Origin: Verrucomicrobiota bacterium
GTDB taxonomy: Bacteria; Verrucomicrobiota; Verrucomicrobiia; Palsa-1439
Assembly (NCBI GenBank): GCA_003164675.1
Contig: PLTX01000034.1
Coordinates: 9,680 to 73,679, forward strand
Reading direction: 5' to 3'
DNA length: 64,000 bases
In this document: positions 1-64,000 of the stretch, piece by piece
Layout: each line of letters starts with the position of its first letter
Numbering within the stretch: the first letter of the stretch is position 1
Notes under the pieces: model-generated
Told to the model about the DNA's origin: nothing
What the model saw: the letters and a program-made list of their open reading frames with translations, nothing else
Database searches by the model: none
Translations under genes and position numbers: made by a program

Positions 1-351
1 TGGTGTTCGTGCGGAGTTGATAGGCTTTGAAATTGTAATAGATTTTTGAACCGCCGGCCAGCGCCGTGTACAGGACGGACGAGTTGCGGATCTCAGCCGT
101 ACCAGGATAGCCCTGAGCCCCTGCCGTAACCCGGGGGCCTGCGGTCCACGGGTAAGCTCCGTTGTCGTCCTTGTAATGCTCCAAGGCCATTTCCATCGTG
201 GCAATCTCGGCCTGCCCTCGCGAAATAGCGGCCTTGGTGAGGGCATACTTCGCCACGCCGACTGTCAGCGCCGTCAGCGTCGCAATGATGATCACGACCA
301 CCAGCATCTCGATGATCGTAAAACCGGCAGGGGAAGAGTTCCGAAGGTTCA
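1..351 (-). CDS. Prepilin-type N-terminal cleavage/methylation domain protein (type II secretion/type IV pilin-like pseudopilin); 3' end runs off the window
   Basis: Minus-strand translation reads VNLRNSSPA|GFTIIEMLVVVIIIATLTALTVGVAKYAL, the classic G|FT(L/I)IE leader-peptidase motif followed by a hydrophobic helix. A GTG start lies near 351. Missed by the ORF track because it is truncated by the window edge. Confidence 0.6.
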
Positions 352-578
352 CCCCAAAAGCTTCCGGGTAGGGGGAACTGCGATCCTTTCGGATCCTCGG
401 CACCCCTGACGTCCGCTTCTCGCCCTCGGCCCTCCAGCCTCTTTCCCCCGCCGCATTTTTTCCTGTTTCCGCCTTCATCAATTTCGTTTCCGCCGCCCTG
501 TTGTAGTCACGGCGCTCTGTCGCCGTGTCAAAACGCGCCCCGGCAGAGCGGGGCGGCTACACGGCCGACCCTTCTCAT

Positions 579-860
579 TTATCTATTTCCCCGATCGCGC
601 AATTCGTCCTCCATCCGCTCGCTGATCCATTGTTTGATCATGCTTTGATAATTCAAATACCGCGAACGCGCCAGGCGTTTAATTCGCGCCAGCATCCGCG
701 GATCCATCCGCAACGTAATGGTCGTCGACTCGGATTGGTCCGTGCCCACCACCGACCGCTCCATCAACTTCGAGTCGAGCCGATGCAATTGCCAAAACTT
801 GGCCTCGTCGTGCTCGCACACAAACTGCGGTATCTCTTCCCATTCCGTTACGACGTCCAT
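579..860 (-). CDS. brnA: BrnA-like antitoxin (RHH/CopG-type, COG3514), partner of BrnT
   Basis: 93 aa lying immediately downstream of the BrnT gene and overlapping it by 13 nt. The C-terminal region TITLRMDPRMLARIKRLARSRYLNYQSMIKQWISERMED resembles the BrnA ribbon-helix-helix family. Confidence 0.55.
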   Translation of the reverse strand: MDVVTEWEEIPQFVCEHDEAKFWQLHRLDSKLMERSVVGTDQSESTTITLRMDPRMLARIKRLARSRYLNYQSMIKQWISERMEDELRDRGNR

Positions 861-1132
861 TCCGACACCTTCCTGCTGTAAAAATAATCCTCTTCCTCGG
901 TCATCTGTCTGGACCCGATCACGCGCACACGCTTGCCATCCGAACGAAATACGTTGAAAATCCCGCGTCCAGTCAGGGTTCGACCCAGAGAGAATGCCCG
1001 CGACTCCTTCGCGAACCGCCCGGAATCGGGAATCATGCGGATGCCGAGGGGGTCCTCGAACGACTCTTCGATCTCGCGAAGCGTCGGCGAGTCTTTTGGA
1101 TTGAATGGCGGATCTGACCAGTCAAATTCCAT
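848..1132 (-). CDS. brnT: BrnT toxin (DUF497/COG2929 ribonuclease toxin)
   Basis: 94 aa. MEFDWSDPPFNPKDSPTLREIEESFEDPL...RVRVIGSRQMTEEE matches the BrnT/DUF497 pattern (MEFEWDxxK...HGVSFEEA...RIISARxATxxE). Confidence 0.7.
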   Translation of the reverse strand: MEFDWSDPPFNPKDSPTLREIEESFEDPLGIRMIPDSGRFAKESRAFSLGRTLTGRGIFNVFRSDGKRVRVIGSRQMTEEEDYFYSRKVSEWTS

Positions 1133-1160
1133 ACTCAGTACCCATATTGTATGTACAATG

Positions 1161-1180
1161 TCTTGACAATCCTGTCAAGA
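1161..1180. promoter_or_regulatory. Perfect 8-4-8 palindrome tcttgaca-atcc-tgtcaaga upstream of brnT; candidate antitoxin operator overlapping a TTGACA -35-like hexamer
   Basis: Read directly from the sequence. It lies about 30 bp upstream of the brnT start on the coding side. Confidence 0.3.
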
Positions 1181-1299
1181 TGGATCATAGTCAAATATGA
1201 AAAATTGCTTCTGAGTTGCGTGCCTGGCATGAGCAATGTCACGACAAATAACGAACAAGGATCGTCCTTGACGAACCCCACGAGGGCGCGTAGTTAGGG

Positions 1300-2097
1300 A
1301 TGTCGCAGCGTTGGAAGGACACGATGCAAACCACCAAGAATCATCGCTCTCGAGGTTTCACACTGATTGAACTTCTCACGGTCATCAGCATTATCGGCAT
1401 TCTGGCTGCCATGCTGATGCCCGCACTGAGTAGCGCTCGCGAAAGGGGAAAACAAGTCGCGTGCGCGGCCAATCTTCACCAGATCGGCATCGCGATTCTG
1501 GTGTATTCGGGCGATTACCAAAACCACACCCCCCCCGCGTTTCAAATGATCAACGGAGCAACTCTCACGTGGTACAAGGCACTGATCACCAACAGCTACG
1601 CAACAGCGAAAGTCTTCCAGTGTCCCGATGATCGGCGGTTTCAGACAGTGCAGAACGGCCAGACCATCACACCCCGTTCCTACGCAATGGTCATCGGCTA
1701 CGGAAACGGAAGTACATACCAGCAGAATTACTGGATTGGCGGCTCGCGGCTGACTTGCCCGTGGCTGACAAATAGCTCGGTCGCGGTCGTCGCGGAATAC
1801 TATTCGGACAACGTCAAGCCCTTTGTCGAAGACCAGGGCACCATCAGCCCCTTCGTAACGAGTTCGCTTGAGAATTTCAATGGTACTACTCAAGTCCCCC
1901 CTTGGTCGAAGCATGTAAATGACTCGACGCATCTAAAGGGCAATTACCTCTTTCTGGATGGCCATGTGGAATTTGTAAACGGCCTAATAGGACCTGGGTC
2001 ATATGGGCCACCCCCGAGCGACCCGCTTGCGGCCCAAATGTTCCCGGCAGTTCCGGTGGCATCAGGGGCTCCCACTCCCTATACTCCCTGCCCGTAA
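1300..2097 (+). CDS. Prepilin-type N-terminal cleavage/methylation domain protein with DUF1559/H-X9-DG-like C-terminal motif (PVC-type pseudopilin family)
   Basis: ...KNHRSRG|FTLIELLTVISIIGILAAMLMPALSSARE (pilin leader plus helix). The C-terminus THLKGNYLFLDGHVEFV is a H-Xn-DG motif. An alternative start is the ATG at 1324. Confidence 0.7.
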   Translation: MSQRWKDTMQTTKNHRSRGFTLIELLTVISIIGILAAMLMPALSSARERGKQVACAANLHQIGIAILVYSGDYQNHTPPAFQMINGATLTWYKALITNSYATAKVFQCPDDRRFQTVQNGQTITPRSYAMVIGYGNGSTYQQNYWIGGSRLTCPWLTNSSVAVVAEYYSDNVKPFVEDQGTISPFVTSSLENFNGTTQVPPWSKHVNDSTHLKGNYLFLDGHVEFVNGLIGPGSYGPPPSDPLAAQMFPAVPVASGAPTPYTPCP

Positions 2098-2269
2098 CGG
2101 CTGGCAGCGTCGGCGGACATTTCCAACTGAGCGTTCCTGACATTTCGGATATTCGATCCTCTCACTGCATGGCCAATTTCGGCCTTATTCTCCCGCTTGA
2201 ACTCTCGAAAAGCCCGTTTTTCCTGCCTTGTAAGCCCGTGGCATGACGAGTGCTAAATTCAATACCCAC

Positions 2270-2626
2270 ATGAAGATTTTGATTGCTGACGATACTGATT
2301 CGGTCCGATTTGCCTTGCGTCTGGCCCTCGAATACCTCGGCCACGAGGTCGTTGGCTTCGCCTGCGATGGTCACGAAGCCATTGAAAAATATGCCAGCAT
2401 GCGCCCGGATTTGGTCGTCATGGATGTCCGCATGCCCCGCATGGATGGCCTCACCTGCACCTCCTTGCTTTCCAAGAGCGACCCGTCCGCCAGGGTCGTC
2501 GTCGTCACCGGCAGCCGCACCACCGAAAGCGAAGCCCGCGAAGCCGGCGCCCGCGGCTTCCTCGAAAAACCCTTCGACGTCAGCGATCTCGATCGCGCCA
2601 TCCACTGCGCGTTGGCCGCCGCCTAG
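2270..2626 (+). CDS. Single-domain response regulator (CheY-like receiver)
   Basis: MKILIADDTDSVRFALRLALEYLGHEVVGFACDGHEAIEKY...DLVVMDVRMPRMDGL..K has the receiver-domain hallmarks (DD, D-phosphorylation site, K). The ORF opens at 2243 but the canonical start is MKILIADD at 2270. Confidence 0.7.
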   Translation: MKILIADDTDSVRFALRLALEYLGHEVVGFACDGHEAIEKYASMRPDLVVMDVRMPRMDGLTCTSLLSKSDPSARVVVVTGSRTTESEAREAGARGFLEKPFDVSDLDRAIHCALAAA

Positions 2627-2654
2627 CCGCACAAATCCTTTTTTTCTCGCCACA

Positions 2655-2670
2655 CCACACACCTGTGTGG
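2655..2670. promoter_or_regulatory. 16-bp palindrome ccacaca-cc-tgtgtgg 14 bp upstream of the lexA start; candidate LexA operator (non-E. coli type)
   Basis: A perfect inverted repeat read from the sequence, positioned where autoregulatory SOS boxes usually sit. Confidence 0.3.
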
Positions 2671-2683
2671 TATCGCTGTCCCC

Positions 2684-3304
2684 GTGCCAGAACCACTGAC
2701 TCCCCCGCAGCAAAAGCTGCTCACGTACATTCTCGACAGCATCCGCGGCGCCGGTCGTCCCCCGACCGTCCGCGAAATCTGCCACGCCTTCGGCTATCGC
2801 TCGACGGGAACCGCCCGCGACCATCTCCGCGCCCTCGAGACGAAAGGCCACCTCAAAAAACTTCCCGGCAAATCGCGCGGCCTCGTCCCGCGCAACTGGC
2901 CGGACATCCTCCAGGAAAAATTCCCGCCCATGCCGATTCTCGGACGCGTTCCCGCCGGCGGCCCGTTGCTCGCCGAGGAAAACATCGAGGGCACGCTCGA
3001 TCTGTCCGAGGAATTCGCCGGCCAGAAGGTCTTTGCCCTCAAGGTCCACGGCGACTCGATGATCGACGCGGGGATCTGCGAGGACGACCTCGTGGTCGTC
3101 CGCGCCCAAAACCACGCCGAGCCGGGCGAGATCGTCGTCGCCCTCGTCGATGGCGAGTCCACAGTCAAGCGTCTGGCCCGCCGCAACGGAAAACTCTGGC
3201 TCCAGCCCGCCAACCCCCGCTACCAGCCGATCCCCGTCGAAGGCGACACGAAAGTGCTTGGCAAGGTCATCGGCGTCATCCGCAGCTACGAACGCAAGTT
3301 CTGA
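2684..3304 (+). CDS. lexA: LexA repressor (SOS regulator, S24 peptidase)
   Basis: 206 aa with a GTG start. The N-terminal winged HTH is LTPPQQKLLTYILDSIRGAGRPPTVREICHAFGYRST. A cleavage-site region and the catalytic Ser/Lys domain (GDSMIDAGI...VVALVDGESTVKRL) are present. Confidence 0.9.
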   Translation: MPEPLTPPQQKLLTYILDSIRGAGRPPTVREICHAFGYRSTGTARDHLRALETKGHLKKLPGKSRGLVPRNWPDILQEKFPPMPILGRVPAGGPLLAEENIEGTLDLSEEFAGQKVFALKVHGDSMIDAGICEDDLVVVRAQNHAEPGEIVVALVDGESTVKRLARRNGKLWLQPANPRYQPIPVEGDTKVLGKVIGVIRSYERKF

Positions 3305-3393
3305 ACGGTGTTGCCGAACGCCGCGCCCGTTTCACCGCTTGCGCAACCGACATGCCCGCCGTACTATCTTCCCCGAGGAAATCAATCCCGTTT

Positions 3394-4089
3394 ATGGAAA
3401 ACGAAATCATGACGCTCCGCGAGGTCGCCGAGTACCTCAAACTGAGCGAAAAAGCCGTCAGCCGCATGGCGCAGGAAGGCCGCATCCCCGCGCAAAAACT
3501 CGCCCGCCAGTGGCGCTTCCAGCGCGACCTGATCAACTCATGGATGATCGACCCCAACCGCGTGCCCGCCGACCAGCAGCAGTTGCCGCCCGAATCCACC
3601 GGCATGTCGCAACCCCTGACCGTGGCCAGTGTCATTACCCCCGCGCACATCAGCCTCAACCTCACCGCGCCCGACAAGAACGGCGTGCTCCGCGAGTTGT
3701 GCGCGCTCGTGATCGACCCGCGCGAGGAGCGGCTGTTTGAAACGCTCTTCCAGGCGCTCAAGTCCCGCGAAGACCTCTGCCCCACATGCGTCAGTGAAGG
3801 CGTCGCCATCCCGCACGCCCGCAACGCCCTCATCGGCCTCGTCGACAACCCTGTGCTCGCCTATGGACGCCACAACAAGGGTGTCGACTTTGGCGCGCTC
3901 GACGGCAAACCCGTGTACCATTTCTTCCTGCTCTGTGCCCCGAATGTGCGCCAACACCTGCGACTGCTCTCGCGCCTGTCCCGGCTGGTCAATAACACCA
4001 ACTTCCGCGCCCGGCTCATGACGGCGCAACAACCCGATGACATCATCGCGCTGATCAGCGAAGTCGAACCGACCATCCCCGGGGCCTGA
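3394..4089 (+). CDS. Fusion protein: excisionase/MerR-type HTH DNA-binding domain plus PTS EIIA type-2 (PtsN/EIIA-Ntr-like) domain
   Basis: N-terminus MTLREVAEYLKLSEKAVSRMAQEGRIPAQKLARQWRF is an HTH_17/excisionase-family domain. The C-terminal domain carries the EIIA-2 phospho-His signature GVAIPHAR. It is the in-frame downstream part of ORF 2665..4089; the upstream part overlaps lexA and is rejected. Confidence 0.65.
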   Translation: MENEIMTLREVAEYLKLSEKAVSRMAQEGRIPAQKLARQWRFQRDLINSWMIDPNRVPADQQQLPPESTGMSQPLTVASVITPAHISLNLTAPDKNGVLRELCALVIDPREERLFETLFQALKSREDLCPTCVSEGVAIPHARNALIGLVDNPVLAYGRHNKGVDFGALDGKPVYHFFLLCAPNVRQHLRLLSRLSRLVNNTNFRARLMTAQQPDDIIALISEVEPTIPGA

Positions 4090-4092
4090 CCC

Positions 4093-5079
4093 GTGCGCTT
4101 TCCGATCTATCGCCCGCGACGGCTGCGCCAAAACGCGAAACTCCGCGCGCTCGTCCGCGAGACCGAGTTGTCCGTCAGCGGCCTGGTGATGCCGCTGTTC
4201 GTGCGCGAAGGATCGCGCCTTCGCAAACCCATCAGCTCCATGCCCGGACAATTCCAGCTTTCCGTGGACGAACTCGTGAAAGAGGCCGGGCGGGCGGCAA
4301 AGCTCGGCGTGCCCGCGGTCATTCTGTTCGGTATTCCCGACAAGAAAGATGAGAAAGCGAGCGGGGCCTACGCGTCAAACGGCATCGTGCCGAAGGCGGT
4401 TCGCGCCCTGAAAAAAGAGTTGCCCGAACTCATCGTCATCTGCGACGTGTGCCTCTGCGAATACATGAGCCACGGCCATTGCGGCATCGTTCGCAAGACG
4501 GGCCGCAATTGGCAGATTGACAACGACGCTTCGTTGGACCTCCTCGCGAAATCCGCGCTGGCCTACGCCGAGGCCGGCGCCGACATCGTGGCCCCGAGCG
4601 ACATGATGGACGGACGCGTTGCCGCCATTCGCGCCACCCTCGACAAAACCGGTTTTCCCGGCACGCCGATCATGAGCTACGCCGCAAAATTCGCGTCGGC
4701 TTACTACGGCCCGTTCCGCGAAGCCGCCGAATCGCCGCCGCAATTCGGTGACCGGCGCACCTACCAGATGGATTACGCCAACGCCGACGAAGCCCTGCGC
4801 GAAGTCGCCCTCGACATCGAGGAAGGCGCCGACATCGTGATGGTCAAGCCCGCGCTCGGCTATCAGGACCTGATCTGGCGCGTGAAAGAGAAATTCCGTT
4901 ATCCCGTGGCGTGTTACAACGTCAGCGGCGAATACGCAATGGTCAAGGCCGCCGCGCAAAATGGCTGGCTCGACGAAAAACAGGTCGTCCTCGAAATGCT
5001 CACCGGTTTCCACCGTTCCGGCGCCGACATCATCCTCACCTACTGGGCCCAACAAGCCGCCCGGTGGCTGGCGGACTAG
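4093..5079 (+). CDS. hemB: Porphobilinogen synthase (delta-aminolevulinate dehydratase)
   Basis: 328 aa. RPRRLR...PLFV.EG...PISSMPG, the metal-site region [17 protein letters not shown] and the active-site Lys region are typical HemB. Confidence 0.9.
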
Positions 5080-5246
5080 AGCGGGTCTCAAAGACGGATC
5101 ATAAGGCCGGAGTACTGCTTGGTGTGGTAGATCGCCTCGTCACCGCGTCGTCCACACTGGCCAGGTATGCAGTGATTCGGGATTCAATCGAGCAGGCGAT
5201 GAGTGCCGCGTAGGACGCGCGAGGAAATCAGCCGGCGCGGCGCCGC

Positions 5247-5759
5247 CTACTTCATCTGGAAGAAGCTGTACGCGAACCACACGAGGGTGAGCACGGCGAT
5301 AAGTCCTAGGCCGAGCACCGCCCACACCACGCCCTTCGAGCCGCCGCCGCCGCGTGCTTTCCGTCCAAACGGCGAGGCCGAACCGAACGCCGGGGGAGGA
5401 CCTTCGGCTTTGCCCAACTCGGCGATGTCCACGCCCGCTTGCGATGGCGGTAACGGCTGACTTGTCTTCTTCAGGTCGGATTCGTAGCGCATCTCGACGG
5501 ATCCCACGCGGACCTGGTCGCCATTGGTCAGTTTCGTCTCGGCGATGCGCATGGTGTTAACGCGCGTGCCATTGGTGGAATTGAGATCGCGGAGCTTGTA
5601 ACCGTCGCCATCGAGCACAAACATCGCGTGATGATGCGAGACGGTACCGTCCTCCAGACGGATCTTGTTGTCCAACGCGCGGCCAACACCCACGCGTTCT
5701 TCCAGCAAATCAAAAACCTTCCCCTCCAATTGGCCCGACAGGATGTGCAATTTAGGCAT
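5247..5759 (-). CDS. FHA domain protein with C-terminal transmembrane anchor
   Basis: N-terminal FHA-like fold (GRALDNKIRLEDGTVSHHHAMFVLDGDGYKLRDLNSTNGTRVN), then a Gly-rich linker and the TM helix VVWAVLGLGLIAVLTLVWFAY. Confidence 0.6.
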   Translation of the reverse strand: MPKLHILSGQLEGKVFDLLEERVGVGRALDNKIRLEDGTVSHHHAMFVLDGDGYKLRDLNSTNGTRVNTMRIAETKLTNGDQVRVGSVEMRYESDLKKTSQPLPPSQAGVDIAELGKAEGPPPAFGSASPFGRKARGGGGSKGVVWAVLGLGLIAVLTLVWFAYSFFQMK

Positions 5760-6006
5760 TTATGCGCCTCTGGCGTATTCCGCATTCTTTGTGACAGCTA
5801 CCCCAACGTGACCCGCATGATGCTTGCTTGCCCCCGCCAAGTCAATTTTGATTTTTTGCGATTGCGTTTTCGTCCCGCGTGTATGAGGTTTCCTGAGACG
5901 GATGGACGCTTCTGGCGGAAACAGGCCCGGGCATTGGCTGTTGACCTTGAACGTCGGCTCGAACCGAGCGTCCAACTCCATGGAGGCGGAGGAACTGCTG
6001 TCGATT

Positions 6007-7170
6007 ATGAAGACAAAATCATTGATTTCACTGGGTGCAGCGCTGGTACTGCTGTCTCTGGCGGCCAGCGAGTCGAGCGCGGGCGTCAGCTGGTCGGTCG
6101 GCGTCTTCGACGGCCCGCTCGGAGCCTGCGGCCACTGGGTCAGCAGGCCGGGGTACGGACGTTGCTGGCACCCGGCGTACGTCTCGTCGAATTGGTACCC
6201 GTACTGCGAGGGCTACTGGATGTGGACGGACTGCGGCTGGTACTGGGTCAGCAGCGAACCGTGGGCTTGGGCCACGTACCACTATGGTCGCTGGGCGAAC
6301 GACCCCTACGAAGGCTGGGTCTGGGTGCCGGACACCGAGTGGGGCGCGTCCTGGGTCTGCTGGCGCGAAGGGGGCGGATATTGTGGTTGGGCGCCGCTGC
6401 CGCCCGGCGCGGTCTTTCGACCGGGGGGCGATATCGTCTACCGCAATGGTCCTGTTCCGGACCGGTTCTTTGTCTTCGTTGAACTCGGTCACTTCTCCGA
6501 ACCCATCCATCGACGCGGCGTGATCGTCAACAACACCGTCATCATCAACAAGACCGTCAACATCAACAGGACCACCCGCGTCAACAACGTGGTCGTCAAC
6601 GGCGGCCCGAAAGTGGACGAAATCCAAAAGGTCAGCGCCCGCAAATTGACCGAGGCGCCACCGCGCGCCGCCCTCGAACGCGCCGCCACGACCCGATCCA
6701 GAGGGACGTTGCCGCAAGTCATCAAACCAAACGCCAGCGAGCCCGGACGTGAACCGGCGAAGGTTGAGAAGGCCAGCAAAGGTGAGCCGGAGATCATTCG
6801 CAGCGGCACCGGCGAACGCGTGCATGAGAACAAGCAATCGGGGAATCAACGCGTCGAACCCCAACCGACCGTGTCCAAGCCGTCCGTCGAGAAATCGGAG
6901 CGTCCCGTGAAGGGCGAAGAGAAATCTTCAGGCAGGCCCCGATCCGATCAAGGCCAGCAGGGATCTCATCAGAATTTTGGCTCACGCGGCTCGTCGCGGT
7001 ATTCGCCCGCCGCGCCCGATTCCATTCAACCCCGTCAGCGTACCACTCGCGAGCCGACTCCGCAGAGTCAGCCGTCGCGGGAGCAACGGGCCACCGAAAA
7101 ACAATCCCAACCTGGCACGAACCAGGGTCGCGAAGAGACTCCGAAAAAAGGCCAACAGGGCGGGAATTAG
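6007..7170 (+). CDS. Secreted protein with Trp-rich YXWGXW/WXXGXW-type repeats and Lys/Glu/Pro/Ser/Gln-rich low-complexity tail
   Basis: Signal peptide MKTKSLISLGAALVLLSLAASESSA. Repeats include GYWMWTDCGWYWV, HYGRWANDPYEGWVWVPDTEWGASWVCW and VIVNNTVIINKTVNINRTTRVNNVVVNGG. The ORF opens at 5902 but the start at 6007 is preferred because it begins the signal peptide. Confidence 0.55.
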   Translation: MKTKSLISLGAALVLLSLAASESSAGVSWSVGVFDGPLGACGHWVSRPGYGRCWHPAYVSSNWYPYCEGYWMWTDCGWYWVSSEPWAWATYHYGRWANDPYEGWVWVPDTEWGASWVCWREGGGYCGWAPLPPGAVFRPGGDIVYRNGPVPDRFFVFVELGHFSEPIHRRGVIVNNTVIINKTVNINRTTRVNNVVVNGGPKVDEIQKVSARKLTEAPPRAALERAATTRSRGTLPQVIKPNASEPGREPAKVEKASKGEPEIIRSGTGERVHENKQSGNQRVEPQPTVSKPSVEKSERPVKGEEKSSGRPRSDQGQQGSHQNFGSRGSSRYSPAAPDSIQPRQRTTREPTPQSQPSREQRATEKQSQPGTNQGREETPKKGQQGGN

Positions 7171-7324
7171 GCGGCATCACATGCCTTGGGTGTCGTGGGA
7201 GGGCGAGGGTTTTCGGCGGGCCTTGACCTCCCAGTCTGTTTATGAAGGGTTGCGCGCACAAGAGCGCGCCCCAACCGAATTTCCTTTTGTTCTATGCGAT
7301 TTACTGCCATTTTATGCGCAACCC

Positions 7325-8176
7325 ATGGGAAAGAACTCCAGCATTGAGTGGACAGATCACACATTCAACCCATGGTGGGGCTGCGCAAAAGTTTCGCCTG
7401 CCTGTACCAACTGTTACGCCGAAGCGTGGTCACGGCGGGTGGGGGCCGACATCTGGGGCGCGGGCGCAAGTCGACGTTTCTTTGGCACAAAGCATTGGCA
7501 GGAGCCGCTAAAATGGAATGAAGATGCCAAGAGAGAAGGGCGTCACAAGCGTGTGTTTTGCGCCTCCATGGCCGATGTGTTTGAAGAGCGCCCCGACTTG
7601 CATGCCACTCGTCGAAAACTGTGGCAATGGATTCATCTGACTCCTTGGCTGGATTGGCTTCTGCTGACGAAGAGACCCGAGAACGTCGGTCTCATGGTTC
7701 CTTGGAAGGATAAGTGGCCTACGAATGTTTGGCTTGGTACTTCCGTCGAAAATCAGGAATGGGTTAAGCAGCGCCTTCCTCTACTGCTGACCTATCCAGC
7801 CCAATGCCGGTTCCTTTCTTGCGAGCCATTGCTGGGTTCTCTCGACCTTCGTGCATGGATCGAAAGCCGTCCGGCGAAACTGTATCCAATCAACTGGGTG
7901 ATTGCAGGAGGGGAGAGCGGCCCAGGTGCCAGACCAATGCTCCCGGGGTGGGCGAGGAACGTACGTGACCAGTGCCAAGCTGCTGGCATCCCGTTTCATT
8001 TCAAGCAATGGGGGCATTGGGCCCCTGTTTCGGCCCCGAAACGTGAGGGTCCACTAGTACGTAAATTCTGGGACGAAGTGGCGGGCATGGAAATCTTCAT
8101 GGCCGCAAAGGGGAAGAAGATTGCTGGACGCCGGCTAGATGGAATGACGTGGGATCAACTCCCCGTAACGGCATGA
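7325..8176 (+). CDS. DUF5131 (phage Gp37/Gp68 family, PF07505) three-Cys-motif protein
   Basis: MGKNSSIEWTDHTFNPWWGCAKVSPACTNCYAEAWSRR matches the family N-terminus (IEWTDxTWNPxxGC...S.xC.xCYAE). Later conserved WLLLTKRPEN and FLSCEPLLG are present. The ORF opens at 6977 but overlaps the previous gene; the start at 7325 is preferred. Confidence 0.75.
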   Translation: MGKNSSIEWTDHTFNPWWGCAKVSPACTNCYAEAWSRRVGADIWGAGASRRFFGTKHWQEPLKWNEDAKREGRHKRVFCASMADVFEERPDLHATRRKLWQWIHLTPWLDWLLLTKRPENVGLMVPWKDKWPTNVWLGTSVENQEWVKQRLPLLLTYPAQCRFLSCEPLLGSLDLRAWIESRPAKLYPINWVIAGGESGPGARPMLPGWARNVRDQCQAAGIPFHFKQWGHWAPVSAPKREGPLVRKFWDEVAGMEIFMAAKGKKIAGRRLDGMTWDQLPVTA

Positions 8177-9063
8177 GTGCTGAAGACTTTCTCTTTGAGC
8201 TTCCACCAGCCGATCTAAAGATCGCTGAAAGAAAGTTCAAAGAGCGCAACCCGATCTGGACGGGGTGCAAGGCGAGACTCATCGAGCGCTATCTTTTTTA
8301 CTTTGTTCAAATCACTTACCATGGGACTTACATCGACGCTTTTGCGGGGCCGCAAGAATGCGACAAACATGAGATGTGGTCGGCGAAACTCGTGATGGAA
8401 AGCTCGCCGAGGTGGCTGAAAAACTTCTTCCTTTTTGAACTCAAAGATTCGCAAGTGAAGTTGCTTAGGCAGATGTGCAATAGCCAGCCGCCCCCTGATA
8501 AGACGAAGAAGGAACCGAATCGAAAAATCAAAATCTATCCGGGGGACTTTAATCAGAACATCCTCATGATGCTGCGTGAGAATCCGATTCGAGATAAAGA
8601 AGCCACGTTCTGTCTGCTAGATCAGAGAACCTTCGAGTGCGACTGGGCGTCCGTCAAAGCCATTGCTGACCACAAACGGGGCGGAAACAAAATCGAGCTG
8701 TTTTATTTCTTTCCAGAGGGTTGGATCAACCGAAGCATGAAAGCGAAGAAAATTGACAAGGATGAAGCTCTCAAAAAATGGTGGGGTGATTCGTCTTGGC
8801 CCGAACTGATGAAGAGGCAAGGGGCTGTCCGCGCTCAATATGTTTGCGACCGATTTAAATCGGAACTGAAATACAAACACGTTTATCCATTTCCGATTTA
8901 TGAGAAACCCGACAAAGGCGGCAGAATCATGTATTACATGATACATACGTCAGACCACGACGAAGCGCCATTATTAATGAATCGTGCGTATGGAAAAGCC
9001 CTTGACATCAAAGAGACACCCGAACAACTGGATTTGCTGAAGGTTTCTCTCGCCAAGAATTGA
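8173..9063 (+). CDS. Probable three-Cys-motif partner protein (TcmP-like), partner of DUF5131
   Basis: 296 aa, translationally coupled to the DUF5131 gene by an ATGA overlap. GC is markedly lower than in the neighbours. It contains YIDAFAGPQ, resembling the TcmP (TIGR04474) family that is regularly found next to PF07505 genes. The assignment rests on synteny and size and no HMM was run. Confidence 0.45.
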   Translation: MSAEDFLFELPPADLKIAERKFKERNPIWTGCKARLIERYLFYFVQITYHGTYIDAFAGPQECDKHEMWSAKLVMESSPRWLKNFFLFELKDSQVKLLRQMCNSQPPPDKTKKEPNRKIKIYPGDFNQNILMMLRENPIRDKEATFCLLDQRTFECDWASVKAIADHKRGGNKIELFYFFPEGWINRSMKAKKIDKDEALKKWWGDSSWPELMKRQGAVRAQYVCDRFKSELKYKHVYPFPIYEKPDKGGRIMYYMIHTSDHDEAPLLMNRAYGKALDIKETPEQLDLLKVSLAKN

Positions 9064-9082
9064 TGCGCGACGCACCACTCTG

Positions 9083-11251
9083 TCAGCGATCTGTGCGCAA
9101 CCGTTCCTGCAACCGGCTGAAACGGGCTGCAGTTTTGTTATTGCGCACCGCAATGGCCAGCGCCTTTTTCGATCCGATAAGGATCACGAGCTTCTTGCCG
9201 CGCGTGATCGCGGTGTACAGCAGGTTCCGCTGCAGCAGCACGAAATGCTGCGTGAGCAGCGGCACAATGACGCACGGGTATTCGTTGCCCTGCGATTTGT
9301 GGACGCTGATGGCGTACGCGGGCAGCAGTTCGTCCATGTCCGTGAACTCGTAGGGAATCTCGCGTTCATCAACCTCGACGATGACCTGCTGCTCGACCAG
9401 ATCGATCCTCTTGACGCGGCCCAGATCGCCGTTGAACACATCCTTGTCGTAATTGTTGCGGATCTGCATCACCCGGTCGCCGACGCGGTACGTGCGCCCG
9501 AACCGCTGCACGTTCGGCCCGCTCGGATTCAGCGTCGATTGCAGTTCGCGATTCAAATTCTCCGAGCCGCACAATCCCTTGTGCATCGGCGTCAGCACCT
9601 GCACGTCGCGCATCGGGTCGAACCCGAATTTCTTCGGCACGCGCTCGCCGCACAACGTCTTGATCGTCGCCAGCACCTTCTCGGGTTGTTCCTCGGCTAT
9701 GAAGAAAAAGTCGGCTTCCTGCTGCGCGTCCAACACCGGCATCTGGCCTTCATTGACGAGATGCGCATTCGTGATAATAAAACTGTTCTTGGCCTGTCGG
9801 AAAATCTCGGTCAATCGCACCACGGGCACCCGGTCGGAATCGATCACATCCCGCAGGAAATTGCCCGGTCCCACCGACGGCAACTGGTCCACGTCGCCGA
9901 CGAACACGACCGACGCCGTCAGCGGAATCGCCTTCAACAGGTGATAGGCGAGGGGAATGTCGAGCATCGATGTCTCGTCGATGATGATCATGTCGCCCTG
10001 GAGCGGACGCCGCTCGTTGTGCGTGAACCCGCCTTCGCGCGGCTCGTACTTCAGCAGGCGGTGGATCGTCTGCGCGGGCGCACCCGTCGCCTCGCTCATT
10101 CGTTTGGCCGCGCGTCCCGTCGGCGCGGCGAGCAATACCTTGCCGTTCTTGGCCCGCAGAATCTTGACGATGTTGTTGACGATGGTCGTCTTGCCCACGC
10201 CGGGTCCGCCCGTTATCACCGAAATCTTCGACGTGAGCGCGGTCTGGATGGCGTTCCGCTGCGCGGCGGCCAGTTCCACGCGGGTCTTCTGCTGCACCCA
10301 GACAAGCGCCTTCTCGAAATCGATCGTCGGCAGCGTCAACGGCGCGGCGCGCAGTTCGTGAATCTTGGTGGCGACCCCGCGCTCCGACTTGCACAACCGG
10401 GCCAGGTAGACATAGTCATCCTCGATCACCACGTCGCCGCCCACCGATAATTGGTCAATGGCCTTCTCGATAGGCGCGATCTCGACTTCCAACAATTCGC
10501 GCGCGGCTTCGATCAATCGCTCGCGCGGCAGGCACGTGTGACCCTCGTCGGTCGCGCGGTCGAGCGCGTGCACCACACCCGCCTTCAATCGATGAATGGA
10601 ATCCTTCTCGATCCCCATCTTCGAGGCGATGCCGTCCGCCGTGCGGAAGCCGATGCCGGAAATGTCCTTGGCGAGCCGGTACGGGTTCTCCTGCACGATG
10701 GCCATCGCGTTCTCGCCGTATTGCTTGTAAATCTTCGCCGCGTGCGAGCTGCCAATGCCGTAGCCCTGCAGAAAAATCATGATGTCCCGCACGCTCTTCT
10801 GCGTCGTCCACGCTTCCTTGATCCGCTTGGCGCGTTCGGGACCGATCCCGTCCACTTCCCGCAACCGTGCCGAAAACGTGTCGATCACTTCCAGCGTGCG
10901 CTCGCCGAATTTCTCGACAATCCGGTCGGCGAACGTCTCGCCGATGCCTTTGATCAGGCCGCTGCCGAGATACTTCTTGATGCCAACGACCGTGCGCGGC
11001 AACACGGACTCGAATCGCTCGACCGCAAACTGTCGCCCCCATTGTTTGTGGTTCACCCAATGGCCCTGGGCGCGGACGCTCTCGCCAACATTCAGCGCCG
11101 CGAGATTGCCTACGATGGTGATCGGCTCGGTCCGCCGCGTGCCGCCTTCCGGCAGAAGTTGCGCCACGGTGTAATGGTTCTCCTCGTTGGAGTAAATGAC
11201 ATGCTCCAGCGTGCCTTCAACGGTCTGCAATGGTTCGTCTGCCGTGGCCAT
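9083..11251 (-). CDS. recD2: ATP-dependent RecD-like DNA helicase (RecD2 family, SF1B)
   Basis: 722 aa. Walker A GGPGVGKTT, motif DETSMLD, VGDVDQLPSVGPG, YAISVHKSQGNEYP. The N-terminal HhH and SH3-like region is typical of RecD2. Confidence 0.9.
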   Translation of the reverse strand: MATADEPLQTVEGTLEHVIYSNEENHYTVAQLLPEGGTRRTEPITIVGNLAALNVGESVRAQGHWVNHKQWGRQFAVERFESVLPRTVVGIKKYLGSGLIKGIGETFADRIVEKFGERTLEVIDTFSARLREVDGIGPERAKRIKEAWTTQKSVRDIMIFLQGYGIGSSHAAKIYKQYGENAMAIVQENPYRLAKDISGIGFRTADGIASKMGIEKDSIHRLKAGVVHALDRATDEGHTCLPRERLIEAARELLEVEIAPIEKAIDQLSVGGDVVIEDDYVYLARLCKSERGVATKIHELRAAPLTLPTIDFEKALVWVQQKTRVELAAAQRNAIQTALTSKISVITGGPGVGKTTIVNNIVKILRAKNGKVLLAAPTGRAAKRMSEATGAPAQTIHRLLKYEPREGGFTHNERRPLQGDMIIIDETSMLDIPLAYHLLKAIPLTASVVFVGDVDQLPSVGPGNFLRDVIDSDRVPVVRLTEIFRQAKNSFIITNAHLVNEGQMPVLDAQQEADFFFIAEEQPEKVLATIKTLCGERVPKKFGFDPMRDVQVLTPMHKGLCGSENLNRELQSTLNPSGPNVQRFGRTYRVGDRVMQIRNNYDKDVFNGDLGRVKRIDLVEQQVIVEVDEREIPYEFTDMDELLPAYAISVHKSQGNEYPCVIVPLLTQHFVLLQRNLLYTAITRGKKLVILIGSKKALAIAVRNNKTAARFSRLQERLRTDR

Positions 11252-11332
11252 CAGCGTGTGTTCGACGTGCGGGGAGTGCGGCCTTAGCGGGTTGGCTTCG
11301 CGTCAGGGTACGGGCCAAGAAACCGTTCGCCG

Positions 11333-12244
11333 TTAAAATGGATCATGTGTGTCGGAGATTCCGCCACCCAGACCTCCGTTTCCCAAGAGATTTGCCCGAG
11401 GTGTGCGACCATACCCAACCATGTCTCCGGACTGGCCGCTCGATGTGAAGATCGTCACAGTCTGCGGCTTAATTCTCGTTTTGACCGCATGAATGATGAC
11501 GTTCTCCTGCAAGACATCGGCGTCATTGAACGCAGCCTTTCGTGACTCGAAGAGATGGATGGACCTAATAGCCATCTCGTCCAGAAAGAATCGGCGAAAT
11601 GGCGCGTGATACGGGCCGTTGCAAAAACTGCGCGGCGTGATCGCCACCAATTCTCCATCGTCCGCCACCAGCTTCACAACAAGCCCGAGAAAGGCAGTGT
11701 AGAGATTGACGACCGGCAATCCCACGCCCTCAAGGTGCTTTCGATCCGCCGAATTCGTGGCGATTTTACGATAGGGTGGATTCAGGATTGCCGCATCGTA
11801 ACGCTGGCGCTCGCTGCCAAAAAGGTCATCCCGCAACGCCAAGCTCGCATCGGAGATGAAGTCAGTGCGGTGAATCACATGCGAAAAGTAAACGCCGACT
11901 CTAGCAAGATGTTTAGCACAAAGCTCCAGCGTGTCGTGCAAGTGGTTGGCAAGCTCTGGATCAATCTCGAATGCGTCCACATGAAGCGACGTAGGCCGCT
12001 CGTCGCTCTGAAGAATCCGTTCGACGACAGCAGCGGTCAACGATCCGATTCCCGCGCCCGGGTCGAGCAAACGAATTGAGGCGCGATGCAGCGACAGTCT
12101 CTCTGCCATCAACTTCGCGACGAAATGCGGTGTTAGGATTTGCCCCAAGTTTGACCGTTGTTTGAGGTCAAGGCGGTTCGTGGCTGCTACCCGCGCGATG
12201 TCGACGGTTTCGCCCAAATCTGCTAGTGCGACGCTCGCATGCAT
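11333..12244 (-). CDS. Gamma-class N6-adenine DNA methyltransferase catalytic domain (Eco57I/TaqI-like); target-recognition domain absent, possibly truncated
   Basis: [16 protein letters not shown] (motif X), [10 protein letters not shown] (motif I/FxGxG) and ILNPPYRKI (motif IV NPPY). At 303 aa it ends shortly after the catalytic core with an atypical tail [16 protein letters not shown]. Confidence 0.7.
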
Positions 12245-12292
12245 CGGCTAAATACTAGCAAAGAAGACGGTCATTTAGCAATCAGCCTCGAT

Positions 12293-13519
12293 TCACACCT
12301 TACGCGTCAGTTCCGCCACGGCCTCGCAGTGGGCGGTCTGGGGAAACATGTCGAACGGCGTGACGCGCTCCAGTCGATACCCGTGCGCAACCAACTGCTT
12401 GATGTCCCGCGCCAGCATCGGCGGCGCGCATGACACGTAAATGATCTTGCGGGGTTTCTGTTCGCGCAACGTCTTGCGTACTACAGGGGCGCAACCCGAC
12501 CGCGGCGGATCGAGAATCAGGCACGTCTTGTTCAGATCGCACTGTCGCAATGTATAGAATAGCAGCCGCTCGGTCTTGCCGGGGTAAAAATCATAGCTTT
12601 TCAGGCCGAGGCGTTGCGCGTTCTCGTTGGCGGCCTTGATGGCTTTCGCGTCCTCTTCGATTCCATACACGTGCTCGGCGAGATCGGCCAGCATCAGGGC
12701 GAACAAACCGACCCCGCAATAGGCATCCACCAGAATCTTGCAACCAGTGTCGGCAAATATCTTGCGAGCATGTTGTAGCGCCAGCTCGATGACCTCGCGG
12801 TTGACCTGAAAAAACGAGCCGAGCGGCACCTGCAGCGTTTTGCCAAGAACGTTTTCGGTGATTGTTTCGACGACCGTTGGTTCCGCCGACTCTTCGGCAT
12901 CGAGCGGATCCACATTGGCTCGTCGGCGTTCCTCGTACAGCCACACCTGCCGCGCGGAGTTGGAGCGAATTGTCAAATGCACGTTCTCCAACGATTGCTG
13001 GGCGACCTCCGCCAGCTTCGCGTTCACTTCTTCGCCGGCGATAGGACATTGCTCGATGCCGATAATGGACCGCCCGCGCACGCTCCAGAAACCGGGCTTA
13101 CCGGGACCGTGCACGACAATCTTGTTGCGGTAGTGGTACTCACGCGGCGAGCCAACGACCGCTTCGATGGGCGGATTGGCAATTTTGCCAATGCGCTCGA
13201 ACACATCCCGAATCTGGCGGCGCTTCAGTTCGAGTTGGTGCTCGTAAGCGATATGCTGGTATTGGCAGCCGGCGCATTTCGCGTAGTACGGGCAGCGCGG
13301 CTCCACGCGCCGCGGTGACGGCGTGATCACCCGCACAAGGTCAGCCGTCGCGTAGCGGCGCTTGACCTCCACGATCTCGACCTCGACGCGTTCGCCCTCG
13401 ATCACGAACGGCACAAACACCACGAAATTGTCCACGCGCCCGATGCCGTCGCCGCCGAACGCGACCGTCGTGATATCCAGTTCGAGCCGCTGACCGACCT
13501 GCACGCCCGCGGTCGTCAT
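12293..13519 (-). CDS. rlmD: 23S rRNA (uracil-5-)-methyltransferase RlmD/RumA family (TRAM + Fe-S + MTase)
   Basis: Start MTTAGVQVGQRLELDITTVAFGGDGIGRVD (TRAM domain), a Cys cluster CPYYAKCAGCQYQH and a C-terminal SAM MTase (LVDAYCGVGLF...ILDPPRSG...YVSCAP). The ORF opens at 13813 but the ATG at 13519 matches the conserved N-terminus. Confidence 0.8.
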   Translation of the reverse strand: MTTAGVQVGQRLELDITTVAFGGDGIGRVDNFVVFVPFVIEGERVEVEIVEVKRRYATADLVRVITPSPRRVEPRCPYYAKCAGCQYQHIAYEHQLELKRRQIRDVFERIGKIANPPIEAVVGSPREYHYRNKIVVHGPGKPGFWSVRGRSIIGIEQCPIAGEEVNAKLAEVAQQSLENVHLTIRSNSARQVWLYEERRRANVDPLDAEESAEPTVVETITENVLGKTLQVPLGSFFQVNREVIELALQHARKIFADTGCKILVDAYCGVGLFALMLADLAEHVYGIEEDAKAIKAANENAQRLGLKSYDFYPGKTERLLFYTLRQCDLNKTCLILDPPRSGCAPVVRKTLREQKPRKIIYVSCAPPMLARDIKQLVAHGYRLERVTPFDMFPQTAHCEAVAELTRKV

Positions 13520-13872
13520 GGTTGCTTGTCGCCTGACTTGGTGGTCAGCGCGGAAACGCTGCCGGTCAACGCCCAGATCCAGGCGATGAGAAAAAGGACG
13601 ACTCCCGCAACCGCCATCCCAAAAGAGCTGCCGAGCTGTTCGGGGAGTTCGTTCGTTCGGAGGAACTTGTCGAGCAGGGGCGCTCCCCCGACCATCGTCA
13701 ATGCGAAGCCACCCAGGGCGAGGACGATCTGAATGGCGGCCTTGAGGGGTTGCCGAACAATCAACGAACCCAATCCCGGTAACACGAACAGGTTGAGCAA
13801 GAGACACACCCACGCAGCCAGTCGCTTCACCGGCTTCGGTGATGGGGAAATGACTGGCGGTTGGTCAACCAT
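13516..13872 (-). CDS. Small hypothetical membrane protein
   Basis: MVDQPP...LAAWVCLLLNLFVLPGLGSLIV... has three predicted TM helices and overlaps the rlmD start by 4 nt. Confidence 0.35.
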   Translation of the reverse strand: MVDQPPVISPSPKPVKRLAAWVCLLLNLFVLPGLGSLIVRQPLKAAIQIVLALGGFALTMVGGAPLLDKFLRTNELPEQLGSSFGMAVAGVVLFLIAWIWALTGSVSALTTKSGDKQP

Positions 13873-14821
13873 GGTGGCTTGTCGGCTCGATGATTTGGGA
13901 TCCAAGGAGGTCCTCGTACGCATACAACTTGGCCGCGATCCCGATCGGAAGCGTGGCAAACACACCAACACAGCAGGCAATCACGCCCAACGCACTGATC
14001 AGCCCCGCCACGATAAACAGTGCGAACAGGATCCACCACTGCCGCGTCACGGTTTTTCGGCTCAACTCCATGGCCTCCCAGAAACCCATTCGCTTGTCGA
14101 TCACCAACGGCAACGTGAATTTCCAGGCCACGCCCAGATAAATGCCCGGCAGAATACAGCAGAGAAATCCAAAACCGACCAACACGCCGCTGACAACATG
14201 GGCCAGCAGCAGCGGGATGAACGCGCTGCCAAATCCCGCGAACGCGTCGCCAATATCCGCCGGCTGTCCGCGCATGAGCTTCAGATAATAATTGTACAGT
14301 CCACCCATCAGTGGTCCGCTCGCCACCAGATTCCACAAGATGTTGACCAGGATGCCCGGCCATTGAGCCACGATCGCCTCCCATGGGTGGCCACGATGCG
14401 CAACCAGCGGCACGCCAAGCGCGAAATTGACCGTGAAACCCAGCGCTACGCCCACGCCACCCAGAAGTACCAAAATTAATAGCGATGTGCCGACCAACCT
14501 CCAGAAATTGCCGGTCAACAGTGTCCAGGCGCGCCTAATGCACGCGCCTATATCCACTTCATAACCTCGGGACGTGACTTGGGCAGCCAGCGTGTCGGCA
14601 TCAACAGACCCGACCGCCGGTGGTGCTCCAGACGACGGAGAGGGCCCACCAGCCAAATCGGCAAATTCGGGAAACGCGGAAATCGGTTTCCATTCGGTGG
14701 TGCCCTCGGCCTGCGCCTTGGTCTGCGCGTTGGCCCGCCCCTCGCGAATCCATTGCCGCAGTTGCTCTGCCGTAACCGGGCCGTATTCGCGTCCGTCAAC
14801 TCCAAGGATCTTATACATGTC
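13865..14821 (-). CDS. GYF_2 (DUF4339) domain membrane protein, paralog 1 (large polytopic C-terminal domain)
   Basis: N-terminus MYKILGVDGREYGPVTAEQLRQWIREGRANAQTKAQAEGTTEWKPISAFPEF is followed by about 250 aa with multiple TM helices. Confidence 0.6.
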   Translation of the reverse strand, partial: DMYKILGVDGREYGPVTAEQLRQWIREGRANAQTKAQAEGTTEWKPISAFPEFADLAGGPSPSSGAPPAVGSVDADTLAAQVTSRGYEVDIGACIRRAWTLLTGNFWRLVGTSLLILVLLGGVGVALGFTVNFALGVPLVAHRGHPWEAIVAQWPGILVNILWNLVASGPLMGGLYNYYLKLMRGQPADIGDAFAGFGSAFIPLLLAHVVSGVLVGFGFLCCILPGIYLGVAWKFTLPLVIDKRMGFWEAMELSRKTVTRQWWILFALFIVAGLISALGVIACCVGVFATLPIGIAAKLYAYEDLLGSQIIEPTSHHG

Positions 14822-15305
14822 AGAACCAGCCCTTCTTGTTCCGGACGTACGTTTGGACAAACTCCTCATCGGATTTCGTCAGATAAATGAGCCCTTCAAT
14901 GAGGGAGATCACCCACATGACTACACCGCCAATACCACAGGTGAGCACGGTGATTAGCAACATCGTGATGCCGGCACCGGTATAGCCGAGGACGAACTTG
15001 TGGATGCCCAGGCATCCGGTGTATGGAATCAGGGCCAGCACGCCCGCCACGATCTTTTTGTCCGCACCGGGCGGCCGTGTCGCGCCGTACGCCGGCACCG
15101 GCGGCGAGATCGGCGGAGGTGCGCCGTCGGAGATACCGAGTGACGCCTGGAATTCTGGAAAGTTGGCCAGATGTTTCCACTCAGCTTGGCCCTCACCTTG
15201 CACCTTCGTCTGCGCATTGGCGCGGCCTTCTCGAATCCATTGCGCTAGTTGTTCCGCTGTGACCGGTCCGTACTCTTTGCCATCGGCTCCGATAATTTTG
15301 TACAT
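14820..15305 (-). CDS. GYF_2 (DUF4339) + TM2-domain membrane protein, paralog 2
   Basis: MYKIIGADGKEYGPVTAEQLAQWIREGRANAQTKVQGEGQAEWKHLANFPEF, then the TM2-like GVLALIPYTGCLGIHKFVLGYTGAGITMLL. Confidence 0.6.
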   Translation of the reverse strand: MYKIIGADGKEYGPVTAEQLAQWIREGRANAQTKVQGEGQAEWKHLANFPEFQASLGISDGAPPPISPPVPAYGATRPPGADKKIVAGVLALIPYTGCLGIHKFVLGYTGAGITMLLITVLTCGIGGVVMWVISLIEGLIYLTKSDEEFVQTYVRNKKGWF

Positions 15306-15339
15306 GTCAACCTCCGTCAGAATCGTTCCGGTCTTAACA

Positions 15340-15708
15340 TTATGGCGCCAATAGCGTAAATGGGTATGCGGGAATGTTGCGCAGCACGCCGAACGCGACA
15401 ATTACCACGAGCAGCAACCAGATCCAGGCCGGTTTCAACGTGCTGGCGTCGCCGCGTACGATCAGGTAGCCGGCCACCGGCACCATGGACATCGACAGCG
15501 CATTGAATCGAAATGCCGCCGCCAGATTTCCATGCAAAAGCAGGTGAAGCGCGCGCGTCGTCCCGCAACCGGGACACCACAGACCGGTCATCTCGTGGAA
15601 CAAACATCGTGGATACAGCATGGTGGTTGCGGGATCGAAAAAGAACAGCACGACTCCGACACCCGCCGCCGCCGCGAGGACAGCGACCATGGAAAGCGAT
15701 TTCCTCAT
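15340..15708 (-). CDS. DUF2752 family membrane protein
   Basis: CPGCGTTRALHLLLHG motif with flanking TM helices. It sits inside the GYF_2 paralog array. Confidence 0.5.
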   Translation of the reverse strand: MRKSLSMVAVLAAAAGVGVVLFFFDPATTMLYPRCLFHEMTGLWCPGCGTTRALHLLLHGNLAAAFRFNALSMSMVPVAGYLIVRGDASTLKPAWIWLLLVVIVAFGVLRNIPAYPFTLLAP

Positions 15709-15742
15709 GGTTGGCTGATGCGCGTCCACTCGATTCTCCCGC

Positions 15743-16258
15743 TCACGTGCGCCATTGACGCCAGTGCATGTAGTACTGCCTCCAGGGCTTCCACGTCCCC
15801 AGCCGCATACCGAGTATCAGCAACGCTATCAGGCCGATAATCGACAGGATCAAACCAGCAATGGCCATCCCTCTGCCGGTCTGCTGCGATGGATCGCGCT
15901 TGATTTGCGACAAACCCACGCTCGAAAAAACAATGCCCAGCACGCTAAAGATGGGACCACAGCACAGCCAGCCCCCCATCAACCCGATCAGCCCGAAGAT
16001 CAGCCCGGTGACCGCCATGCTATTCGTCACGGGGCGTGTGGCGGGACCTGCCGGCGCTCCCGGTGGCATCGAGGGCGGGATGGGCGGTGGCGCCGTCGGG
16101 GCAAATTCCGGGTGTTGGCCGAGCGGCTTCCACTCGACGCTGCCTTCGGCTTGGGCCAGGGTCTGCGCGTTGGCGCGACCCTCGGCGATCCATTGGCGTA
16201 TCTGGTCCGCGCTGACAGGGCCGTAGGGCCGGCCATCACCACCGATGATCTTGAACAT
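15743..16258 (-). CDS. GYF_2 (DUF4339) + DUF4190-like membrane protein, paralog 3
   Basis: MFKIIGGDGRPYGPVSADQIRQWIAEGRANAQTLAQAEGSVEWKPLGQHPEF, a Pro-rich linker and two C-terminal TM helices. Confidence 0.6.
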   Translation of the reverse strand: MFKIIGGDGRPYGPVSADQIRQWIAEGRANAQTLAQAEGSVEWKPLGQHPEFAPTAPPPIPPSMPPGAPAGPATRPVTNSMAVTGLIFGLIGLMGGWLCCGPIFSVLGIVFSSVGLSQIKRDPSQQTGRGMAIAGLILSIIGLIALLILGMRLGTWKPWRQYYMHWRQWRT

Positions 16259-16314
16259 TGGGCTCCTTGCTCCCCTGGTTCAACGCCAACTCCAAGTTGC
16301 GAACAATTTTCACG

Positions 16315-17538
16315 CTACGCCAGCGCCTTGCGCAACTCCAGCTTTAATTTTTCCAATCCCTCTCCCGCAAGCGCGGAGATTTCCAATACCTTTTGTCGCG
16401 CAGGCTTGCCCGCCGGCTTCTTCTTCGACGTTCGGGATGCTCGTCCCGCCAGCTTGCGCTTGAACGCCGCCAGGTTCTTCTTCGCGTCAGGCAGGTCCAT
16501 CTTATTGGCTACCACGAGCCGTTTCTTCTCCAGAATCTCGGGATTGTACAGTTTCAGTTCGTCGAGCAATTGCTGGTAATCATCCTGCGGCTTGCGGCCA
16601 TCGACGCCCGCCATGTCCAGCAATACCACCAGCAGTTGGCAACGCTCGATGTGCCGCAGGAAATCATGTCCCAGCCCCTTGCCCCGATGCGCGCCTTCGA
16701 TCAGCCCCGGAATGTCGGCGATCCGAATGCGCTCGAAATCGCCGTAGCTGAGGATTCCCACATTCGGCGTCAGCGTCGTGAACGGATACGAGGCGACTTT
16801 CGGGTGCGCGTTGGTGATCTTCGAGATCAGCGTCGATTTGCCCGCGTTCGGGAAACCGATCAGCCCCGCGTCCGCCAGCGTCTTCAGTTCCAATTCGACT
16901 TCGAGTTGCTCGCCCGGCTCGCCGTACTCGAACTCGCGCGGCGCCTGGTGTGCCGAACTCTTGAACGCCGCGTTGCCGCGTCCGCCGCGTCCGCCCTTCG
17001 CCAGCACAAACTGCTGGCCGTCCTCCACAAGATCGGCAATCAGTTCACGGCCGGTCTCAACAGGAGGAGCATCCACTACTTCGACAACCGGGACGCCGAG
17101 AGGCGCATCGGCACGCGATGCCTCCACCAACTGCTTCGCCCGTCCCGGCGTGAATGGCATTCCGACGGTTACTCTCGGGTCGAATTCCTCCGTCGCCGCT
17201 GCCGGATGATAACTCGACGGCGCGCGCTGTTTCACCGGCGCGGTCAGCCGGAAAATTTGCGTGCCGATGGGCACTCTCGCGATGACGTTTCGCGCGCCCC
17301 GGCCAAAGCAATTCTTCCCGCGCCCGTGGACGCCGTGTTTGGCCACCAGCCGTGGCGAATAATAAAAATCCGAAAGATCGGTGATGTTCTTGTCCGCCAC
17401 CACCACCACGTCGCCGCCCTTGCCGCCGTCGCCGCCGTCCGGCCCGCCCCGATCGATATATTTCTCCCGCCGAAACGATACACACCCGTTCCCGCCATCC
17501 CCCGCCTTGACCCGTATTTTGACCTTGTCGACGAACAT
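16315..17538 (-). CDS. obg: GTPase Obg/CgtA
   Basis: MFVDKVKIRVKAGDGGNGCVSFRREKYIDRGGPDGGDGGKGGDVV (Obg fold), G1 GFPNAGKST, G3 DIPGLIEGA. Confidence 0.9.
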   Translation of the reverse strand: MFVDKVKIRVKAGDGGNGCVSFRREKYIDRGGPDGGDGGKGGDVVVVADKNITDLSDFYYSPRLVAKHGVHGRGKNCFGRGARNVIARVPIGTQIFRLTAPVKQRAPSSYHPAAATEEFDPRVTVGMPFTPGRAKQLVEASRADAPLGVPVVEVVDAPPVETGRELIADLVEDGQQFVLAKGGRGGRGNAAFKSSAHQAPREFEYGEPGEQLEVELELKTLADAGLIGFPNAGKSTLISKITNAHPKVASYPFTTLTPNVGILSYGDFERIRIADIPGLIEGAHRGKGLGHDFLRHIERCQLLVVLLDMAGVDGRKPQDDYQQLLDELKLYNPEILEKKRLVVANKMDLPDAKKNLAAFKRKLAGRASRTSKKKPAGKPARQKVLEISALAGEGLEKLKLELRKALA

Positions 17539-17653
17539 GCAGTCAGCATAGCCGCAAAAACCGCAAGCGGGAAGGGGAAAGCCGGTTGACTCTGGAAGTG
17601 GTCTGGCGACCGTGTGGCCGCACCGGATTTGCCACGAGTCGGGCGTTGACCCG

Positions 17654-18253
17654 CTACGAGGGGTTAGTAGCTGCGACGTTTTGTGCGTCGCGTATAACTT
17701 CGTAAACGGTGCCCGAGTCTTGAATTAAGTCGAAGCAAGGAAAAGAGAATTGGCCAGCGTTAGGTGACGCCAGTCGCCAGGATCGCATCGGTCCTCCGCG
17801 CTCTGCGGGCCCAAAAATGATCGTCCCCGACCCATCTGATTTCTGTTCCAGAGAGAGGTCGGTTATCGTACGCAAGTTTATGGATTTTACGGTGTGGCCA
17901 AAAAGTCCCGAAATAATCAGACAGCGCTGGTTTGTGACCCCGTAACAAGTTCTCTCCCTCAACTTGGCGTCGTATATAAAGCGCCCGAACATCATGTAGA
18001 GACCGACCGCCACAAACGGAATTCCCCATAGCCTCATGAAGATTGGGCCACCTGTCTTGATTGCCATTGCCTCCCAGAAAATGGCAAATCCACCCCACAG
18101 GATGCTAAATGGTATTGTAGCCATGTCAGACTTGCGCAACCTGATGCCTTGCAACGGACTGCCGCTCCAAAGCAATTTCTCACCCGATCCCAGTTCCGCC
18201 GAGACGACTGAGTTCGAGTCCGTCCAAATTACTTGTCCAGAGATAGCTCTCAC
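17654..18253 (-). CDS. Hypothetical membrane protein (2 TM + soluble C-domain; possibly bPH_2/DUF304-like), low GC
   Basis: The TM helices are IPFSILWGGFAIFWEAMAI and LWGIPFVAVGLYMMFGRFIY. GC is visibly lower than in the flanking obg and midA-like genes. Confidence 0.4.
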   Translation of the reverse strand: MRAISGQVIWTDSNSVVSAELGSGEKLLWSGSPLQGIRLRKSDMATIPFSILWGGFAIFWEAMAIKTGGPIFMRLWGIPFVAVGLYMMFGRFIYDAKLRERTCYGVTNQRCLIISGLFGHTVKSINLRTITDLSLEQKSDGSGTIIFGPAERGGPMRSWRLASPNAGQFSFPCFDLIQDSGTVYEVIRDAQNVAATNPS

Positions 18254-18318
18254 CTACTTGATTCCAGTATGCAATGAATACCCGATGCTTGCAACGGCAG
18301 TTAAGACCGACGTGCGGA

Positions 18319-19410
18319 TCATGAGCCAATCTTCCTCTGCACGAGCACCTGGAACGTCCGGCCCATCATTTCGGGATGGAGAAGTTGCTGGATCGCCGCG
18401 CGTTCTTTGCTGGGTTGGCCGGCGGTGCGTTCGACAATCTCGGCAATCTCGGCCTCTCCGATCTGCAACAGGTAGTGTGACTGGTCGGTGAACAAAATCG
18501 GTTCAAGCCCGAGCTTCTTGCCATGTTCGATCAACGAGGTGAATTCGACGTGCGCCGTCATGTCTTGTTCGCCAATGTGCGCATACGGATTCTCGCTCTT
18601 GGTGTGTCGGAAATAGCACAGCAACGTGCCGTCGCGATGGTGCGGCGCGAAATACCTAGGCCGCTCGTAACCGTAGTCGATGGTGACGATCCACCCGCGT
18701 TTCAGTCGCTTTGCCACGTCCGCGAGCCAATCCATGGCGCGCAAGTTCACCTCGGTGCGATAGCCTTCCATGTGCTGAACGGGCAGGTCGCTCAGAAAGT
18801 CCGCCAGACGCGGCGTCGAGAGCGGCCCGAGGACTTCTTCAAAGAGCTTCAACCCCTCACCCGAACCCTCTCCCCCAAGGGGAGAGGGGCGAAGACTTCG
18901 CACATACACCTCCTGCCACGTTCCATCTTTTACCTGAACAACGTGAACCGGCAACGCGTCGAGAAACTCGTTGGAGAACACGCAACCGACAATCGAATCG
19001 GGAAGGGAATCACCCGTCTCGATGATGCGATATCGCAGGTCCGGGGTAGCCGCGAGGACGTCGGCGCGCAATTGGCCACGGTGTCCGCCAAACTCGACAA
19101 CCTCGAACTCGGCCGGGTTGCCCAATTCTCCTCGAAAATTCAGAAACTGTTTCGCGAGCAGTTTTCCAAACAGTGGCCCAACGCTCACGCTGGTGAAGAA
19201 ATCGCCGTGTTTCCCGACCTTTTCGCGACTGCCGATGTAATATCCGACTTGGGGGTGATACAGCGCCAGTTCCATGAATCGCTCGAAAGTGATCCGCCCG
19301 CCGCCCGCGTCGATTTCGCGCCGGATTTCACGAACCAAATCGGGATTGCCGTCCACGCGCCCACGATAGCCGAGCCGCGCGCGTGGATGAAGCCGAAAGA
19401 ACACTTGCAA
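18319..19410 (-). CDS. SAM-dependent methyltransferase, MidA/DUF185 family (NDUFAF7 homolog)
   Basis: ITFERFMELALYHPQVGYY..., VVEFGGHRGQL, FSNEFLDALPVH and IDYGY are MidA hallmarks. It is divergent from nuoA. Confidence 0.8.
   Translation of the reverse strand: MQVFFRLHPRARLGYRGRVDGNPDLVREIRREIDAGGGRITFERFMELALYHPQVGYYIGSREKVGKHGDFFTSVSVGPLFGKLLAKQFLNFRGELGNPAEFEVVEFGGHRGQLRADVLAATPDLRYRIIETGDSLPDSIVGCVFSNEFLDALPVHVVQVKDGTWQEVYVRSLRPSPLGGEGSGEGLKLFEEVLGPLSTPRLADFLSDLPVQHMEGYRTEVNLRAMDWLADVAKRLKRGWIVTIDYGYERPRYFAPHHRDGTLLCYFRHTKSENPYAHIGEQDMTAHVEFTSLIEHGKKLGLEPILFTDQSHYLLQIGEAEIAEIVERTAGQPSKERAAIQQLLHPEMMGRTFQVLVQRKIGS
18844..18881. repeat. REP-like palindromic element (family A: ccctcac...ccctctcccc-loop-ggggagaggg) embedded in-frame in the MidA-like CDS
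   Basis: A 10-bp perfect stem ccctctcccc/ggggagaggg with a caa loop at 18857-18879, preceded by cccctcaccc. It is translated as PSPLGGEGSGEG in the host gene. Confidence 0.6.
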
Positions 19411-19494
19411 GCGGTGCGAGTTTTGGTAGGTTCCTTGTGAAAAATGTCACAAAGTCCACCTGTTGGCGTGACGGGCGAACCGAGTGTAGTTTTC

Positions 19495-19965
19495 ATGGCT
19501 GAGCAATTACAACAGTACGTGCCTGTCGGGCTTCTATTGCTGGTTGCAATTGGATTTGCCGCCGCCGCCATGCTGGCGCCGCTGATTATCGGCAAGCCAC
19601 GCGTCCACGACCCGATCAAGGACAGCGCGTACGAGTGCGGTCTGCCGCCGATGGCCGATGCGCACACGCGTTTCAGCGTCAAATTCTACCTCATCGCGAT
19701 GTTGTTCATCATATTCGACATCGAAGTGGTGTTCATGTTGGGATGGGGCGCGGTGTTCCGCGACTTGATCAAACCCGTCGCCGAAGGCGGCATCGGTATA
19801 AAAATGCTGTTGGGGGCGCTGCTGTTTCTCGGAATTCTCGAAGTCGGCCACATTTACGCCTGGAAAAAGGGCGCACTCGACTGGGCTCCGCGCAAGGAAC
19901 GCATGCCCGAGCCAAAACCCGTTGCAGCGAAGGGAGAGAAGAAGCCGGAGTTGGTAGCGTCATGA
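19495..19965 (+). CDS. nuoA: NADH-quinone oxidoreductase subunit A
   Basis: YECGLPP...[25 protein letters not shown] is the NuoA signature. The ORF opens at 19444 but the ATG at 19495 is the likelier start. Confidence 0.8.
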
Positions 19966-20546
19966 GCCAACGGCTCGAAACCGGATTCGACCCCAAGGTG
20001 GAAGGCCGAGACGTGATTGTCACAAGCGTGGATGCCGCGATCGACTGGGTCCGCAAAAACTCCTGCTGGCCGATGCCGATGGGTCTCGCTTGTTGCGCGA
20101 TCGAATTGATGGCCGCGGGCGCCAGCCGCTTCGATATCGCGCGGTTCGGCTCGGAAGTGATGCGCTTCTCGCCGCGACAGTCCGACCTGATGATCGTGGC
20201 CGGCACCTGCGTGTACAAAATGGCGGGCGTGGTCAAGCGCGTATGGGACCAGATGCCCAACCCGAAGTGGTGTATTGCGATGGGCGCGTGTGCCAGTTCG
20301 GGCGGCATGTATCGCAGCTACGCCGTCGTGCAAGGGGTGGACCATTTTCTGCCCGTGGACGTGTATATCTCCGGTTGCCCGCCGCGTCCCGAAGCGCTCC
20401 TGGAAGGTTTGATGGCGATCCAGCGCAAGATCGCCCACGAGAAGGCCGTCGTGAATATGAAAAAGGGTGATGGCCCCGGGATTTCCGCTCCCATCAGCGG
20501 ACCGATCATCGTGCGTGGCGAATACGCGCCGAAGCTCAGGGGTTGA
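19962..20546 (+). CDS. nuoB: NADH-quinone oxidoreductase subunit B
   Basis: [15 protein letters not shown]...GTCVYKMAG...[12 protein letters not shown]...[16 protein letters not shown] overlap with nuoA. Confidence 0.9.
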
Positions 20547-20553
20547 CGACACG

Positions 20554-21186
20554 ATGACCCTGCAAGCGGCCATCGACAGATTGAAGGTGCGACTCGGGGA
20601 AGCGGTTTCCGGCCCCGTCGAATTCCGCGGCGAAACCACCCTCACCGTGTCGCCCGGGAAGATTGTCGCCGCCTGCGAATTCTTCAAGAAGGAATGCGGC
20701 TTCGACATGCTGACGGACCTTTCGGGCGTGGACAATTACGGCGAGGACCCGAGATACGAGGTCGACTACCTGTTGTACTCGCTGGCGCAACGGTGCCATG
20801 TGCGGTTGAAGGTGCGTGTGTCCGAGGAGGACATGGTGGTGGACAGCGTCACCAGCGTCTGGCGGGGAGCGGATTGGCACGAGCGCGAAGCGTTCGACAT
20901 GTTCGGCATCCGCTTTCGCGGACACCCGAACTTGAAACGCATCCTGATGTGGGAAGGCTATCCGCATCATCCGTTGCGAAAAGACTTCCCGCTCGCCGGC
21001 ATCCCGGCCGAACTGCCGGAGTCGGCGGTCAATGCCGACACGGTGCGCAGCGCGCCGATGTTGGGCGGGCCGTTCGTGGCTTCCGATGGCACGCGCAGTT
21101 CGATCCGCCGCGAGCCGCGCCAGTACGACACCCTTGCCGAGCGACAGGAGAAACTGGCGCACCCGACAAAGAAGGAATCGGTATGA
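20554..21186 (+). CDS. nuoC: NADH-quinone oxidoreductase subunit C
   Basis: WHEREAFDMFGIRFRGHPNLKRILMWEGYPHHPLRKDFPL. Confidence 0.85.
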   Translation: MTLQAAIDRLKVRLGEAVSGPVEFRGETTLTVSPGKIVAACEFFKKECGFDMLTDLSGVDNYGEDPRYEVDYLLYSLAQRCHVRLKVRVSEEDMVVDSVTSVWRGADWHEREAFDMFGIRFRGHPNLKRILMWEGYPHHPLRKDFPLAGIPAELPESAVNADTVRSAPMLGGPFVASDGTRSSIRREPRQYDTLAERQEKLAHPTKKESV

Positions 21187-21188
21187 AA

Positions 21189-21248
21189 TTGTAGCCGCGA
21201 AACTTTTTCGCGGCAATTGAATGACCGCGAATGTGATTCGCGGCTACA
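21189..21248. repeat. Palindromic repeat family C (tgtagccgcgaa ... ttcgcggctaca nested hairpins) in the nuoC-nuoD spacer
   Basis: ttgtagccgcgaa-actttt-ttcgcggca-attgaatg-accgcgaa-tgtga-ttcgcggctaca. A second copy with the same architecture is at 38367..38425. Confidence 0.6.
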
Positions 21249-21254
21249 AATGAT

Positions 21255-22493
21255 ATGACCACGAAGCATGAAATGGAGTTGATCGATTCCGCCGCTCGCG
21301 CGCAGCAGGTGATGGAAGAAGAGCTGGCCGGCGAGAAGATGGTCATCAACATGGGGCCGCAGCACCCGAGCACGCACGGGGTGTTGCGCGTCGTGCTCGA
21401 ACTCGACGGCGAAGAGATCGTCAACGCCTGGCCGGATGTCGGTTACCTGCATCGCGGCGACGAGAAGATCGCCGAGAACATGACGTACACGCAGTTCATT
21501 CCGTATACCGACCGCCTCGATTATCTGGCGCCGCTGGCCAACAATGTCACCTATGCCTACGCCGTCGAGAAACTGCTGGGGATGGATGTGCCGCCGCGCT
21601 GCAAATACATTCGCGTCATCTGCGCGGAACTCGCGCGTATCAGTTCGCATCTGCTCGGCCTGGGCAGCTTCGGCATGGATGTCGGGGCGATGACCGTGTT
21701 CCTCTACACGTTTCGCGAACGCGAGAAGATTTACGACATGGCCGAATGCATCAGCGGCGCGCGGTTCACGACCAGCTACACCCGCATCGGCGGACTGGCG
21801 CACGATATGCCGCCGGAGTTCGTGCCGATGCTGCGCAAGTTTCTGAAGGAATTTCCTGCGACCATTGATGAGGTCGACAAACTGCTCACGCGCAATCGAA
21901 TTTTCTGCGAGCGCGCGCGTGGGATCGGGATGCTTACGAAGGCAGACGCGATTGATCTCGGAGTCACGGGTCCATGCCTGCGCGGATCGGGCGTGGATTG
22001 GGATATCCGCAAGGCACATCCCTACAGCAGCTATGAGGATTTCGAATTTGAGGTGCCCCTTGGCTCGGTCGGGGACAGTTACGACCGCTATCTGGTGCGC
22101 ATGGAGGAGATGCGGCAGAGCGTGCGCATTCTCCAGCAGGCCATCGATAATCTGCCCGATGGCCCGGTGAATTCGCCGGACGCCAAGATTCTGCTGCCGG
22201 ACAAGGAAGCCGTGCTGACGAAAATGGAGGAGTTGATTCATCACTTCATCAACGTCACGGAAGGCATCAACGCGCCTCCGGGCGAGGTCTATTTCTCCGC
22301 GGAAAATCCGAAGGGCGAACTCGGGTTCTACATCGTCAGTAAAGGAGGCGGCACGCCACATCGCTTGAAGATTCGTTCACCGTCGTTCGTCAACCTGCAG
22401 GCGCTGCCCATCATGGCCAAAGGCCACATGATGAGCGACATGGTCACCATCCTCGCGAGCCTCGATTTCGTGATGGGAGAGTGCGACCGGTAG
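21255..22493 (+). CDS. nuoD: NADH-quinone oxidoreductase subunit D
   Basis: INMGPQHPSTHGVLRVVLELDGE and the C-terminus of the 49-kDa subunit. Confidence 0.9.
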   Translation: MTTKHEMELIDSAARAQQVMEEELAGEKMVINMGPQHPSTHGVLRVVLELDGEEIVNAWPDVGYLHRGDEKIAENMTYTQFIPYTDRLDYLAPLANNVTYAYAVEKLLGMDVPPRCKYIRVICAELARISSHLLGLGSFGMDVGAMTVFLYTFREREKIYDMAECISGARFTTSYTRIGGLAHDMPPEFVPMLRKFLKEFPATIDEVDKLLTRNRIFCERARGIGMLTKADAIDLGVTGPCLRGSGVDWDIRKAHPYSSYEDFEFEVPLGSVGDSYDRYLVRMEEMRQSVRILQQAIDNLPDGPVNSPDAKILLPDKEAVLTKMEELIHHFINVTEGINAPPGEVYFSAENPKGELGFYIVSKGGGTPHRLKIRSPSFVNLQALPIMAKGHMMSDMVTILASLDFVMGECDR

Positions 22494-22508
22494 GCATCTG
22501 ATTTTTCA

Positions 22509-24320
22509 ATGGCACTGAACGTTCCAACAGAACTCGAGCAGCACATCGACGAGGTCATCACGCACTACCCGCAGCAGCACAAACGGGCGGCGGTGCTGTG
22601 GCTGTTGCATCTTTTGCAGGAACATTTCGGCCACCTCGGCAAGGAGCAGGTCGAGTGGACCGCGACAAAACTCGGCTTGCAGCCGATCAACGTGTGGGAG
22701 TTGATCACGTTCTACCCGATGTTCACGGCCAAACCGCGGGGCAAGTTCCACATCAAGGTGTGCCGCACGCTTTCGTGCGAACTCTGCGGTTGTGGCGGCA
22801 TCCTCGAACGATTGCAAAGGAAACTCGGCGTCAAGCCGGATGAGAACACGAGCGATGGTCTGTTCACGATTTCCACGGTCGAATGTCTGGCGGCCTGCGG
22901 CACCGGCCCGGTGATGATGGTCAACGACGAGTTGTTTGAAAACCTCACGCCCGACAAGGCCGAGGCGATCATCAACCGGATCAAGACCACGGGCAAACTG
23001 GAGCCGCAACCATTGCCGCCCGTATTGCCCGCTCATCCGTTGGAGAAGCGCGTCCTGCTGGCCAACATGAGCAAGCCCGGGTACAAGGGCGCGATCGAGG
23101 ACTACATTCGCGAGGGCGGCTATAAGGCGTTGCCGAAAGCGCTCGGCATGAAACCCGAAGAGATCGTGGCCGAGGTCAAGAACAGCGGGGTTCGTGGGCG
23201 AGGCGGCGCGGGTTTCCCCTGCGGCATGAAGTGGAGTTTTCTCGCCAAGGGCGCCGGCCAGCCAATTTATCTGGTTTGTAACGCCGACGAGTCTGAGCCC
23301 GGCACGTTCAAGGACCGGCAGCTTCTCCATTACGATCCGCACCAGCTTATCGAAGGCATCCTCGTATCCTGCTACGCCGTCGGCGCGCATGCCGCATACA
23401 TTTACATCCGGGGCGAGATGCCCTATGGCGCGAAGATTCTCATCAGGGCCATCGAAGAGGCGCGCGCAAGGAATTTCCTGGGTAAGAACATTCTTCGCAA
23501 GGGGTTCGACTGCGAGATTTTCGTGCATCGAGGCGCGGGCGCGTACATCTGTGGTGAGGAAACCGGTCTCATTGAATCGCTGGAAGGCAAGCGCGCTTAT
23601 CCGCGCATCAAGCCGCCGTTCCCGGCGGTGGTCGGACTGTTCGGCTGTCCGACCGTCGTGAACAACGTCGAGACACTGTCGAATATCCCGCATATCATCA
23701 ACAATGGCGCGGCGTGGTTCAGGGGAATGGGGGTGCCCGGCTCCACCGGCACGCGCTTGGTTTGCGTCAGCGGCCCGGTGAAACGGCCCGGCTACTACGA
23801 GTTCGAGATGGGCAAGCTGACGATGCGCCAACTCATTTACGATTTGTGCGGCGGACTCCAGGAGGGTCGCCAACTGAAGGGCGTTGTGCCGGGCGGCAGC
23901 TCGATGCCCGTGCTGAAAGCCGACCAGATTGATGTGGCGCTGGATTTCGAATCACTCCGCAAGGCCGGCACGATGGCCGGCTCGGGTGGCGTGATCGTGC
24001 TGGATGATACGGTCGATATCGTGCAGAGCACGCTCAATGTCGCGCAGTTTTACGCGCACGAATCCTGCGGCCAGTGCACGCCGTGCCGCGAAGGCACGCT
24101 GTGGATGGAGAAAATGCTCCACCGCGTCAAACACGGCCACGGTCGCCCCGAAGACGTGGATTTGCTGTGGGACGTCGCCGACAACGTCGACGGCAAGACG
24201 ATCTGCCCGCTCGGCGAAGCGGTCGCCTGGCCCGTGAAAGCTTTCGTCACGAAATACCGCGGCGAGTTTGAGAAGGCATGCAAGAAGAATGGAAAGGAAG
24301 CCACAGATGAACACAGATAA
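22509..24320 (+). CDS. nuoEF: Fused NADH-quinone oxidoreductase subunits E and F (NuoE-NuoF single polypeptide)
   Basis: The N-terminal 160 aa is NuoE (2Fe-2S Cys: CRTLSCELCGCGG ... CLAACGTGP). A linker leads into NuoF (GRGGAGFPCGMKW, FMN/NADH sites, ESCGQCTPCREG 4Fe-4S). 603 aa with no internal stop. Confidence 0.85.
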   Translation: MALNVPTELEQHIDEVITHYPQQHKRAAVLWLLHLLQEHFGHLGKEQVEWTATKLGLQPINVWELITFYPMFTAKPRGKFHIKVCRTLSCELCGCGGILERLQRKLGVKPDENTSDGLFTISTVECLAACGTGPVMMVNDELFENLTPDKAEAIINRIKTTGKLEPQPLPPVLPAHPLEKRVLLANMSKPGYKGAIEDYIREGGYKALPKALGMKPEEIVAEVKNSGVRGRGGAGFPCGMKWSFLAKGAGQPIYLVCNADESEPGTFKDRQLLHYDPHQLIEGILVSCYAVGAHAAYIYIRGEMPYGAKILIRAIEEARARNFLGKNILRKGFDCEIFVHRGAGAYICGEETGLIESLEGKRAYPRIKPPFPAVVGLFGCPTVVNNVETLSNIPHIINNGAAWFRGMGVPGSTGTRLVCVSGPVKRPGYYEFEMGKLTMRQLIYDLCGGLQEGRQLKGVVPGGSSMPVLKADQIDVALDFESLRKAGTMAGSGGVIVLDDTVDIVQSTLNVAQFYAHESCGQCTPCREGTLWMEKMLHRVKHGHGRPEDVDLLWDVADNVDGKTICPLGEAVAWPVKAFVTKYRGEFEKACKKNGKEATDEHR

Positions 24321-24561
24321 ACGCAGATGTTGTAGCGGCACTTCTGCGAAGCGCCGATCTGTGTCCCATCGGTGTAAATCTGTGGCTGACAAGACCGCGA
24401 TTCGTTGGGTGACTGCTCCGCAATCATCGTTACCCGGCGCGCCCGCCGTCCAGGGTGTTGCCCTTGCGCCCGGCAAGGATGTGGAGTGGTTCTGGACGCA
24501 CACGCCCAGCGGCAGCTACGTCAGCGGGTACAACATCGTTCGGGCGCGGACTCCCAAAGCT

Positions 24562-24646
24562 GTCATTCTGAGCGAAGCGAAGAATCTCAGTCGTTCCGGT
24601 CGCGCAGGGAAACGACAGAGACCCTTCACTGCGCTCAGGGTGACAG
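24562..24646. repeat. MITE-like element family B (imperfect TIRs gtcattctgagcgaagcgaagaatctc / gagacccttcactgcgctcagggtgac; 'HPERSEGS'-type repeat) in the nuoEF-nuoG spacer
   Basis: About 85 bp. A near-identical copy is at 27985..28074. It translates as HPERSEGS in one frame, which accounts for the spurious ORFs 24430..24681(-) and 27807..28025(+). Confidence 0.65.
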
Positions 24647-24669
24647 ACTCTGAAATCGAGTGATCGAGA

Positions 24670-26376
24670 ATGGCAGAGCAAACAGTCAAACTAACGATCG
24701 ACGGCAAAGAGGTCGCAGCCCCGAAGGGAATGAACCTGATCGAGGCGGCGAAGCTCGCGGGCATCGAGGTGCCGCATTATTGCTATCACCCGAAGCTGGC
24801 GGTGGTCGGCAACTGCCGCATGTGCCTCGTCGACGTCGGCATGCCGAAGATGGGCCTCGACAAGAAGCCGGAGATCGGCCCGGACAGTAAGCCCGTGATC
24901 ATGTTTGGGCCGAAACTTACCATCGGCTGCAATACGTCCGTTGCCGAAGGCATGGTCGTGCACACGCGTTCGCCGAAAGTGATCAAGGCGCGGGAAGGCG
25001 TGATGGAGTTTCTGCTGATCAATCACCCGCTCGATTGTCCGATCTGCGACCAAGCGGGCGAATGCCGGCTGCAGGAGTTCAGCGTCGACTACGGCAAGGG
25101 CCAGAGCCGTTTTGTGGAAGAAAAGGTCCACAAACCGAAGAAGACGGAAATCGGCCCGAAGATCATGCTCGACGACGAGCGATGCATCCTTTGCTCACGG
25201 TGCGTCCGCTTCATGAGGGACGTGGCGGGTCAGGATTGTCTGGGTTTCGTGAATCGCGGCAGTTATTCCACACTCACCTGTTACCCCGGCATGGAACCGA
25301 ACACGAATTACGATCTCAATATCACCGACATTTGCCCCGTCGGCGCGCTCACAGCGAATGACTTCCGTTTCAAACAGCGCGTGTGGTTCCTCAAGGAGAC
25401 CAAGAGCGTGTGCCCAAATTGCGCGACGGGCTGCAATACCGTCTTGTGGTCGCGGGAAGGCGTCGTGCACCGACAGACGCCGCGCGACAATGATGCGGTC
25501 AATCAATGCTGGATGTGCGATTCGGGCCGGCTACACTACAAGTTTATCAATGATCCCCATCGCATTACCACGCCGACCGTAAAGTCGTCGGCGATGGGCG
25601 AGCGCCTTGCTTTGACGTGGCCCGAGGCGACGCGGCAAATCGCGGAGAAACTTATGCCGCTGAAGGGCAAGGGGTCGACAATCGCGGCCATCGGGACCGC
25701 GCGCGCGACGACCGAGGAGCTGTTCCTGTTCAACAAACTCATGCGTGAAATTCTGGGCGCCGAGTTGGTGGATTGCGTGCCCCACGTTGGCGAAGCCGAT
25801 AAATTCCTGCTCGATGCCGACCGCAATCCAAACACGAATGGCGCGAAGCTAACAGGCGTTGCGGGCGAACCGATTGGCAGCCGGATTCCGGCCATTGCCG
25901 AAGCAATCAAGTCGGGCAAGATCAAGACGCTCATCGTTCACGGCGAGAATGTTGTGAAATACGGGGTCACGGAGGAATTGCTCGCGAAGTTGGATTTGCT
26001 GGTGGTCATCGACACCCTGCCAAACAAGGTGACGGAACTGGCGCACTATGTCTTGCCCGGCGCGACCTTCGCGGAAAAGCGCGGCACGTTCATTAATGCC
26101 AGGAACCGCCTGCAACGCTTGAACGCGGCGATCCCATCGCCCGGCATCGCGCGGCCGGAATGGCAGACGTTCGCGGCGCTGCTGAACGAACTGGGCGGTG
26201 ATGGCGGCTACCTGACGATTGAAGATGTGTTCGCCGACATGGCGCGCTTGCTCGCGCCGTTGGCAGGACTGAATCTTTCCAAGATTGGCGATCTCGGTGT
26301 TGAACTGAAGCCCGCGACCGAAACAAAAGGTGAGGCGAAGACCGAGTCCACCGCCGCCGCGGGAGCGAAGACATGA
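24670..26376 (+). CDS. nuoG: NADH-quinone oxidoreductase subunit G (short 75-kDa form)
   Basis: 2Fe-2S N-terminus (YCYHPKLAVVGNCRMCLVDV), HPLDCPICDQAGECRLQ, CILCSRCVRF. Confidence 0.9.
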   Translation: MAEQTVKLTIDGKEVAAPKGMNLIEAAKLAGIEVPHYCYHPKLAVVGNCRMCLVDVGMPKMGLDKKPEIGPDSKPVIMFGPKLTIGCNTSVAEGMVVHTRSPKVIKAREGVMEFLLINHPLDCPICDQAGECRLQEFSVDYGKGQSRFVEEKVHKPKKTEIGPKIMLDDERCILCSRCVRFMRDVAGQDCLGFVNRGSYSTLTCYPGMEPNTNYDLNITDICPVGALTANDFRFKQRVWFLKETKSVCPNCATGCNTVLWSREGVVHRQTPRDNDAVNQCWMCDSGRLHYKFINDPHRITTPTVKSSAMGERLALTWPEATRQIAEKLMPLKGKGSTIAAIGTARATTEELFLFNKLMREILGAELVDCVPHVGEADKFLLDADRNPNTNGAKLTGVAGEPIGSRIPAIAEAIKSGKIKTLIVHGENVVKYGVTEELLAKLDLLVVIDTLPNKVTELAHYVLPGATFAEKRGTFINARNRLQRLNAAIPSPGIARPEWQTFAALLNELGGDGGYLTIEDVFADMARLLAPLAGLNLSKIGDLGVELKPATETKGEAKTESTAAAGAKT

Positions 26377-27410
26377 TTCCATTGCTGCTCATTCATCTCA
26401 TCAAGATTGCCTGTGTCATCGGTGTGATGCTTGGCATCGTTGCCTACACCGTGCTGGCGGAACGCAAGATTTGCGCGTGGATGCAGGATCGCATCGGTCC
26501 CAATCGGGTCGGGCCATTCGGCCTTTTGCAGCCCGTAGCCGATGGTTTGAAGTTCATTTTCAAAGAGGACGTGCTTCCGCATCACGTCAACAAGGTGTAT
26601 TTCACATTGGCACCCATGATTGCCATGATCCCCGCGCTGATCACGATCGCGGTGGTGCCGTGGGGTAGCCAGTTGGTGATTCCCAGCGTGTCGCACGATC
26701 CGATCCCGGGCGTGATTGCCAACCTGAATGTCGGCATCCTGTTCGTGTTCGCCATTTCCTCACTCGGCGTGTACGGCATCGTGCTGGCGGGATGGTCGAG
26801 CAACTCGAAGTATCCGTTCCTCGGCGGCATCCGATCGAGCGCGCAGATGATTTCCTACGAAGTTTGCCTCGGATTGAGCGTGGTACCGGTGTTCATGCAG
26901 GTCGGCTCGCTCAATCTCATGAAGGTGGTTGAATACCAGGCGCAGCACACATGGCTGGGGTTCACCCAGCCGCTGTCGTGTTTCATTTTCCTTGTGAGCG
27001 CGTTTGCCGAGACCAACCGCCTGCCGTTCGATTTGCCGGAGGCGGAACAGGAACTGGTCGGCGGATACCACACCGAGTACAGCTCCATGAAGTTCGCGAT
27101 GTTCTTTCTCGGTGAGTACGCCGCGATGTTCATGGCCTCGGCGCTGATGGCGACGCTGTTTTTCGGCGGTTGGTCGCTGCCGTTCGCGCCGTTCAACGCG
27201 CCCGCGCAAACCTTGACGGTGGGTTTGATTCACATCGGCATCTTCCTGGCGAAGGTGTGCGGTTTCCTGTTCTTCTTCATTTGGGTGCGGTGGACGATCC
27301 CGCGATTCCGTTATGACCAACTGATGACGTTGGGATGGAAGATATTCATCCCGCTGACGCTGTTGAATATTCTCATTTCCGGAGTCGTGCTGGCGGTGAT
27401 CACGAAATGA
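26373..27410 (+). CDS. nuoH: NADH-quinone oxidoreductase subunit H
   Basis: [32 protein letters not shown], polytopic membrane protein. Confidence 0.9.
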
Positions 27411-27973
27411 CCATGCAAGTCGAACGTCCAAAACTGACGATTTGGGAGCGGACGTATCTCCCGCAGATTCTGCACGGGCTGTGGTTGACGTTGAAACACA
27501 TCCCGCAGCGAAAGTTTACTCGTCAATATCCGGAGGAGAAACCGCCGCTCCATGGCGCGTATCGCGGCGCGCCGACGTTGGTCAAGGACCCGGAGGGGCG
27601 GGTCAAATGCGTTTCGTGCCAGTTGTGCGAATTCGTCTGTCCGCCGAAAGCGATCCGCATCACCCCGCGCGCGCGACCGGAGGATGTTCCGGACGCCAAT
27701 GTCGAAAAAGAACCCGAGGATTTCGTCATCGATATGTTGCGCTGCATTTATTGCGGGTACTGTGAGGAAGTGTGTCCCGAGGAAGCAATTTTCCTGAAGC
27801 AGGATTTTGCCATCGCGGGCTACACGCGCGAAGAATTGCGGTTTCACAAGGAGAAGTTGCTGGAATTGGGAGGCGTGCAACCGGACTCCATTTGGAAATG
27901 GAAATTCAAGGGGGCGCCGCCGCTGGATGCGCCGGGTGCGCCGAAGCGTGAGGGGGCTGGTCGGAAAGGATGA
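27407..27973 (+). CDS. nuoI: NADH-quinone oxidoreductase subunit I
   Basis: Two 4Fe-4S motifs CVSCQLCEFVCP and CIYCGYCEEVCP. ATGA overlap with nuoH. Confidence 0.9.
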   Translation: MTMQVERPKLTIWERTYLPQILHGLWLTLKHIPQRKFTRQYPEEKPPLHGAYRGAPTLVKDPEGRVKCVSCQLCEFVCPPKAIRITPRARPEDVPDANVEKEPEDFVIDMLRCIYCGYCEEVCPEEAIFLKQDFAIAGYTREELRFHKEKLLELGGVQPDSIWKWKFKGAPPLDAPGAPKREGAGRKG

Positions 27974-27984
27974 ATTCCCGATTT

Positions 27985-28074
27985 GTCATTCTGAGCGGAG
28001 CGAAGAATCTCAGTCGTTGAACTGATGGACAAAACGGCGAACAACAGAGACCCTTCGCTGCGCTCAGGGTGACA
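27985..28074. repeat. MITE-like element family B, second copy, filling the nuoI-nuoJ spacer
   Basis: gtcattctgagcggagcgaagaatctcagtcgtt...agagacccttcgctgcgctcagggtgaca. Confidence 0.65.
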
Positions 28075-28084
28075 ACGTAAAGAG

Positions 28085-28585
28085 ATGAACATGTACGACA
28101 TACTGTTCTGGTTTTTCAGCATCGCGATGCTGGTGTGCGGGTTGTTGGTGATTGCCAACCGCAATCCCGTCGCCAGCGCGCTGTTTCTCGTGCTGCTGTT
28201 TGTGTTCCTAGCCGGTCTGTTTGTCCTGCTCGAAGCGTTCTTCATCGCGGCGATCCAGGTGCTGGTGTATGCGGGCGCGATCATGGTGTTGTTCCTGTTC
28301 GTCATCATGTTGCTGGATATCAAGGCCAGCGAGCGCCGAAAGTTCCGGGCACTCGGTGTCGTTGGCGGAATCGCGGTGGCCGTGGCGTTCGTGTGGGAAT
28401 TGGTGATCATCCTCACCCGACCGCTGAAACCCCTGGCCACCGGCGGCGACGAACTGAGCGGCGGTCTGGAGCAGGTCGTCAAACCGCTGTTTGCCAATTA
28501 TATGTTGCCATTCGAGGTGACGGCGCTGCTGCTGCTGGTGGCGATGATCGGCGTGGTCTTGCTTTCCAAGAGGGAACTCAAGTGA
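28085..28585 (+). CDS. nuoJ: NADH-quinone oxidoreductase subunit J
   Basis: 166 aa polytopic membrane protein in the nuo gene order. Confidence 0.8.
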   Translation: MNMYDILFWFFSIAMLVCGLLVIANRNPVASALFLVLLFVFLAGLFVLLEAFFIAAIQVLVYAGAIMVLFLFVIMLLDIKASERRKFRALGVVGGIAVAVAFVWELVIILTRPLKPLATGGDELSGGLEQVVKPLFANYMLPFEVTALLLLVAMIGVVLLSKRELK

Positions 28586-28893
28586 CCAGCGCGATCACCC
28601 TCAATGATTATCTGATCGTCAGCGGATTGCTGTTCGCGCTCGGGATCGCCGGCGTGATCATCCGTCGCAATGCGCTCGTTATCTACATGGCGCTGGAGAT
28701 GAACCTCAATGCGGCGAATCTCGCGCTCATCGCGTTTTCCAAATTCAACAAGCTGGTCGAGGGCCAAATTCTGGTGTTCTTCGTCATTGCCATCGCGGCA
28801 GCGGAAGTCGCGGTCGGTTTGGCAATCATCGTGGCATTGTACCGCCGGAAACAAACCATCAGCGTGGACCAACTGACGACAATGCGGCTATGA
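28582..28893 (+). CDS. nuoK: NADH-quinone oxidoreductase subunit K
   Basis: GTGA overlap with nuoJ. LNDYLIVSGLLFALGIAGVIIRRNALVIYMALEMNLNAANLALIAFS is the typical NuoK sequence. Confidence 0.85.
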   Translation: MTSAITLNDYLIVSGLLFALGIAGVIIRRNALVIYMALEMNLNAANLALIAFSKFNKLVEGQILVFFVIAIAAAEVAVGLAIIVALYRRKQTISVDQLTTMRL

Positions 28894-30779
28894 ATCACTT
28901 GATCTACCTGTACGGCACCGACTGGGGCATGGGACAGTTTCCCATCTGCTCAGTTTGGATGATTCTTTTCACCCCGCTGGTGGCCGCCGCGCTGATTACG
29001 TTGCTCACAGGAAGGCAGAAAGGGCTGAGCGCCGCGTTGTCCATCGGCGCCATCTTGATTTCCTTCGCATTGTCGCTACGGCTGTTCCTGCTGTTTGCCC
29101 TCAAAGGCATCCAGCACCACCCGCATCCGATCCAGTGGCTTGTCGTAGGCAACACGGTTCGCATCAATTTCGGGATGACAACCGATGCGCTGGCTTTGTT
29201 GATGTTGCTGGTTGTCACCGGCGTTGGGTCGGCGATTCACATCTATTCGCTCGGCTACATGAAAGGCGACCCCGGCTTCTCGCGGTTCTTCGCCTGCATG
29301 TCGCTGTTCACTTTTTCGATGCTGGGGATCGTGATTTCGAGCAACTTCATCCAGATCTTCATCTTTTGGGAACTGGTCGGCGTGAGCAGCTATCTGCTGA
29401 TCGGTTACTGGTTCGAGAGACCCAGCGCCGCCGACGCCGGCAACAAAGCGTTTCTCACCACGCGCATCGGCGACGTCGGAATGATGCTGGGCATTCTGCT
29501 GCTCTGGTCGCATGCGCACACGTTCGAATTCACCGAATTGAAGGCGAAACTGCCGACGCTCGGTTTGCCGGTTGGCACCCTGGCGCTGATCGGCGCGTTG
29601 ATTTTCGCCGGCGCGGTGGGCAAGAGCGCGCAGGTGCCGTTGCACGTCTGGTTGCCGGATGCGATGGAAGGCCCGACACCCGTCAGCGCGCTCATTCATG
29701 CCGCAACGATGGTGGCAGCGGGCGTGTATATGCTCTGCCGCATCTCGTGGCTGATTCTGCCGAGTCAAACGGCCTTGTGGCTCATCGCCTGGATCGGCGC
29801 AATCACGGCGCTCATGGCGGCGACGATTGCCATCGCCCAGAACGACATCAAACGCATCCTGGCCTATTCGACGCTCTCGCAGCTCGGCTACATGGTGATG
29901 GCCGTCGGTCTCGGCGGGCCGACGCAGGCGATGTTTCATCTCACGACGCACGCGTTCTTCAAGGCGCTGCTATTCCTCGGCGCGGGCAGCGTGATCATCG
30001 CGCTGCACCACGAACAGGACATCTGGAAAATGGGCGGGTTGTGGAAGAAGACGCCGATCACGTTCTGGACATTCCTGATCGGCACGCTGGCCCTGGCTGG
30101 CGTGCCGCCGTTGAGCGGGTTTTACAGCAAGGACGAGATCTTGCTGCTGGCCATTGAGCGCAATCCGATGCTGTTTGTCATGGCCGTCGCGACGGCGTTT
30201 CTGACCGCCTACTACATGGGTCGCGAGGTGTTCGTGGTGTTCTTCGGCAAACCGCGCGACTACCACGCGTACGACCACGCGCAGGAATCGCCCTGGGTGA
30301 TGACGCTGCCGCTGATATTCCTGGCGGCGCTCTCGATTGTCGCCGGCTGGTACAGCAAAGTGCCCGACTTCCTCGGGCCGCCGCATGAAGCCCAGCGCCA
30401 TTCCTCATTGTTGACGGGCGGCCTGATCCTCGTGCCGTTGTTCGGTTTCCTTGTCGCGGCGAAGATTTATTGGAAGGCCGAACCGAGCGACGCGCCCGTG
30501 AAAGTCGCGCTCGGCAACCTCTGGACGCTGGTCGAGAACAAATACTATTTCGACGAGTTGTATCACTGGATCATCCAATACGTGCAGGGCACGATTGCGA
30601 TTGTATGTGATGTCTTCGACCGCTGGATACTTCAGCGGCTCGGCATCGGCGGCCTGTCGGTCGGCACGGGCCTGCTCGGGCGCACCGTGCGCCTCCTGCA
30701 AACCGGCAGCATCTCCGGCTACGCCTTCCTCATCGGCCTCGGCGTGACGGTAATTATTTATTATGCGGTGGTGAGGTGA
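28890..30779 (+). CDS. nuoL: NADH-quinone oxidoreductase subunit L
   Basis: 629 aa antiporter-like subunit (WLPDAMEGPTPVSALIHAATMV). Confidence 0.9.
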   Translation: MNHLIYLYGTDWGMGQFPICSVWMILFTPLVAAALITLLTGRQKGLSAALSIGAILISFALSLRLFLLFALKGIQHHPHPIQWLVVGNTVRINFGMTTDALALLMLLVVTGVGSAIHIYSLGYMKGDPGFSRFFACMSLFTFSMLGIVISSNFIQIFIFWELVGVSSYLLIGYWFERPSAADAGNKAFLTTRIGDVGMMLGILLLWSHAHTFEFTELKAKLPTLGLPVGTLALIGALIFAGAVGKSAQVPLHVWLPDAMEGPTPVSALIHAATMVAAGVYMLCRISWLILPSQTALWLIAWIGAITALMAATIAIAQNDIKRILAYSTLSQLGYMVMAVGLGGPTQAMFHLTTHAFFKALLFLGAGSVIIALHHEQDIWKMGGLWKKTPITFWTFLIGTLALAGVPPLSGFYSKDEILLLAIERNPMLFVMAVATAFLTAYYMGREVFVVFFGKPRDYHAYDHAQESPWVMTLPLIFLAALSIVAGWYSKVPDFLGPPHEAQRHSSLLTGGLILVPLFGFLVAAKIYWKAEPSDAPVKVALGNLWTLVENKYYFDELYHWIIQYVQGTIAIVCDVFDRWILQRLGIGGLSVGTGLLGRTVRLLQTGSISGYAFLIGLGVTVIIYYAVVR

Positions 30780-32332
30780 TGGCGCAACTTCTCACCATCG
30801 CCGTCCTGCTCCCGCTGATTGCGGCGTTTGTGTTGTTCCTGTTTCCGGCGAACAACCCGAAGGCGATTCGGGCGCTGGCGATCTTTGCCACGGGCGTGTC
30901 GCTGCTGATCACGCTAACGCTGTTTGCGGGGTTTGACCGGACCAAGAGCGGATATCAATTCGTCCACAGTATCCCGTGGCTGCCGAGTTACGGCTGCTCG
31001 CTGAAATTCGGCGTGGACGGCATTTCGATGACGTTGCTGTTGCTGGTTGGGTTCGTATCGTTTTGCGGATCGTTCATTTCCAGCGAAATCCACGAGCGCG
31101 AGAAGGAGTACTACATTCTGTTTCTCGTGTTGACGACGGGCATTAGCGGGACGTTCGCGACGATGGACCTGTTTTTCTTCTATTTCTTCTACGAGCTGGC
31201 GGTGATCCCGATGTACCTGTTGATCGGCATGTGGGGATCGCTGCCGCCGGGCAAGCATGGGCGCACGAAAGAGTACGCAACGATGAAGTTGACGCTGTAT
31301 CTGACGGCGGGCGCGGTGCTGGCGTTGATCGGGCTGCTGGGCATCTACTTCGTGGGCGGCACCTTGGACATCGAGCGGTTGCAGCACAACATCTGGTTGG
31401 CGCGGAGCACTCAAATGTGGGCGTTCCCGTGTTTGCTGTTCGGATTCGGCTTCCTGGCGTCGATGTGGCCGTTTCACACTTGGTCGCCGCTCGGATACGC
31501 CGCCGCGCCGACCGCGGCTTCGATGATGCACGCGGGCGTGCTGAAAAAGCTCGGCGCGTACGGCATCATTCGGCTGGCGCTGCCGCTCCTGCCCGAAGGC
31601 GCGCGGCATTGGGCCAATCTCCTCGCGATCCTGGCGTGTTTCAACATTCTGTATGCCGGCTGGGCGGCGTTGACCCAGAAGGACTGGAAATTCGTCATCG
31701 GCTACAGCTCGGTGAGCCACATGGGTTACGTGTTACTGGGAATCGCCACGCTGAACGTCGTCGGCGTAAGCGGGGCGGTGCTGCTGATGTTTGCGCATGG
31801 GGTGATGGCGGCGCTGACGTTCTCGTTGATCGGCTTTTTTTACCATCAGACGCACAATCGGTTCGTGCCCGACCTCAGCGGGCTCGCGCGCAAGATTCCG
31901 TTCATCGGCACGTGCATGGTGATGGCGGTGATGGCGTCGAGCGGGTTGCCCGGCTTTGCCAATTTCGCCAGCGAAGTGTTGGTATTCCTGGGTTCGTGGC
32001 AGCAGGGATCGACGCTGTTTCGCGTGGCGACAATCTGCGCCGTGTGGGGCATTGTCGTGACGGCGACCTACCTGCTGCGGGCGGTGCGGACGAGTTTCTT
32101 CGGGCCGTTCGATGAGAAATGGTCGATGCTCAAGGACGCGGTGACTTTCAAACAGAAGTTCCCGTACGCGTTGCTTCTGGCGGTTTTGTTGACGGTCGGC
32201 TTTTATCCGCGGCTGCTGACGGACATCATCAAACAAAGCGTGGCGACATCCATCGTCAACCGCTTGTCCACGGGTAACGAAGCGAATGCCGCGTCCGCGG
32301 ACACAGCCAACAATGGCAGGACGACGCCATGA
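30776..32332 (+). CDS. nuoM: NADH-quinone oxidoreductase subunit M
   Basis: 518 aa antiporter-like subunit. Overlaps nuoL by 4 nt. Confidence 0.9.
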   Translation: MMAQLLTIAVLLPLIAAFVLFLFPANNPKAIRALAIFATGVSLLITLTLFAGFDRTKSGYQFVHSIPWLPSYGCSLKFGVDGISMTLLLLVGFVSFCGSFISSEIHEREKEYYILFLVLTTGISGTFATMDLFFFYFFYELAVIPMYLLIGMWGSLPPGKHGRTKEYATMKLTLYLTAGAVLALIGLLGIYFVGGTLDIERLQHNIWLARSTQMWAFPCLLFGFGFLASMWPFHTWSPLGYAAAPTAASMMHAGVLKKLGAYGIIRLALPLLPEGARHWANLLAILACFNILYAGWAALTQKDWKFVIGYSSVSHMGYVLLGIATLNVVGVSGAVLLMFAHGVMAALTFSLIGFFYHQTHNRFVPDLSGLARKIPFIGTCMVMAVMASSGLPGFANFASEVLVFLGSWQQGSTLFRVATICAVWGIVVTATYLLRAVRTSFFGPFDEKWSMLKDAVTFKQKFPYALLLAVLLTVGFYPRLLTDIIKQSVATSIVNRLSTGNEANAASADTANNGRTTP

Positions 32333-33780
32333 TGAGCCTGTATGCCATCCAGTTGGAGTGCCTGATCTCGATCTGGGGAATCCTGATTCTGCTCGTGGAT
32401 GCGTTCAAGCCGATCCCGAACAAGCGGACAGTGGGATATCTGGCGGCCGGGTTCGTAGCCGTGGCGCTGCTGTACAGTTTTGCGATGCAGCCTGTGCCGG
32501 ACACATTCTTTCATGGGATGTTCCGCCTCGACCCGTTCGCGTTGTATTTCAAGCGGCTGTTCCTGTTGGCGCTGGCGGCGGTGCTCCTGATGGCAGCGGA
32601 GTTTTCGCCGCGCATCGAATCGGGCGTGGCCGAATTCTATGCGCTGCTGATGTTCTGCGCGGTGGGAATGCTGCTGATCGCGTCCGTGAATGATTTCATC
32701 CTGCTGTTCGTGTCGCTGGAGTTGGTCACCATTACGTTCTACGTGCTCGCGAGCTATCTGCGGCGGCAGATCCCGTCCCTGGAAGCAGGAACGAAATACC
32801 TGATCCTCGGCGCGCTCTCCAGCGGGTTCACGGTGTACGGCATCGCCTACATCTTCGGGACGACCGGCACGACGAACTTCGACAAACTCGCCGAGATTCT
32901 CAACTCCCAGACGGGACCGCCGGCCTCGGCGTTCATTTTCGGCATGTTGCTGGTGTTGACCGGTCTCGGATTCAAGATTGCCAGCGTCCCGTTCCAGGTT
33001 TGGGCGCCGGATGTGTACCAGGGCGCGCCAACGCCCGTGACGGCATTTCTCGCCGTGGGCAGCAAGGCGGCGGGGTTTGCGCTGCTGTTGCGTGTCTTGT
33101 ACACAGGACTGCTCCCCGTGAGCCTGTCCTGGAACGCGCTGATTGCCGTCCTCGCAGGCGCGACCCTGCTCTATGGAAATCTGGGCGCCATTCCGCAGCA
33201 TAATATCAAGCGACTGCTGGGCTATTCGTCGATCGGACACGCGGGCTACATGCTGATGGGGGTCGCGGCGGTCAACGCGCTTGGCGCGGGCGCGGTGCTG
33301 TTCTACCTGGGCCAATACGCCTTCACCAATCTCTGCGCGTTCCTGGCGATCATCGCGGTGACGGCGGCGACGGGCAGCGATGAAATCCCCAGTTTCTCGG
33401 GTCTCGGCAAACGCTCGCCGATTCTCGGCCTGGCGTTGTTCCTGTCGATGATGTCGTTGGCAGGCATCCCGCCGTTGAGCGGGTTTTTCGGCAAGTTCCA
33501 GTTGTTCGCCGCAGTGGTCCAACGGGCGCAGACGGATTCGAAGTATTATGTGCTGGCGGCCATTGGCGCCGTGGCGGTGGTCATCTCGCTGTACTTTTAT
33601 CTCGGCGTGGGGCGCGCGATTTACCTGCAGGAGGCCGAGGACGCCACGCCGATCGTTGTCAGCAAACCGATGCGGTTCGGGTTGGTCGTGTGCATGGTGG
33701 CGATGATCGGGATCGGGATTTTCCAGCGTCCGCTGGTTCACGCGTCGATAATGGCTGCAAAGGTCTTTTCCTTGCATTAG
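32329..33780 (+). CDS. nuoN: NADH-quinone oxidoreductase subunit N
   Basis: 483 aa antiporter-like subunit (FQVWAPDVYQGAPTPVTAFL). Confidence 0.9.
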   Translation: MMSLYAIQLECLISIWGILILLVDAFKPIPNKRTVGYLAAGFVAVALLYSFAMQPVPDTFFHGMFRLDPFALYFKRLFLLALAAVLLMAAEFSPRIESGVAEFYALLMFCAVGMLLIASVNDFILLFVSLELVTITFYVLASYLRRQIPSLEAGTKYLILGALSSGFTVYGIAYIFGTTGTTNFDKLAEILNSQTGPPASAFIFGMLLVLTGLGFKIASVPFQVWAPDVYQGAPTPVTAFLAVGSKAAGFALLLRVLYTGLLPVSLSWNALIAVLAGATLLYGNLGAIPQHNIKRLLGYSSIGHAGYMLMGVAAVNALGAGAVLFYLGQYAFTNLCAFLAIIAVTAATGSDEIPSFSGLGKRSPILGLALFLSMMSLAGIPPLSGFFGKFQLFAAVVQRAQTDSKYYVLAAIGAVAVVISLYFYLGVGRAIYLQEAEDATPIVVSKPMRFGLVVCMVAMIGIGIFQRPLVHASIMAAKVFSLH

Positions 33781-33844
33781 AGTTGGGCCGTGAAACGGAA
33801 GACGGATCCATCAACGTTCAACGTTGAGAGCTAAGGAGGGTTCC

Positions 33845-35254
33845 ATGACCACACGCATCGAAAAAGATTCCATGGGTCCGCTGGAAGTGCCGGCGGACGC
33901 GTATTACGGCGTCCAGACGCAGCGGGCGGTGACGAATTTTCCCATTAGCGGCTGGCCGTTGCCGCCGCGGCTCATCCACGCGATGGGCCGCATCAAACGC
34001 GCCGCGGCAAAGACCAACCTCGAACTCGGCCTGATCGACAAGAAAGTGTCCGATGCCATCGTGCAGGCGGCGACGGAAGTGGTCGACGGCAAGCTTGATC
34101 CCCAGTTTCCCGTGGACATTTTCCAGACGGGATCGGGCACGTCGACGAACATGAACACCAACGAGGTGATCGCCAGCCGGGCCAACGAAATCCTCGGCGG
34201 CAAACGCGGCGATAAATCGCCGGTTCATCCCAACGACCACGTCAATCTCTGCCAATCCAGCAACGATGTGTTTCCGACGGCGATCCACATCAGCGTGATC
34301 GCAGCCATTCATGAAGAGTTGCTGCCCGCGCTGCAACATTTACAGGAAGCGCTGGCGGAGAAGGCGGGCGAATTTGACAATGTGATGAAGATTGGCCGCA
34401 CGCATTTGCAGGACGCCACGCCGATTCGGCTCGGGCAGGAATTTTCCGGGTATGCGGCGCAACTGACGTATGCGTACGAACGCGCCGAGGAGGCGATCGA
34501 GACGCTCGACACACTGCCGCTCGGCGGAACGGCGGTCGGGACGGGATTGAACGCCCATCCGGAGTTTGCGAAGCGGACGATCGAGAAACTGTCCCGGGAA
34601 CTGGGGATTCCGCTGCACGAAGAGCACAACCACTTCGAAGCGGCGGCGACGCGTGACGCGTGCGTGGCGGCGAGCGGCCGGTTGAAAACCATCGCGGTGA
34701 GTCTCGCGAAGATCGCCAATGACATTCGGCTGCTCGGCAGCGGGCCGCGATGCGGGATCGGCGAGTTGAAGATTCCGCCCGTGCAACCCGGCAGTTCGAT
34801 CATGCCCGGCAAGGTCAACCCGGTGATTGCGGAAAGCCTGATTCAGGTGTGTCTGTGGGTCATCGGCGCGGACGTATCGATCACGCTTGGCGGATTGCAG
34901 AGTTTCTTCGAGTTGAACGTGGCGATGCCACTCATCGGCGCGCAGATGCTGGAGAGCGTCCATCTGCTGGCAGCGGGGTCGCGCAATTTCGCCGATGCGT
35001 GCGTAAAGGGCATCGAAGCTGATCGCGAACGGTGCGAATCGCTCGTCGAACAAAGCCTCGCCATGTGCACGCCGCTCGCGCCTGTGATTGGGTACGACAA
35101 AGCCGCCGAGATCGCCAAGAAAGCTTACAAGGAAGGCAAGACCGTCCGCGAAGTCGCCCGCGAAGTTTCGGGATTGAGCGAGAAACAGCTCGACGAGATT
35201 TTCAACCTGCGCGCGCTGACGGAGCCGGGAATTCGCGGCAAGGGCGGGGAGTGA
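33845..35254 (+). CDS. fumC: Class II fumarate hydratase / aspartate ammonia-lyase family lyase (FumC-like)
   Basis: GSSIMPGKVNP signature, GRTHLQDATPIRLGQEF, GSGTSTNMNTNEV. An AGGAGG lies 7 nt upstream of the ATG at 33845, so 33824 is rejected. FumC versus AspA cannot be settled without alignment. Confidence 0.75.
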   Translation: MTTRIEKDSMGPLEVPADAYYGVQTQRAVTNFPISGWPLPPRLIHAMGRIKRAAAKTNLELGLIDKKVSDAIVQAATEVVDGKLDPQFPVDIFQTGSGTSTNMNTNEVIASRANEILGGKRGDKSPVHPNDHVNLCQSSNDVFPTAIHISVIAAIHEELLPALQHLQEALAEKAGEFDNVMKIGRTHLQDATPIRLGQEFSGYAAQLTYAYERAEEAIETLDTLPLGGTAVGTGLNAHPEFAKRTIEKLSRELGIPLHEEHNHFEAAATRDACVAASGRLKTIAVSLAKIANDIRLLGSGPRCGIGELKIPPVQPGSSIMPGKVNPVIAESLIQVCLWVIGADVSITLGGLQSFFELNVAMPLIGAQMLESVHLLAAGSRNFADACVKGIEADRERCESLVEQSLAMCTPLAPVIGYDKAAEIAKKAYKEGKTVREVAREVSGLSEKQLDEIFNLRALTEPGIRGKGGE

Positions 35255-35517
35255 GTGCCGACGATTCAAAAAACGACCTTGTGCTGCTGAAGCTCAAAGG
35301 CAAAGACATGCCGTTCTTGCCGCTCGGCGACAGTGACAACATCGAAGCCGGTATTCTGCAGGCGGTCGATAAGACCAACAAGCGACTGAAAGAATAGCCA
35401 GATTCGCTGAGCGGCGGGATGGGGAGGTCTACGGTCGGTGGCGGTGCGGGGTCGAGAGACCTTCACACAACCGAGGGCTTGTGAATTCACCGCACTCTTT
35501 GTAGTTTATCTTGCGTC

Positions 35518-35838
35518 ATGGTCAGGCGGCGGCAAATTCGGGCGTATGCGGCGGAGATCGCGCGGGAGTTTCGTCCGCGGCGGATCATCCTGTTTGGTTC
35601 TTACGCCTACGGAAGACCGACTCGTGACTCGGACGTGGATTTGTTGGTGATCATGCCGCACAAGGGGTGTGGTGCCGACAAAGCCACGGAGATTCGCCTG
35701 AGGGTGCGCGCGCCGTTCCCGATGGACTTGCTTGTGCGCTCGCCGCAGAAGATTCGTCAGCGACTGGCATGGGGTGACTGCTTCGTTCAGGAAGTTCTCG
35801 ACAGGGGCGAGGTTCTTTATGAAGGCAGCCACCGCTGA
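35518..35838 (+). CDS. Nucleotidyltransferase (MNT-type) antitoxin-like protein
   Basis: RIILFGSYAYGRPTRDSDVDLLV is the minimal nucleotidyltransferase motif (GS...D.D). Confidence 0.65.
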   Translation: MVRRRQIRAYAAEIAREFRPRRIILFGSYAYGRPTRDSDVDLLVIMPHKGCGADKATEIRLRVRAPFPMDLLVRSPQKIRQRLAWGDCFVQEVLDRGEVLYEGSHR

Positions 35839-36283
35839 GTGGGTGGAGAAGGCGGAGGGCGATTTTCGTTCTGCCCAGCGAGAGCTGCGTGTTCGCAGTC
35901 GTCCGAACCATGATCTGGTGTGTTTTCTCTGTCAGCAGTGCTCCGAGAAATATCTCAAGGGGCTGTTGACGGAAGCGAGTATTCCGTTTCGCAAGATACA
36001 CGACCTCGAGGAGCTGCTGGACGCGCTGTTGCCCGTTGCGCCTCAGTTGCAGGCGTTTCGCAAAGGTTTGGCTTCACTAACCGATCACGCTGTGGATTTT
36101 CGCTATCCTGGCGAATCGGCCACGGAGGAGGTTGCCAAGAGGGCCTTTGCCAACTGTCGTGCCGTGCGAAAGGAGATTCGGAAGATTCTCGGCTTGGATG
36201 AGCCGCCATCCGCGCAAATGAATCTGCGTATCAAGGAGAAGCGGGCGCGTTACAAGGTGCGCCGCAAGAAGAAGCGGCCGTAA
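35819..36283 (+). CDS. HEPN domain toxin-like protein
   Basis: About 154 aa, overlapping the MNT gene by 20 nt. HEPN-like helices with a conserved RYPGE-type region (HAVDFRYPGESAT). Confidence 0.55.
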   Translation: MKAATAEWVEKAEGDFRSAQRELRVRSRPNHDLVCFLCQQCSEKYLKGLLTEASIPFRKIHDLEELLDALLPVAPQLQAFRKGLASLTDHAVDFRYPGESATEEVAKRAFANCRAVRKEIRKILGLDEPPSAQMNLRIKEKRARYKVRRKKKRP

Positions 36284-36370
36284 CTGAATGCTGCGCCTGA
36301 CTTCTAGGCCCAAAAACATTCGGGTCAAGCCCAGGGTGACAAACACGGTGGAATTGGGCTATAGTGACGG

Positions 36371-36754
36371 GTGACGATGGTCGCGGAAACTCCAACTCAA
36401 GCGGCGCCACGCACCGGCTCGGAGAAGCTGATCAAGCTGACCGAGGCGGCGGGGCGGAAGGTGTCGCAATTGATGCAGCGCGACGGCGTGGCGGATGGCG
36501 CGTTGCGGGTGAAGATCGTCGGGGGCGGGTGCGCGGGGCTGGAGTACAAGATGGATTTCGAGAAGAACCCGGCGACGCCGAAGGACATTCTGATCCAGTC
36601 GGCGGGCGTGCGCGTGCTCGTGGATGTGAAGAGTGCGCTGTATGTGAGCGGGTCGGAGATTGATTTTCAGGACAAGATGATCGGCGGCGGATTCAAGATC
36701 CATAATCCGAATGCGACGGCCACGTGTTCCTGCGGCGAGAGCTTTTCGGTGTAA
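36371..36754 (+). CDS. erpA: Iron-sulfur cluster insertion/assembly protein (HesB/IscA/ErpA family)
   Basis: LRVKIVGGGCAGLEYKMDF...C-terminal CSCGESF (three Cys ligands). Confidence 0.8.
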   Translation: MTMVAETPTQAAPRTGSEKLIKLTEAAGRKVSQLMQRDGVADGALRVKIVGGGCAGLEYKMDFEKNPATPKDILIQSAGVRVLVDVKSALYVSGSEIDFQDKMIGGGFKIHNPNATATCSCGESFSV

Positions 36755-36783
36755 CGAGGGCTTTTTCGAAGGCTTTCGTCAAT

Positions 36784-36804
36784 CTGCGCTTCCTAGAAGC
36801 GCAG
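36784..36804. terminator. Hairpin ctgcgcttc-cta-gaagcgcag between the convergent erpA and downstream membrane-protein gene; candidate bidirectional terminator
   Basis: 9-bp perfect stem with a 3-nt loop. There is no strong U-tract on either side. Confidence 0.35.
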
Positions 36805-37617
36805 CTACAATAAATCGTCCGGTGCGGACGGCGGTTCGGTTTTTCGCATGTGATCGCGGCAGGCACTGGAGGCGCCGACGAGGAAGATCCCATACACGAT
36901 CAGGTAGACCAGCCATAGATTGAGGCTATGAAGGCGCATGGCCGCGTAGGCGGTGACGACGATGGCGGGGGGCGTGCAGGCGTGGATGGCGATGTTCAAC
37001 AATTGCGAGAGTTGCAGTGGCGCGGGCATCGAGCGTTCCATGAGTGATGCCGTTACCGAGAACAAGTAGGCCTGCAGCAGACAAGCGAGCATCCCAAACA
37101 GCACGAGAACCACCCAGCCGATCGGCACGAGCAGCCACAGCACGGCGCGGATCAGATGGCGGAAGTAGTCGCCATTGACCGCGCCGTCCGGAAACCCGCG
37201 GAGGCTCTGCAAGTGCGTGCTGACGGGCGCGGGCGCGTTCGACGGCGTCATCCAGTAGAGAAAACTGTCGGTGGTGAACAGGACGCCGAATGTCGCGTTG
37301 GTGTCGGGAGAGGCGACGGCGCTGGTGGTGTCGAGAATGAAGCGCAAGTTGTTATTGCCCCACGAGGCGGGTTGTGGCGCCTGCGTGATGACTTTCCCGT
37401 CGTGGATGGAAAAGTCCGGCCGGTGGTCATCGAAGAGACGTCCGAATGCATCAATCCCGTCCAGCGCCGCCGGAACGGCGCAGATGGCCAGCACCAGTGC
37501 CAACAGTGCCATCAACTTCACCAGGTGTTTGAGAGAGGTCGTCAGCGGCAAATCCCGGTACGGGCGATAAGCGGCAAACCCGCTGCACAACGCGATAACG
37601 GAACGAAGAAATTTCAT
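36805..37617 (-). CDS. Hypothetical polytopic membrane protein
   Basis: Start MKFLRSVIALCSGFAAYR with multiple TM helices. The ORF opens at 37803 but its Arg/Pro-rich N-terminus looks non-coding. Confidence 0.45.
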   Translation of the reverse strand: MKFLRSVIALCSGFAAYRPYRDLPLTTSLKHLVKLMALLALVLAICAVPAALDGIDAFGRLFDDHRPDFSIHDGKVITQAPQPASWGNNNLRFILDTTSAVASPDTNATFGVLFTTDSFLYWMTPSNAPAPVSTHLQSLRGFPDGAVNGDYFRHLIRAVLWLLVPIGWVVLVLFGMLACLLQAYLFSVTASLMERSMPAPLQLSQLLNIAIHACTPPAIVVTAYAAMRLHSLNLWLVYLIVYGIFLVGASSACRDHMRKTEPPSAPDDLL

Positions 37618-37660
37618 GGATTGGTTTCGGCCCTGGTCAGGACGGTGGCACGCGCGCGGC

Positions 37661-38278
37661 TCACAAGGAAGCCAGCCCCGCCTGGCGCGGGGCGGGCGAC
37701 CGTCGCCGCTTCGCGGTCTTTGGCAGCGCGGCGAGGGTTTCCTTCTCCATCTTCTTGAGCTTGCCGTCGAAGCTGGCGCGGGTGGCCGAGTCCATGCGAT
37801 CAATGAACAGCCTGCCGTTCAAGTGGTCGATCTCGTGCTGCGCGGCGCGGGCCAGCAGTCCGGTGCATTCGAAAACGATCTCCTGTCCGTCGAGCGTCTG
37901 GGCGCGGACAGTCACCCGTTCGGCGCGGCGGATGTCCGCGTTGACTTCCGGGATGCTGAGGCAACCTTCGGGTCCGACCTGTTCCCCTTGCGTATTGAGA
38001 ATCTGAGGATTGATGAGCATCAACGGCATGGATGACGCGAGGTCCTGGGGTTTGCCATCGATGAACAACTGGGACGGCCGGTCGGAGATGGCGACATCGA
38101 TCACGGTGAGCAGGAGCGCCTGGCCGACCTGCTGTGCCGCCAGCCCGAGCCCTTGCGCGGCGTACATGGTCTCCAGCATATCGTCGGCGAGCTTGCGAAT
38201 TTCGGGCGTGACGCGCTCGATGCGCTTGCCCTTCTGGCGCAATACCGGGTGACCGTATTTGACGATGTCCAAAGCCAC
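37661..38278 (-). CDS. def: Peptide deformylase
   Basis: GLGLAAQQVG, EGCLSIP and QHEIDHLNG are the three PDF motifs. GTG start at 38278 (VALDIVKYGHPVLRQK). An alternative ATG lies at 38362. Confidence 0.85.
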   Translation of the reverse strand: MALDIVKYGHPVLRQKGKRIERVTPEIRKLADDMLETMYAAQGLGLAAQQVGQALLLTVIDVAISDRPSQLFIDGKPQDLASSMPLMLINPQILNTQGEQVGPEGCLSIPEVNADIRRAERVTVRAQTLDGQEIVFECTGLLARAAQHEIDHLNGRLFIDRMDSATRASFDGKLKKMEKETLAALPKTAKRRRSPAPRQAGLASL

Positions 38279-38366
38279 ACCCTGAGTATACCCACAGACG
38301 CGTGAGCCGTCAAAGTGGAAGGCAACGGCCAGTCCTGCGCATGTGCATCTGAGCACTGCCATTAAA

Positions 38367-38425
38367 TTGTAGCCGCGAATCCTATTCGCGGTGTCTTCTG
38401 GCCGCGAAAGAGTTTCGCGGCTACA
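38367..38425. repeat. Palindromic repeat family C, second copy, upstream of def
   Basis: ttgtagccgcgaa-tcctat-ttcgcggtg-tcttctg-gccgcgaa-agagt-ttcgcggctaca. Confidence 0.6.
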
Positions 38426-38519
38426 AAAGTCGTCTTCCATCGGTGGCAGTGCTCAGATACGCCCGTCTTGCCCATCCATTGCGTCCTGTGCTAGAAAATG
38501 GGCCAAGGAGGTGCGGTTC

Positions 38520-39035
38520 GTGCCGTTGGAGGGATATCTCGTCAAGTTGGTGGAACTGATTATTGCGCCGTTTCGAGACTTCGGAGCGGTGTGGCTCGGC
38601 ATTGTCCCGCTCTACGTCTCACTGCTGCTGGGCGAATTGTACAAGAGCAAGGTGTCGTTCGGCCACGCGGTCGGCAACGGCTTCATCATGCTCTGGGCGG
38701 GTGTGAACTGGGCGCTGCACCTGTCGAATCTCGGTTTCTTCGCGTACTTGGGCGACGTCAAGAGCCGCACGGCGATCGCGTGGCTGGTGGCGGCGTGCGC
38801 GGTTGGGCTGGGGATTTTCACGATTGTGTTGGGCCTGCGGAAGAAAGATCGCACGCTGTGCCAGATTCTCGGCCACACGCGGTTCTCGGGTTACTTTCTG
38901 ATCACGTTGTATCCCATGCAGGTCGGTTTGGTGAGGTGGAACTGGCTGTCGCTCTCGTCCGTCCTTGTTTTTGCGTTGCCCGCGTGGCTGTTTATCTATC
39001 TGGTAGGCCGACTCCTGAGGGTTGTTATCAAATGA
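38520..39035 (+). CDS. Hypothetical membrane protein
   Basis: A GTG 9 nt after AAGGAGG. Four or five TM helices. Chosen over the overlapping high-GC frame ORF 38498..39523. Confidence 0.4.
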   Translation: MPLEGYLVKLVELIIAPFRDFGAVWLGIVPLYVSLLLGELYKSKVSFGHAVGNGFIMLWAGVNWALHLSNLGFFAYLGDVKSRTAIAWLVAACAVGLGIFTIVLGLRKKDRTLCQILGHTRFSGYFLITLYPMQVGLVRWNWLSLSSVLVFALPAWLFIYLVGRLLRVVIK

Positions 39036-39523
39036 GCAAACTCGAACTTCCCTACACGCGTGACTGCTTCGTCTGCGGCGCGCACAATCCACACGGACTT
39101 AAACTCCGTTTTCGCCGCGAAGGGGATGAAGTCCGCGCCGACTTCACGCCACAGCCGCAACACGCCGGTTTCCGCGGCATCGTCCACGGCGGGATCCTGT
39201 CCACGGTACTCGACGAAGCGATGTTCTGGGCGGCGGCTACGACGAAGAAACGCTTCTGCCTGGCCGCCGAACTCAATGTGCGGTTCATCAGCAAGGTCAG
39301 CGTGGGCCAACGGCTGGTGTGTGTCGCGCGGTTGAAGGCGGATCGCGGTCGGCTCTGGGAATCGGAAGCCGAGTTGCGCGACGAGGCCGGCAATGTTTGC
39401 GTCCGCGCCACCTGCAAACAGGTTCCGATGGATGTGTCGGCGATGAAGGACGCCGCCGTCGATTTCCAGTCCGACCCGGCGACGGTCGAGGGCATGAAAT
39501 TATTTGCCGAGATGGGGTTGTAG
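39034..39523 (+). CDS. Hotdog-fold thioesterase (PaaI/4HBT-like)
   Basis: DCFVCGAHNPHGLKLRF ... GIVHGGILSTVLDEAMFWAA. ATGA overlap with the upstream membrane-protein gene. Confidence 0.65.
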
Positions 39524-39749
39524 GCAGAGGATGCGGGTCGAGCATCGTCAGCGTAGGTTGTAGAGATACAGCGCCAAATATTGCTGTGGAGGTCAGTTGC
39601 GAAGAGCGGCAACGAATTCTTCTGAAGTAACGCCCGCTTGTTTCAGAACCCCGTGCAATGTTCCAACCTTCAGTTCACGGTGGAGCGGCACCACACAACG
39701 GCCCGCGCTCGGCGGTAGGATGCACGCCGAAAGCGGAAGGAGAATCGCG

Positions 39750-40046
39750 ATGGATCGTCTACATGTCTGCATTCTGTTTTCTGTCTTCGCTATTACCGCT
39801 GCCGGTGCGGGCGATACCAACGCGCCCGCTGCTACCAATGCTACCAGCAACGCCGCGCCCACTAGCGTCACGAGCAATGCTCTGCCTGCCAATATCACAA
39901 TCGACGGCATCGTCTATTCAAGCGTCACATGGCGCACAGTCACGGCTGCGACTGTCTCCATTTTCCACAGTACGGGTATTGCGGCGATTCCACTGTGGAA
40001 GTTGCCACCCGAACTTCAGAAGCGATTCGGATACGACCCTGGCTGA
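39750..40046 (+). CDS. Small secreted hypothetical protein (Ala/Thr/Asn-rich)
   Basis: A GGAAGGAGA SD, then MDRLHVCILFSVFAITAAGAG (signal peptide). Confidence 0.4.
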   Translation: MDRLHVCILFSVFAITAAGAGDTNAPAATNATSNAAPTSVTSNALPANITIDGIVYSSVTWRTVTAATVSIFHSTGIAAIPLWKLPPELQKRFGYDPG

Positions 40047-41331
40047 CTGTTATAGGGGAGCCGGGAGACGAGCATTTGCTGGAGAAGAAGACAGTTCGTG
40101 TTGATCTGCTGAATCTATCGTGTTTGTACTACAAGATGTCGAAGCTACAACAAATGTTGGATAAACGAGAGCGTGAAAAACAGAACGCCGACAGGCTGAA
40201 GTAGGGTGAGATGCTGGCCGAAAATGGAAGGAAGCGCGTCAACTATATCGTCTACGCATTGGGCTTAAAGGGACGGGTTAAAGGCAAGGTACTGGTCCCG
40301 TATCGCGAAGGGGATGGAACGTTTCCGATTTACTCGGAAGATCTTCAACGCAAGAACGTTAGCGACAAGATCCAGAAGGAGGAAAACAAAGTTGCTGGTG
40401 TATCCGATATTGCGAAAGCTGTTAGCCTAATCCGTGCGGGTGGTCATCGTTGGCGGTTGAAGGAATACGAAACAGGGCAGAAAAACATCTTCAAGCGCGA
40501 GCATATACGGATTCATGAAGTTTAGGCGAGCTTCTGGTGATCACAGCCGCTCCACTCCCTTGCTTCTCGACTCCGGTTTGACAACTCGCTCAGGTCGCCA
40601 GACGGGGCGTGACCCCGAAGGTCAGGAGCGCTCGCACGAGCAGGCCGCGCCTGAGGCAAGCAAGCCCACGATTCAAAGTGGATCGTCGCCCCGGATTAGG
40701 CTCGGTGTATCCTCCATTGAAAAATGACTGGACAGTAGATATATGATTGTGTATATTCGGGACGGTTCTTTGAAAACATGGTTAATGGGAAATGGCTGAT
40801 GGGACGCGAAGGAGACGACCGTTGCGAAGCCACGAATGACCCGGCCTTCGCTGAAGCTACGGCAGGCAAGCGCGAATCAGGCACGGATGGCACGAAGGAC
40901 GACGGTCGTGCGGAAGCCCGACCCTCCGAGCGGAAACGGTGGCCCCGACGTCGGAGTCGGGGTAAACTCGCCGGACGACCGGTCCGTGCCCACCGTGCGC
41001 GGCAAGGGCGACAGCAGCACGCAAGAAAGTGAAAATTGCAAAACGAAGCCAATTTTTCGGAGTGTTAGAGGATTTGGATGATATTGAGGGACAAGATGTT
41101 AGAGTGGCAAGTGGGACAAATTGTCACTTGGCTTCGTTTTGTCAAAAATGGCTTCGTTTGGGGCACCGGGGAGGGTGTTGGGGCGGGGTTATGTTGACGA
41201 ATGGCTTGCCGGACGCGGGTGGAGCCTGGGGACGACGTGGTTGCGTCTTGAAGACTCGGCTTGCGGCCTACAACGGCGCGGCTCACCGGGAGGTTCGCCC
41301 TCCCATTTGACTGCGCGTACGCCCCTCACCT

Positions 41332-41378
41332 TGATCCTCTCCCCCGAGGGGAGAGGAGAACGCCCTCCTACCAGGCTG
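41332..41378. repeat. REP-like palindromic element family A, intergenic copy
   Basis: gcccctcacc..tcctctcccc-cga-ggggagagga..gccctcc, a 10-bp perfect stem with a 3-nt loop. Confidence 0.6.
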
Positions 41379-41597
41379 CGCCCTACGGGTCGTATGCCTC
41401 GAGATTATTCAGGGGAAGGAGATGCGTTTGACGAAAGGCAACGCAGGGGCGTAAAATGCCGACGACGGGAAGAAGCAGTATGGAAGTCGACGGGAAAAAC
41501 TCTTCGCAATCGGCGTGGTTGATGGTCCAGACGGGCTTGTCCCTGTCGGTGACGGGCGCGATGGCGGTGGGTTTGCGGTCGCTGCCGGAGGTGGCAC

Positions 41598-42179
41598 ATG
41601 AGTGATCCACTGATTAACCGCCATGAGCAGGAGAAGCTATTACAGTGGGTGCGCGCGACGATGGAGGCGGCGGTGCGTGGCGAGCCACTGATGGAAATCT
41701 CCGACGCGGAACTTTCGGATCGTCTGCGCGCGCCGCATGGTGTTTTTGTGACGCTGAAAAAGGGCGGGGAACTGCGCGGGTGCATCGGCAAGATGGATTT
41801 CGAGCGACCGCTGTGGTCGAATGCGCTCGCCGCCGCGATCGCTTCGGCGTTGGAAGACCCGAGGTTCCCACCGGTGAAATCGTCCGAGCTTGGCGACATC
41901 TCGGTTGAGATTTCGATTTTGAACCCGCCGGAGGATTTGCCGCGACCCGAGATGTTCGACGTCACGCGGCATGGGATCATCGTGGAGAAAGGCTGGCGCC
42001 GCGCGCTGCTGTTGCCGAAGGTCGCGACCGAGCAGGGCTGGGACGCGACGAAGACGCTGGAGATGGTGTGTTGGAAGGCGGGCCTTCCGTCGGACGCGTG
42101 GCGCGATCCGTCGGCCCGACTGCAGGTTTTCACCGCATTTGATTTTGGCGAGGCAAAGCCTGGCGGTCCACTCGCATAA
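41598..42179 (+). CDS. AMMECR1 domain protein
   Basis: GVFVTLKKGGELRGCIG...RHGIIVEKGWRRALLLP is the AMMECR1 signature. Confidence 0.8.
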   Translation: MSDPLINRHEQEKLLQWVRATMEAAVRGEPLMEISDAELSDRLRAPHGVFVTLKKGGELRGCIGKMDFERPLWSNALAAAIASALEDPRFPPVKSSELGDISVEISILNPPEDLPRPEMFDVTRHGIIVEKGWRRALLLPKVATEQGWDATKTLEMVCWKAGLPSDAWRDPSARLQVFTAFDFGEAKPGGPLA

Positions 42180-42346
42180 GCATTGATCGCGCGGGCGGGA
42201 CATGGTGTTGCCGCCATGGGAGTTTGTTCGGTTAGAAACCGTGCCCGACGGTGACGGACAAACAATTCGCCGAGATCACGATCGAGATCAGTCACGCCAC
42301 GCCCGACGGCCTGCGCAATTACCTGCCGGCCGTTGTCATCCCGCGT

Positions 42347-43060
42347 TCAACGGGCCAGCGGACCCAGTAGCTTCCGAAAGCGTTGTCCGTCTTCCCTCAT
42401 CGCCACGTTGTTGAACATGCAGTAGATCGGTTGCCGGCTGTCAGTGATCACGTGGAGGCGTTCCAGTTCCTCGGTCGAATGGCGGTGATGCGGTCCTGTG
42501 GCGCCGTGGAGACGGAAATAGCGGATGGCGCCGACGGGGATTGGCTTGGCCTGAAGCGGGTCGACCACGGGGATCAAATCGAGTTCCCGGCACAACGACG
42601 TGATGAGCGCCGCATCCCAGTTTCCACGAGGTTCCCAGCCCATGTGAAATTTGCCGCGTTTCGCTCGCTCGAAGAAGCGACGCAAGTTCGCGATGTTCTC
42701 TTTCGTCGGGCGAAAACTTTGCGGGCACTGGAACAGAACCAATGCCACGCCAAGCGCCCTGGCCACGGCGAACGTTTCATCCCAAGCCCAGCGAATCGTC
42801 GGGTTGAACCCGAAATGGCCGCAATATTCGCGGTCACGCGGGTCCAGGCGCGTGCGGCGGTACGTGGGACTGGTCGCGCAATGAGTGATGACCTGCCAGG
42901 CTTTCAGCGAGAATTCAAAATCGGGCGGCGCCGTGGCACGCCAGCGCGCGGCGGTCTCGACCTTCGGAAGTTGATAGAAGCTCGAATCCACTTCCACGCA
43001 GGAAAACGCATGGAAGTATTTCTCCTGCGCCATCGCGAAACCGCAACAACCGACCCTCAC
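42347..43060 (-). CDS. DUF72 (UPF0759/YecE-like) family protein
   Basis: VRVGCCGF...FYQLP...FEFSLKAW...IRYFRLHG. GTG start at 43060; the longer ORF extending to 43264 is rejected. Confidence 0.7.
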   Translation of the reverse strand: MRVGCCGFAMAQEKYFHAFSCVEVDSSFYQLPKVETAARWRATAPPDFEFSLKAWQVITHCATSPTYRRTRLDPRDREYCGHFGFNPTIRWAWDETFAVARALGVALVLFQCPQSFRPTKENIANLRRFFERAKRGKFHMGWEPRGNWDAALITSLCRELDLIPVVDPLQAKPIPVGAIRYFRLHGATGPHHRHSTEELERLHVITDSRQPIYCMFNNVAMREDGQRFRKLLGPLAR

Positions 43061-43159
43061 ATTCGGACGCCTGGTTGGCACGGCGACGGATGCTAGCAGG
43101 AATGTTCGGACTTGCAAAGCCCCCGTGCTGGCGGCATCTTGTACGAAGGTAATTTCGAT

Positions 43160-43708
43160 ATGACTACGGAGCCAGTGAAGACGGTGACCGATGAGGGGGC
43201 GGTGACCGCCAGCGACATCGTGTTTGACTGTCCCGCTTGCGGGAAGAGTCTGGTCGTGGATCAAGCGGCGGAGGGCATGATCGTTGACTGCCCGCAGTGT
43301 CGCACCAACGTGATTGTCCCGCCGAAATCAACCAAAGCGGCGGCCTCATCGTCATTGAAGAAGGAAGAATCCAAAGCCAGTGAGCCAACGAAATCGGCTC
43401 CCTCGGATGCGGCGGAAGATTCCTTGCAGAAACGTCTATCGGTGCTGGCCGGCCAACTCAAGGAAATCCAGGCGCAACGCACCGAAGTCACCGGCCGGAT
43501 TGCCGCGCGCCTGAACGACGTCAACCGCGATCTGGTGATCATCGCGCGCCTGGAGACTTCCCAGCAGCAGATCTTCAGCGAGTGGAACCAGTTGGTTGGA
43601 AAAATCTCCTCGGGCCGAGCGATCGCGGAATCCGATGCGGCAAAACCCGTCGTGATCGGCGCGAGCGTCAACCCTAGTGACCGGACGCGCGTCTCATTCC
43701 GCCAGTAA
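43160..43708 (+). CDS. Hypothetical protein with N-terminal zinc-ribbon (CPACG...CPQC) and coiled-coil
   Basis: The four-Cys ribbon is FDCPACGKSLVVDQAAEGMIVDCPQCRT. Confidence 0.45.
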   Translation: MTTEPVKTVTDEGAVTASDIVFDCPACGKSLVVDQAAEGMIVDCPQCRTNVIVPPKSTKAAASSSLKKEESKASEPTKSAPSDAAEDSLQKRLSVLAGQLKEIQAQRTEVTGRIAARLNDVNRDLVIIARLETSQQQIFSEWNQLVGKISSGRAIAESDAAKPVVIGASVNPSDRTRVSFRQ

Positions 43709-43711
43709 CGC

Positions 43712-45049
43712 TCAGTTTGTCAGGGGTGTCAGCGCGGGTTCTCGCGGCAGAGCCGCCGGTGAGACCGGTGCCGTCAAACTCTTCACCAACACCTTCGAAT
43801 TGCGGCCGCTTTGCTCGTATTTCTCGCGACGCGCGGGCGGCAGGTCTTCGGTTGTCCCCTCCGTGTATCCCAGTTTGTGCTGGAAAAAGGTGAACGTCTG
43901 CGTCGACAGGCAGAAGATCCGCTCCGCGCCCTGCTCGCGCGCGAGGTTCTCGACGAACAACGCCAGCTTGGTGCCGATGCCCCGATTCTCATGAGCGGGG
44001 CTGACGGCCAGGCTCGCCAGTTCGGCCATTTTCTGCTCCGGGTGCGGGTGAAGCGCGATCAGGCCGACGATGTTGTTGTCGATCTCGAAGACAAAATACT
44101 CGCCGATGTGTTTGTCGAGGCTGCTGCGCGTCCGCTTGATGAGTTGCTCTTCCTGGATCGACGGCTTGATGAGCGCCATGATGTGGCGAAGGTCCTTGCG
44201 CATCGCTTTGCGGATCGCCTGATATTCGTCCGTATAAATCAACGTCCCGATACCCTCGTTCGAGAACACCTCGGCCAGCAGACCTTCGTCCACCTGGCCG
44301 CTGATGATGTGCACGCGCGGGACGCCGCTTTGGCTGGCCTGGAGCGCATGCTGCGCCTTGGACATCATTTCGGGCACAAACTTGTCCGCGAAATTCTTCA
44401 GCGCCGCTTCCAGTTCCTTGACCGATATTTGTGGCACGACCTTGCCGTCGATTTCGAGGCCGTTCCCGCTGCCGATGAACATCAGCTTGACCGCGCCGAG
44501 CTCGCGGGCCATTTCGACCGCGACCGCGTCCGAATTCAGGCGGTAGGTGTGACCGTTTCCGTCGAATCCGAGCGGAGGGATGACGGGCACAATGCCCTTG
44601 TCGAGCAGCGTGCGCAGCATCTCGATATCCACCTGATGGACCTTGCCCGTGTGCTGGTGGTCGATGCCTTTGATGATGCCGAGCGGCACGGCTTCGACAG
44701 CGTTGGTCTGCGCGGCGCGAATGTCGTTGAGTTTCAAGCCTTCGAGAATCTCGTGCGTGACGTTCGTGGCCGCCGTGATGGCGATGCCGAGCGTGGCCGC
44801 ATCCGTCACACCGGCGCCGTCGTAATTGGAAATCGGCTCCTGAAGGCGTTCCGACAATATCTTGATCTGGTGGCCGGCTCCGTGGACGAGCACGATGCGG
44901 ATGTTCAGGCTGCGCAACACCGCGACATCAAGCAGCAGGTTGCCGAAATTTTCATCCGCCACCACCGCGCCGTCGATGGCGATGATGAACACCCGGTCCC
45001 GAAACTGCGGGACGTAATGCAGGATTTCACGAAGATCGGTCGGTTTCAT
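43712..45049 (-). CDS. argA: Amino-acid N-acetyltransferase (N-acetylglutamate synthase; amino-acid kinase + GNAT domains)
   Basis: 445 aa. AAK-fold N-terminus (FIIAIDGAVV...IVLVHGAGHQI) and C-terminal GNAT (ASLAVSPAHENRGIGTKL). Same architecture and length as E. coli ArgA. Confidence 0.85.
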   Translation of the reverse strand: MKPTDLREILHYVPQFRDRVFIIAIDGAVVADENFGNLLLDVAVLRSLNIRIVLVHGAGHQIKILSERLQEPISNYDGAGVTDAATLGIAITAATNVTHEILEGLKLNDIRAAQTNAVEAVPLGIIKGIDHQHTGKVHQVDIEMLRTLLDKGIVPVIPPLGFDGNGHTYRLNSDAVAVEMARELGAVKLMFIGSGNGLEIDGKVVPQISVKELEAALKNFADKFVPEMMSKAQHALQASQSGVPRVHIISGQVDEGLLAEVFSNEGIGTLIYTDEYQAIRKAMRKDLRHIMALIKPSIQEEQLIKRTRSSLDKHIGEYFVFEIDNNIVGLIALHPHPEQKMAELASLAVSPAHENRGIGTKLALFVENLAREQGAERIFCLSTQTFTFFQHKLGYTEGTTEDLPPARREKYEQSGRNSKVLVKSLTAPVSPAALPREPALTPLTN

Positions 45050-45270
45050 TTGTGCCTGTGCAACTTATACGCACCATACGCGACTTTTTCAACTGGTGAT
45101 TTGCGACCGTGAGGAATGTGTCGCGGGGAATCGCAACCATCCAGCAGCAAATTGTTGCGATGTTCTTGCCATGATTGAATTTGACCGCAAATCCGTTTGC
45201 TGGTATGCACTGCCTTCACAGCAAGACCCGCGTTCGCGGGAACGACGAAACTCAACCATTTGGAGGACTT

Positions 45271-46332
45271 ATGAGCATGACCAAGATCACGTACGCGCTA
45301 TTCTCACTATCACTGGCAGTCGTGGCTGCATCGGTTGCTCGCGCGCAGTCTGCCGCGTCCACACCGAACAACACGGGCCCGTATCACGTCTCGCAGACCT
45401 TTCACGTCGGAGGCGAAGGCGGCTGGGATTATCTGACCGTCGATCCCGAGCACAAGCTCTTGTACGTCCCGCGCTCGTCGCACACGATGGTTCTCGATGC
45501 CGCCACCGGCAAGACCGTTGCCGACATCCCCGGCCAGAAACGCAACCACGGCGTGGCCATCGCGCCCAGCGCCAGCCGCGGCTTCATCACCGATGGCCAG
45601 GATGGTTCCGTCACGGTATTCGACCTGAAGACCTACGCGGTGCTCGGCAAGGTCAAAGCGGCTGACGACGCCGACGGCGTCATCTACGACGCGGCCAGCG
45701 GCAAGGTGCTGGTGGCCTGCGGGGACGCCGGTGTGGTGGTCCCGATTTCGGCAGACGTGGATCTCAAGACGGGCAAGGCGGACGCGGCGGTTGACCTGGG
45801 CGGCAAACCCGAGTTTCTCGCTGCCGACGGCCAGGGCAAGGCGTTCATCAATCTCGAAGACAAGGACCAGATCGCGGTGGTGGACACCAAGACGATGAAA
45901 GTCGTCAACAAATGGCCCGTCAGTCCCGGCGGTTCGCCCGTCGGCATGGCCATGGATACCGCGCATCGCCGCCTGTTCATCGGTTGCCGCAAACCGCAGA
46001 AGCTGATCGTCATGAACGCCGATGACGGCAAAGTTTTGGCCGACCTCCCGATTGGCGCCGGCGTCGATGCCACGGCATTCGCCAATGGCGATGCTTTTGT
46101 CAGTTGCGGCGACGGCACGCTCGCCGTGGCCCGCGAGACCGCGCCCGGCAAATTCGAGATCGTCCAGACTGTTCAAACGCTGCGGGGCGCGCGCACCATG
46201 GGTATCGATCCATCAACCCGTACCATCTATCTTCCCACGGCGGAATTCGGTCCCCCGGTCGAAGGCCAACGTCGACCTCCGGCCAAACCCGGCACCTTCA
46301 TGGTCGTGGTGGTAAGCCCCACGGGGAAGTAA
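45271..46332 (+). CDS. Secreted YncE/YVTN-type beta-propeller repeat protein
   Basis: GGAGG SD and a signal peptide MSMTKITYALFSLSLAVVAASVARA. Repeated blade-like segments (LLYVPRSS, GFITDGQDGSVTVFD, VLVACGD). Confidence 0.6.
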   Translation: MSMTKITYALFSLSLAVVAASVARAQSAASTPNNTGPYHVSQTFHVGGEGGWDYLTVDPEHKLLYVPRSSHTMVLDAATGKTVADIPGQKRNHGVAIAPSASRGFITDGQDGSVTVFDLKTYAVLGKVKAADDADGVIYDAASGKVLVACGDAGVVVPISADVDLKTGKADAAVDLGGKPEFLAADGQGKAFINLEDKDQIAVVDTKTMKVVNKWPVSPGGSPVGMAMDTAHRRLFIGCRKPQKLIVMNADDGKVLADLPIGAGVDATAFANGDAFVSCGDGTLAVARETAPGKFEIVQTVQTLRGARTMGIDPSTRTIYLPTAEFGPPVEGQRRPPAKPGTFMVVVVSPTGK

Positions 46333-46438
46333 CGAAACTGCATAGCTGCGGTAGTCATCCGTCTGGTCCTGAAGTGCGATGGCCGGCGGGACATTTGCAT
46401 TGCGCAGTCGACCAGTGGGTGACAGTATTGCGTAAGTC

Positions 46439-48712
46439 ATGAATACGAGCCGTTTCATCGGCGCGGTCGTGATATTTCTTTGTGCCTTATCCCAGGGAAC
46501 GGCACAGGAGCGCGCATCAGACAATCCGTATCCTTTGCTTGTACGTTTTTTGGGAAATCACCGAGCATTCAGTGCGACGCTTGTTTCCGTTGTTCAGTCA
46601 GAGGACGGCATGGTGATGGAAGGTGGGAGTTATCAATACACTTATCTGAACGGCAACGTTCGAATCGAATCGGCTTTTTCGTCGCAGTGGTCAGCACTGT
46701 TTGCCATCTCGCCTCCTGACACCAACGCGATCAAGCGTGCTGGACTGGATTTGATCGTGGAGGTGTTCGCACCTGATAGGAAGAAACTCTGCCTTATCTT
46801 CCCCAACGCGCGGGCCTACTGCGAAACGGAGATCCCCGCTGAGATTCATCCGCCGAAGGAAGGTGACCTGAAGATAGATCGCGTCCCGGACGGCTCGGAG
46901 ATCATAGATGGTCACCCTTGCGCCCGAACCAAGGTGACAATACACGAAACGAAGCCAACCCCCGGAACCGAGGAGAAAGTCACTGCGGTGTTATGGGCAG
47001 CACAGGACCTGGATGGCTTCCCAGTGAAGATTAAAGCACGCTTGGAAACCCCCATGGGTGTGTTCACATCCACTGAAGCTTTCACCGACATCAAGCTGGT
47101 GACTCCCGATAGTTCACTTTTTCATCCACCGCCCCACCTGAAGATCTATCGAAGCATGGACGAGTTCTCCGAAGCCATACAGAACGCGACGGCTACCGGT
47201 GAAGAGCGGACCCGGCGATTCTGGGCCGCCGTGGAAAAGGGCGATGTGGTTCAATTGGAGTCCTTTTCGAAAAAGGATCCAGAGCTGCTTCGGGCGCTCG
47301 CGAAGGACGATCAAACCCCGTTGCACGTTGCCGCCCGGGTAGGGCAGAAGGAGGTAGTCCAGTGGTTGGTTAACAAGAAGGCGGATGTGAATGCCCGAGA
47401 CGGACGGAAATCCACCCCGCTACACGAGGCTGCTGTAGGAAATTCAGCCGCCGTTATTGATATCCTGCTGAAGGCAGGGGCGAAACTTGAAGCCTTGGAC
47501 AATGATGGTCACACGCCTCTGCTTGTCGCGGCATCGAAGGGATCAAAGGAAACCGTTGAAGCCTTGTTACGGGCCGGGGCGAACGTCAGCCCGAGCGACA
47601 CGCAGGGGATGACATCACTTCATCTCGCAGCCGCTCGCGGGGAAAAAGATATTGTCACAATTCTGGTCTCTCATAAGGCCGATGTAAACGCCAAGAACAA
47701 ACAAGGTCTGACTCCCTTGTGGGAAGCTGTTTTACAGGGCTACGAAGGTGTAGTGGAAGTTCTCACAGCAGGCGGAGCCAACATCAATCAGATCGGGGTT
47801 GATGGACAAACACCTTTGCTCTGGGCCGTCGGAAACGACAGGAAGGCAATGGCGGGCACGCTTGTGGCCTGCAAGGCCGACGCGGCCACGAAGGACGCAT
47901 CCGGACAACCGATATTCCTCATTGCATTCCGCAACGGCAATTTGGAACTTGCTCGAAAACTTGTGGCAGAGCCGACGGACGTGAACCTCAAAGGACGTGG
48001 AGGCTTCACGGCAGCGCATCTGGCGGCGGCTCACGATTGGGTGGATGTCTTGAAAATCCTGATCGCTCGGAAGGCCGACATTGGTGCGGTGGACGATTTC
48101 GGTACCCGTCGTCCGTTACACTTGGCCATTGAAAGGGGCTCCCAATCAGCGGCTGAGTTCCTCGCGCACGTCGATCCGGATCTGGAGGCACGAGACGCTC
48201 ATGGAAGGACTCCATTGCAGATGGCCGCTGAGAAGGGCTGGACGAATGTTGTGGAGGCGTTGTTGACTGAAGGCGCCGAGCCGTGTGCCCGCACCGGTGA
48301 CAGGATGACTCCGGCGATGCTTGCGGAGAGAGCCGGTCATCAGGAAATCGCGATTAAACTCAAGCAACAGGAAGAGCAATGCGATAATACAGTGCGCAAA
48401 CTCGAAGATTCTCTTCACGCCGCCGATACTTCGGAACTGAAAACCCTGCTGGAAGCCCGCCCGCATTTGATCAATCATCGAAACCAACAAGGCCAGTCAC
48501 TTGTTCAGCAGGCGGTTCTGGCCGGCAGCGCATCTGCGGTTGGGTTGCTTCTGGCGCAGGGGACGAATTGGGCTCTGAATCGGGAGCCCAACCATATTCT
48601 GAACGATGCAGCACGTCGTGGGGACAGTCAGATCGTCGAGCTATTGTTGGCACATGGAGCACCACGCAGACGTCAACGAGGGGGATGGCAGGCTCTTGCA
48701 CGTGGCTGCTGA
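46439..48712 (+). CDS. Secreted ankyrin-repeat protein (N-terminal about 270-aa non-ANK domain + about 14 ANK repeats); apparent 3' part of the same gene continues in another frame
   Basis: Signal peptide MNTSRFIGAVVIFLCALSQGTAQE, followed by tandem G.TPLH.AA..G...VV..LL..GADVN repeats. Confidence 0.75.
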   Translation: MNTSRFIGAVVIFLCALSQGTAQERASDNPYPLLVRFLGNHRAFSATLVSVVQSEDGMVMEGGSYQYTYLNGNVRIESAFSSQWSALFAISPPDTNAIKRAGLDLIVEVFAPDRKKLCLIFPNARAYCETEIPAEIHPPKEGDLKIDRVPDGSEIIDGHPCARTKVTIHETKPTPGTEEKVTAVLWAAQDLDGFPVKIKARLETPMGVFTSTEAFTDIKLVTPDSSLFHPPPHLKIYRSMDEFSEAIQNATATGEERTRRFWAAVEKGDVVQLESFSKKDPELLRALAKDDQTPLHVAARVGQKEVVQWLVNKKADVNARDGRKSTPLHEAAVGNSAAVIDILLKAGAKLEALDNDGHTPLLVAASKGSKETVEALLRAGANVSPSDTQGMTSLHLAAARGEKDIVTILVSHKADVNAKNKQGLTPLWEAVLQGYEGVVEVLTAGGANINQIGVDGQTPLLWAVGNDRKAMAGTLVACKADAATKDASGQPIFLIAFRNGNLELARKLVAEPTDVNLKGRGGFTAAHLAAAHDWVDVLKILIARKADIGAVDDFGTRRPLHLAIERGSQSAAEFLAHVDPDLEARDAHGRTPLQMAAEKGWTNVVEALLTEGAEPCARTGDRMTPAMLAERAGHQEIAIKLKQQEEQCDNTVRKLEDSLHAADTSELKTLLEARPHLINHRNQQGQSLVQQAVLAGSASAVGLLLAQGTNWALNREPNHILNDAARRGDSQIVELLLAHGAPRRRQRGGWQALARGC

Positions 48713-49946
48713 TACATGTAACACCGGAATAGTGGTTGTGCTCTTGGAGCACGGCGCCCGTGTTGCCGGGGACGACTATGCACGAGGACCAGCCTATACC
48801 AAGGACTGCGCCAACGTAATGGCTGATTTGATTAGACCCTATCGTGTTGCGCAGTCGGCACGGTTGATTTTCGAAGCGGCCGGCGCAGGAGACGTTGAAA
48901 CAACACGGAAACTTTTGTCTGCCGATACTGGTCTCATCAGCGCCACCAACCAGGATGGAGCAAATCCATTGTTCTCGGCCGCTCAGTCTGGGCGGCAAGA
49001 AGTCGCAGAACTGCTTTTGGCGAGCGGGGCTAATGTAAACGCCACAGCAAGGCCGAGCACCACGCCACTTTTTGTCGCTGTAGCCGGGCCGCACGAAAAA
49101 CTGGTTGAACTGCTGTTGGCGCATGGTGCATTCGTCGACGCGAAAGACAGTGACAATTGCACGCCATTACGCCTCGCTGCGATGGGCCCTTTTGCTGACA
49201 GGAACTATACACAAATCGTGCGAATGCTGCTGGCGAAGAATGCCAATCCCAATATTGCGGATAAGTGGGGTTGGACCCCATTACATTGCGCAGCTAGAAT
49301 GGGCCACACGGATGTAGTGCAAGCCCTCCTGGCATACAAGGCGGCCCTCGAACTCAAAACGAAAGAGGGTTATACGGCGCTATATCTTGCGGCGATGTAT
49401 GGGCACGGCGAAATCGTCGACGTTCTTGTACACGGCGGCGCTGAAATCAACGTGAAGGACAAGCACGATTCAACGCCTTTGCACGATGCAGCCGCCGGAG
49501 GACACGCCGGCTCGGTAAAGGCTCTCGTGACGAGCGGGGCTGCCGTCAATGTCACCAACGGGACTGGAGCTACACCGCTCCACGCGGCAACAACCAAGGA
49601 AGTCGCCGACATTCTCATCGCGAACGGAGCCAAAATCGGCACGTGCGATGCCCATGGCTTTACTCCTTTGCACTCCGCCGTCTCTGCAAATCGCATTGGA
49701 GTTATCCAGGTCCTTCTTGCGAACAATGCAAATCCCAACTCGAGGGAAAAGACCGGAAAGACCCCGCTGCACTTCGCAGCAAGCGAAGAGGCGGTGGATT
49801 TGCTCTTGGCGCATGGCGCAGATATCAACGCTGTTGCTGCCGACGGGTTGACCCCCATTGATGAGGCTAGGCATGCTAACAGGATCGACATCGCTACCTA
49901 CATGCACCAGCAATCTCTGGTGAATGCGAAGGCACACGGGAATTAG
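48606..49946 (+). CDS. Ankyrin-repeat protein (about 12 ANK repeats); likely the frameshifted continuation of 46439..48712
   Basis: Frame-0 ANK repeats begin exactly where the frame-2 ANK repeat of the upstream ORF is interrupted at about 48661-48668. Confidence 0.65.
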   Translation: MQHVVGTVRSSSYCWHMEHHADVNEGDGRLLHVAADTCNTGIVVVLLEHGARVAGDDYARGPAYTKDCANVMADLIRPYRVAQSARLIFEAAGAGDVETTRKLLSADTGLISATNQDGANPLFSAAQSGRQEVAELLLASGANVNATARPSTTPLFVAVAGPHEKLVELLLAHGAFVDAKDSDNCTPLRLAAMGPFADRNYTQIVRMLLAKNANPNIADKWGWTPLHCAARMGHTDVVQALLAYKAALELKTKEGYTALYLAAMYGHGEIVDVLVHGGAEINVKDKHDSTPLHDAAAGGHAGSVKALVTSGAAVNVTNGTGATPLHAATTKEVADILIANGAKIGTCDAHGFTPLHSAVSANRIGVIQVLLANNANPNSREKTGKTPLHFAASEEAVDLLLAHGADINAVAADGLTPIDEARHANRIDIATYMHQQSLVNAKAHGN

Positions 49947-50081
49947 ACGTGTGTTTCACCCCGCCGCCGTTCATACTCCACAAACGACCACTCTGTTCGA
50001 TCTTCCCTTGCGGTTTCGGTCCATGCGTTTCGGTCGTAGGCGGGGAACGTTGTGTCGCGGGGGACGTGGCGGTGCGGCGTG

Positions 50082-51623
50082 TCAGCCGTCGCGGTGTGAG
50101 CGCGGGTGAGGCTGCGTCTCGTCGGCCTTGGGGTCGGCTTGGGCCGGGGGAGTCGACGGATTGAAGAAGAGGGTCTCGGTCTTGACCTCGGTGTGGCGTG
50201 GCTTCAGTTGGACGGGTTGGGCCAGGGCTGTGCGCTCGCGTCCGAAGAGGATTGTCTTGAAGGTTTTTACCAGGACGTACATGTCGAGGAAGAACGACAT
50301 GTGCTTGATGTAGTAGAGGTCGAATTGAAGTTTGCGTCGTGATTCCTCGATGCTGGCGGCGTAGGGATACATGACCTGAGCCCAACCCGTGATGCCGGGC
50401 GGGACGAGCAATCGTTCGGCGTAGAACGGAATTTTTTCCGAGAGCTTGCGAATGAAGATTTCGCGTTCGGGACGCGGGCCGACCAGGCTCATGTCGCCGC
50501 GCAAGACGTTGAGAAGCTGCGGAATCTCGTCGATGCGGAATTTCCGGAGCCACTTGCCTGCGCGGGTGATGCGCGGGTCGTTCTCGGTGGCCCAGACGGG
50601 GCCGGTTACGCGCTCGGCGTCCACGCGCATCGTGCGGAATTTGAACAGCATGAACGGGACGCTCTCGCGGCCAAGGCGCTCCTGCTTGAAGAGGATCGGG
50701 CCGGGTGAATCCAGTTTGACCAGAACCACGGCGATGGCGGCGAGCGGGGCGGTGATCAACAGCCCGGCCAACGCCACCAGCATGTCCGTCAAGCGTTTGA
50801 GGCGGCGGATGTGGATCCGCGAGTTGTTCATCGACGCCATGAACAGCCATTCATCGTTGATGTGGTCGAGAGGAATCTCCTGGGCGAGTTCCTCGCTGAG
50901 CGCGACGAAATCCACCAACTCGATGCCGCGATAGCGGAAGGGGCGCAGTTGGCGCAACAGGATGGGCTCCGATTCCTGTCCAGCCGCCAGGACCAGGCGT
51001 TCGACGTCATACAGGTCGACGAATCGTTCCAGCGTGTCGAGGGTTCCGAGGACGGGATATTCGTCAAAGAACCTGCCAATGCGGTCCCGGTCGTTGCCAC
51101 AATGGATCAAACCGAGGATGCGAAGATTGGCGTGGGCGTGCTGGCCGATCAACTCGATGGCCTTGCGGGCTTCGCTGGTTGTGCCGATGATCAGACAGCG
51201 TTGCGCCATGAACCCGTGGCGGCTGGCCGCCACGTACAGCATGCGCATGGAGACAACGGCCACGAACACGAACGCCGCGAACCCGAGAAAAATGCCGCGG
51301 CCGATCTCAATCGAGAACGTCGCGTAAAAGAAGCCCGTGATGAGCACGGCGCCGACGGCGACAGAAATCACGGTTGCCGCGACCGTTTTGCCAAGGCTCT
51401 GCAGGCGCTCGGATTCGTATAGGCCGCCAATGTAAAAGGCGAGGACGAACACGCCCCAGGAGATCAGGATGGCTGACTGGCGAGCCTGGAGATACTCGAT
51501 GCCGCTGGTCCAGCCCAGCCGCAGCATGACGGCCGCGACCATGGCGAGGGCGGTGCAAACAGCGTCGCCAGCAGCCAGTAAAAGCTTTTTACGCGGTAAT
51601 CGGCTGGACCGGGATACAATCAT
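50082..51623 (-). CDS. Exopolysaccharide/O-antigen polyprenyl-phosphate glycosyl-1-phosphate transferase (bacterial sugar transferase, WbaP/EpsL-like)
   Basis: N-terminal TM helices, then the C-terminal PF02397 domain (RLTDMLVALAGLLITAPL...LFKQERLGRESVPFMLFKFRTM...DEIPQL.NVLRGDMSLVGPRP). Confidence 0.8.
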   Translation of the reverse strand: MIVSRSSRLPRKKLLLAAGDAVCTALAMVAAVMLRLGWTSGIEYLQARQSAILISWGVFVLAFYIGGLYESERLQSLGKTVAATVISVAVGAVLITGFFYATFSIEIGRGIFLGFAAFVFVAVVSMRMLYVAASRHGFMAQRCLIIGTTSEARKAIELIGQHAHANLRILGLIHCGNDRDRIGRFFDEYPVLGTLDTLERFVDLYDVERLVLAAGQESEPILLRQLRPFRYRGIELVDFVALSEELAQEIPLDHINDEWLFMASMNNSRIHIRRLKRLTDMLVALAGLLITAPLAAIAVVLVKLDSPGPILFKQERLGRESVPFMLFKFRTMRVDAERVTGPVWATENDPRITRAGKWLRKFRIDEIPQLLNVLRGDMSLVGPRPEREIFIRKLSEKIPFYAERLLVPPGITGWAQVMYPYAASIEESRRKLQFDLYYIKHMSFFLDMYVLVKTFKTILFGRERTALAQPVQLKPRHTEVKTETLFFNPSTPPAQADPKADETQPHPRSHRDG

Positions 51624-51777
51624 GGCGGACTATTTACGTGAAGCGCTTCCACGAGGATGTTTCTGGCGACTTGGCCAACCACGGTGTTTCTTCGCATACA
51701 CAGTTACTCAGCAAAAATCGAGCCGCCTTTACACAAGACAAGTCCACTGTTAGCTGCTATATTTCAAGCACTTCGGA

Positions 51778-53247
51778 ATGAATCGCGATCTATTGGCGCT
51801 GTCCGGTCAGTACTTTGACCTCTTGGTCATTGGCGGCGGTATCTTTGGAGCCGCCGTCGCCCGCGACGCAGCCCTGCGGGGACTGCGCGTGGCGCTCATC
51901 GAGAAATCGGATTTTGCCAGCGGAACTTCGAGTCGCACGTCCAAATTGATTCACGGCGGCTTCCGCTATCTCCAACAACGTGATTTCCGTCTCGTGTTTG
52001 AGTCGTGCCGTGAACGACACATTTTGCAGCAAACTGCTCCCCATCTCGTGCGGCCGCTCCCGTTTTTGTTCCCGATCTACGAGGGCGGAGAGATTTCGCT
52101 CACAACGCTGCGACTCGGCATGAGCCTGTATGATTGGCTGGCGCTTCGCCGCAATGTCGCCCCGCACCAAACACTTTCCGTCGAGCGGACCCTGATGAAC
52201 GAGCCCTCGCTGTCACGCAAGGGCCTGCGGGGTGCCGTGGCCTTTTACGATTGCCAGGAGGACGACGCTCGTTTCTGCATCGACCATATCCTCCACGTCT
52301 CCGAATTGGGAGCCTCGTGTATCAACTACTGCTCGCTGACCGGCCTCATTACCCGCGAGGACCGGATCGTGGCGGCGCGCGTGCGGGATGAAGTGGGCTT
52401 GTGCACGTTTGAAATCTCCGCCCGGGTATTCGTCAATGCGACGGGACCGTGGGTGGAACAGGTGTGCGGGCTGACGCCGTTCGACGCCGGAGCGGTGCGC
52501 CTCAGCCCGGCCAAGGGCGTTCATCTGGTCGTGCCGCGGCTCACGCGGCAACACGCCATCGCGTTTCAGGCCCGGAGCGATCATCGCATCCTGTTTGTGA
52601 TTCCGTGGGGCGACTACTCGTTGCTGGGCACAACCGACACCAATTTCGGTGGTGATCCCGCCCAAGCGCGAGTCGAGCAGGCGGAGATCGATTATCTGTC
52701 GGCGGAAGCGCGGGCGATTTTCCCCGATGCGCCACTTTCCGATTCGGATGTGATTACCACAACGGTCGGCGTGCGTTCGGTTGCCGCGTCGGCGCTGGCG
52801 TCGCCGTCAGCGCGTTCCCGCGAACACCGCGTGGTGCGAACGGGGCGCAATCTTTTGAGCATCATTGGAGGTAAGTACACCACCCATCGGGTCATCGCGC
52901 AGCAAACCGTTGACGCAACCTATGGGCTTCTCGGTGTGGCGGCCCCGCCGTGTCGCACTGCGGAGGTTCTCGTGCCGAATCGCCGGCCCGCGGCCGCCGG
53001 GGAGAAAATATCCGAGGCTCCGAAGGTACACGCCAGCGACATTATCCACGCCTGCCAACAGGAGATGGTCGTAACGCTCGAGGACGTCATGCGGCGGCGC
53101 ACGCCTCTGGCGCTGAGCCGGGCGGGCGGTCCGGAAGTCGCCTCGACGGTGGCGCATCTGATGGCGCCGCTGATGAATTGGAGCTCCGATGAAGAGCGCT
53201 CCCAGTTCGAGCGCTACGTGGAAGAATGGAAGCGTAGCCTGCCGTGA
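51778..53247 (+). CDS. glpD: FAD-dependent glycerol-3-phosphate dehydrogenase
   Basis: FDLLVIGGGIFGAAVARDAALRGLRVALIEKSDFASGTSSRTSKLIHGGFRYL closely matches the GlpD N-terminus. Confidence 0.8.
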   Translation: MNRDLLALSGQYFDLLVIGGGIFGAAVARDAALRGLRVALIEKSDFASGTSSRTSKLIHGGFRYLQQRDFRLVFESCRERHILQQTAPHLVRPLPFLFPIYEGGEISLTTLRLGMSLYDWLALRRNVAPHQTLSVERTLMNEPSLSRKGLRGAVAFYDCQEDDARFCIDHILHVSELGASCINYCSLTGLITREDRIVAARVRDEVGLCTFEISARVFVNATGPWVEQVCGLTPFDAGAVRLSPAKGVHLVVPRLTRQHAIAFQARSDHRILFVIPWGDYSLLGTTDTNFGGDPAQARVEQAEIDYLSAEARAIFPDAPLSDSDVITTTVGVRSVAASALASPSARSREHRVVRTGRNLLSIIGGKYTTHRVIAQQTVDATYGLLGVAAPPCRTAEVLVPNRRPAAAGEKISEAPKVHASDIIHACQQEMVVTLEDVMRRRTPLALSRAGGPEVASTVAHLMAPLMNWSSDEERSQFERYVEEWKRSLP

Positions 53248-53933
53248 CGACACAGCCCTTGATTATCGCGCACCGCGGCTTCAGCGGTCGCTATCCGGAA
53301 AACACACTGGCCTCCGTGCAGGCCGCCCTCCAGCTTGGCGTTGATTTTGTGGAGATCGACGTGCAGGAAACGGCGGACAGTGAGTTGATTGTCTTTCACG
53401 ATTACGGGCTTCGACGGCTCTGTGGCGTACGCGGCCGGGTCCGCGACAAGACGCTGGCGAAAATCCGCCGGCTGAATCCCCAGGTGCCGACGTTGCGGCA
53501 GGTCTTGCATGCCTGTCGGGGAAAGGCCCGGGTGCTCATTGAAATCAAGCGGGCCGATCCATGCAAGGTGGCCGCGGTGGTCAGCGAGACGCGCATGGAG
53601 AACAACGTGATTGTGTTTTCGTTGTCGATCCGGCGGATGAAAGAGATCGCGGCGGCGAACCCACGGATTCCGCGGTTTGGGTTAGTGGCGCGGCGTTTGC
53701 CCTTGGCCGTGGCGCGTCTCGAGACGGTCGGTATCGAGGGTATCGGATTGAGTCGGCGGCTTGTCCGTTCGCAGCGCGTTGTGCGACGGATTCACAAACG
53801 GGGCTGGAAACTTTTTGTGTGGACAGTCAACCGCGAAGCCGAGATGAACAAGCTGTCAGGTTGGGGCGTCGATGGCCTCATTACGAACCATCCTGACATT
53901 GCAAAGGAATGTAACCAGAACTTCGGACAATAA
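53244..53933 (+). CDS. glpQ: Glycerophosphodiester phosphodiesterase
   Basis: IIAHRGFSGRYPENT...VEIDVQETADSELIVFHD (GP-PDE active site H-R...E-D-H). GTGA overlap with glpD. Confidence 0.8.
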   Translation: MTTQPLIIAHRGFSGRYPENTLASVQAALQLGVDFVEIDVQETADSELIVFHDYGLRRLCGVRGRVRDKTLAKIRRLNPQVPTLRQVLHACRGKARVLIEIKRADPCKVAAVVSETRMENNVIVFSLSIRRMKEIAAANPRIPRFGLVARRLPLAVARLETVGIEGIGLSRRLVRSQRVVRRIHKRGWKLFVWTVNREAEMNKLSGWGVDGLITNHPDIAKECNQNFGQ

Positions 53934-54017
53934 CCCTCACGCTGACCCTCTCCCTTACACAGCAAGGGAGAGGGGAGTCTCCTCTCCCCTCCGGGGGTAG
54001 AGGATTAAGGTGAGGGG
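53934..54017. repeat. REP-like element family A, compound copy (outer ccctcac/gtgaggg arms enclosing two ccctctccc hairpins)
   Basis: ccctcac-gctga-ccctctccc-ttacacagcaa-gggagaggg-gagt-ctcctctcccc-tcc-gggggtagagga-ttaag-gtgaggg. Confidence 0.6.
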
Positions 54018-54074
54018 GATTCGTGGCTAAATCTTGTCTTGCGGAGCGGTGAGCTTCCGCTATGCTTTGACCGT

Positions 54075-54425
54075 ATGCTGCAGATCATTTTCAACCCCGT
54101 AAGCGCCAAAGAACTGGCGGCGCTGCCGCGCAAGCTCCAGCTGGAAATCATCGATGGCTTCCAGTTGTTCCCGCACGATTTCGAGAAGGACGACGAGAAA
54201 TTTGGGCAACTCACTCGCGCCGGGAAGAAGATTTATCGGTACCGCGTGAAGGATTACCGGATCTACTTCGAGCGCAATGGCGACATCATCAACGTGCGCT
54301 GCATTCTCAGCAAGAATACGCTGAAGGACTTCTTCTTTCGCAGCAAACTCCCGATTTCCGAGGACCAGCTTCTTCAAGAGAATCCGAAATTCTGGCAGTT
54401 GCTCGAGTCGAGCGCGGAGAAGTAG
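54075..54425 (+). CDS. RelE/ParE-family toxin-like protein with a roughly 30-aa C-terminal extension
   Basis: AGKKIYRYRVKDYRIYFERNGDIINVRCILSKN matches the RelE/ParE core (G..lyElRv.dyRiiY....d..i.il.i.hR). There is no HTH/RHH partner upstream, where a repeat element sits. The gene is low GC. Confidence 0.5.
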   Translation: MLQIIFNPVSAKELAALPRKLQLEIIDGFQLFPHDFEKDDEKFGQLTRAGKKIYRYRVKDYRIYFERNGDIINVRCILSKNTLKDFFFRSKLPISEDQLLQENPKFWQLLESSAEK

Positions 54426-54430
54426 CGGTT

Positions 54431-54748
54431 GTGGAATCCGAACAAAACAGCAAGATGACGGGGCTGATGGCTTCCCTCCCACTCCTTTTGGGTTGCACCG
54501 GCTTGTGTTTTTGTGCCATCTATCAGCTACAGCGTACCGGCTGTTTTCTTCATTCATTCTATTCGTTCGACCGGTTCATCCAGCATCATCTCGATGGCGT
54601 TGGCGGCTCCGCTTCTCTTGCGGGGATACTCGGTGCGTTGCTGGGCTTGGTGATTCTTCGCATTCGAGGCCGAAGTCAGATTGTCACCTATGGGACAGTT
54701 TCTTCAATTCTCGCAGTACTGTGGTCAGTGTTTGGCTTGTCGCTTTAG
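54431..54748 (+). CDS. Small hypothetical membrane protein
   Basis: Three predicted TM helices. Low GC. Lies immediately downstream of the RelE-like gene. Confidence 0.3.
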   Translation: MESEQNSKMTGLMASLPLLLGCTGLCFCAIYQLQRTGCFLHSFYSFDRFIQHHLDGVGGSASLAGILGALLGLVILRIRGRSQIVTYGTVSSILAVLWSVFGLSL

Positions 54749-54829
54749 GGTAACTATTTCCTAACCGAATCACAGCCCGCTCAAAGACGAACGCGACTCG
54801 CCCGCCGAAGCACCAGAAGCAGCGGTGAT

Positions 54830-57800
54830 TCACGCCTTCAGTGCCGCTGTAAACCTCGGCACAGTCTCAAACAAATCACCCACAATAGGCACAACCTTGG
54901 GCCGGGCGCGGCGTTTGTTCAACGTCATCAGGGGCGCATCGGCGTCCTTGTTGAAGGCGATGATGGTGGCTTGTTCGCCGATGTAATCGACGTGTTGCGG
55001 CGCGCCGCTGACGCCGATGGAGATGATGAGCTTCGGGTTGACGGCGGTGCCGGTCTGGCCGATCTGTTGCTCGAAGGTAAGCAGCTTCAATTCCTCGACG
55101 ACTTTACGGGTGCCACCGAGCATGACGTTCTTCACCCCAATTTCCTCGAGGCGTTTCTTGAGCGGCAGGATCACCAAATCGAAATTCTCCCGATTGCGCA
55201 CGGCGTAGCCGACATCAATGATGAACTCGGCATCGGCAATGGATTTCACGCCACTGTCGTCGTGCGTGGCTCGTAGCGCTTGGGCCAGTTCGTCGGTTGC
55301 GGCATCGTATTCAAACTCCAGTGGAACCAGAAACACATGCTTCTCGCTCTCCGCTCTTCCCTTTCCTCTCTCCGCTTCACCCGCCACGGTCATAGCCAGC
55401 GGATGCTCGGCGATTTGTCCGATGGTCGCGACGCGTTGGACCTTGCCGCCGAAGGCCGGGGAGACGAGATCGACGCTGCCATTGCGGGAAACGGCCTCGA
55501 CCACGTTGTAGCGGGCTTGCACACGCGGGAACGTCCGGGCGAATTGCGCAAGAAGTTCGTTGGCCCACGTGCCGGAAGCCAGCACAGCGGGCAACAGATC
55601 CTTCCATATGGTTTGCAGCGCCGCGAGTAGGGCGGATGAAGTGGAATTTTGCAGATGTTCAGAACTGACGAAGTAAATGGAATCAGCGTTTACGCGGGCG
55701 GCGACCGAGCGGACGGATGCTTCGTCAAAGCAGCCGAGCATCAATACGTGAAAGGGCAGAGACAGCACGGCGGCCGTCGCGGCAGCGGTTTCGACGCCGT
55801 CAAGTTTATCGGGCGTGGCGACGAACACGGCTGCGTTACGCCCCGGGAGTTTGTCCGGGGTGATTGACTCGATTTTGCCCGAGAACGAGCCGCTGCCCCG
55901 TGTCATTGTTTCAACACGCGCGATCTTCCGCACCAAGGCAGCAACGGCTTCGGGCGTTGTTTCCATGCCCTCTGCGACGGTTGGTTTCCCGGGTAATCGG
56001 TAGCGCAGATCAAACTGCGGACCAGTCGCGAGTTGTGCGGCATCGACGACTTCGAGGGGCTTGGTCAATGCGTCGAGATAATCATCGACGCTGAACTCGA
56101 GGTCGGTCGAGGAATCGGCCATGGCGAGGACGACAGGGCCATCGGTGGCGATCGAAACATCGAGTTTTTGCAGGCTAAGTTTTGTTTGATCGCCGGCAAT
56201 GATGAAGCCCTTGACGTTGGAAAAATGCGCCTGGCCGAGATTGCCCGCGAGAACGGCGGCGAGAACGGCGTCGCCACACAAGACGAGGTCGCAGGGTAAT
56301 TGCTTCTGGCCGGCGAGATCGGCAATAAGCCGCGCGGCATCGTGCGGGCTGTCGAGAAGATCGTCAGTTTTGATCAAGGCAGCGTTGTCGGCGCCAAGCG
56401 CGAGGGCACGGAGCAATGATTCCGTGGCGAATTGTGGAGCGGCGGCGATCGCGGTGACCGTGACGTTGTCGGAAGCGGATTTCAATTCGATGGCGTGTTG
56501 GAGTGCCGAGCGACTGGCCGCGTCGATGTCAAAATGCGTTTCCAACAACTCGCCGTTGATGACGCGAGGTCGCGGCGAGAGAACGGGCGCGATGTTCAAC
56601 ACGACCAGCACGTGCAGCGGGTGCGTCACGCGGTGGGCGGGGCGGGCGCGGTGTTCGGTTTCGCGGCCTTCGTGCGCTTGCAGCGATAATTGCGCGACTC
56701 GGATGTCGGGCGGGTAGAGGCCTTGCTTGAGCAATGTGAGATCGCGCTCGAATTCTGACTGGAGCCGCTCGATCTCGCGTTTGGCGTAGTCGAGATAGGC
56801 CTGGCAGGATTGTTCTGCAAATGTGCGATGAGAGGCATCGGTGTCCGCGCAATTCTGTTTGAGCCACTTGGTGCGCCAAAGGGCGGAGTCCACCACTTTT
56901 AGGTAACCCGCGATCTCGGCGAGCTTGAACATGATGGGCTGGAAATTCGCATTCTGCCAGGTTTGCGCGCCGAAGGTGTCGGCAGCGCGGCGCAACGTGC
57001 GGAGGAAGGTAACCCGGGCTGCTTCCAGCGGATCGGCTGGCAGCTCGCCCTCCAGTTTTGCCTGCGGTAGTACGTGGTCGAGCAAGTCGCGGAGGATGAG
57101 GAAGCGTTGGACTTCGTTGGTGCCTTCGTAGATGTTCAGGACGCGGGCGTCGCGGCGATGCTTTTCCAATTCGTGCATCTGGGTACTACCTTCGATGCCC
57201 ATGATCTTTTCGGCAGCACGGATGGTGCGATGGAGGGCTTCGCTGGCGTAATATTTGCCGATGGCGGACTCGGTGCGGACGGATTTCGTGCCGTGATGAT
57301 CGGCGCGGCCAATGAGTTCATAGGCAAGCGACTCGGTGGCGTATAACTCGGTGGCCATGCCGCCGAGGATTTGCAGGGCCCATTCTTCCTTGTCGAGTTT
57401 GTGGTCGAGAATGAACGCGCGGGTTTGTTCGACGATTTTCGCCATCATCGACACGGCGCTGACACAGAGGCCGAGGCGGCCGACATTGAGGGTCTCGAGC
57501 GCATTGACCTGGCCGCGGCCTTCGATGCCGATGACGTTTTCGCGCGGGACGCGGACGCTGGTGAGGCCGAGTTCGTTGGTCGGCGAGCCGCGCTGGCCCA
57601 TTTTCTCCTCGTCTTTGCCAACGACAAGCCCTTCGGCGTGACGATCAACCATGAAACCGGTCGGACCTTCCTTCGTGCGGGCGTACAGACAGAAAACGCC
57701 GGCGACATGGCCGTTGGTGATCCACATCTTCGCGCCGTTGAGCTCGTAATACTCGTAGAACTCCTCGTCGCCGTCGCGGCGGATTTGCGCGATGTCGTGG

Positions 57801-60800
57801 ATGGGGATGCGCTTGCCATTGTGTTGGTAGTAACGGAACTTCGTCGGGTCGTCGGTCTTGTAGTCGTACTCGCTATAATCAATCTTCGAGAGATCGACGG
57901 TCGCGGCGTCGATGATGTTTTTGCGGTCCGTGCCGAGCATGAAATATTTCGCGCCGTCGGCGTCGGTGAGGACCTCGACCCTTTTCAATTCGGCGCGGGT
58001 CTGAATTCCGCCGGAATCGGAGCCGGCGCTGGGTTCGGTCAGGGCGAACGCGCTGATCTGGCCGGCGGAGATGAGACGGAGAAAAAATTTGTGGGCCTCG
58101 GCGCGGCGGTCGAGTTCGGCAATGACGGCTTCGGCGCGGGGTTGGAGCGAATCGAGTGTGGCGAGCGACTTTTGAAGTTCGCTCTTGAACGCGACGAGGT
58201 CGGTACGCAGGCCGGCGCGGCCGGCATCCATGAAATGAGAGAGAAAATCGCTGGCGATGGCGCGGAGCATCGGTTTCTTGCCGATGTCAGTCTTCACTCT
58301 TTCGCCCAAGTCGGTGAAGACTTTCTTCACCTTGAGCGCTTCCGGTGATTCCAACATGCGAAGGATCCGCGAGATTTCCGATTTGAGATTGGAGAGGAGC
58401 GACGTGTTGGACAGAAACTCCTGCAGATCGGCTTTGGCGCGCGGCAGATCCTGGTTGAGGCCGAGTAGGATCGGCGTGGTGCCGATGCTCGAATGGGCCA
58501 TGATCGTCAGCGCGTACGACGGGTCGGCGTAGCGCATCGAGAGTGGGCAGAGGATGTAGTAGTGCGCCTTGAGCAGGCCTTCGCCGCCGAATTCCTTCGG
58601 GATGTACATACGGGTGAAACCGCGGGCAATCATGTCGCGTACGTCGGGGAGCGGGACCATGTGCAGTTTCTCGACGAGGCGGTGATAGGGCAGGCCATCG
58701 AAACGGGCGTTCCAGAATTTCTCGGTGAAATATTTGTGGAGCTCGTTGAAATAGGCATTGAGCTCGGCGTCAGCGTGCAGCATTTCGGGCGTGAAGCGCC
58801 AGGAGTTGGCGTCGAATGGTTTTACGAGGAAATCGCCGTAGTCGTATTCCTGTTTCGTGTCGAGTGCTTCGCGGTAATTGAATGCGGGCGGGCGTTGGAG
58901 AGGTGCTTCGATGTAGCCATGTTCAAGAACGGATGCGCCAAGGCCGGTGGGATGGGGTATGGGCGTTGCGCCCGTGAACATTTTGGCGAGTTCGGCGTCG
59001 AGTTCGCTGGTGATGGGGAGGGGGCGAATGGCGGCTTGCGAGAAGGCGGAGAGTTTGGCGTTGACCTCCGGACCGACTTGGCGACGGAGTTCCTCGTTGT
59101 CGTAGAGCAGATACGCGAAGCTGACGCTGTCGCGATAGAATTTGGAGAGAACATCGTCTTCGCTGTAAGCGGTGCCGCCGAAGATCTGGCCGGCGTTGTA
59201 GGTGAGGCTGCCGGGATCAGGTCCGAGAGCCTCCGAAGCGAGCAGTTTGACCAGCGCGGGTTCCTTGTCGGCCTGTGGGAGCAACGCCTTCAGAAGATGG
59301 ACCTGTGCTTCCATTTCGCTCAGGAGTTTTTTGACGGAGCCGAACTTGATGATGCCGTCATGCCCATCTTCGTCCTTAAAGAGCCCCGGGAATTGAACGC
59401 GGCTCGTGGCGTGCTGGTGGCAGCGTTCCAACAACATTTCGCCCGCGCCGAGCGCGATGGCGCAGAGGTCGGTGGCGGTTTGCTGCAGTGTCAGGGTTTG
59501 TTCCGGCACAAATTCTTTCCACACACTGCGGGCAGCCGTGAGGCCGATCCATGGGTGCTCCGCGAGTTCGGGTCGGGCGGCGACCTGTGCGGAGTAAATT
59601 CCGGAAACAAGCGCGGCCAGCGCCGGGTCGCGGCGGGCGAGTTCGCGCAGGATGATGTCCCGCGGCGGCGACGCGGCCTCGGCCAGGACGTGCAGGAAGT
59701 TCCTCTGTTCCTGCGCGAGCGGGTTGCCGTGTTCGAGGTCTTTGATGGCCTGTTTCGAAAAAAGCTTTTCGAGACGCGCCACCATGGCGATGCGCGTTTG
59801 GAGCGGTCGGTCGACGGGCGGCACGGGTGGCGGCGGGAGATGTTCCAGCAACTGGCGCGCGTCGGCCTCGGCCCAGAAGAATTTGCGGCGCTTGGCGTGG
59901 ACGACGATGCGAGCGATCTGCTGGTCGATGCGCGGGTTCTTGATGTCGGCGGCGATGGGTTGCGCCTCAACGAGCAGATGCTGCAACCAGCGGGTACGGC
60001 CGGCGTCGACGTAGCGTGGCCCGGCGTAGACGGTTTCGGAGAATTCGTGGAGTTTGGCGGAGAGCGCGAGGACCTTGTCGGGCTTTGTGTTCAGAGCGAG
60101 ACCAGTAATGTCGACTTCGCGGGGGAGACTTCTTGTGTTATCCGGCGCGGTGGACTTTTGCAGCGCGAGAAGTTTCGCATTGGCGATGGTTGGGGCGCTG
60201 TAAATCAGGCGCTGCTTGCGCTGACGGGTCCAATCAACGTCATTCGGGGCGGAGCGCCAGCAGGTTTCGCATTTGACGCAGTTTTCAAAATTGACGACGA
60301 GCTGCGACTGGCCGAGGTCGTCGGTGAGACATTCGTAGACCCTGGCGGGGCAAACGTGCCAGAGCGGGGACTCGGCGATCTTGGCGCGGTTCTCGAAGTT
60401 CTCGGGACGGAAGACCTTGATGTGCGAGTGATGCTCGGAGAAATAGCGGATGAGCGAAAGCTTTTCCTCCCACGGCTGCTCGATTCTCACAGCGTCGGGG
60501 TCAAGCTTCACGCGGTCACGGGTGAGTGCACGATATTTCTGGAAGAAGCCGGAGAGGAATTTCTCAGGTGAAGGGCGCGTGATAATGAGCCAGATGAGTT
60601 CGCAGATCCATTGGATCGGCATTAGCACGAGCAACAGTGCGGCGAAGACAGGGAAGGCGATGTGGTCGAACAAGCTCAAGCTATGTCTGGCGGAACGGAT
60701 GGCCCGGGAAAGCTTGACGGGCAACGTTGTGTCATCGTTGCGATACAAGTGGTCGGCGGCGACGGCGAGAATTTGTGGCGCTTTACGGAACAGAACCGAA

Positions 60801-62284
60801 ATGGGCGGAAGGAAACTGGATAGCGGCTCGCCATCGACGCAGAAATCGAGATGGAGTTTGCCGCCGGCGGATGAAGATATGATGAATGATTTTGCGGAGG
60901 GCTTGGTGGCGGCCTTCAGACCGAGCGCGTCGCGTTGTTCGCGAAGATCGCGAAAGAGCGGGACCCATTGTTTCAGAGGTAATGTTTCGCGGGTGAACTT
61001 GGCGAGTTGCCAGAGTTTCTGGTGCGTGCCAAGCGAGGGATTGCTGGCGATGTAGAGCGTGCCGGTGGCCAGGTCGGCGGCGCGACCGAAAAACACGCGC
61101 GTATGCTCGACGTAGTGCGGCCATTTTTCCAGGAACTCGACGTTTTTGAAATAATGCGTGTTGCGGAGCGGACGTTCGTAGAGTTCTTCGAGGCGCGCGC
61201 GAGAGAAGGTTCTGTCGGTTGTGCGGATTTCCAGAATTGCGTGGGCAAACAGGTGCCCCATCGCCGTGGCCGGGCCGGTGAAATTGGGGTAGGGGAAATC
61301 GAGACCGACGCCGGTGGCGGCGCCGCCGATGGCCAGGCCGTTGTCGACGAGTTGCGGGAGTTCGCGAACGCCCCCGCCACGGATGATTTTCGCGCCGTAG
61401 GCGGTCGAGCGACTGTTGTTGGTCCAGCGTTTGACTTCGGGCAGGCCCTTGAACCATTCCATGAGACGGTTGTGGTCGCCGCCGAACTCTTTGCTGAGAT
61501 TCTCAAGCGGCAGCACAAGGCCAAGCGAGATGCTGGACTTGTTCGTGTACAGGAAGCCGCCCATGTTGAGATTGGCCGTGCGATTGTGGATCGAGCCGTT
61601 GCGCAGCAGGATTTCGAAGGCGGCGCCTTCGCCTTTTGGCAGCGCGAACGTGTGCTCGATGTAATCGGGGTCGACCTCGATGATTTCCTTGATGCCCTGG
61701 AGGAAATGCGGCGCGCCGGGGTCGGTGGTGCGTTCGTAGCCTTCCTTCGAGACGAGCTGCGATGCGTCGCCTTCGGCGAGGAACACCACGTCGGCATAGA
61801 TGGAGCCACGGTCGGTATGAACGCCGATGATGCGGTTGTTCTCGTCGCGGAGCAGGCCGTCGACCGTCGTCTCCGTGAGAATGTGCGCGCCGAAAGATTT
61901 CGCGAGTTCGGCGAGGTAGTGATCGTAGGTGGGGCGCAGAACGGTGTAGCAATTGGTGAAGGTGGAAGGGTTGCGGTAGCTGAGTCCGGCGAGCGAGTGG
62001 CCATTGTAGATGTAGAAGCCACGTTTGGTGACGGGACGTTCGTGGGCGGAGTTGCGAACCACCTCTTCGCCAAGGACATCCGGTTGGGCGAGGTTCTCGG
62101 TGAAATAGACCGCGCCCGACCAATTCTCCGCCCCGGGAAACGCGCCGGCCTCGATGACAAGGACAGGGATGTCCGCCTTCGCCAGAGCGATGGCGGCGGT
62201 GATACCGGCTGGTCCTGCCCCCACGATGACGACGTCATATTCCCAGGAAGCCATGCGCGGATCATTATAGAGAGTCCGTAGCAT
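54830..62284 (-). CDS. 2484-aa multidomain megaprotein: ETF-ubiquinone oxidoreductase (FixC/FixX-like) + acyl-CoA dehydrogenase + ETF beta + ETF alpha fused in one ORF
   Basis: Uninterrupted 7455-nt ORF. The N-terminus YDVVIVGAGPAGITAAIALAKADIPVLVIE (FAD Rossmann) runs through a membrane-association helix to VCPARVYEC...NFENCVKCETCW (ETF-QO 4Fe-4S domain, about aa 650-690). The ACAD core follows at about aa 1250-1760 (AFALTEPSAGSDSGG, NGAKMWITNG, YEGTNEVQRFLILRDLL). An ETF-beta-like block is VLVVLNIAPV...ALGADNAALI. The ETF-alpha C-terminal FAD domain is QIGQTGTAVNPKLIISIGVSGAPQHVDYIGEQATIIAFNKDADAPLM...IVGDLFETVP. Confidence 0.85.
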   Translation of the reverse strand: MLRTLYNDPRMASWEYDVVIVGAGPAGITAAIALAKADIPVLVIEAGAFPGAENWSGAVYFTENLAQPDVLGEEVVRNSAHERPVTKRGFYIYNGHSLAGLSYRNPSTFTNCYTVLRPTYDHYLAELAKSFGAHILTETTVDGLLRDENNRIIGVHTDRGSIYADVVFLAEGDASQLVSKEGYERTTDPGAPHFLQGIKEIIEVDPDYIEHTFALPKGEGAAFEILLRNGSIHNRTANLNMGGFLYTNKSSISLGLVLPLENLSKEFGGDHNRLMEWFKGLPEVKRWTNNSRSTAYGAKIIRGGGVRELPQLVDNGLAIGGAATGVGLDFPYPNFTGPATAMGHLFAHAILEIRTTDRTFSRARLEELYERPLRNTHYFKNVEFLEKWPHYVEHTRVFFGRAADLATGTLYIASNPSLGTHQKLWQLAKFTRETLPLKQWVPLFRDLREQRDALGLKAATKPSAKSFIISSSAGGKLHLDFCVDGEPLSSFLPPISVLFRKAPQILAVAADHLYRNDDTTLPVKLSRAIRSARHSLSLFDHIAFPVFAALLLVLMPIQWICELIWLIITRPSPEKFLSGFFQKYRALTRDRVKLDPDAVRIEQPWEEKLSLIRYFSEHHSHIKVFRPENFENRAKIAESPLWHVCPARVYECLTDDLGQSQLVVNFENCVKCETCWRSAPNDVDWTRQRKQRLIYSAPTIANAKLLALQKSTAPDNTRSLPREVDITGLALNTKPDKVLALSAKLHEFSETVYAGPRYVDAGRTRWLQHLLVEAQPIAADIKNPRIDQQIARIVVHAKRRKFFWAEADARQLLEHLPPPPVPPVDRPLQTRIAMVARLEKLFSKQAIKDLEHGNPLAQEQRNFLHVLAEAASPPRDIILRELARRDPALAALVSGIYSAQVAARPELAEHPWIGLTAARSVWKEFVPEQTLTLQQTATDLCAIALGAGEMLLERCHQHATSRVQFPGLFKDEDGHDGIIKFGSVKKLLSEMEAQVHLLKALLPQADKEPALVKLLASEALGPDPGSLTYNAGQIFGGTAYSEDDVLSKFYRDSVSFAYLLYDNEELRRQVGPEVNAKLSAFSQAAIRPLPITSELDAELAKMFTGATPIPHPTGLGASVLEHGYIEAPLQRPPAFNYREALDTKQEYDYGDFLVKPFDANSWRFTPEMLHADAELNAYFNELHKYFTEKFWNARFDGLPYHRLVEKLHMVPLPDVRDMIARGFTRMYIPKEFGGEGLLKAHYYILCPLSMRYADPSYALTIMAHSSIGTTPILLGLNQDLPRAKADLQEFLSNTSLLSNLKSEISRILRMLESPEALKVKKVFTDLGERVKTDIGKKPMLRAIASDFLSHFMDAGRAGLRTDLVAFKSELQKSLATLDSLQPRAEAVIAELDRRAEAHKFFLRLISAGQISAFALTEPSAGSDSGGIQTRAELKRVEVLTDADGAKYFMLGTDRKNIIDAATVDLSKIDYSEYDYKTDDPTKFRYYQHNGKRIPIHDIAQIRRDGDEEFYEYYELNGAKMWITNGHVAGVFCLYARTKEGPTGFMVDRHAEGLVVGKDEEKMGQRGSPTNELGLTSVRVPRENVIGIEGRGQVNALETLNVGRLGLCVSAVSMMAKIVEQTRAFILDHKLDKEEWALQILGGMATELYATESLAYELIGRADHHGTKSVRTESAIGKYYASEALHRTIRAAEKIMGIEGSTQMHELEKHRRDARVLNIYEGTNEVQRFLILRDLLDHVLPQAKLEGELPADPLEAARVTFLRTLRRAADTFGAQTWQNANFQPIMFKLAEIAGYLKVVDSALWRTKWLKQNCADTDASHRTFAEQSCQAYLDYAKREIERLQSEFERDLTLLKQGLYPPDIRVAQLSLQAHEGRETEHRARPAHRVTHPLHVLVVLNIAPVLSPRPRVINGELLETHFDIDAASRSALQHAIELKSASDNVTVTAIAAAPQFATESLLRALALGADNAALIKTDDLLDSPHDAARLIADLAGQKQLPCDLVLCGDAVLAAVLAGNLGQAHFSNVKGFIIAGDQTKLSLQKLDVSIATDGPVVLAMADSSTDLEFSVDDYLDALTKPLEVVDAAQLATGPQFDLRYRLPGKPTVAEGMETTPEAVAALVRKIARVETMTRGSGSFSGKIESITPDKLPGRNAAVFVATPDKLDGVETAAATAAVLSLPFHVLMLGCFDEASVRSVAARVNADSIYFVSSEHLQNSTSSALLAALQTIWKDLLPAVLASGTWANELLAQFARTFPRVQARYNVVEAVSRNGSVDLVSPAFGGKVQRVATIGQIAEHPLAMTVAGEAERGKGRAESEKHVFLVPLEFEYDAATDELAQALRATHDDSGVKSIADAEFIIDVGYAVRNRENFDLVILPLKKRLEEIGVKNVMLGGTRKVVEELKLLTFEQQIGQTGTAVNPKLIISIGVSGAPQHVDYIGEQATIIAFNKDADAPLMTLNKRRARPKVVPIVGDLFETVPRFTAALKA

Positions 62285-62368
62285 TTGAAAAGTCTCGCTC
62301 GAAAATATCGCACAGGCTGTGGAACTTCTGTAGAGTGACGGGTGTCAGACTTCGATGGAGGGCAGATT

Positions 62369-63811
62369 ATGAAGCTACGCAGGCTGATGATTCCGCTGGC
62401 CGCTGTTCTTGCCGCCACGACCGCTCTCGCTGTCGATCAACCGCAAGAAGGTGTGGCGCTCACGATCTACAACCAGAACTTCGGCGTGGTGCGCGAGCGA
62501 CGCAAGGTCAAAGTCGAGGAGCAGATCGGCACGGTGCGGTTTTCCGATGTCGCGTCACAGATCGATGGCACGAGCGTGCAGTTCAAGTCGATCACCGACC
62601 CCGACGCCGCCGTGTTGGAGCAAAACTACGAGTACGACCTCGTTTCCGCCGACAAGCTGTTGGAGAAATACATCGACAAACAAATTGAGGTGCTGACGAA
62701 GGACGGCTCGCACTATTTGGGCACCTTGCAGAGTTTTGATGGCAACCAACTCGTCATTCGTCAGGCCGGCGAGAAAGCCGGGATTGTGATGGTGCAGCGC
62801 GGCGACAACGTGAAGGACATCCAGTTTGGCGCGTTGCCGGAGGGATTGATTACCAAACCCACACTGGTGTGGAAACTGGCCACGGAGAAGGTTGGGGAAC
62901 AGTTGATCGAGGTGGCGTATCAAACCGGCGGGATCAACTGGCAGGCGGATTACAACGCCGTGCTCAACGCGAAAGACACGGCACTCGATCTCGGCGGCTG
63001 GGTGACGATCAACAACCAATCAGGCGCGACCTACAAGGACGCGAAGTTGAAGTTGATTGCGGGAGATGTACGCCGCGTGCAGATGCCGGTGCCGCAAGGC
63101 GCAGTAGGTTCTTATCGCGCCATAGGCATGGCGAGAGAGGCTGCTGGCTTCGAGGAGAAGGCGTTCTTCGAGTATCACCTGTACACACTCGGGCGGCCGG
63201 CTACCGTGGCGCAGAATCAGACGAAGCAGATTGAACTGCTGAAAACGGCGGGCGTTCCCATGAAGAAAGTCTTTCTTTACGATGGCGCACCGCAGTTTCG
63301 ATTCTACGGTGGGTTGAACAGCGACGCCAGTTATGGCAGCGAAGAAGGCAACAAGAAGGTCAACGTCCTCATCGAGGTCAAGAACTCGAAGGACAACCAT
63401 ATGGGGATGGCGTTGCCGAAAGGGAAGGTGCGGTTGTACAAGCGCGACGAGGCGGACGGGTCGCTGGAGTTCGTCGGCGAGGACGAGATCGACCACACGC
63501 CGAAGGATGAAACGGTAAAGCTGCACATCGGTGACGCGTTCGACGTTGTGGGTGAGCGCAAGCGGACGAATTTCAGTATCGATGTCAATGCCCACGTGAT
63601 CACCGAGAGCTTCGAGACTCGCATCCGCAACCACAAGACCGAGCCCGTCGAAGTCCTCGTCAAGGAGACCCTTTACCGCTGGAACAACTGGGAAATCACC
63701 CAGTCGAACCAGAAGTGGACGAAGTACGACTCCAACACGATTCACTTCCCTGTGAAGGTGGATAAGGACGGTGAAGCGGTAGTGACGTACACGGTGAAGT
63801 ATACTTGGTGA
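62369..63811 (+). CDS. Secreted DUF4139/DUF4140-family protein (TIGR02231-like)
   Basis: Signal peptide MKLRRLMIPLAAVLAATTALA. Beta-rich, about 480 aa, with N- and C-terminal domains characteristic of the family. The ORF opens at 62342. Confidence 0.55.
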   Translation: MKLRRLMIPLAAVLAATTALAVDQPQEGVALTIYNQNFGVVRERRKVKVEEQIGTVRFSDVASQIDGTSVQFKSITDPDAAVLEQNYEYDLVSADKLLEKYIDKQIEVLTKDGSHYLGTLQSFDGNQLVIRQAGEKAGIVMVQRGDNVKDIQFGALPEGLITKPTLVWKLATEKVGEQLIEVAYQTGGINWQADYNAVLNAKDTALDLGGWVTINNQSGATYKDAKLKLIAGDVRRVQMPVPQGAVGSYRAIGMAREAAGFEEKAFFEYHLYTLGRPATVAQNQTKQIELLKTAGVPMKKVFLYDGAPQFRFYGGLNSDASYGSEEGNKKVNVLIEVKNSKDNHMGMALPKGKVRLYKRDEADGSLEFVGEDEIDHTPKDETVKLHIGDAFDVVGERKRTNFSIDVNAHVITESFETRIRNHKTEPVEVLVKETLYRWNNWEITQSNQKWTKYDSNTIHFPVKVDKDGEAVVTYTVKYTW

Positions 63812-64000
63812 TCCGCCTTCGCTGCAGCTACGGCGCGACAAGGCGGGACAGATCCAACGTTCAACGGTTAACGCTCAACGGTGAGGGAGCGACGGGCGTG
63901 GAGCCGAAATCGCCAAGGGCGCGCAATTGCGCGAGTTGAAACACTGGACTTGCGGTAGGGGCGCTTGTTACGATTCGGACATGTCGGGGGGTACAACGGC

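Follow-up and report, generated by a model that had tools for sequence, protein, structure and literature searches.

Introduction

Electron transfer from acyl-CoA dehydrogenases (ACADs) through the electron-transfer flavoprotein (ETF) to ETF:quinone oxidoreductase (ETF-QO) is a textbook case of transient docking, in which the ETF flavin domain swings between its partners. In mitochondria and proteobacteria, this chain consists of three to four separate, freely diffusing proteins with three stations, namely the FAD of the ACAD, the FAD of the ETF alpha subunit, and the [4Fe-4S] cluster and FAD of ETF-QO, from which electrons pass to quinone. EtfABCX/FixABCX, represented by the T. maritima enzyme (7KOE) and the A. 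vinelandii Fix system, is a four-subunit system with NADH as donor and a bifurcating FAD; T. maritima EtfABCX is an ETF-based flavoenzyme that associates with the membrane and reduces menaquinone, and its EtfX carries two [4Fe-4S] clusters (PMC10734219). Bcd-EtfAB and CarCDE (5OL2, 4KPU/4L1F, 6FAH) are soluble, non-covalent, bifurcating systems that work reductively and have a ferredoxin partner.

Tethering of an ACAD to an ETF FAD domain was reportedly described by Bystrom and Wolthers in 2024 for BOOR. This F. nucleatum protein joins an ACAD to EtfA domain II and rubredoxin, which is a precedent for such tethering (PMC12630350), although BOOR passes electrons to a flavodiiron protein and O2 rather than to quinone, and contains no ETF base and no quinone oxidoreductase. 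The single-chain ETF of Sulfolobus acidocaldarius is an EtfB-then-EtfA fusion (PMC12042025); it is bifurcating and has neither ACAD nor quinone oxidoreductase. The physiological task of passing electrons from beta-oxidation through ETF to the menaquinone pool is performed by mycobacterial EtfD and Syntrophus EMO, which are HdrD/DUF224-type ETF:menaquinone oxidoreductases (PMC13083937).

Here, we describe a gene in a 64,000-nucleotide stretch of a Verrucomicrobiota contig (the window) in which four normally separate enzymes, ACAD, both ETF subunits and ETF:quinone oxidoreductase, are joined in one chain. An initial annotation of the locus had claimed this four-in-one architecture, and domain parsing confirms it, as ETF-QO-type, ACAD, ETF and ETF_alpha modules are all found in one open reading frame (ORF). 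With moderate confidence, we propose that the gene encodes a self-contained, membrane-attached, non-bifurcating acyl-CoA:(mena)quinone oxidoreductase with three FADs and one [4Fe-4S] cluster. Such an enzyme would share its task with EtfD and EMO, but those are unrelated integral membrane proteins with haem and unusual Fe-S clusters, and their ETF and ACADs are separate.

Domain Architecture

The ORF list and translation of the window contain one stop-free ORF of 2484 codons at 54830..62284 on the minus strand, the strand of all features described below. Residue numbers follow this ORF, and Pfam matches are counted above gathering cutoffs. The predicted mass of the single-chain protein is roughly 270 kDa. 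From the N-terminus, the chain consists of a FixC-type FAD domain, an insert with a hydrophobic helix, a [4Fe-4S] domain, a degenerate ACAD copy (pseudo-ACAD), a complete ACAD with a C-terminal extension, an EtfB-like domain, and EtfA domains I and II. The corresponding Pfam matches are FAD Rossmann families (aa 15-183), Fer4_ETF_QO (aa 618-685), a stretch of Acyl-CoA_dh_1 close to its threshold (aa 932-1055; 23.1 bits against a cutoff of 22.4), Acyl-CoA_dh_N (aa 1201-1274), Acyl-CoA_dh_M (aa 1504-1576), a second Acyl-CoA_dh_1 match (aa 1589-1734), ETF (aa 1918-2083) and ETF_alpha (aa 2349-2432). The motifs quoted earlier for this protein (CVKCETCW, TEPSAGSDSGG, YEGTNEVQRF, ISIGVSGAPQHVDYIG and PPPPVPPVDRP) are all found in it. 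Both the short (Verrucomicrobial) and the long forms of the family contain every module, conserved and in collinear order.

The order of modules, quinone oxidoreductase, ACAD, beta and alpha, had been taken to exclude a fusion derived from an operon. The order FixC then FixX is known from fixABCX, and ACAD-EtfB-EtfA from the clostridial bcd-etfB-etfA operon. Because the order within each block of the fusion matches these usual gene orders, the argument is weak. EtfB genes normally precede EtfA genes, and the S. acidocaldarius single-chain ETF has the same order as the fusion (PMC12042025).

The Quinone-Reductase End

The N-terminal module (61055..62254, aa 11-410) is a FixC/EtfC-type FAD-dependent quinone reductase domain with its GxGxxG motif at VVIVGAGPAG. 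Its match to T. maritima EtfABCX (7koe_C, E 3e-40) extends over residues 4-393 of 438, whereas in mitochondrial ETF-QO (2gmh, E 7e-13) only residues 232-370 match. This changes the description of the N-terminal half as a complete ETF-QO: the FAD domain, the hydrophobic helix and the 4Fe-4S domain are all present, but the FAD module is much closer to FixC/EtfC than to ETF-QO. The NCBIfam models PRK10015 and PRK10157 (FixC) also match this domain with E values of 1e-42 to 1e-46, and the scores of PRK10157 and PRK10015, 146-157 bits, are below the cutoffs of 610 and 466; judged by sequence, the domain is homologous to these families and is not an equivalog. It is strongly constrained, with dN/dS of 0.04-0.10.

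This domain is followed by a family-specific insert (60434..61054, aa 411-617), which contains an invariant YxNDD..KL motif and, as a hydropathy scan reveals, the only hydrophobic segment of the protein (aa 538-569; 60578-60673). AF2 models this segment as one long helix with a pLDDT of 84-89, and its hydrophobic character is maintained across all phyla. The helix is presumed to be a monotopic membrane anchor. A single hydrophobic helix of 32 residues may also be read as a transmembrane pass, which is topologically awkward.

The FixX/ETF-QO-type ferredoxin domain (60215..60433) is identified by Pfam Fer4_ETF_QO (PF05187, 33-37 bits against a cutoff of 24) and by 7koe_D (E 1.6e-4), and the FixC- and FixX-like modules have their closest solved relatives in EtfABCX. 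Four Cys columns and no others are conserved (C645, C669, C672 and C675; these are invariant), which gives the domain one cluster; a second [4Fe-4S] motif, as in FixX/EtfX, was not found among the conserved Cys columns. As in ETF-QO, one chain carries the FAD domain and, on its C-terminal side, a single-cluster PF05187 domain, and the one-cluster Fer4_ETF_QO domain is shared with the mitochondrial and proteobacterial chain.

The ETF Modules

The EtfB-like domain (55904..56614, aa 1891-2127) is recognized by Pfam ETF (PF01012, 49.3 bits against a cutoff of 26.7). As a single sequence it matches PDB EtfB chains only with E 0.008-0.2, but the family profile matches them with E 2e-30 to 6e-20. The AMP/beta-FAD phosphate loop (xQAIDxDxxQxG) is deleted between DLVLCGD and AVLAAVLAG, where eight residues are missing at about 56267-56278. 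In the alignment, every Verrucomicrobial short-form orthologue shares this deletion with the window protein, whereas the long-form clades retain a DTxQG-type loop. The deleted loop contains the position of Gly123 (A. fermentans), which is diagnostic of bifurcating ETFs (PMC12630350). The ETF-beta block of the initial annotation is thus present as a fold but has lost its nucleotide loop in this clade, and by its alignment the Verrucomicrobial EtfB-like part serves as a scaffold and not as an ordinary EtfB.

A linker (TRGSGSFSGKIESITPDKLPGRN; 55835..55903, aa 2128-2150) lies between the match to the EtfB C-terminal helix and the EtfA match. EtfA domain I (55265..55834, aa 2151-2340), placed by alignments to 5ol2_A and 7qh2_A, a column check and the conservation profile, is poorly conserved. 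The Arg of the EtfA TRP motif, part of the bifurcating-FAD site, is Ser here and S/T/M in most of the family; Gemmatimonadota members retain Arg before Pro. EtfA domain II (54833..55264, aa 2341-2484), the mobile FAD head, is recognized by Pfam ETF_alpha (PF00766, 54.7 bits against a cutoff of 27). Its Arg2393, Thr2411 and His2431 align with R249, T266 and H286 of human ETFA (1t9g_R, 1efv_A) in columns that are invariant or nearly so, and this conservation of the ET-FAD residues is another likeness to the mitochondrial and proteobacterial chain. Conservation is far higher in domain II than in the ETF base (identity to the long group, 40-64% against 15-39%; dN/dS, 0.03-0.05 against 0.1-0.18), and no part of the protein is less conserved than the base.

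These features bear on a different reading, in which the protein is a bifurcating or confurcating machine, FixABCX and Bcd in one chain, with a second FAD in the EtfB-like part coupling NADH, ferredoxin or flavodoxin, acyl-CoA/enoyl-CoA and quinone; such coupling could, for example, drive the uphill step from acyl-CoA to menaquinone. For the FixC-like domain, the nearest solved relative is EtfC of the bifurcating T. maritima EtfABCX, and the top EtfA matches in the PDB are the bifurcating ETFs 5ol2_A, 4kpu_A and 6fah_A. The origin of these closest solved relatives (7koe_C and, marginally, 5ol2_A and 4kpu_A) in bifurcating systems counts against a non-bifurcating enzyme, as does the DTxQG-type loop of the long-form clades, which leaves room for a second nucleotide; the Arg kept in Gemmatimonadota also suits bifurcation. 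However, human canonical ETF scores nearly as well as the bifurcating ETFs (E 2.9e-12 against 2.3e-13), and the window's clade has lost the whole nucleotide loop and has Ser for Arg while its other modules are still strongly constrained. The low conservation of the ETF base, the presence of one Fe-S cluster rather than the two of FixX/EtfX, and the lack of a conserved ferredoxin or flavodoxin neighbor among the flanking ORFs of 77 loci likewise argue against bifurcation, which we regard as unlikely. Because the nucleotide loop is deleted, the non-bifurcating acyl-CoA:quinone oxidoreductase would have no second flavin in its ETF part. In this clade the fusion differs from EtfABCX in lacking an NADH/bifurcating-FAD site, in having one cluster and in having an ACAD as built-in electron donor, and from Bcd-EtfAB and CarCDE in being covalent, linked to a quinone reductase and without a beta-FAD site.

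The Acyl-CoA Dehydrogenase Modules

The catalytic ACAD (57035..58792, aa 1165-1750) is supported by Pfam N, M and C matches, PDB matches, Foldseek and invariant columns; PF02771, PF02770 and PF00441 all score above their gathering cutoffs, as in the three-domain ACAD fold. ACAD9, VLCAD, 3owa and Bcd match it with E 1e-37 to 1e-31, CarC is also among the PDB matches, and Foldseek TM values to the targets are 0.7-0.88. Its TEPSAGSDSGG motif (1416-1426) and the YEGTNE motif of the C alpha-domain, which contains the catalytic Glu1720, are invariant among 29 diverse homologues. About 115 aa of long helices are inserted in the N alpha-domain and about 70 aa in the beta-domain; these large inserts are not a feature of dimer-type long ACADs. 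A VLCAD/ACAD9-type C-terminal helical extension follows (56615..57034, aa 1751-1890), seen in structural matches and in AF2 model 1 as helices at model positions 1063-1189. The ACAD with this extension finds its best fold matches among dimer-type ACADs of about 550-590 aa (3owa, 8phe, 2uxw and 2z1q), a group that includes VLCAD, ACAD9 and the B. anthracis (3OWA) and T. thermophilus (2Z1Q) enzymes. On this resemblance the module is VLCAD/ACAD9-like, with predicted dehydrogenase activity. Similarity of the ACAD and EtfA parts to Bcd-EtfAB and CarCDE is in the same range as that to other ACADs and ETFs, and the module order ACAD, EtfB, EtfA is the operon order of those systems.

The second ACAD-like domain noticed earlier is borne out by its Acyl-CoA_dh_1 stretch, its ACAD fold and its register with VLCAD motifs. 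A helical linker and this pseudo-ACAD together span 58793..60214 (aa 691-1164), with an ACAD fold that has no beta-barrel. In the C-domain (59105..59491, aa 932-1060), the RxQF(P/G) and GQxFGGxAY/RD motifs are kept, and Leu stands at the position of the VLCAD catalytic Glu. A comparison of aa 735-1165 with aa 1165-1890 by hhalign gives E 0.11, which is too weak by itself to indicate an internal duplication. The selective constraint on the pseudo-ACAD, measured as dN/dS, equals that on the catalytic domains, and the two ACAD parts are modelled together as one compact body with a pTM of 0.84. On motif logic and this pTM, the pseudo-ACAD probably stands in, within the same chain, for the second subunit of an ACAD dimer, completing the FAD site through RxQF and GQxFGG, and there would therefore be a single active site per chain. 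In dimer-type long ACADs and heteromeric alpha2beta2 ACADs (Mtb ChsE4-ChsE5), by contrast, the partner is not in cis, N-terminal and wholly without a beta-barrel, as it is here.

Proposed Mechanism

We infer the following electron path for the acyl-CoA:(mena)quinone oxidoreductase. The ACAD module would use Glu1720 to oxidize an acyl-CoA, probably a long-chain one, to 2-enoyl-CoA, with reduction of its own FAD. Single electrons would then leave the ACAD for the FAD of EtfA-type domain II, beneath which the degenerate EtfB-like part and EtfA domain I would form a base that serves only as a scaffold. Domain II would swing to the single [4Fe-4S] cluster, and electrons would pass from there to the FixC-type FAD and finally to quinone at the membrane surface, where the conserved hydrophobic helix would hold the protein. 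Channelling of electrons into the quinone pool by such a tethered chain is plausible. The quinone is probably menaquinone, and the menaquinone-reducing EtfC of T. maritima, to which the FixC-like domain is nearest, is counted for this end of the path. The stations and cofactors would be the same three as in the mitochondrial and proteobacterial chain, from which the fusion differs in being one chain, in a quinone reductase nearer to FixC than to ETF-QO in sequence, in an EtfB part without the AMP loop and in the extra pseudo-ACAD.

The acyl-CoA couple lies at about -10 mV and menaquinone at about -74 mV, and acyl-CoA oxidation with menaquinone is uphill. Tethering leaves these thermodynamics unchanged, which counts against the proposed direction. 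In vivo the protein might instead run in reverse, as a menaquinol-dependent enoyl-CoA reductase; this direction is thermodynamically favored with menaquinone, which the host phyla use, and the related Bcd and CarC ACADs, both among the PDB matches, work reductively. However, the closest resemblance of the ACAD is to VLCAD, ACAD9 and Bacillus FadE, which are catabolic long-chain dehydrogenases, and in Verrucomicrobia the gene adjoins the lipid-catabolic GlpD and GDPD. The uphill problem has been discussed (PMC3582634), and the step is physiologically feasible, as mycobacteria oxidize fatty acids through menaquinone via EtfD (PMC13083937). We therefore consider a reductase role rather improbable.

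Distribution and Gene Context

In 221 species-representative genomes, both related and distant, there are collinear homologues of full length (2200-3000 aa). These genomes belong to Verrucomicrobiota, Acidobacteriota, Gemmatimonadota, Planctomycetota and Nitrospirota, and closed chromosomes and long-read assemblies are among them. Database homologues number 466, dozens of them full length, and every segment, linkers included, is under purifying selection (dN/dS 0.03-0.38). The possibility of an assembly or frameshift fusion, or of a decaying pseudogene from adjacent genes, for which nothing specific speaks beyond the unusual length and the mostly MAG occurrences, is effectively refuted because the fusion is conserved and collinear across all domains in related and distant genomes and because constraint extends to every segment. 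Representatives of 2075-2330 aa without the FixC domain might suggest a split variant, but the one checked begins at base 11 of its contig and reflects truncation at the contig end. The hosts number in the hundreds and are uncultured bacteria of soil and sediment, and the gene is mostly found in MAGs.

The fusion is real, and literature searches found no published description of it. The architecture is not rare, being present in 221 genomes, and automatic pipelines label it generically, either as "acyl-CoA dehydrogenase family protein" or as "ETF-quinone oxidoreductase". On this protein, every NCBIfam model scored below its own threshold.

All-vs-all clustering of flanking ORFs from the 77 loci found no gene partner conserved across phyla, only clade-specific synteny: GDPD, GlpD and DUF4139 in Verrucomicrobia, an amidohydrolase and a MutY-like protein in Acidobacteriota, and UDG in Gemmatimonadota. 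None of these neighbors is functionally linked to the fusion gene. Because no neighbor is conserved across phyla, the gene looks self-sufficient. The window also contains a complex I operon, which marks the host as respiratory and quinone-using. An Rfam scan of the window found no RNA families.

Implications

Because one chain would join donor, shuttle and acceptor at a fixed 1:1:1 ratio, the protein would be very convenient for cryo-EM and for kinetics of the ETF swing, and engineering use, with acyl-CoA oxidation coupled directly to quinone or an electrode, is possible. It would show a route of fatty-acid electrons into the respiratory chains of the five host phyla; such entry in menaquinone bacteria is under active study with the unrelated EtfD (PMC13083937). 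In addition, the pseudo-ACAD in cis and the EtfB scaffold, free of nucleotide, would be tidy cases of fused subunits that have degenerated into structural domains. A bolder suggestion, to which we assign a low probability, is that the family is the missing link from beta-oxidation to the menaquinone pool in several abundant, mostly uncultured soil phyla, and that at least the long-form clades use a second flavin to overcome the uphill step, with NAD(H) or a low-potential carrier as the partner in confurcation or bifurcation. If true, the second-flavin reading would make this the first single-polypeptide energy-coupling machine of the Bcd/EtfAB/FixCX type.

Gene Start and Promoter

The true start is most likely M11, the ATG at 62254, which gives a predicted coding sequence of 2474 aa at 54830..62254 with its stop codon at 54830-54832. 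This start is chosen because most of the 60 homologues compared begin with MASWKYD, the 100% identical NCBI protein call P0001 is 2474 aa long, and the 10 upstream "codons" coincide with a conserved promoter. The sigma-70-type promoter (62264..62291) consists of TTTTCA at 62286-62291, a 16 nt spacer and TATAAT at 62264-62269, a pair with 10/12 matches in the promoter scan. Its TATAAT lies 9 nt upstream of the ATG, and the mRNA is therefore predicted to be leaderless or near-leaderless. The initial annotation had likewise proposed a near-leaderless start with the first 10 codons non-coding, and about 25 orthologous Verrucomicrobial loci keep the identical -35/-10 pair at a distance of 6-10 nt from their ATG.

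Domain Organization of the Fusion Protein

In the ORF list and its translation, the minus strand of the window carries one open frame of 2484 codons at 54830-62284, in agreement with the single uninterrupted ORF of the initial annotation, whose quoted motifs are all found in it. Pfam matches, each of which exceeds its own gathering cutoff, comprise FAD Rossmann families (aa 15-183, counted along the whole ORF), Fer4_ETF_QO (aa 618-685), Acyl-CoA_dh_N (aa 1201-1274), Acyl-CoA_dh_M (aa 1504-1576), Acyl-CoA_dh_1 (aa 1589-1734, with a second stretch at aa 932-1055), ETF (aa 1918-2083), and ETF_alpha (aa 2349-2432), covering the ETF:quinone oxidoreductase (ETF-QO), acyl-CoA dehydrogenase (ACAD), and electron-transfer flavoprotein (ETF) families. 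NCBIfam models of the FixC (aa 13-406), FadE/ACAD (aa ~1500-1740), and EtfA (aa 2267-2483) types also match; because all of these scores lie far under the curated cutoffs, the protein is claimed by no curated family, and its database entries bear generic automatic names only.

Quinone-Reductase Module

The quinone-reductase module spans aa 11-690. Its residues 15-408 align with Thermotoga maritima EtfC/FixC over the whole length of the latter (7koe_C, E 3e-40), and with pig ETF-QO the match is confined to aa 242-380 (residues 232-370 counted from M11; E 7e-13). EtfABCX is a complex that dimerizes via its FixC-like domains. For the Fe-S part, the matches are EtfX (E 1.6e-4) and Pfam Fer4_ETF_QO. 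Throughout the family, no Cys columns other than C645, C669, C672, and C675 are conserved, and these four indicate one [4Fe-4S] cluster, as in ETF-QO, and not the two carried by EtfX/FixX (PMC10734219; PMC6085437). Between the FAD and Fe-S parts lies a family-specific insert of ~200 aa containing the sole hydrophobic segment of the protein, aa 538-569, which forms a single long helix in the AF2 model (pLDDT 84-89) and keeps its hydrophobic character, but not its sequence, across all phyla. We read this helix as a monotopic membrane anchor, because a true transmembrane pass would split the FAD and CoA domains across the membrane.

Catalytic ACAD and Its Proposed Degenerate Partner

The catalytic ACAD (aa 1165-1890) has a TEPSAGSDSGG signature and a catalytic Glu1720 of YEGTNE that are invariant across 29 diverse homologues. 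Its best matches by sequence and fold are ACAD9, VLCAD, Bacillus anthracis 3owa, and Thermus thermophilus 2z1q, all of them dimer-type long ACADs with a C-terminal helical extension. In the family, the N domain is enlarged by long helices (~115 aa) and the beta-domain by ~70 aa.

The preceding region, aa 691-1164, is, judging by its sequence, a degenerate second ACAD. Such an ACAD-like domain had been proposed from the DNA, and in addition to the Acyl-CoA_dh_1 match at aa 932-1055 a profile of the region aligns in register with the VLCAD C-domain (E 1e-8), placing "HATsRvQFpg" opposite "HATNRTQFGE" and "GQvFGGtAf" opposite "IQIMGGMGF", with Leu at the position of the VLCAD catalytic Glu. Its dN/dS of 0.03-0.07 reflects constraint as strong as in the catalytic domains. 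Among 120 clusters drawn from 1.84 billion representatives, the region was not found outside the fusion family; all full-length matches place it as in the family alignment, and the shorter ones look like contig-cut fragments (one of them was checked). In ordinary ACADs, as seen in the MCAD and VLCAD structures, RxQFG and QxxGGxGY of one subunit touch the FAD of the dimer partner. Because motifs of this type are better kept in the pseudo-ACAD than in the catalytic ACAD, we propose that the pseudo-ACAD would serve as a partner subunit in cis, giving one active site per chain. A 1200-residue model of the two together is compact and confident (pLDDT 85, pTM 0.84).

ETF Module and Proposed Electron Path

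In the ETF module (aa 1891-2484), the EtfA FAD domain that had been expected is supported by the ETF_alpha match and by R2393, T2411, and H2431, the equivalents of human R249, T266, and H286. The EtfB-like part gives a weak match as a single sequence and an unambiguous one as a profile (E 2e-30 to EtfB chains, C-terminal helix included). The ETF-beta block of the initial annotation stands as regards homology. In all Verrucomicrobial members, the AMP/FAD phosphate loop has been lost through an 8-residue deletion. Conservation within the fusion protein is lowest in the ETF base, and the ETF FAD head ranks among the best-conserved parts.

The best explanation, which we favor with moderate confidence, is that the protein would act as a self-contained, non-bifurcating acyl-CoA:quinone oxidoreductase. 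Electrons leaving the ACAD FAD would reach the FAD of the ETF head, pass through the [4Fe-4S] cluster and the FixC-type FAD in turn, and end up on quinone at the membrane. In the short form, such a chain would be expected to hold three FAD, about four Fe, and no AMP. As far as is known, the host phyla use menaquinone, and the step from acyl-CoA to menaquinone runs uphill, which the fusion would be unable to alter. For this choice of quinone by the hosts, and because the closest relative, EtfC, binds menaquinone (PMC10734219), the acceptor is probably menaquinone.

Bifurcation or confurcation by the fusion protein is rather unlikely. The EtfA FAD domain gives similar E-values against bifurcating and canonical ETFs, and the long forms of the protein keep the phosphate loop, within which the Gly123 position is diagnostic of bifurcating ETF (PMC12630350). 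In the Verrucomicrobial clade, both the deletion of this loop and the change in the EtfA "TRP" motif, whose Arg is Ser in the window protein and variable across the family, speak against a second flavin of the bifurcating kind. Operation in reverse, as a menaquinol:enoyl-CoA reductase, would run the uphill step in the opposite direction; we regard it as improbable beside forward acyl-CoA oxidation.

Conservation and Distribution

Searched by word index, a set of 5.8 billion proteins yielded 466 matches, the best 120 of which are nearly all full-length (2200-3000 aa) with an identical Pfam set; one database protein of 2474 aa is 100% identical to the fusion protein. A full-length alignment of 117 members is collinear end to end, with a short, Verrucomicrobial group (59 members, 55-92% identity to the query) and a long group (57 members, ~37% identity) whose distinguishing inserts fall at a small number of fixed positions. 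When one genome per GTDB species was scanned, 221 proved to hold relatives. The 77 best loci, all from uncultured organisms and 76 of them titled MAG, with closed chromosomes and long-read assemblies among them, belong to Verrucomicrobiota (28), Acidobacteriota (17), Gemmatimonadota (15), Planctomycetota (10), and Nitrospirota (4), with 3 unclassified. Examples of the closed genomes are CP070722, CP070812, CP070815, and OZ244217. Against four orthologues, dN/dS (Nei-Gojobori) is 0.03-0.38 in 18 of 18 segments, linkers included. Given these full-length collinear homologues, the genome spread, and the low dN/dS everywhere, an artefact or pseudogene is ruled out, leaving artefact a negligible explanation of the long ORF.

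Some genomes hold two diverged copies of the gene (loci L003 and L015 in one MAG, L043 and L069 in another), which suggests paralogues differing in substrate range.

Relation to Known Systems

The building blocks all belong to known families, and the chemistry they imply would be conventional; the architecture is striking and widespread. Partial versions are the single EtfB-EtfA chain of Sulfolobus acidocaldarius (PMC12042025) and BOOR of Fusobacterium nucleatum, an ACAD tethered to EtfA domain II (PMC12630350). Full-text literature searches found no description of the full QO, pseudo-ACAD, ACAD, EtfB, and EtfA chain. Work on the ETF shuttle, and on how menaquinone bacteria carry out beta-oxidation, would profit from this protein, with EtfD as a comparison case (PMC13083937).

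Start Site and Upstream DNA

Most homologues begin with MASWKYD, matching M11 (ATG at 62254), so that the first 10 codons are almost certainly non-coding, as had been suspected, and the protein has 2474 aa. The "RTAYNARM" pseudo-peptide that recurs at loci with an open frame upstream is in reality conserved DNA: the window and ~25 orthologous loci share a TTTTCA/TTCAAA box and a TATAAT box, with only 6-10 nt between the -10 box and the ATG, in support of the near-leaderless start already envisaged. In a consensus scan, the window promoter scores 10/12 with a 16-nt spacer.

Two more conserved boxes, CTACAAGAGTTCC and GCGATATTTTC, lie 5' of the -35 box at ~62295-62345 (-), in the same place in the Verrucomicrobial orthologous loci L001-L024. 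They may bind regulators within the 87 bp that separate the fusion gene from the divergent DUF4139 gene. Six Acidobacteriota orthologues (L031, L035, L056, L059, L060, and L069) have another conserved pattern upstream, in which CATACC/CATA elements recur; here too an A/T-rich box lies just ahead of the ATG. Leaders may be short or absent throughout this gene family.

Gene Neighborhood and Other Features of the Window

Comparison of the flanks of 77 fusion-gene loci found no neighbor shared between phyla. Verrucomicrobial copies have on one side the divergent DUF4139 gene (62342-63811, +; start ~90 bp away), a conserved neighbor in 15 Verrucomicrobial loci, and on the other a convergent pair encoding a GlpD-like glycerol-3-phosphate dehydrogenase and a glycerophosphodiester phosphodiesterase (GDPD; 51778-53933, +). 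This pair, which we take to degrade a lipid head-group, is syntenic in 20-23 Verrucomicrobial loci (L001-L025 and L038), an arrangement that other phyla do not keep; it suggests some connection with lipid turnover or may mirror relatedness alone. A small conserved ORF (~54039-54425, +; for example L023:17552-18028, -) separates the GDPD gene from the 3' end of the fusion gene; it includes a stretch, KIYRYRVKDYRIYFERNGDIIDV, reminiscent of RelE/ParE toxins and has no match in Pfam.

The window also contains a complex I (nuo) operon, and the host is therefore respiratory, with a quinone pool. Inside this operon, ORF 22509-24320 (+) is a NuoE-NuoF fusion, combining a NuoE-type thioredoxin-like 2Fe-2S domain with the NuoF 51-kDa FMN and 4Fe-4S domains. 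Two adjacent large ankyrin-repeat proteins, unusual in a free-living bacterium, are encoded at 46439-48712 (+; 757 aa) and 48606-49946 (+; 446 aa), with Ank E-values of 1e-63 to 1e-68, and ORF 2665-4089 (+) joins an HTH_17 DNA-binding domain to a PTS EIIA-2 domain.
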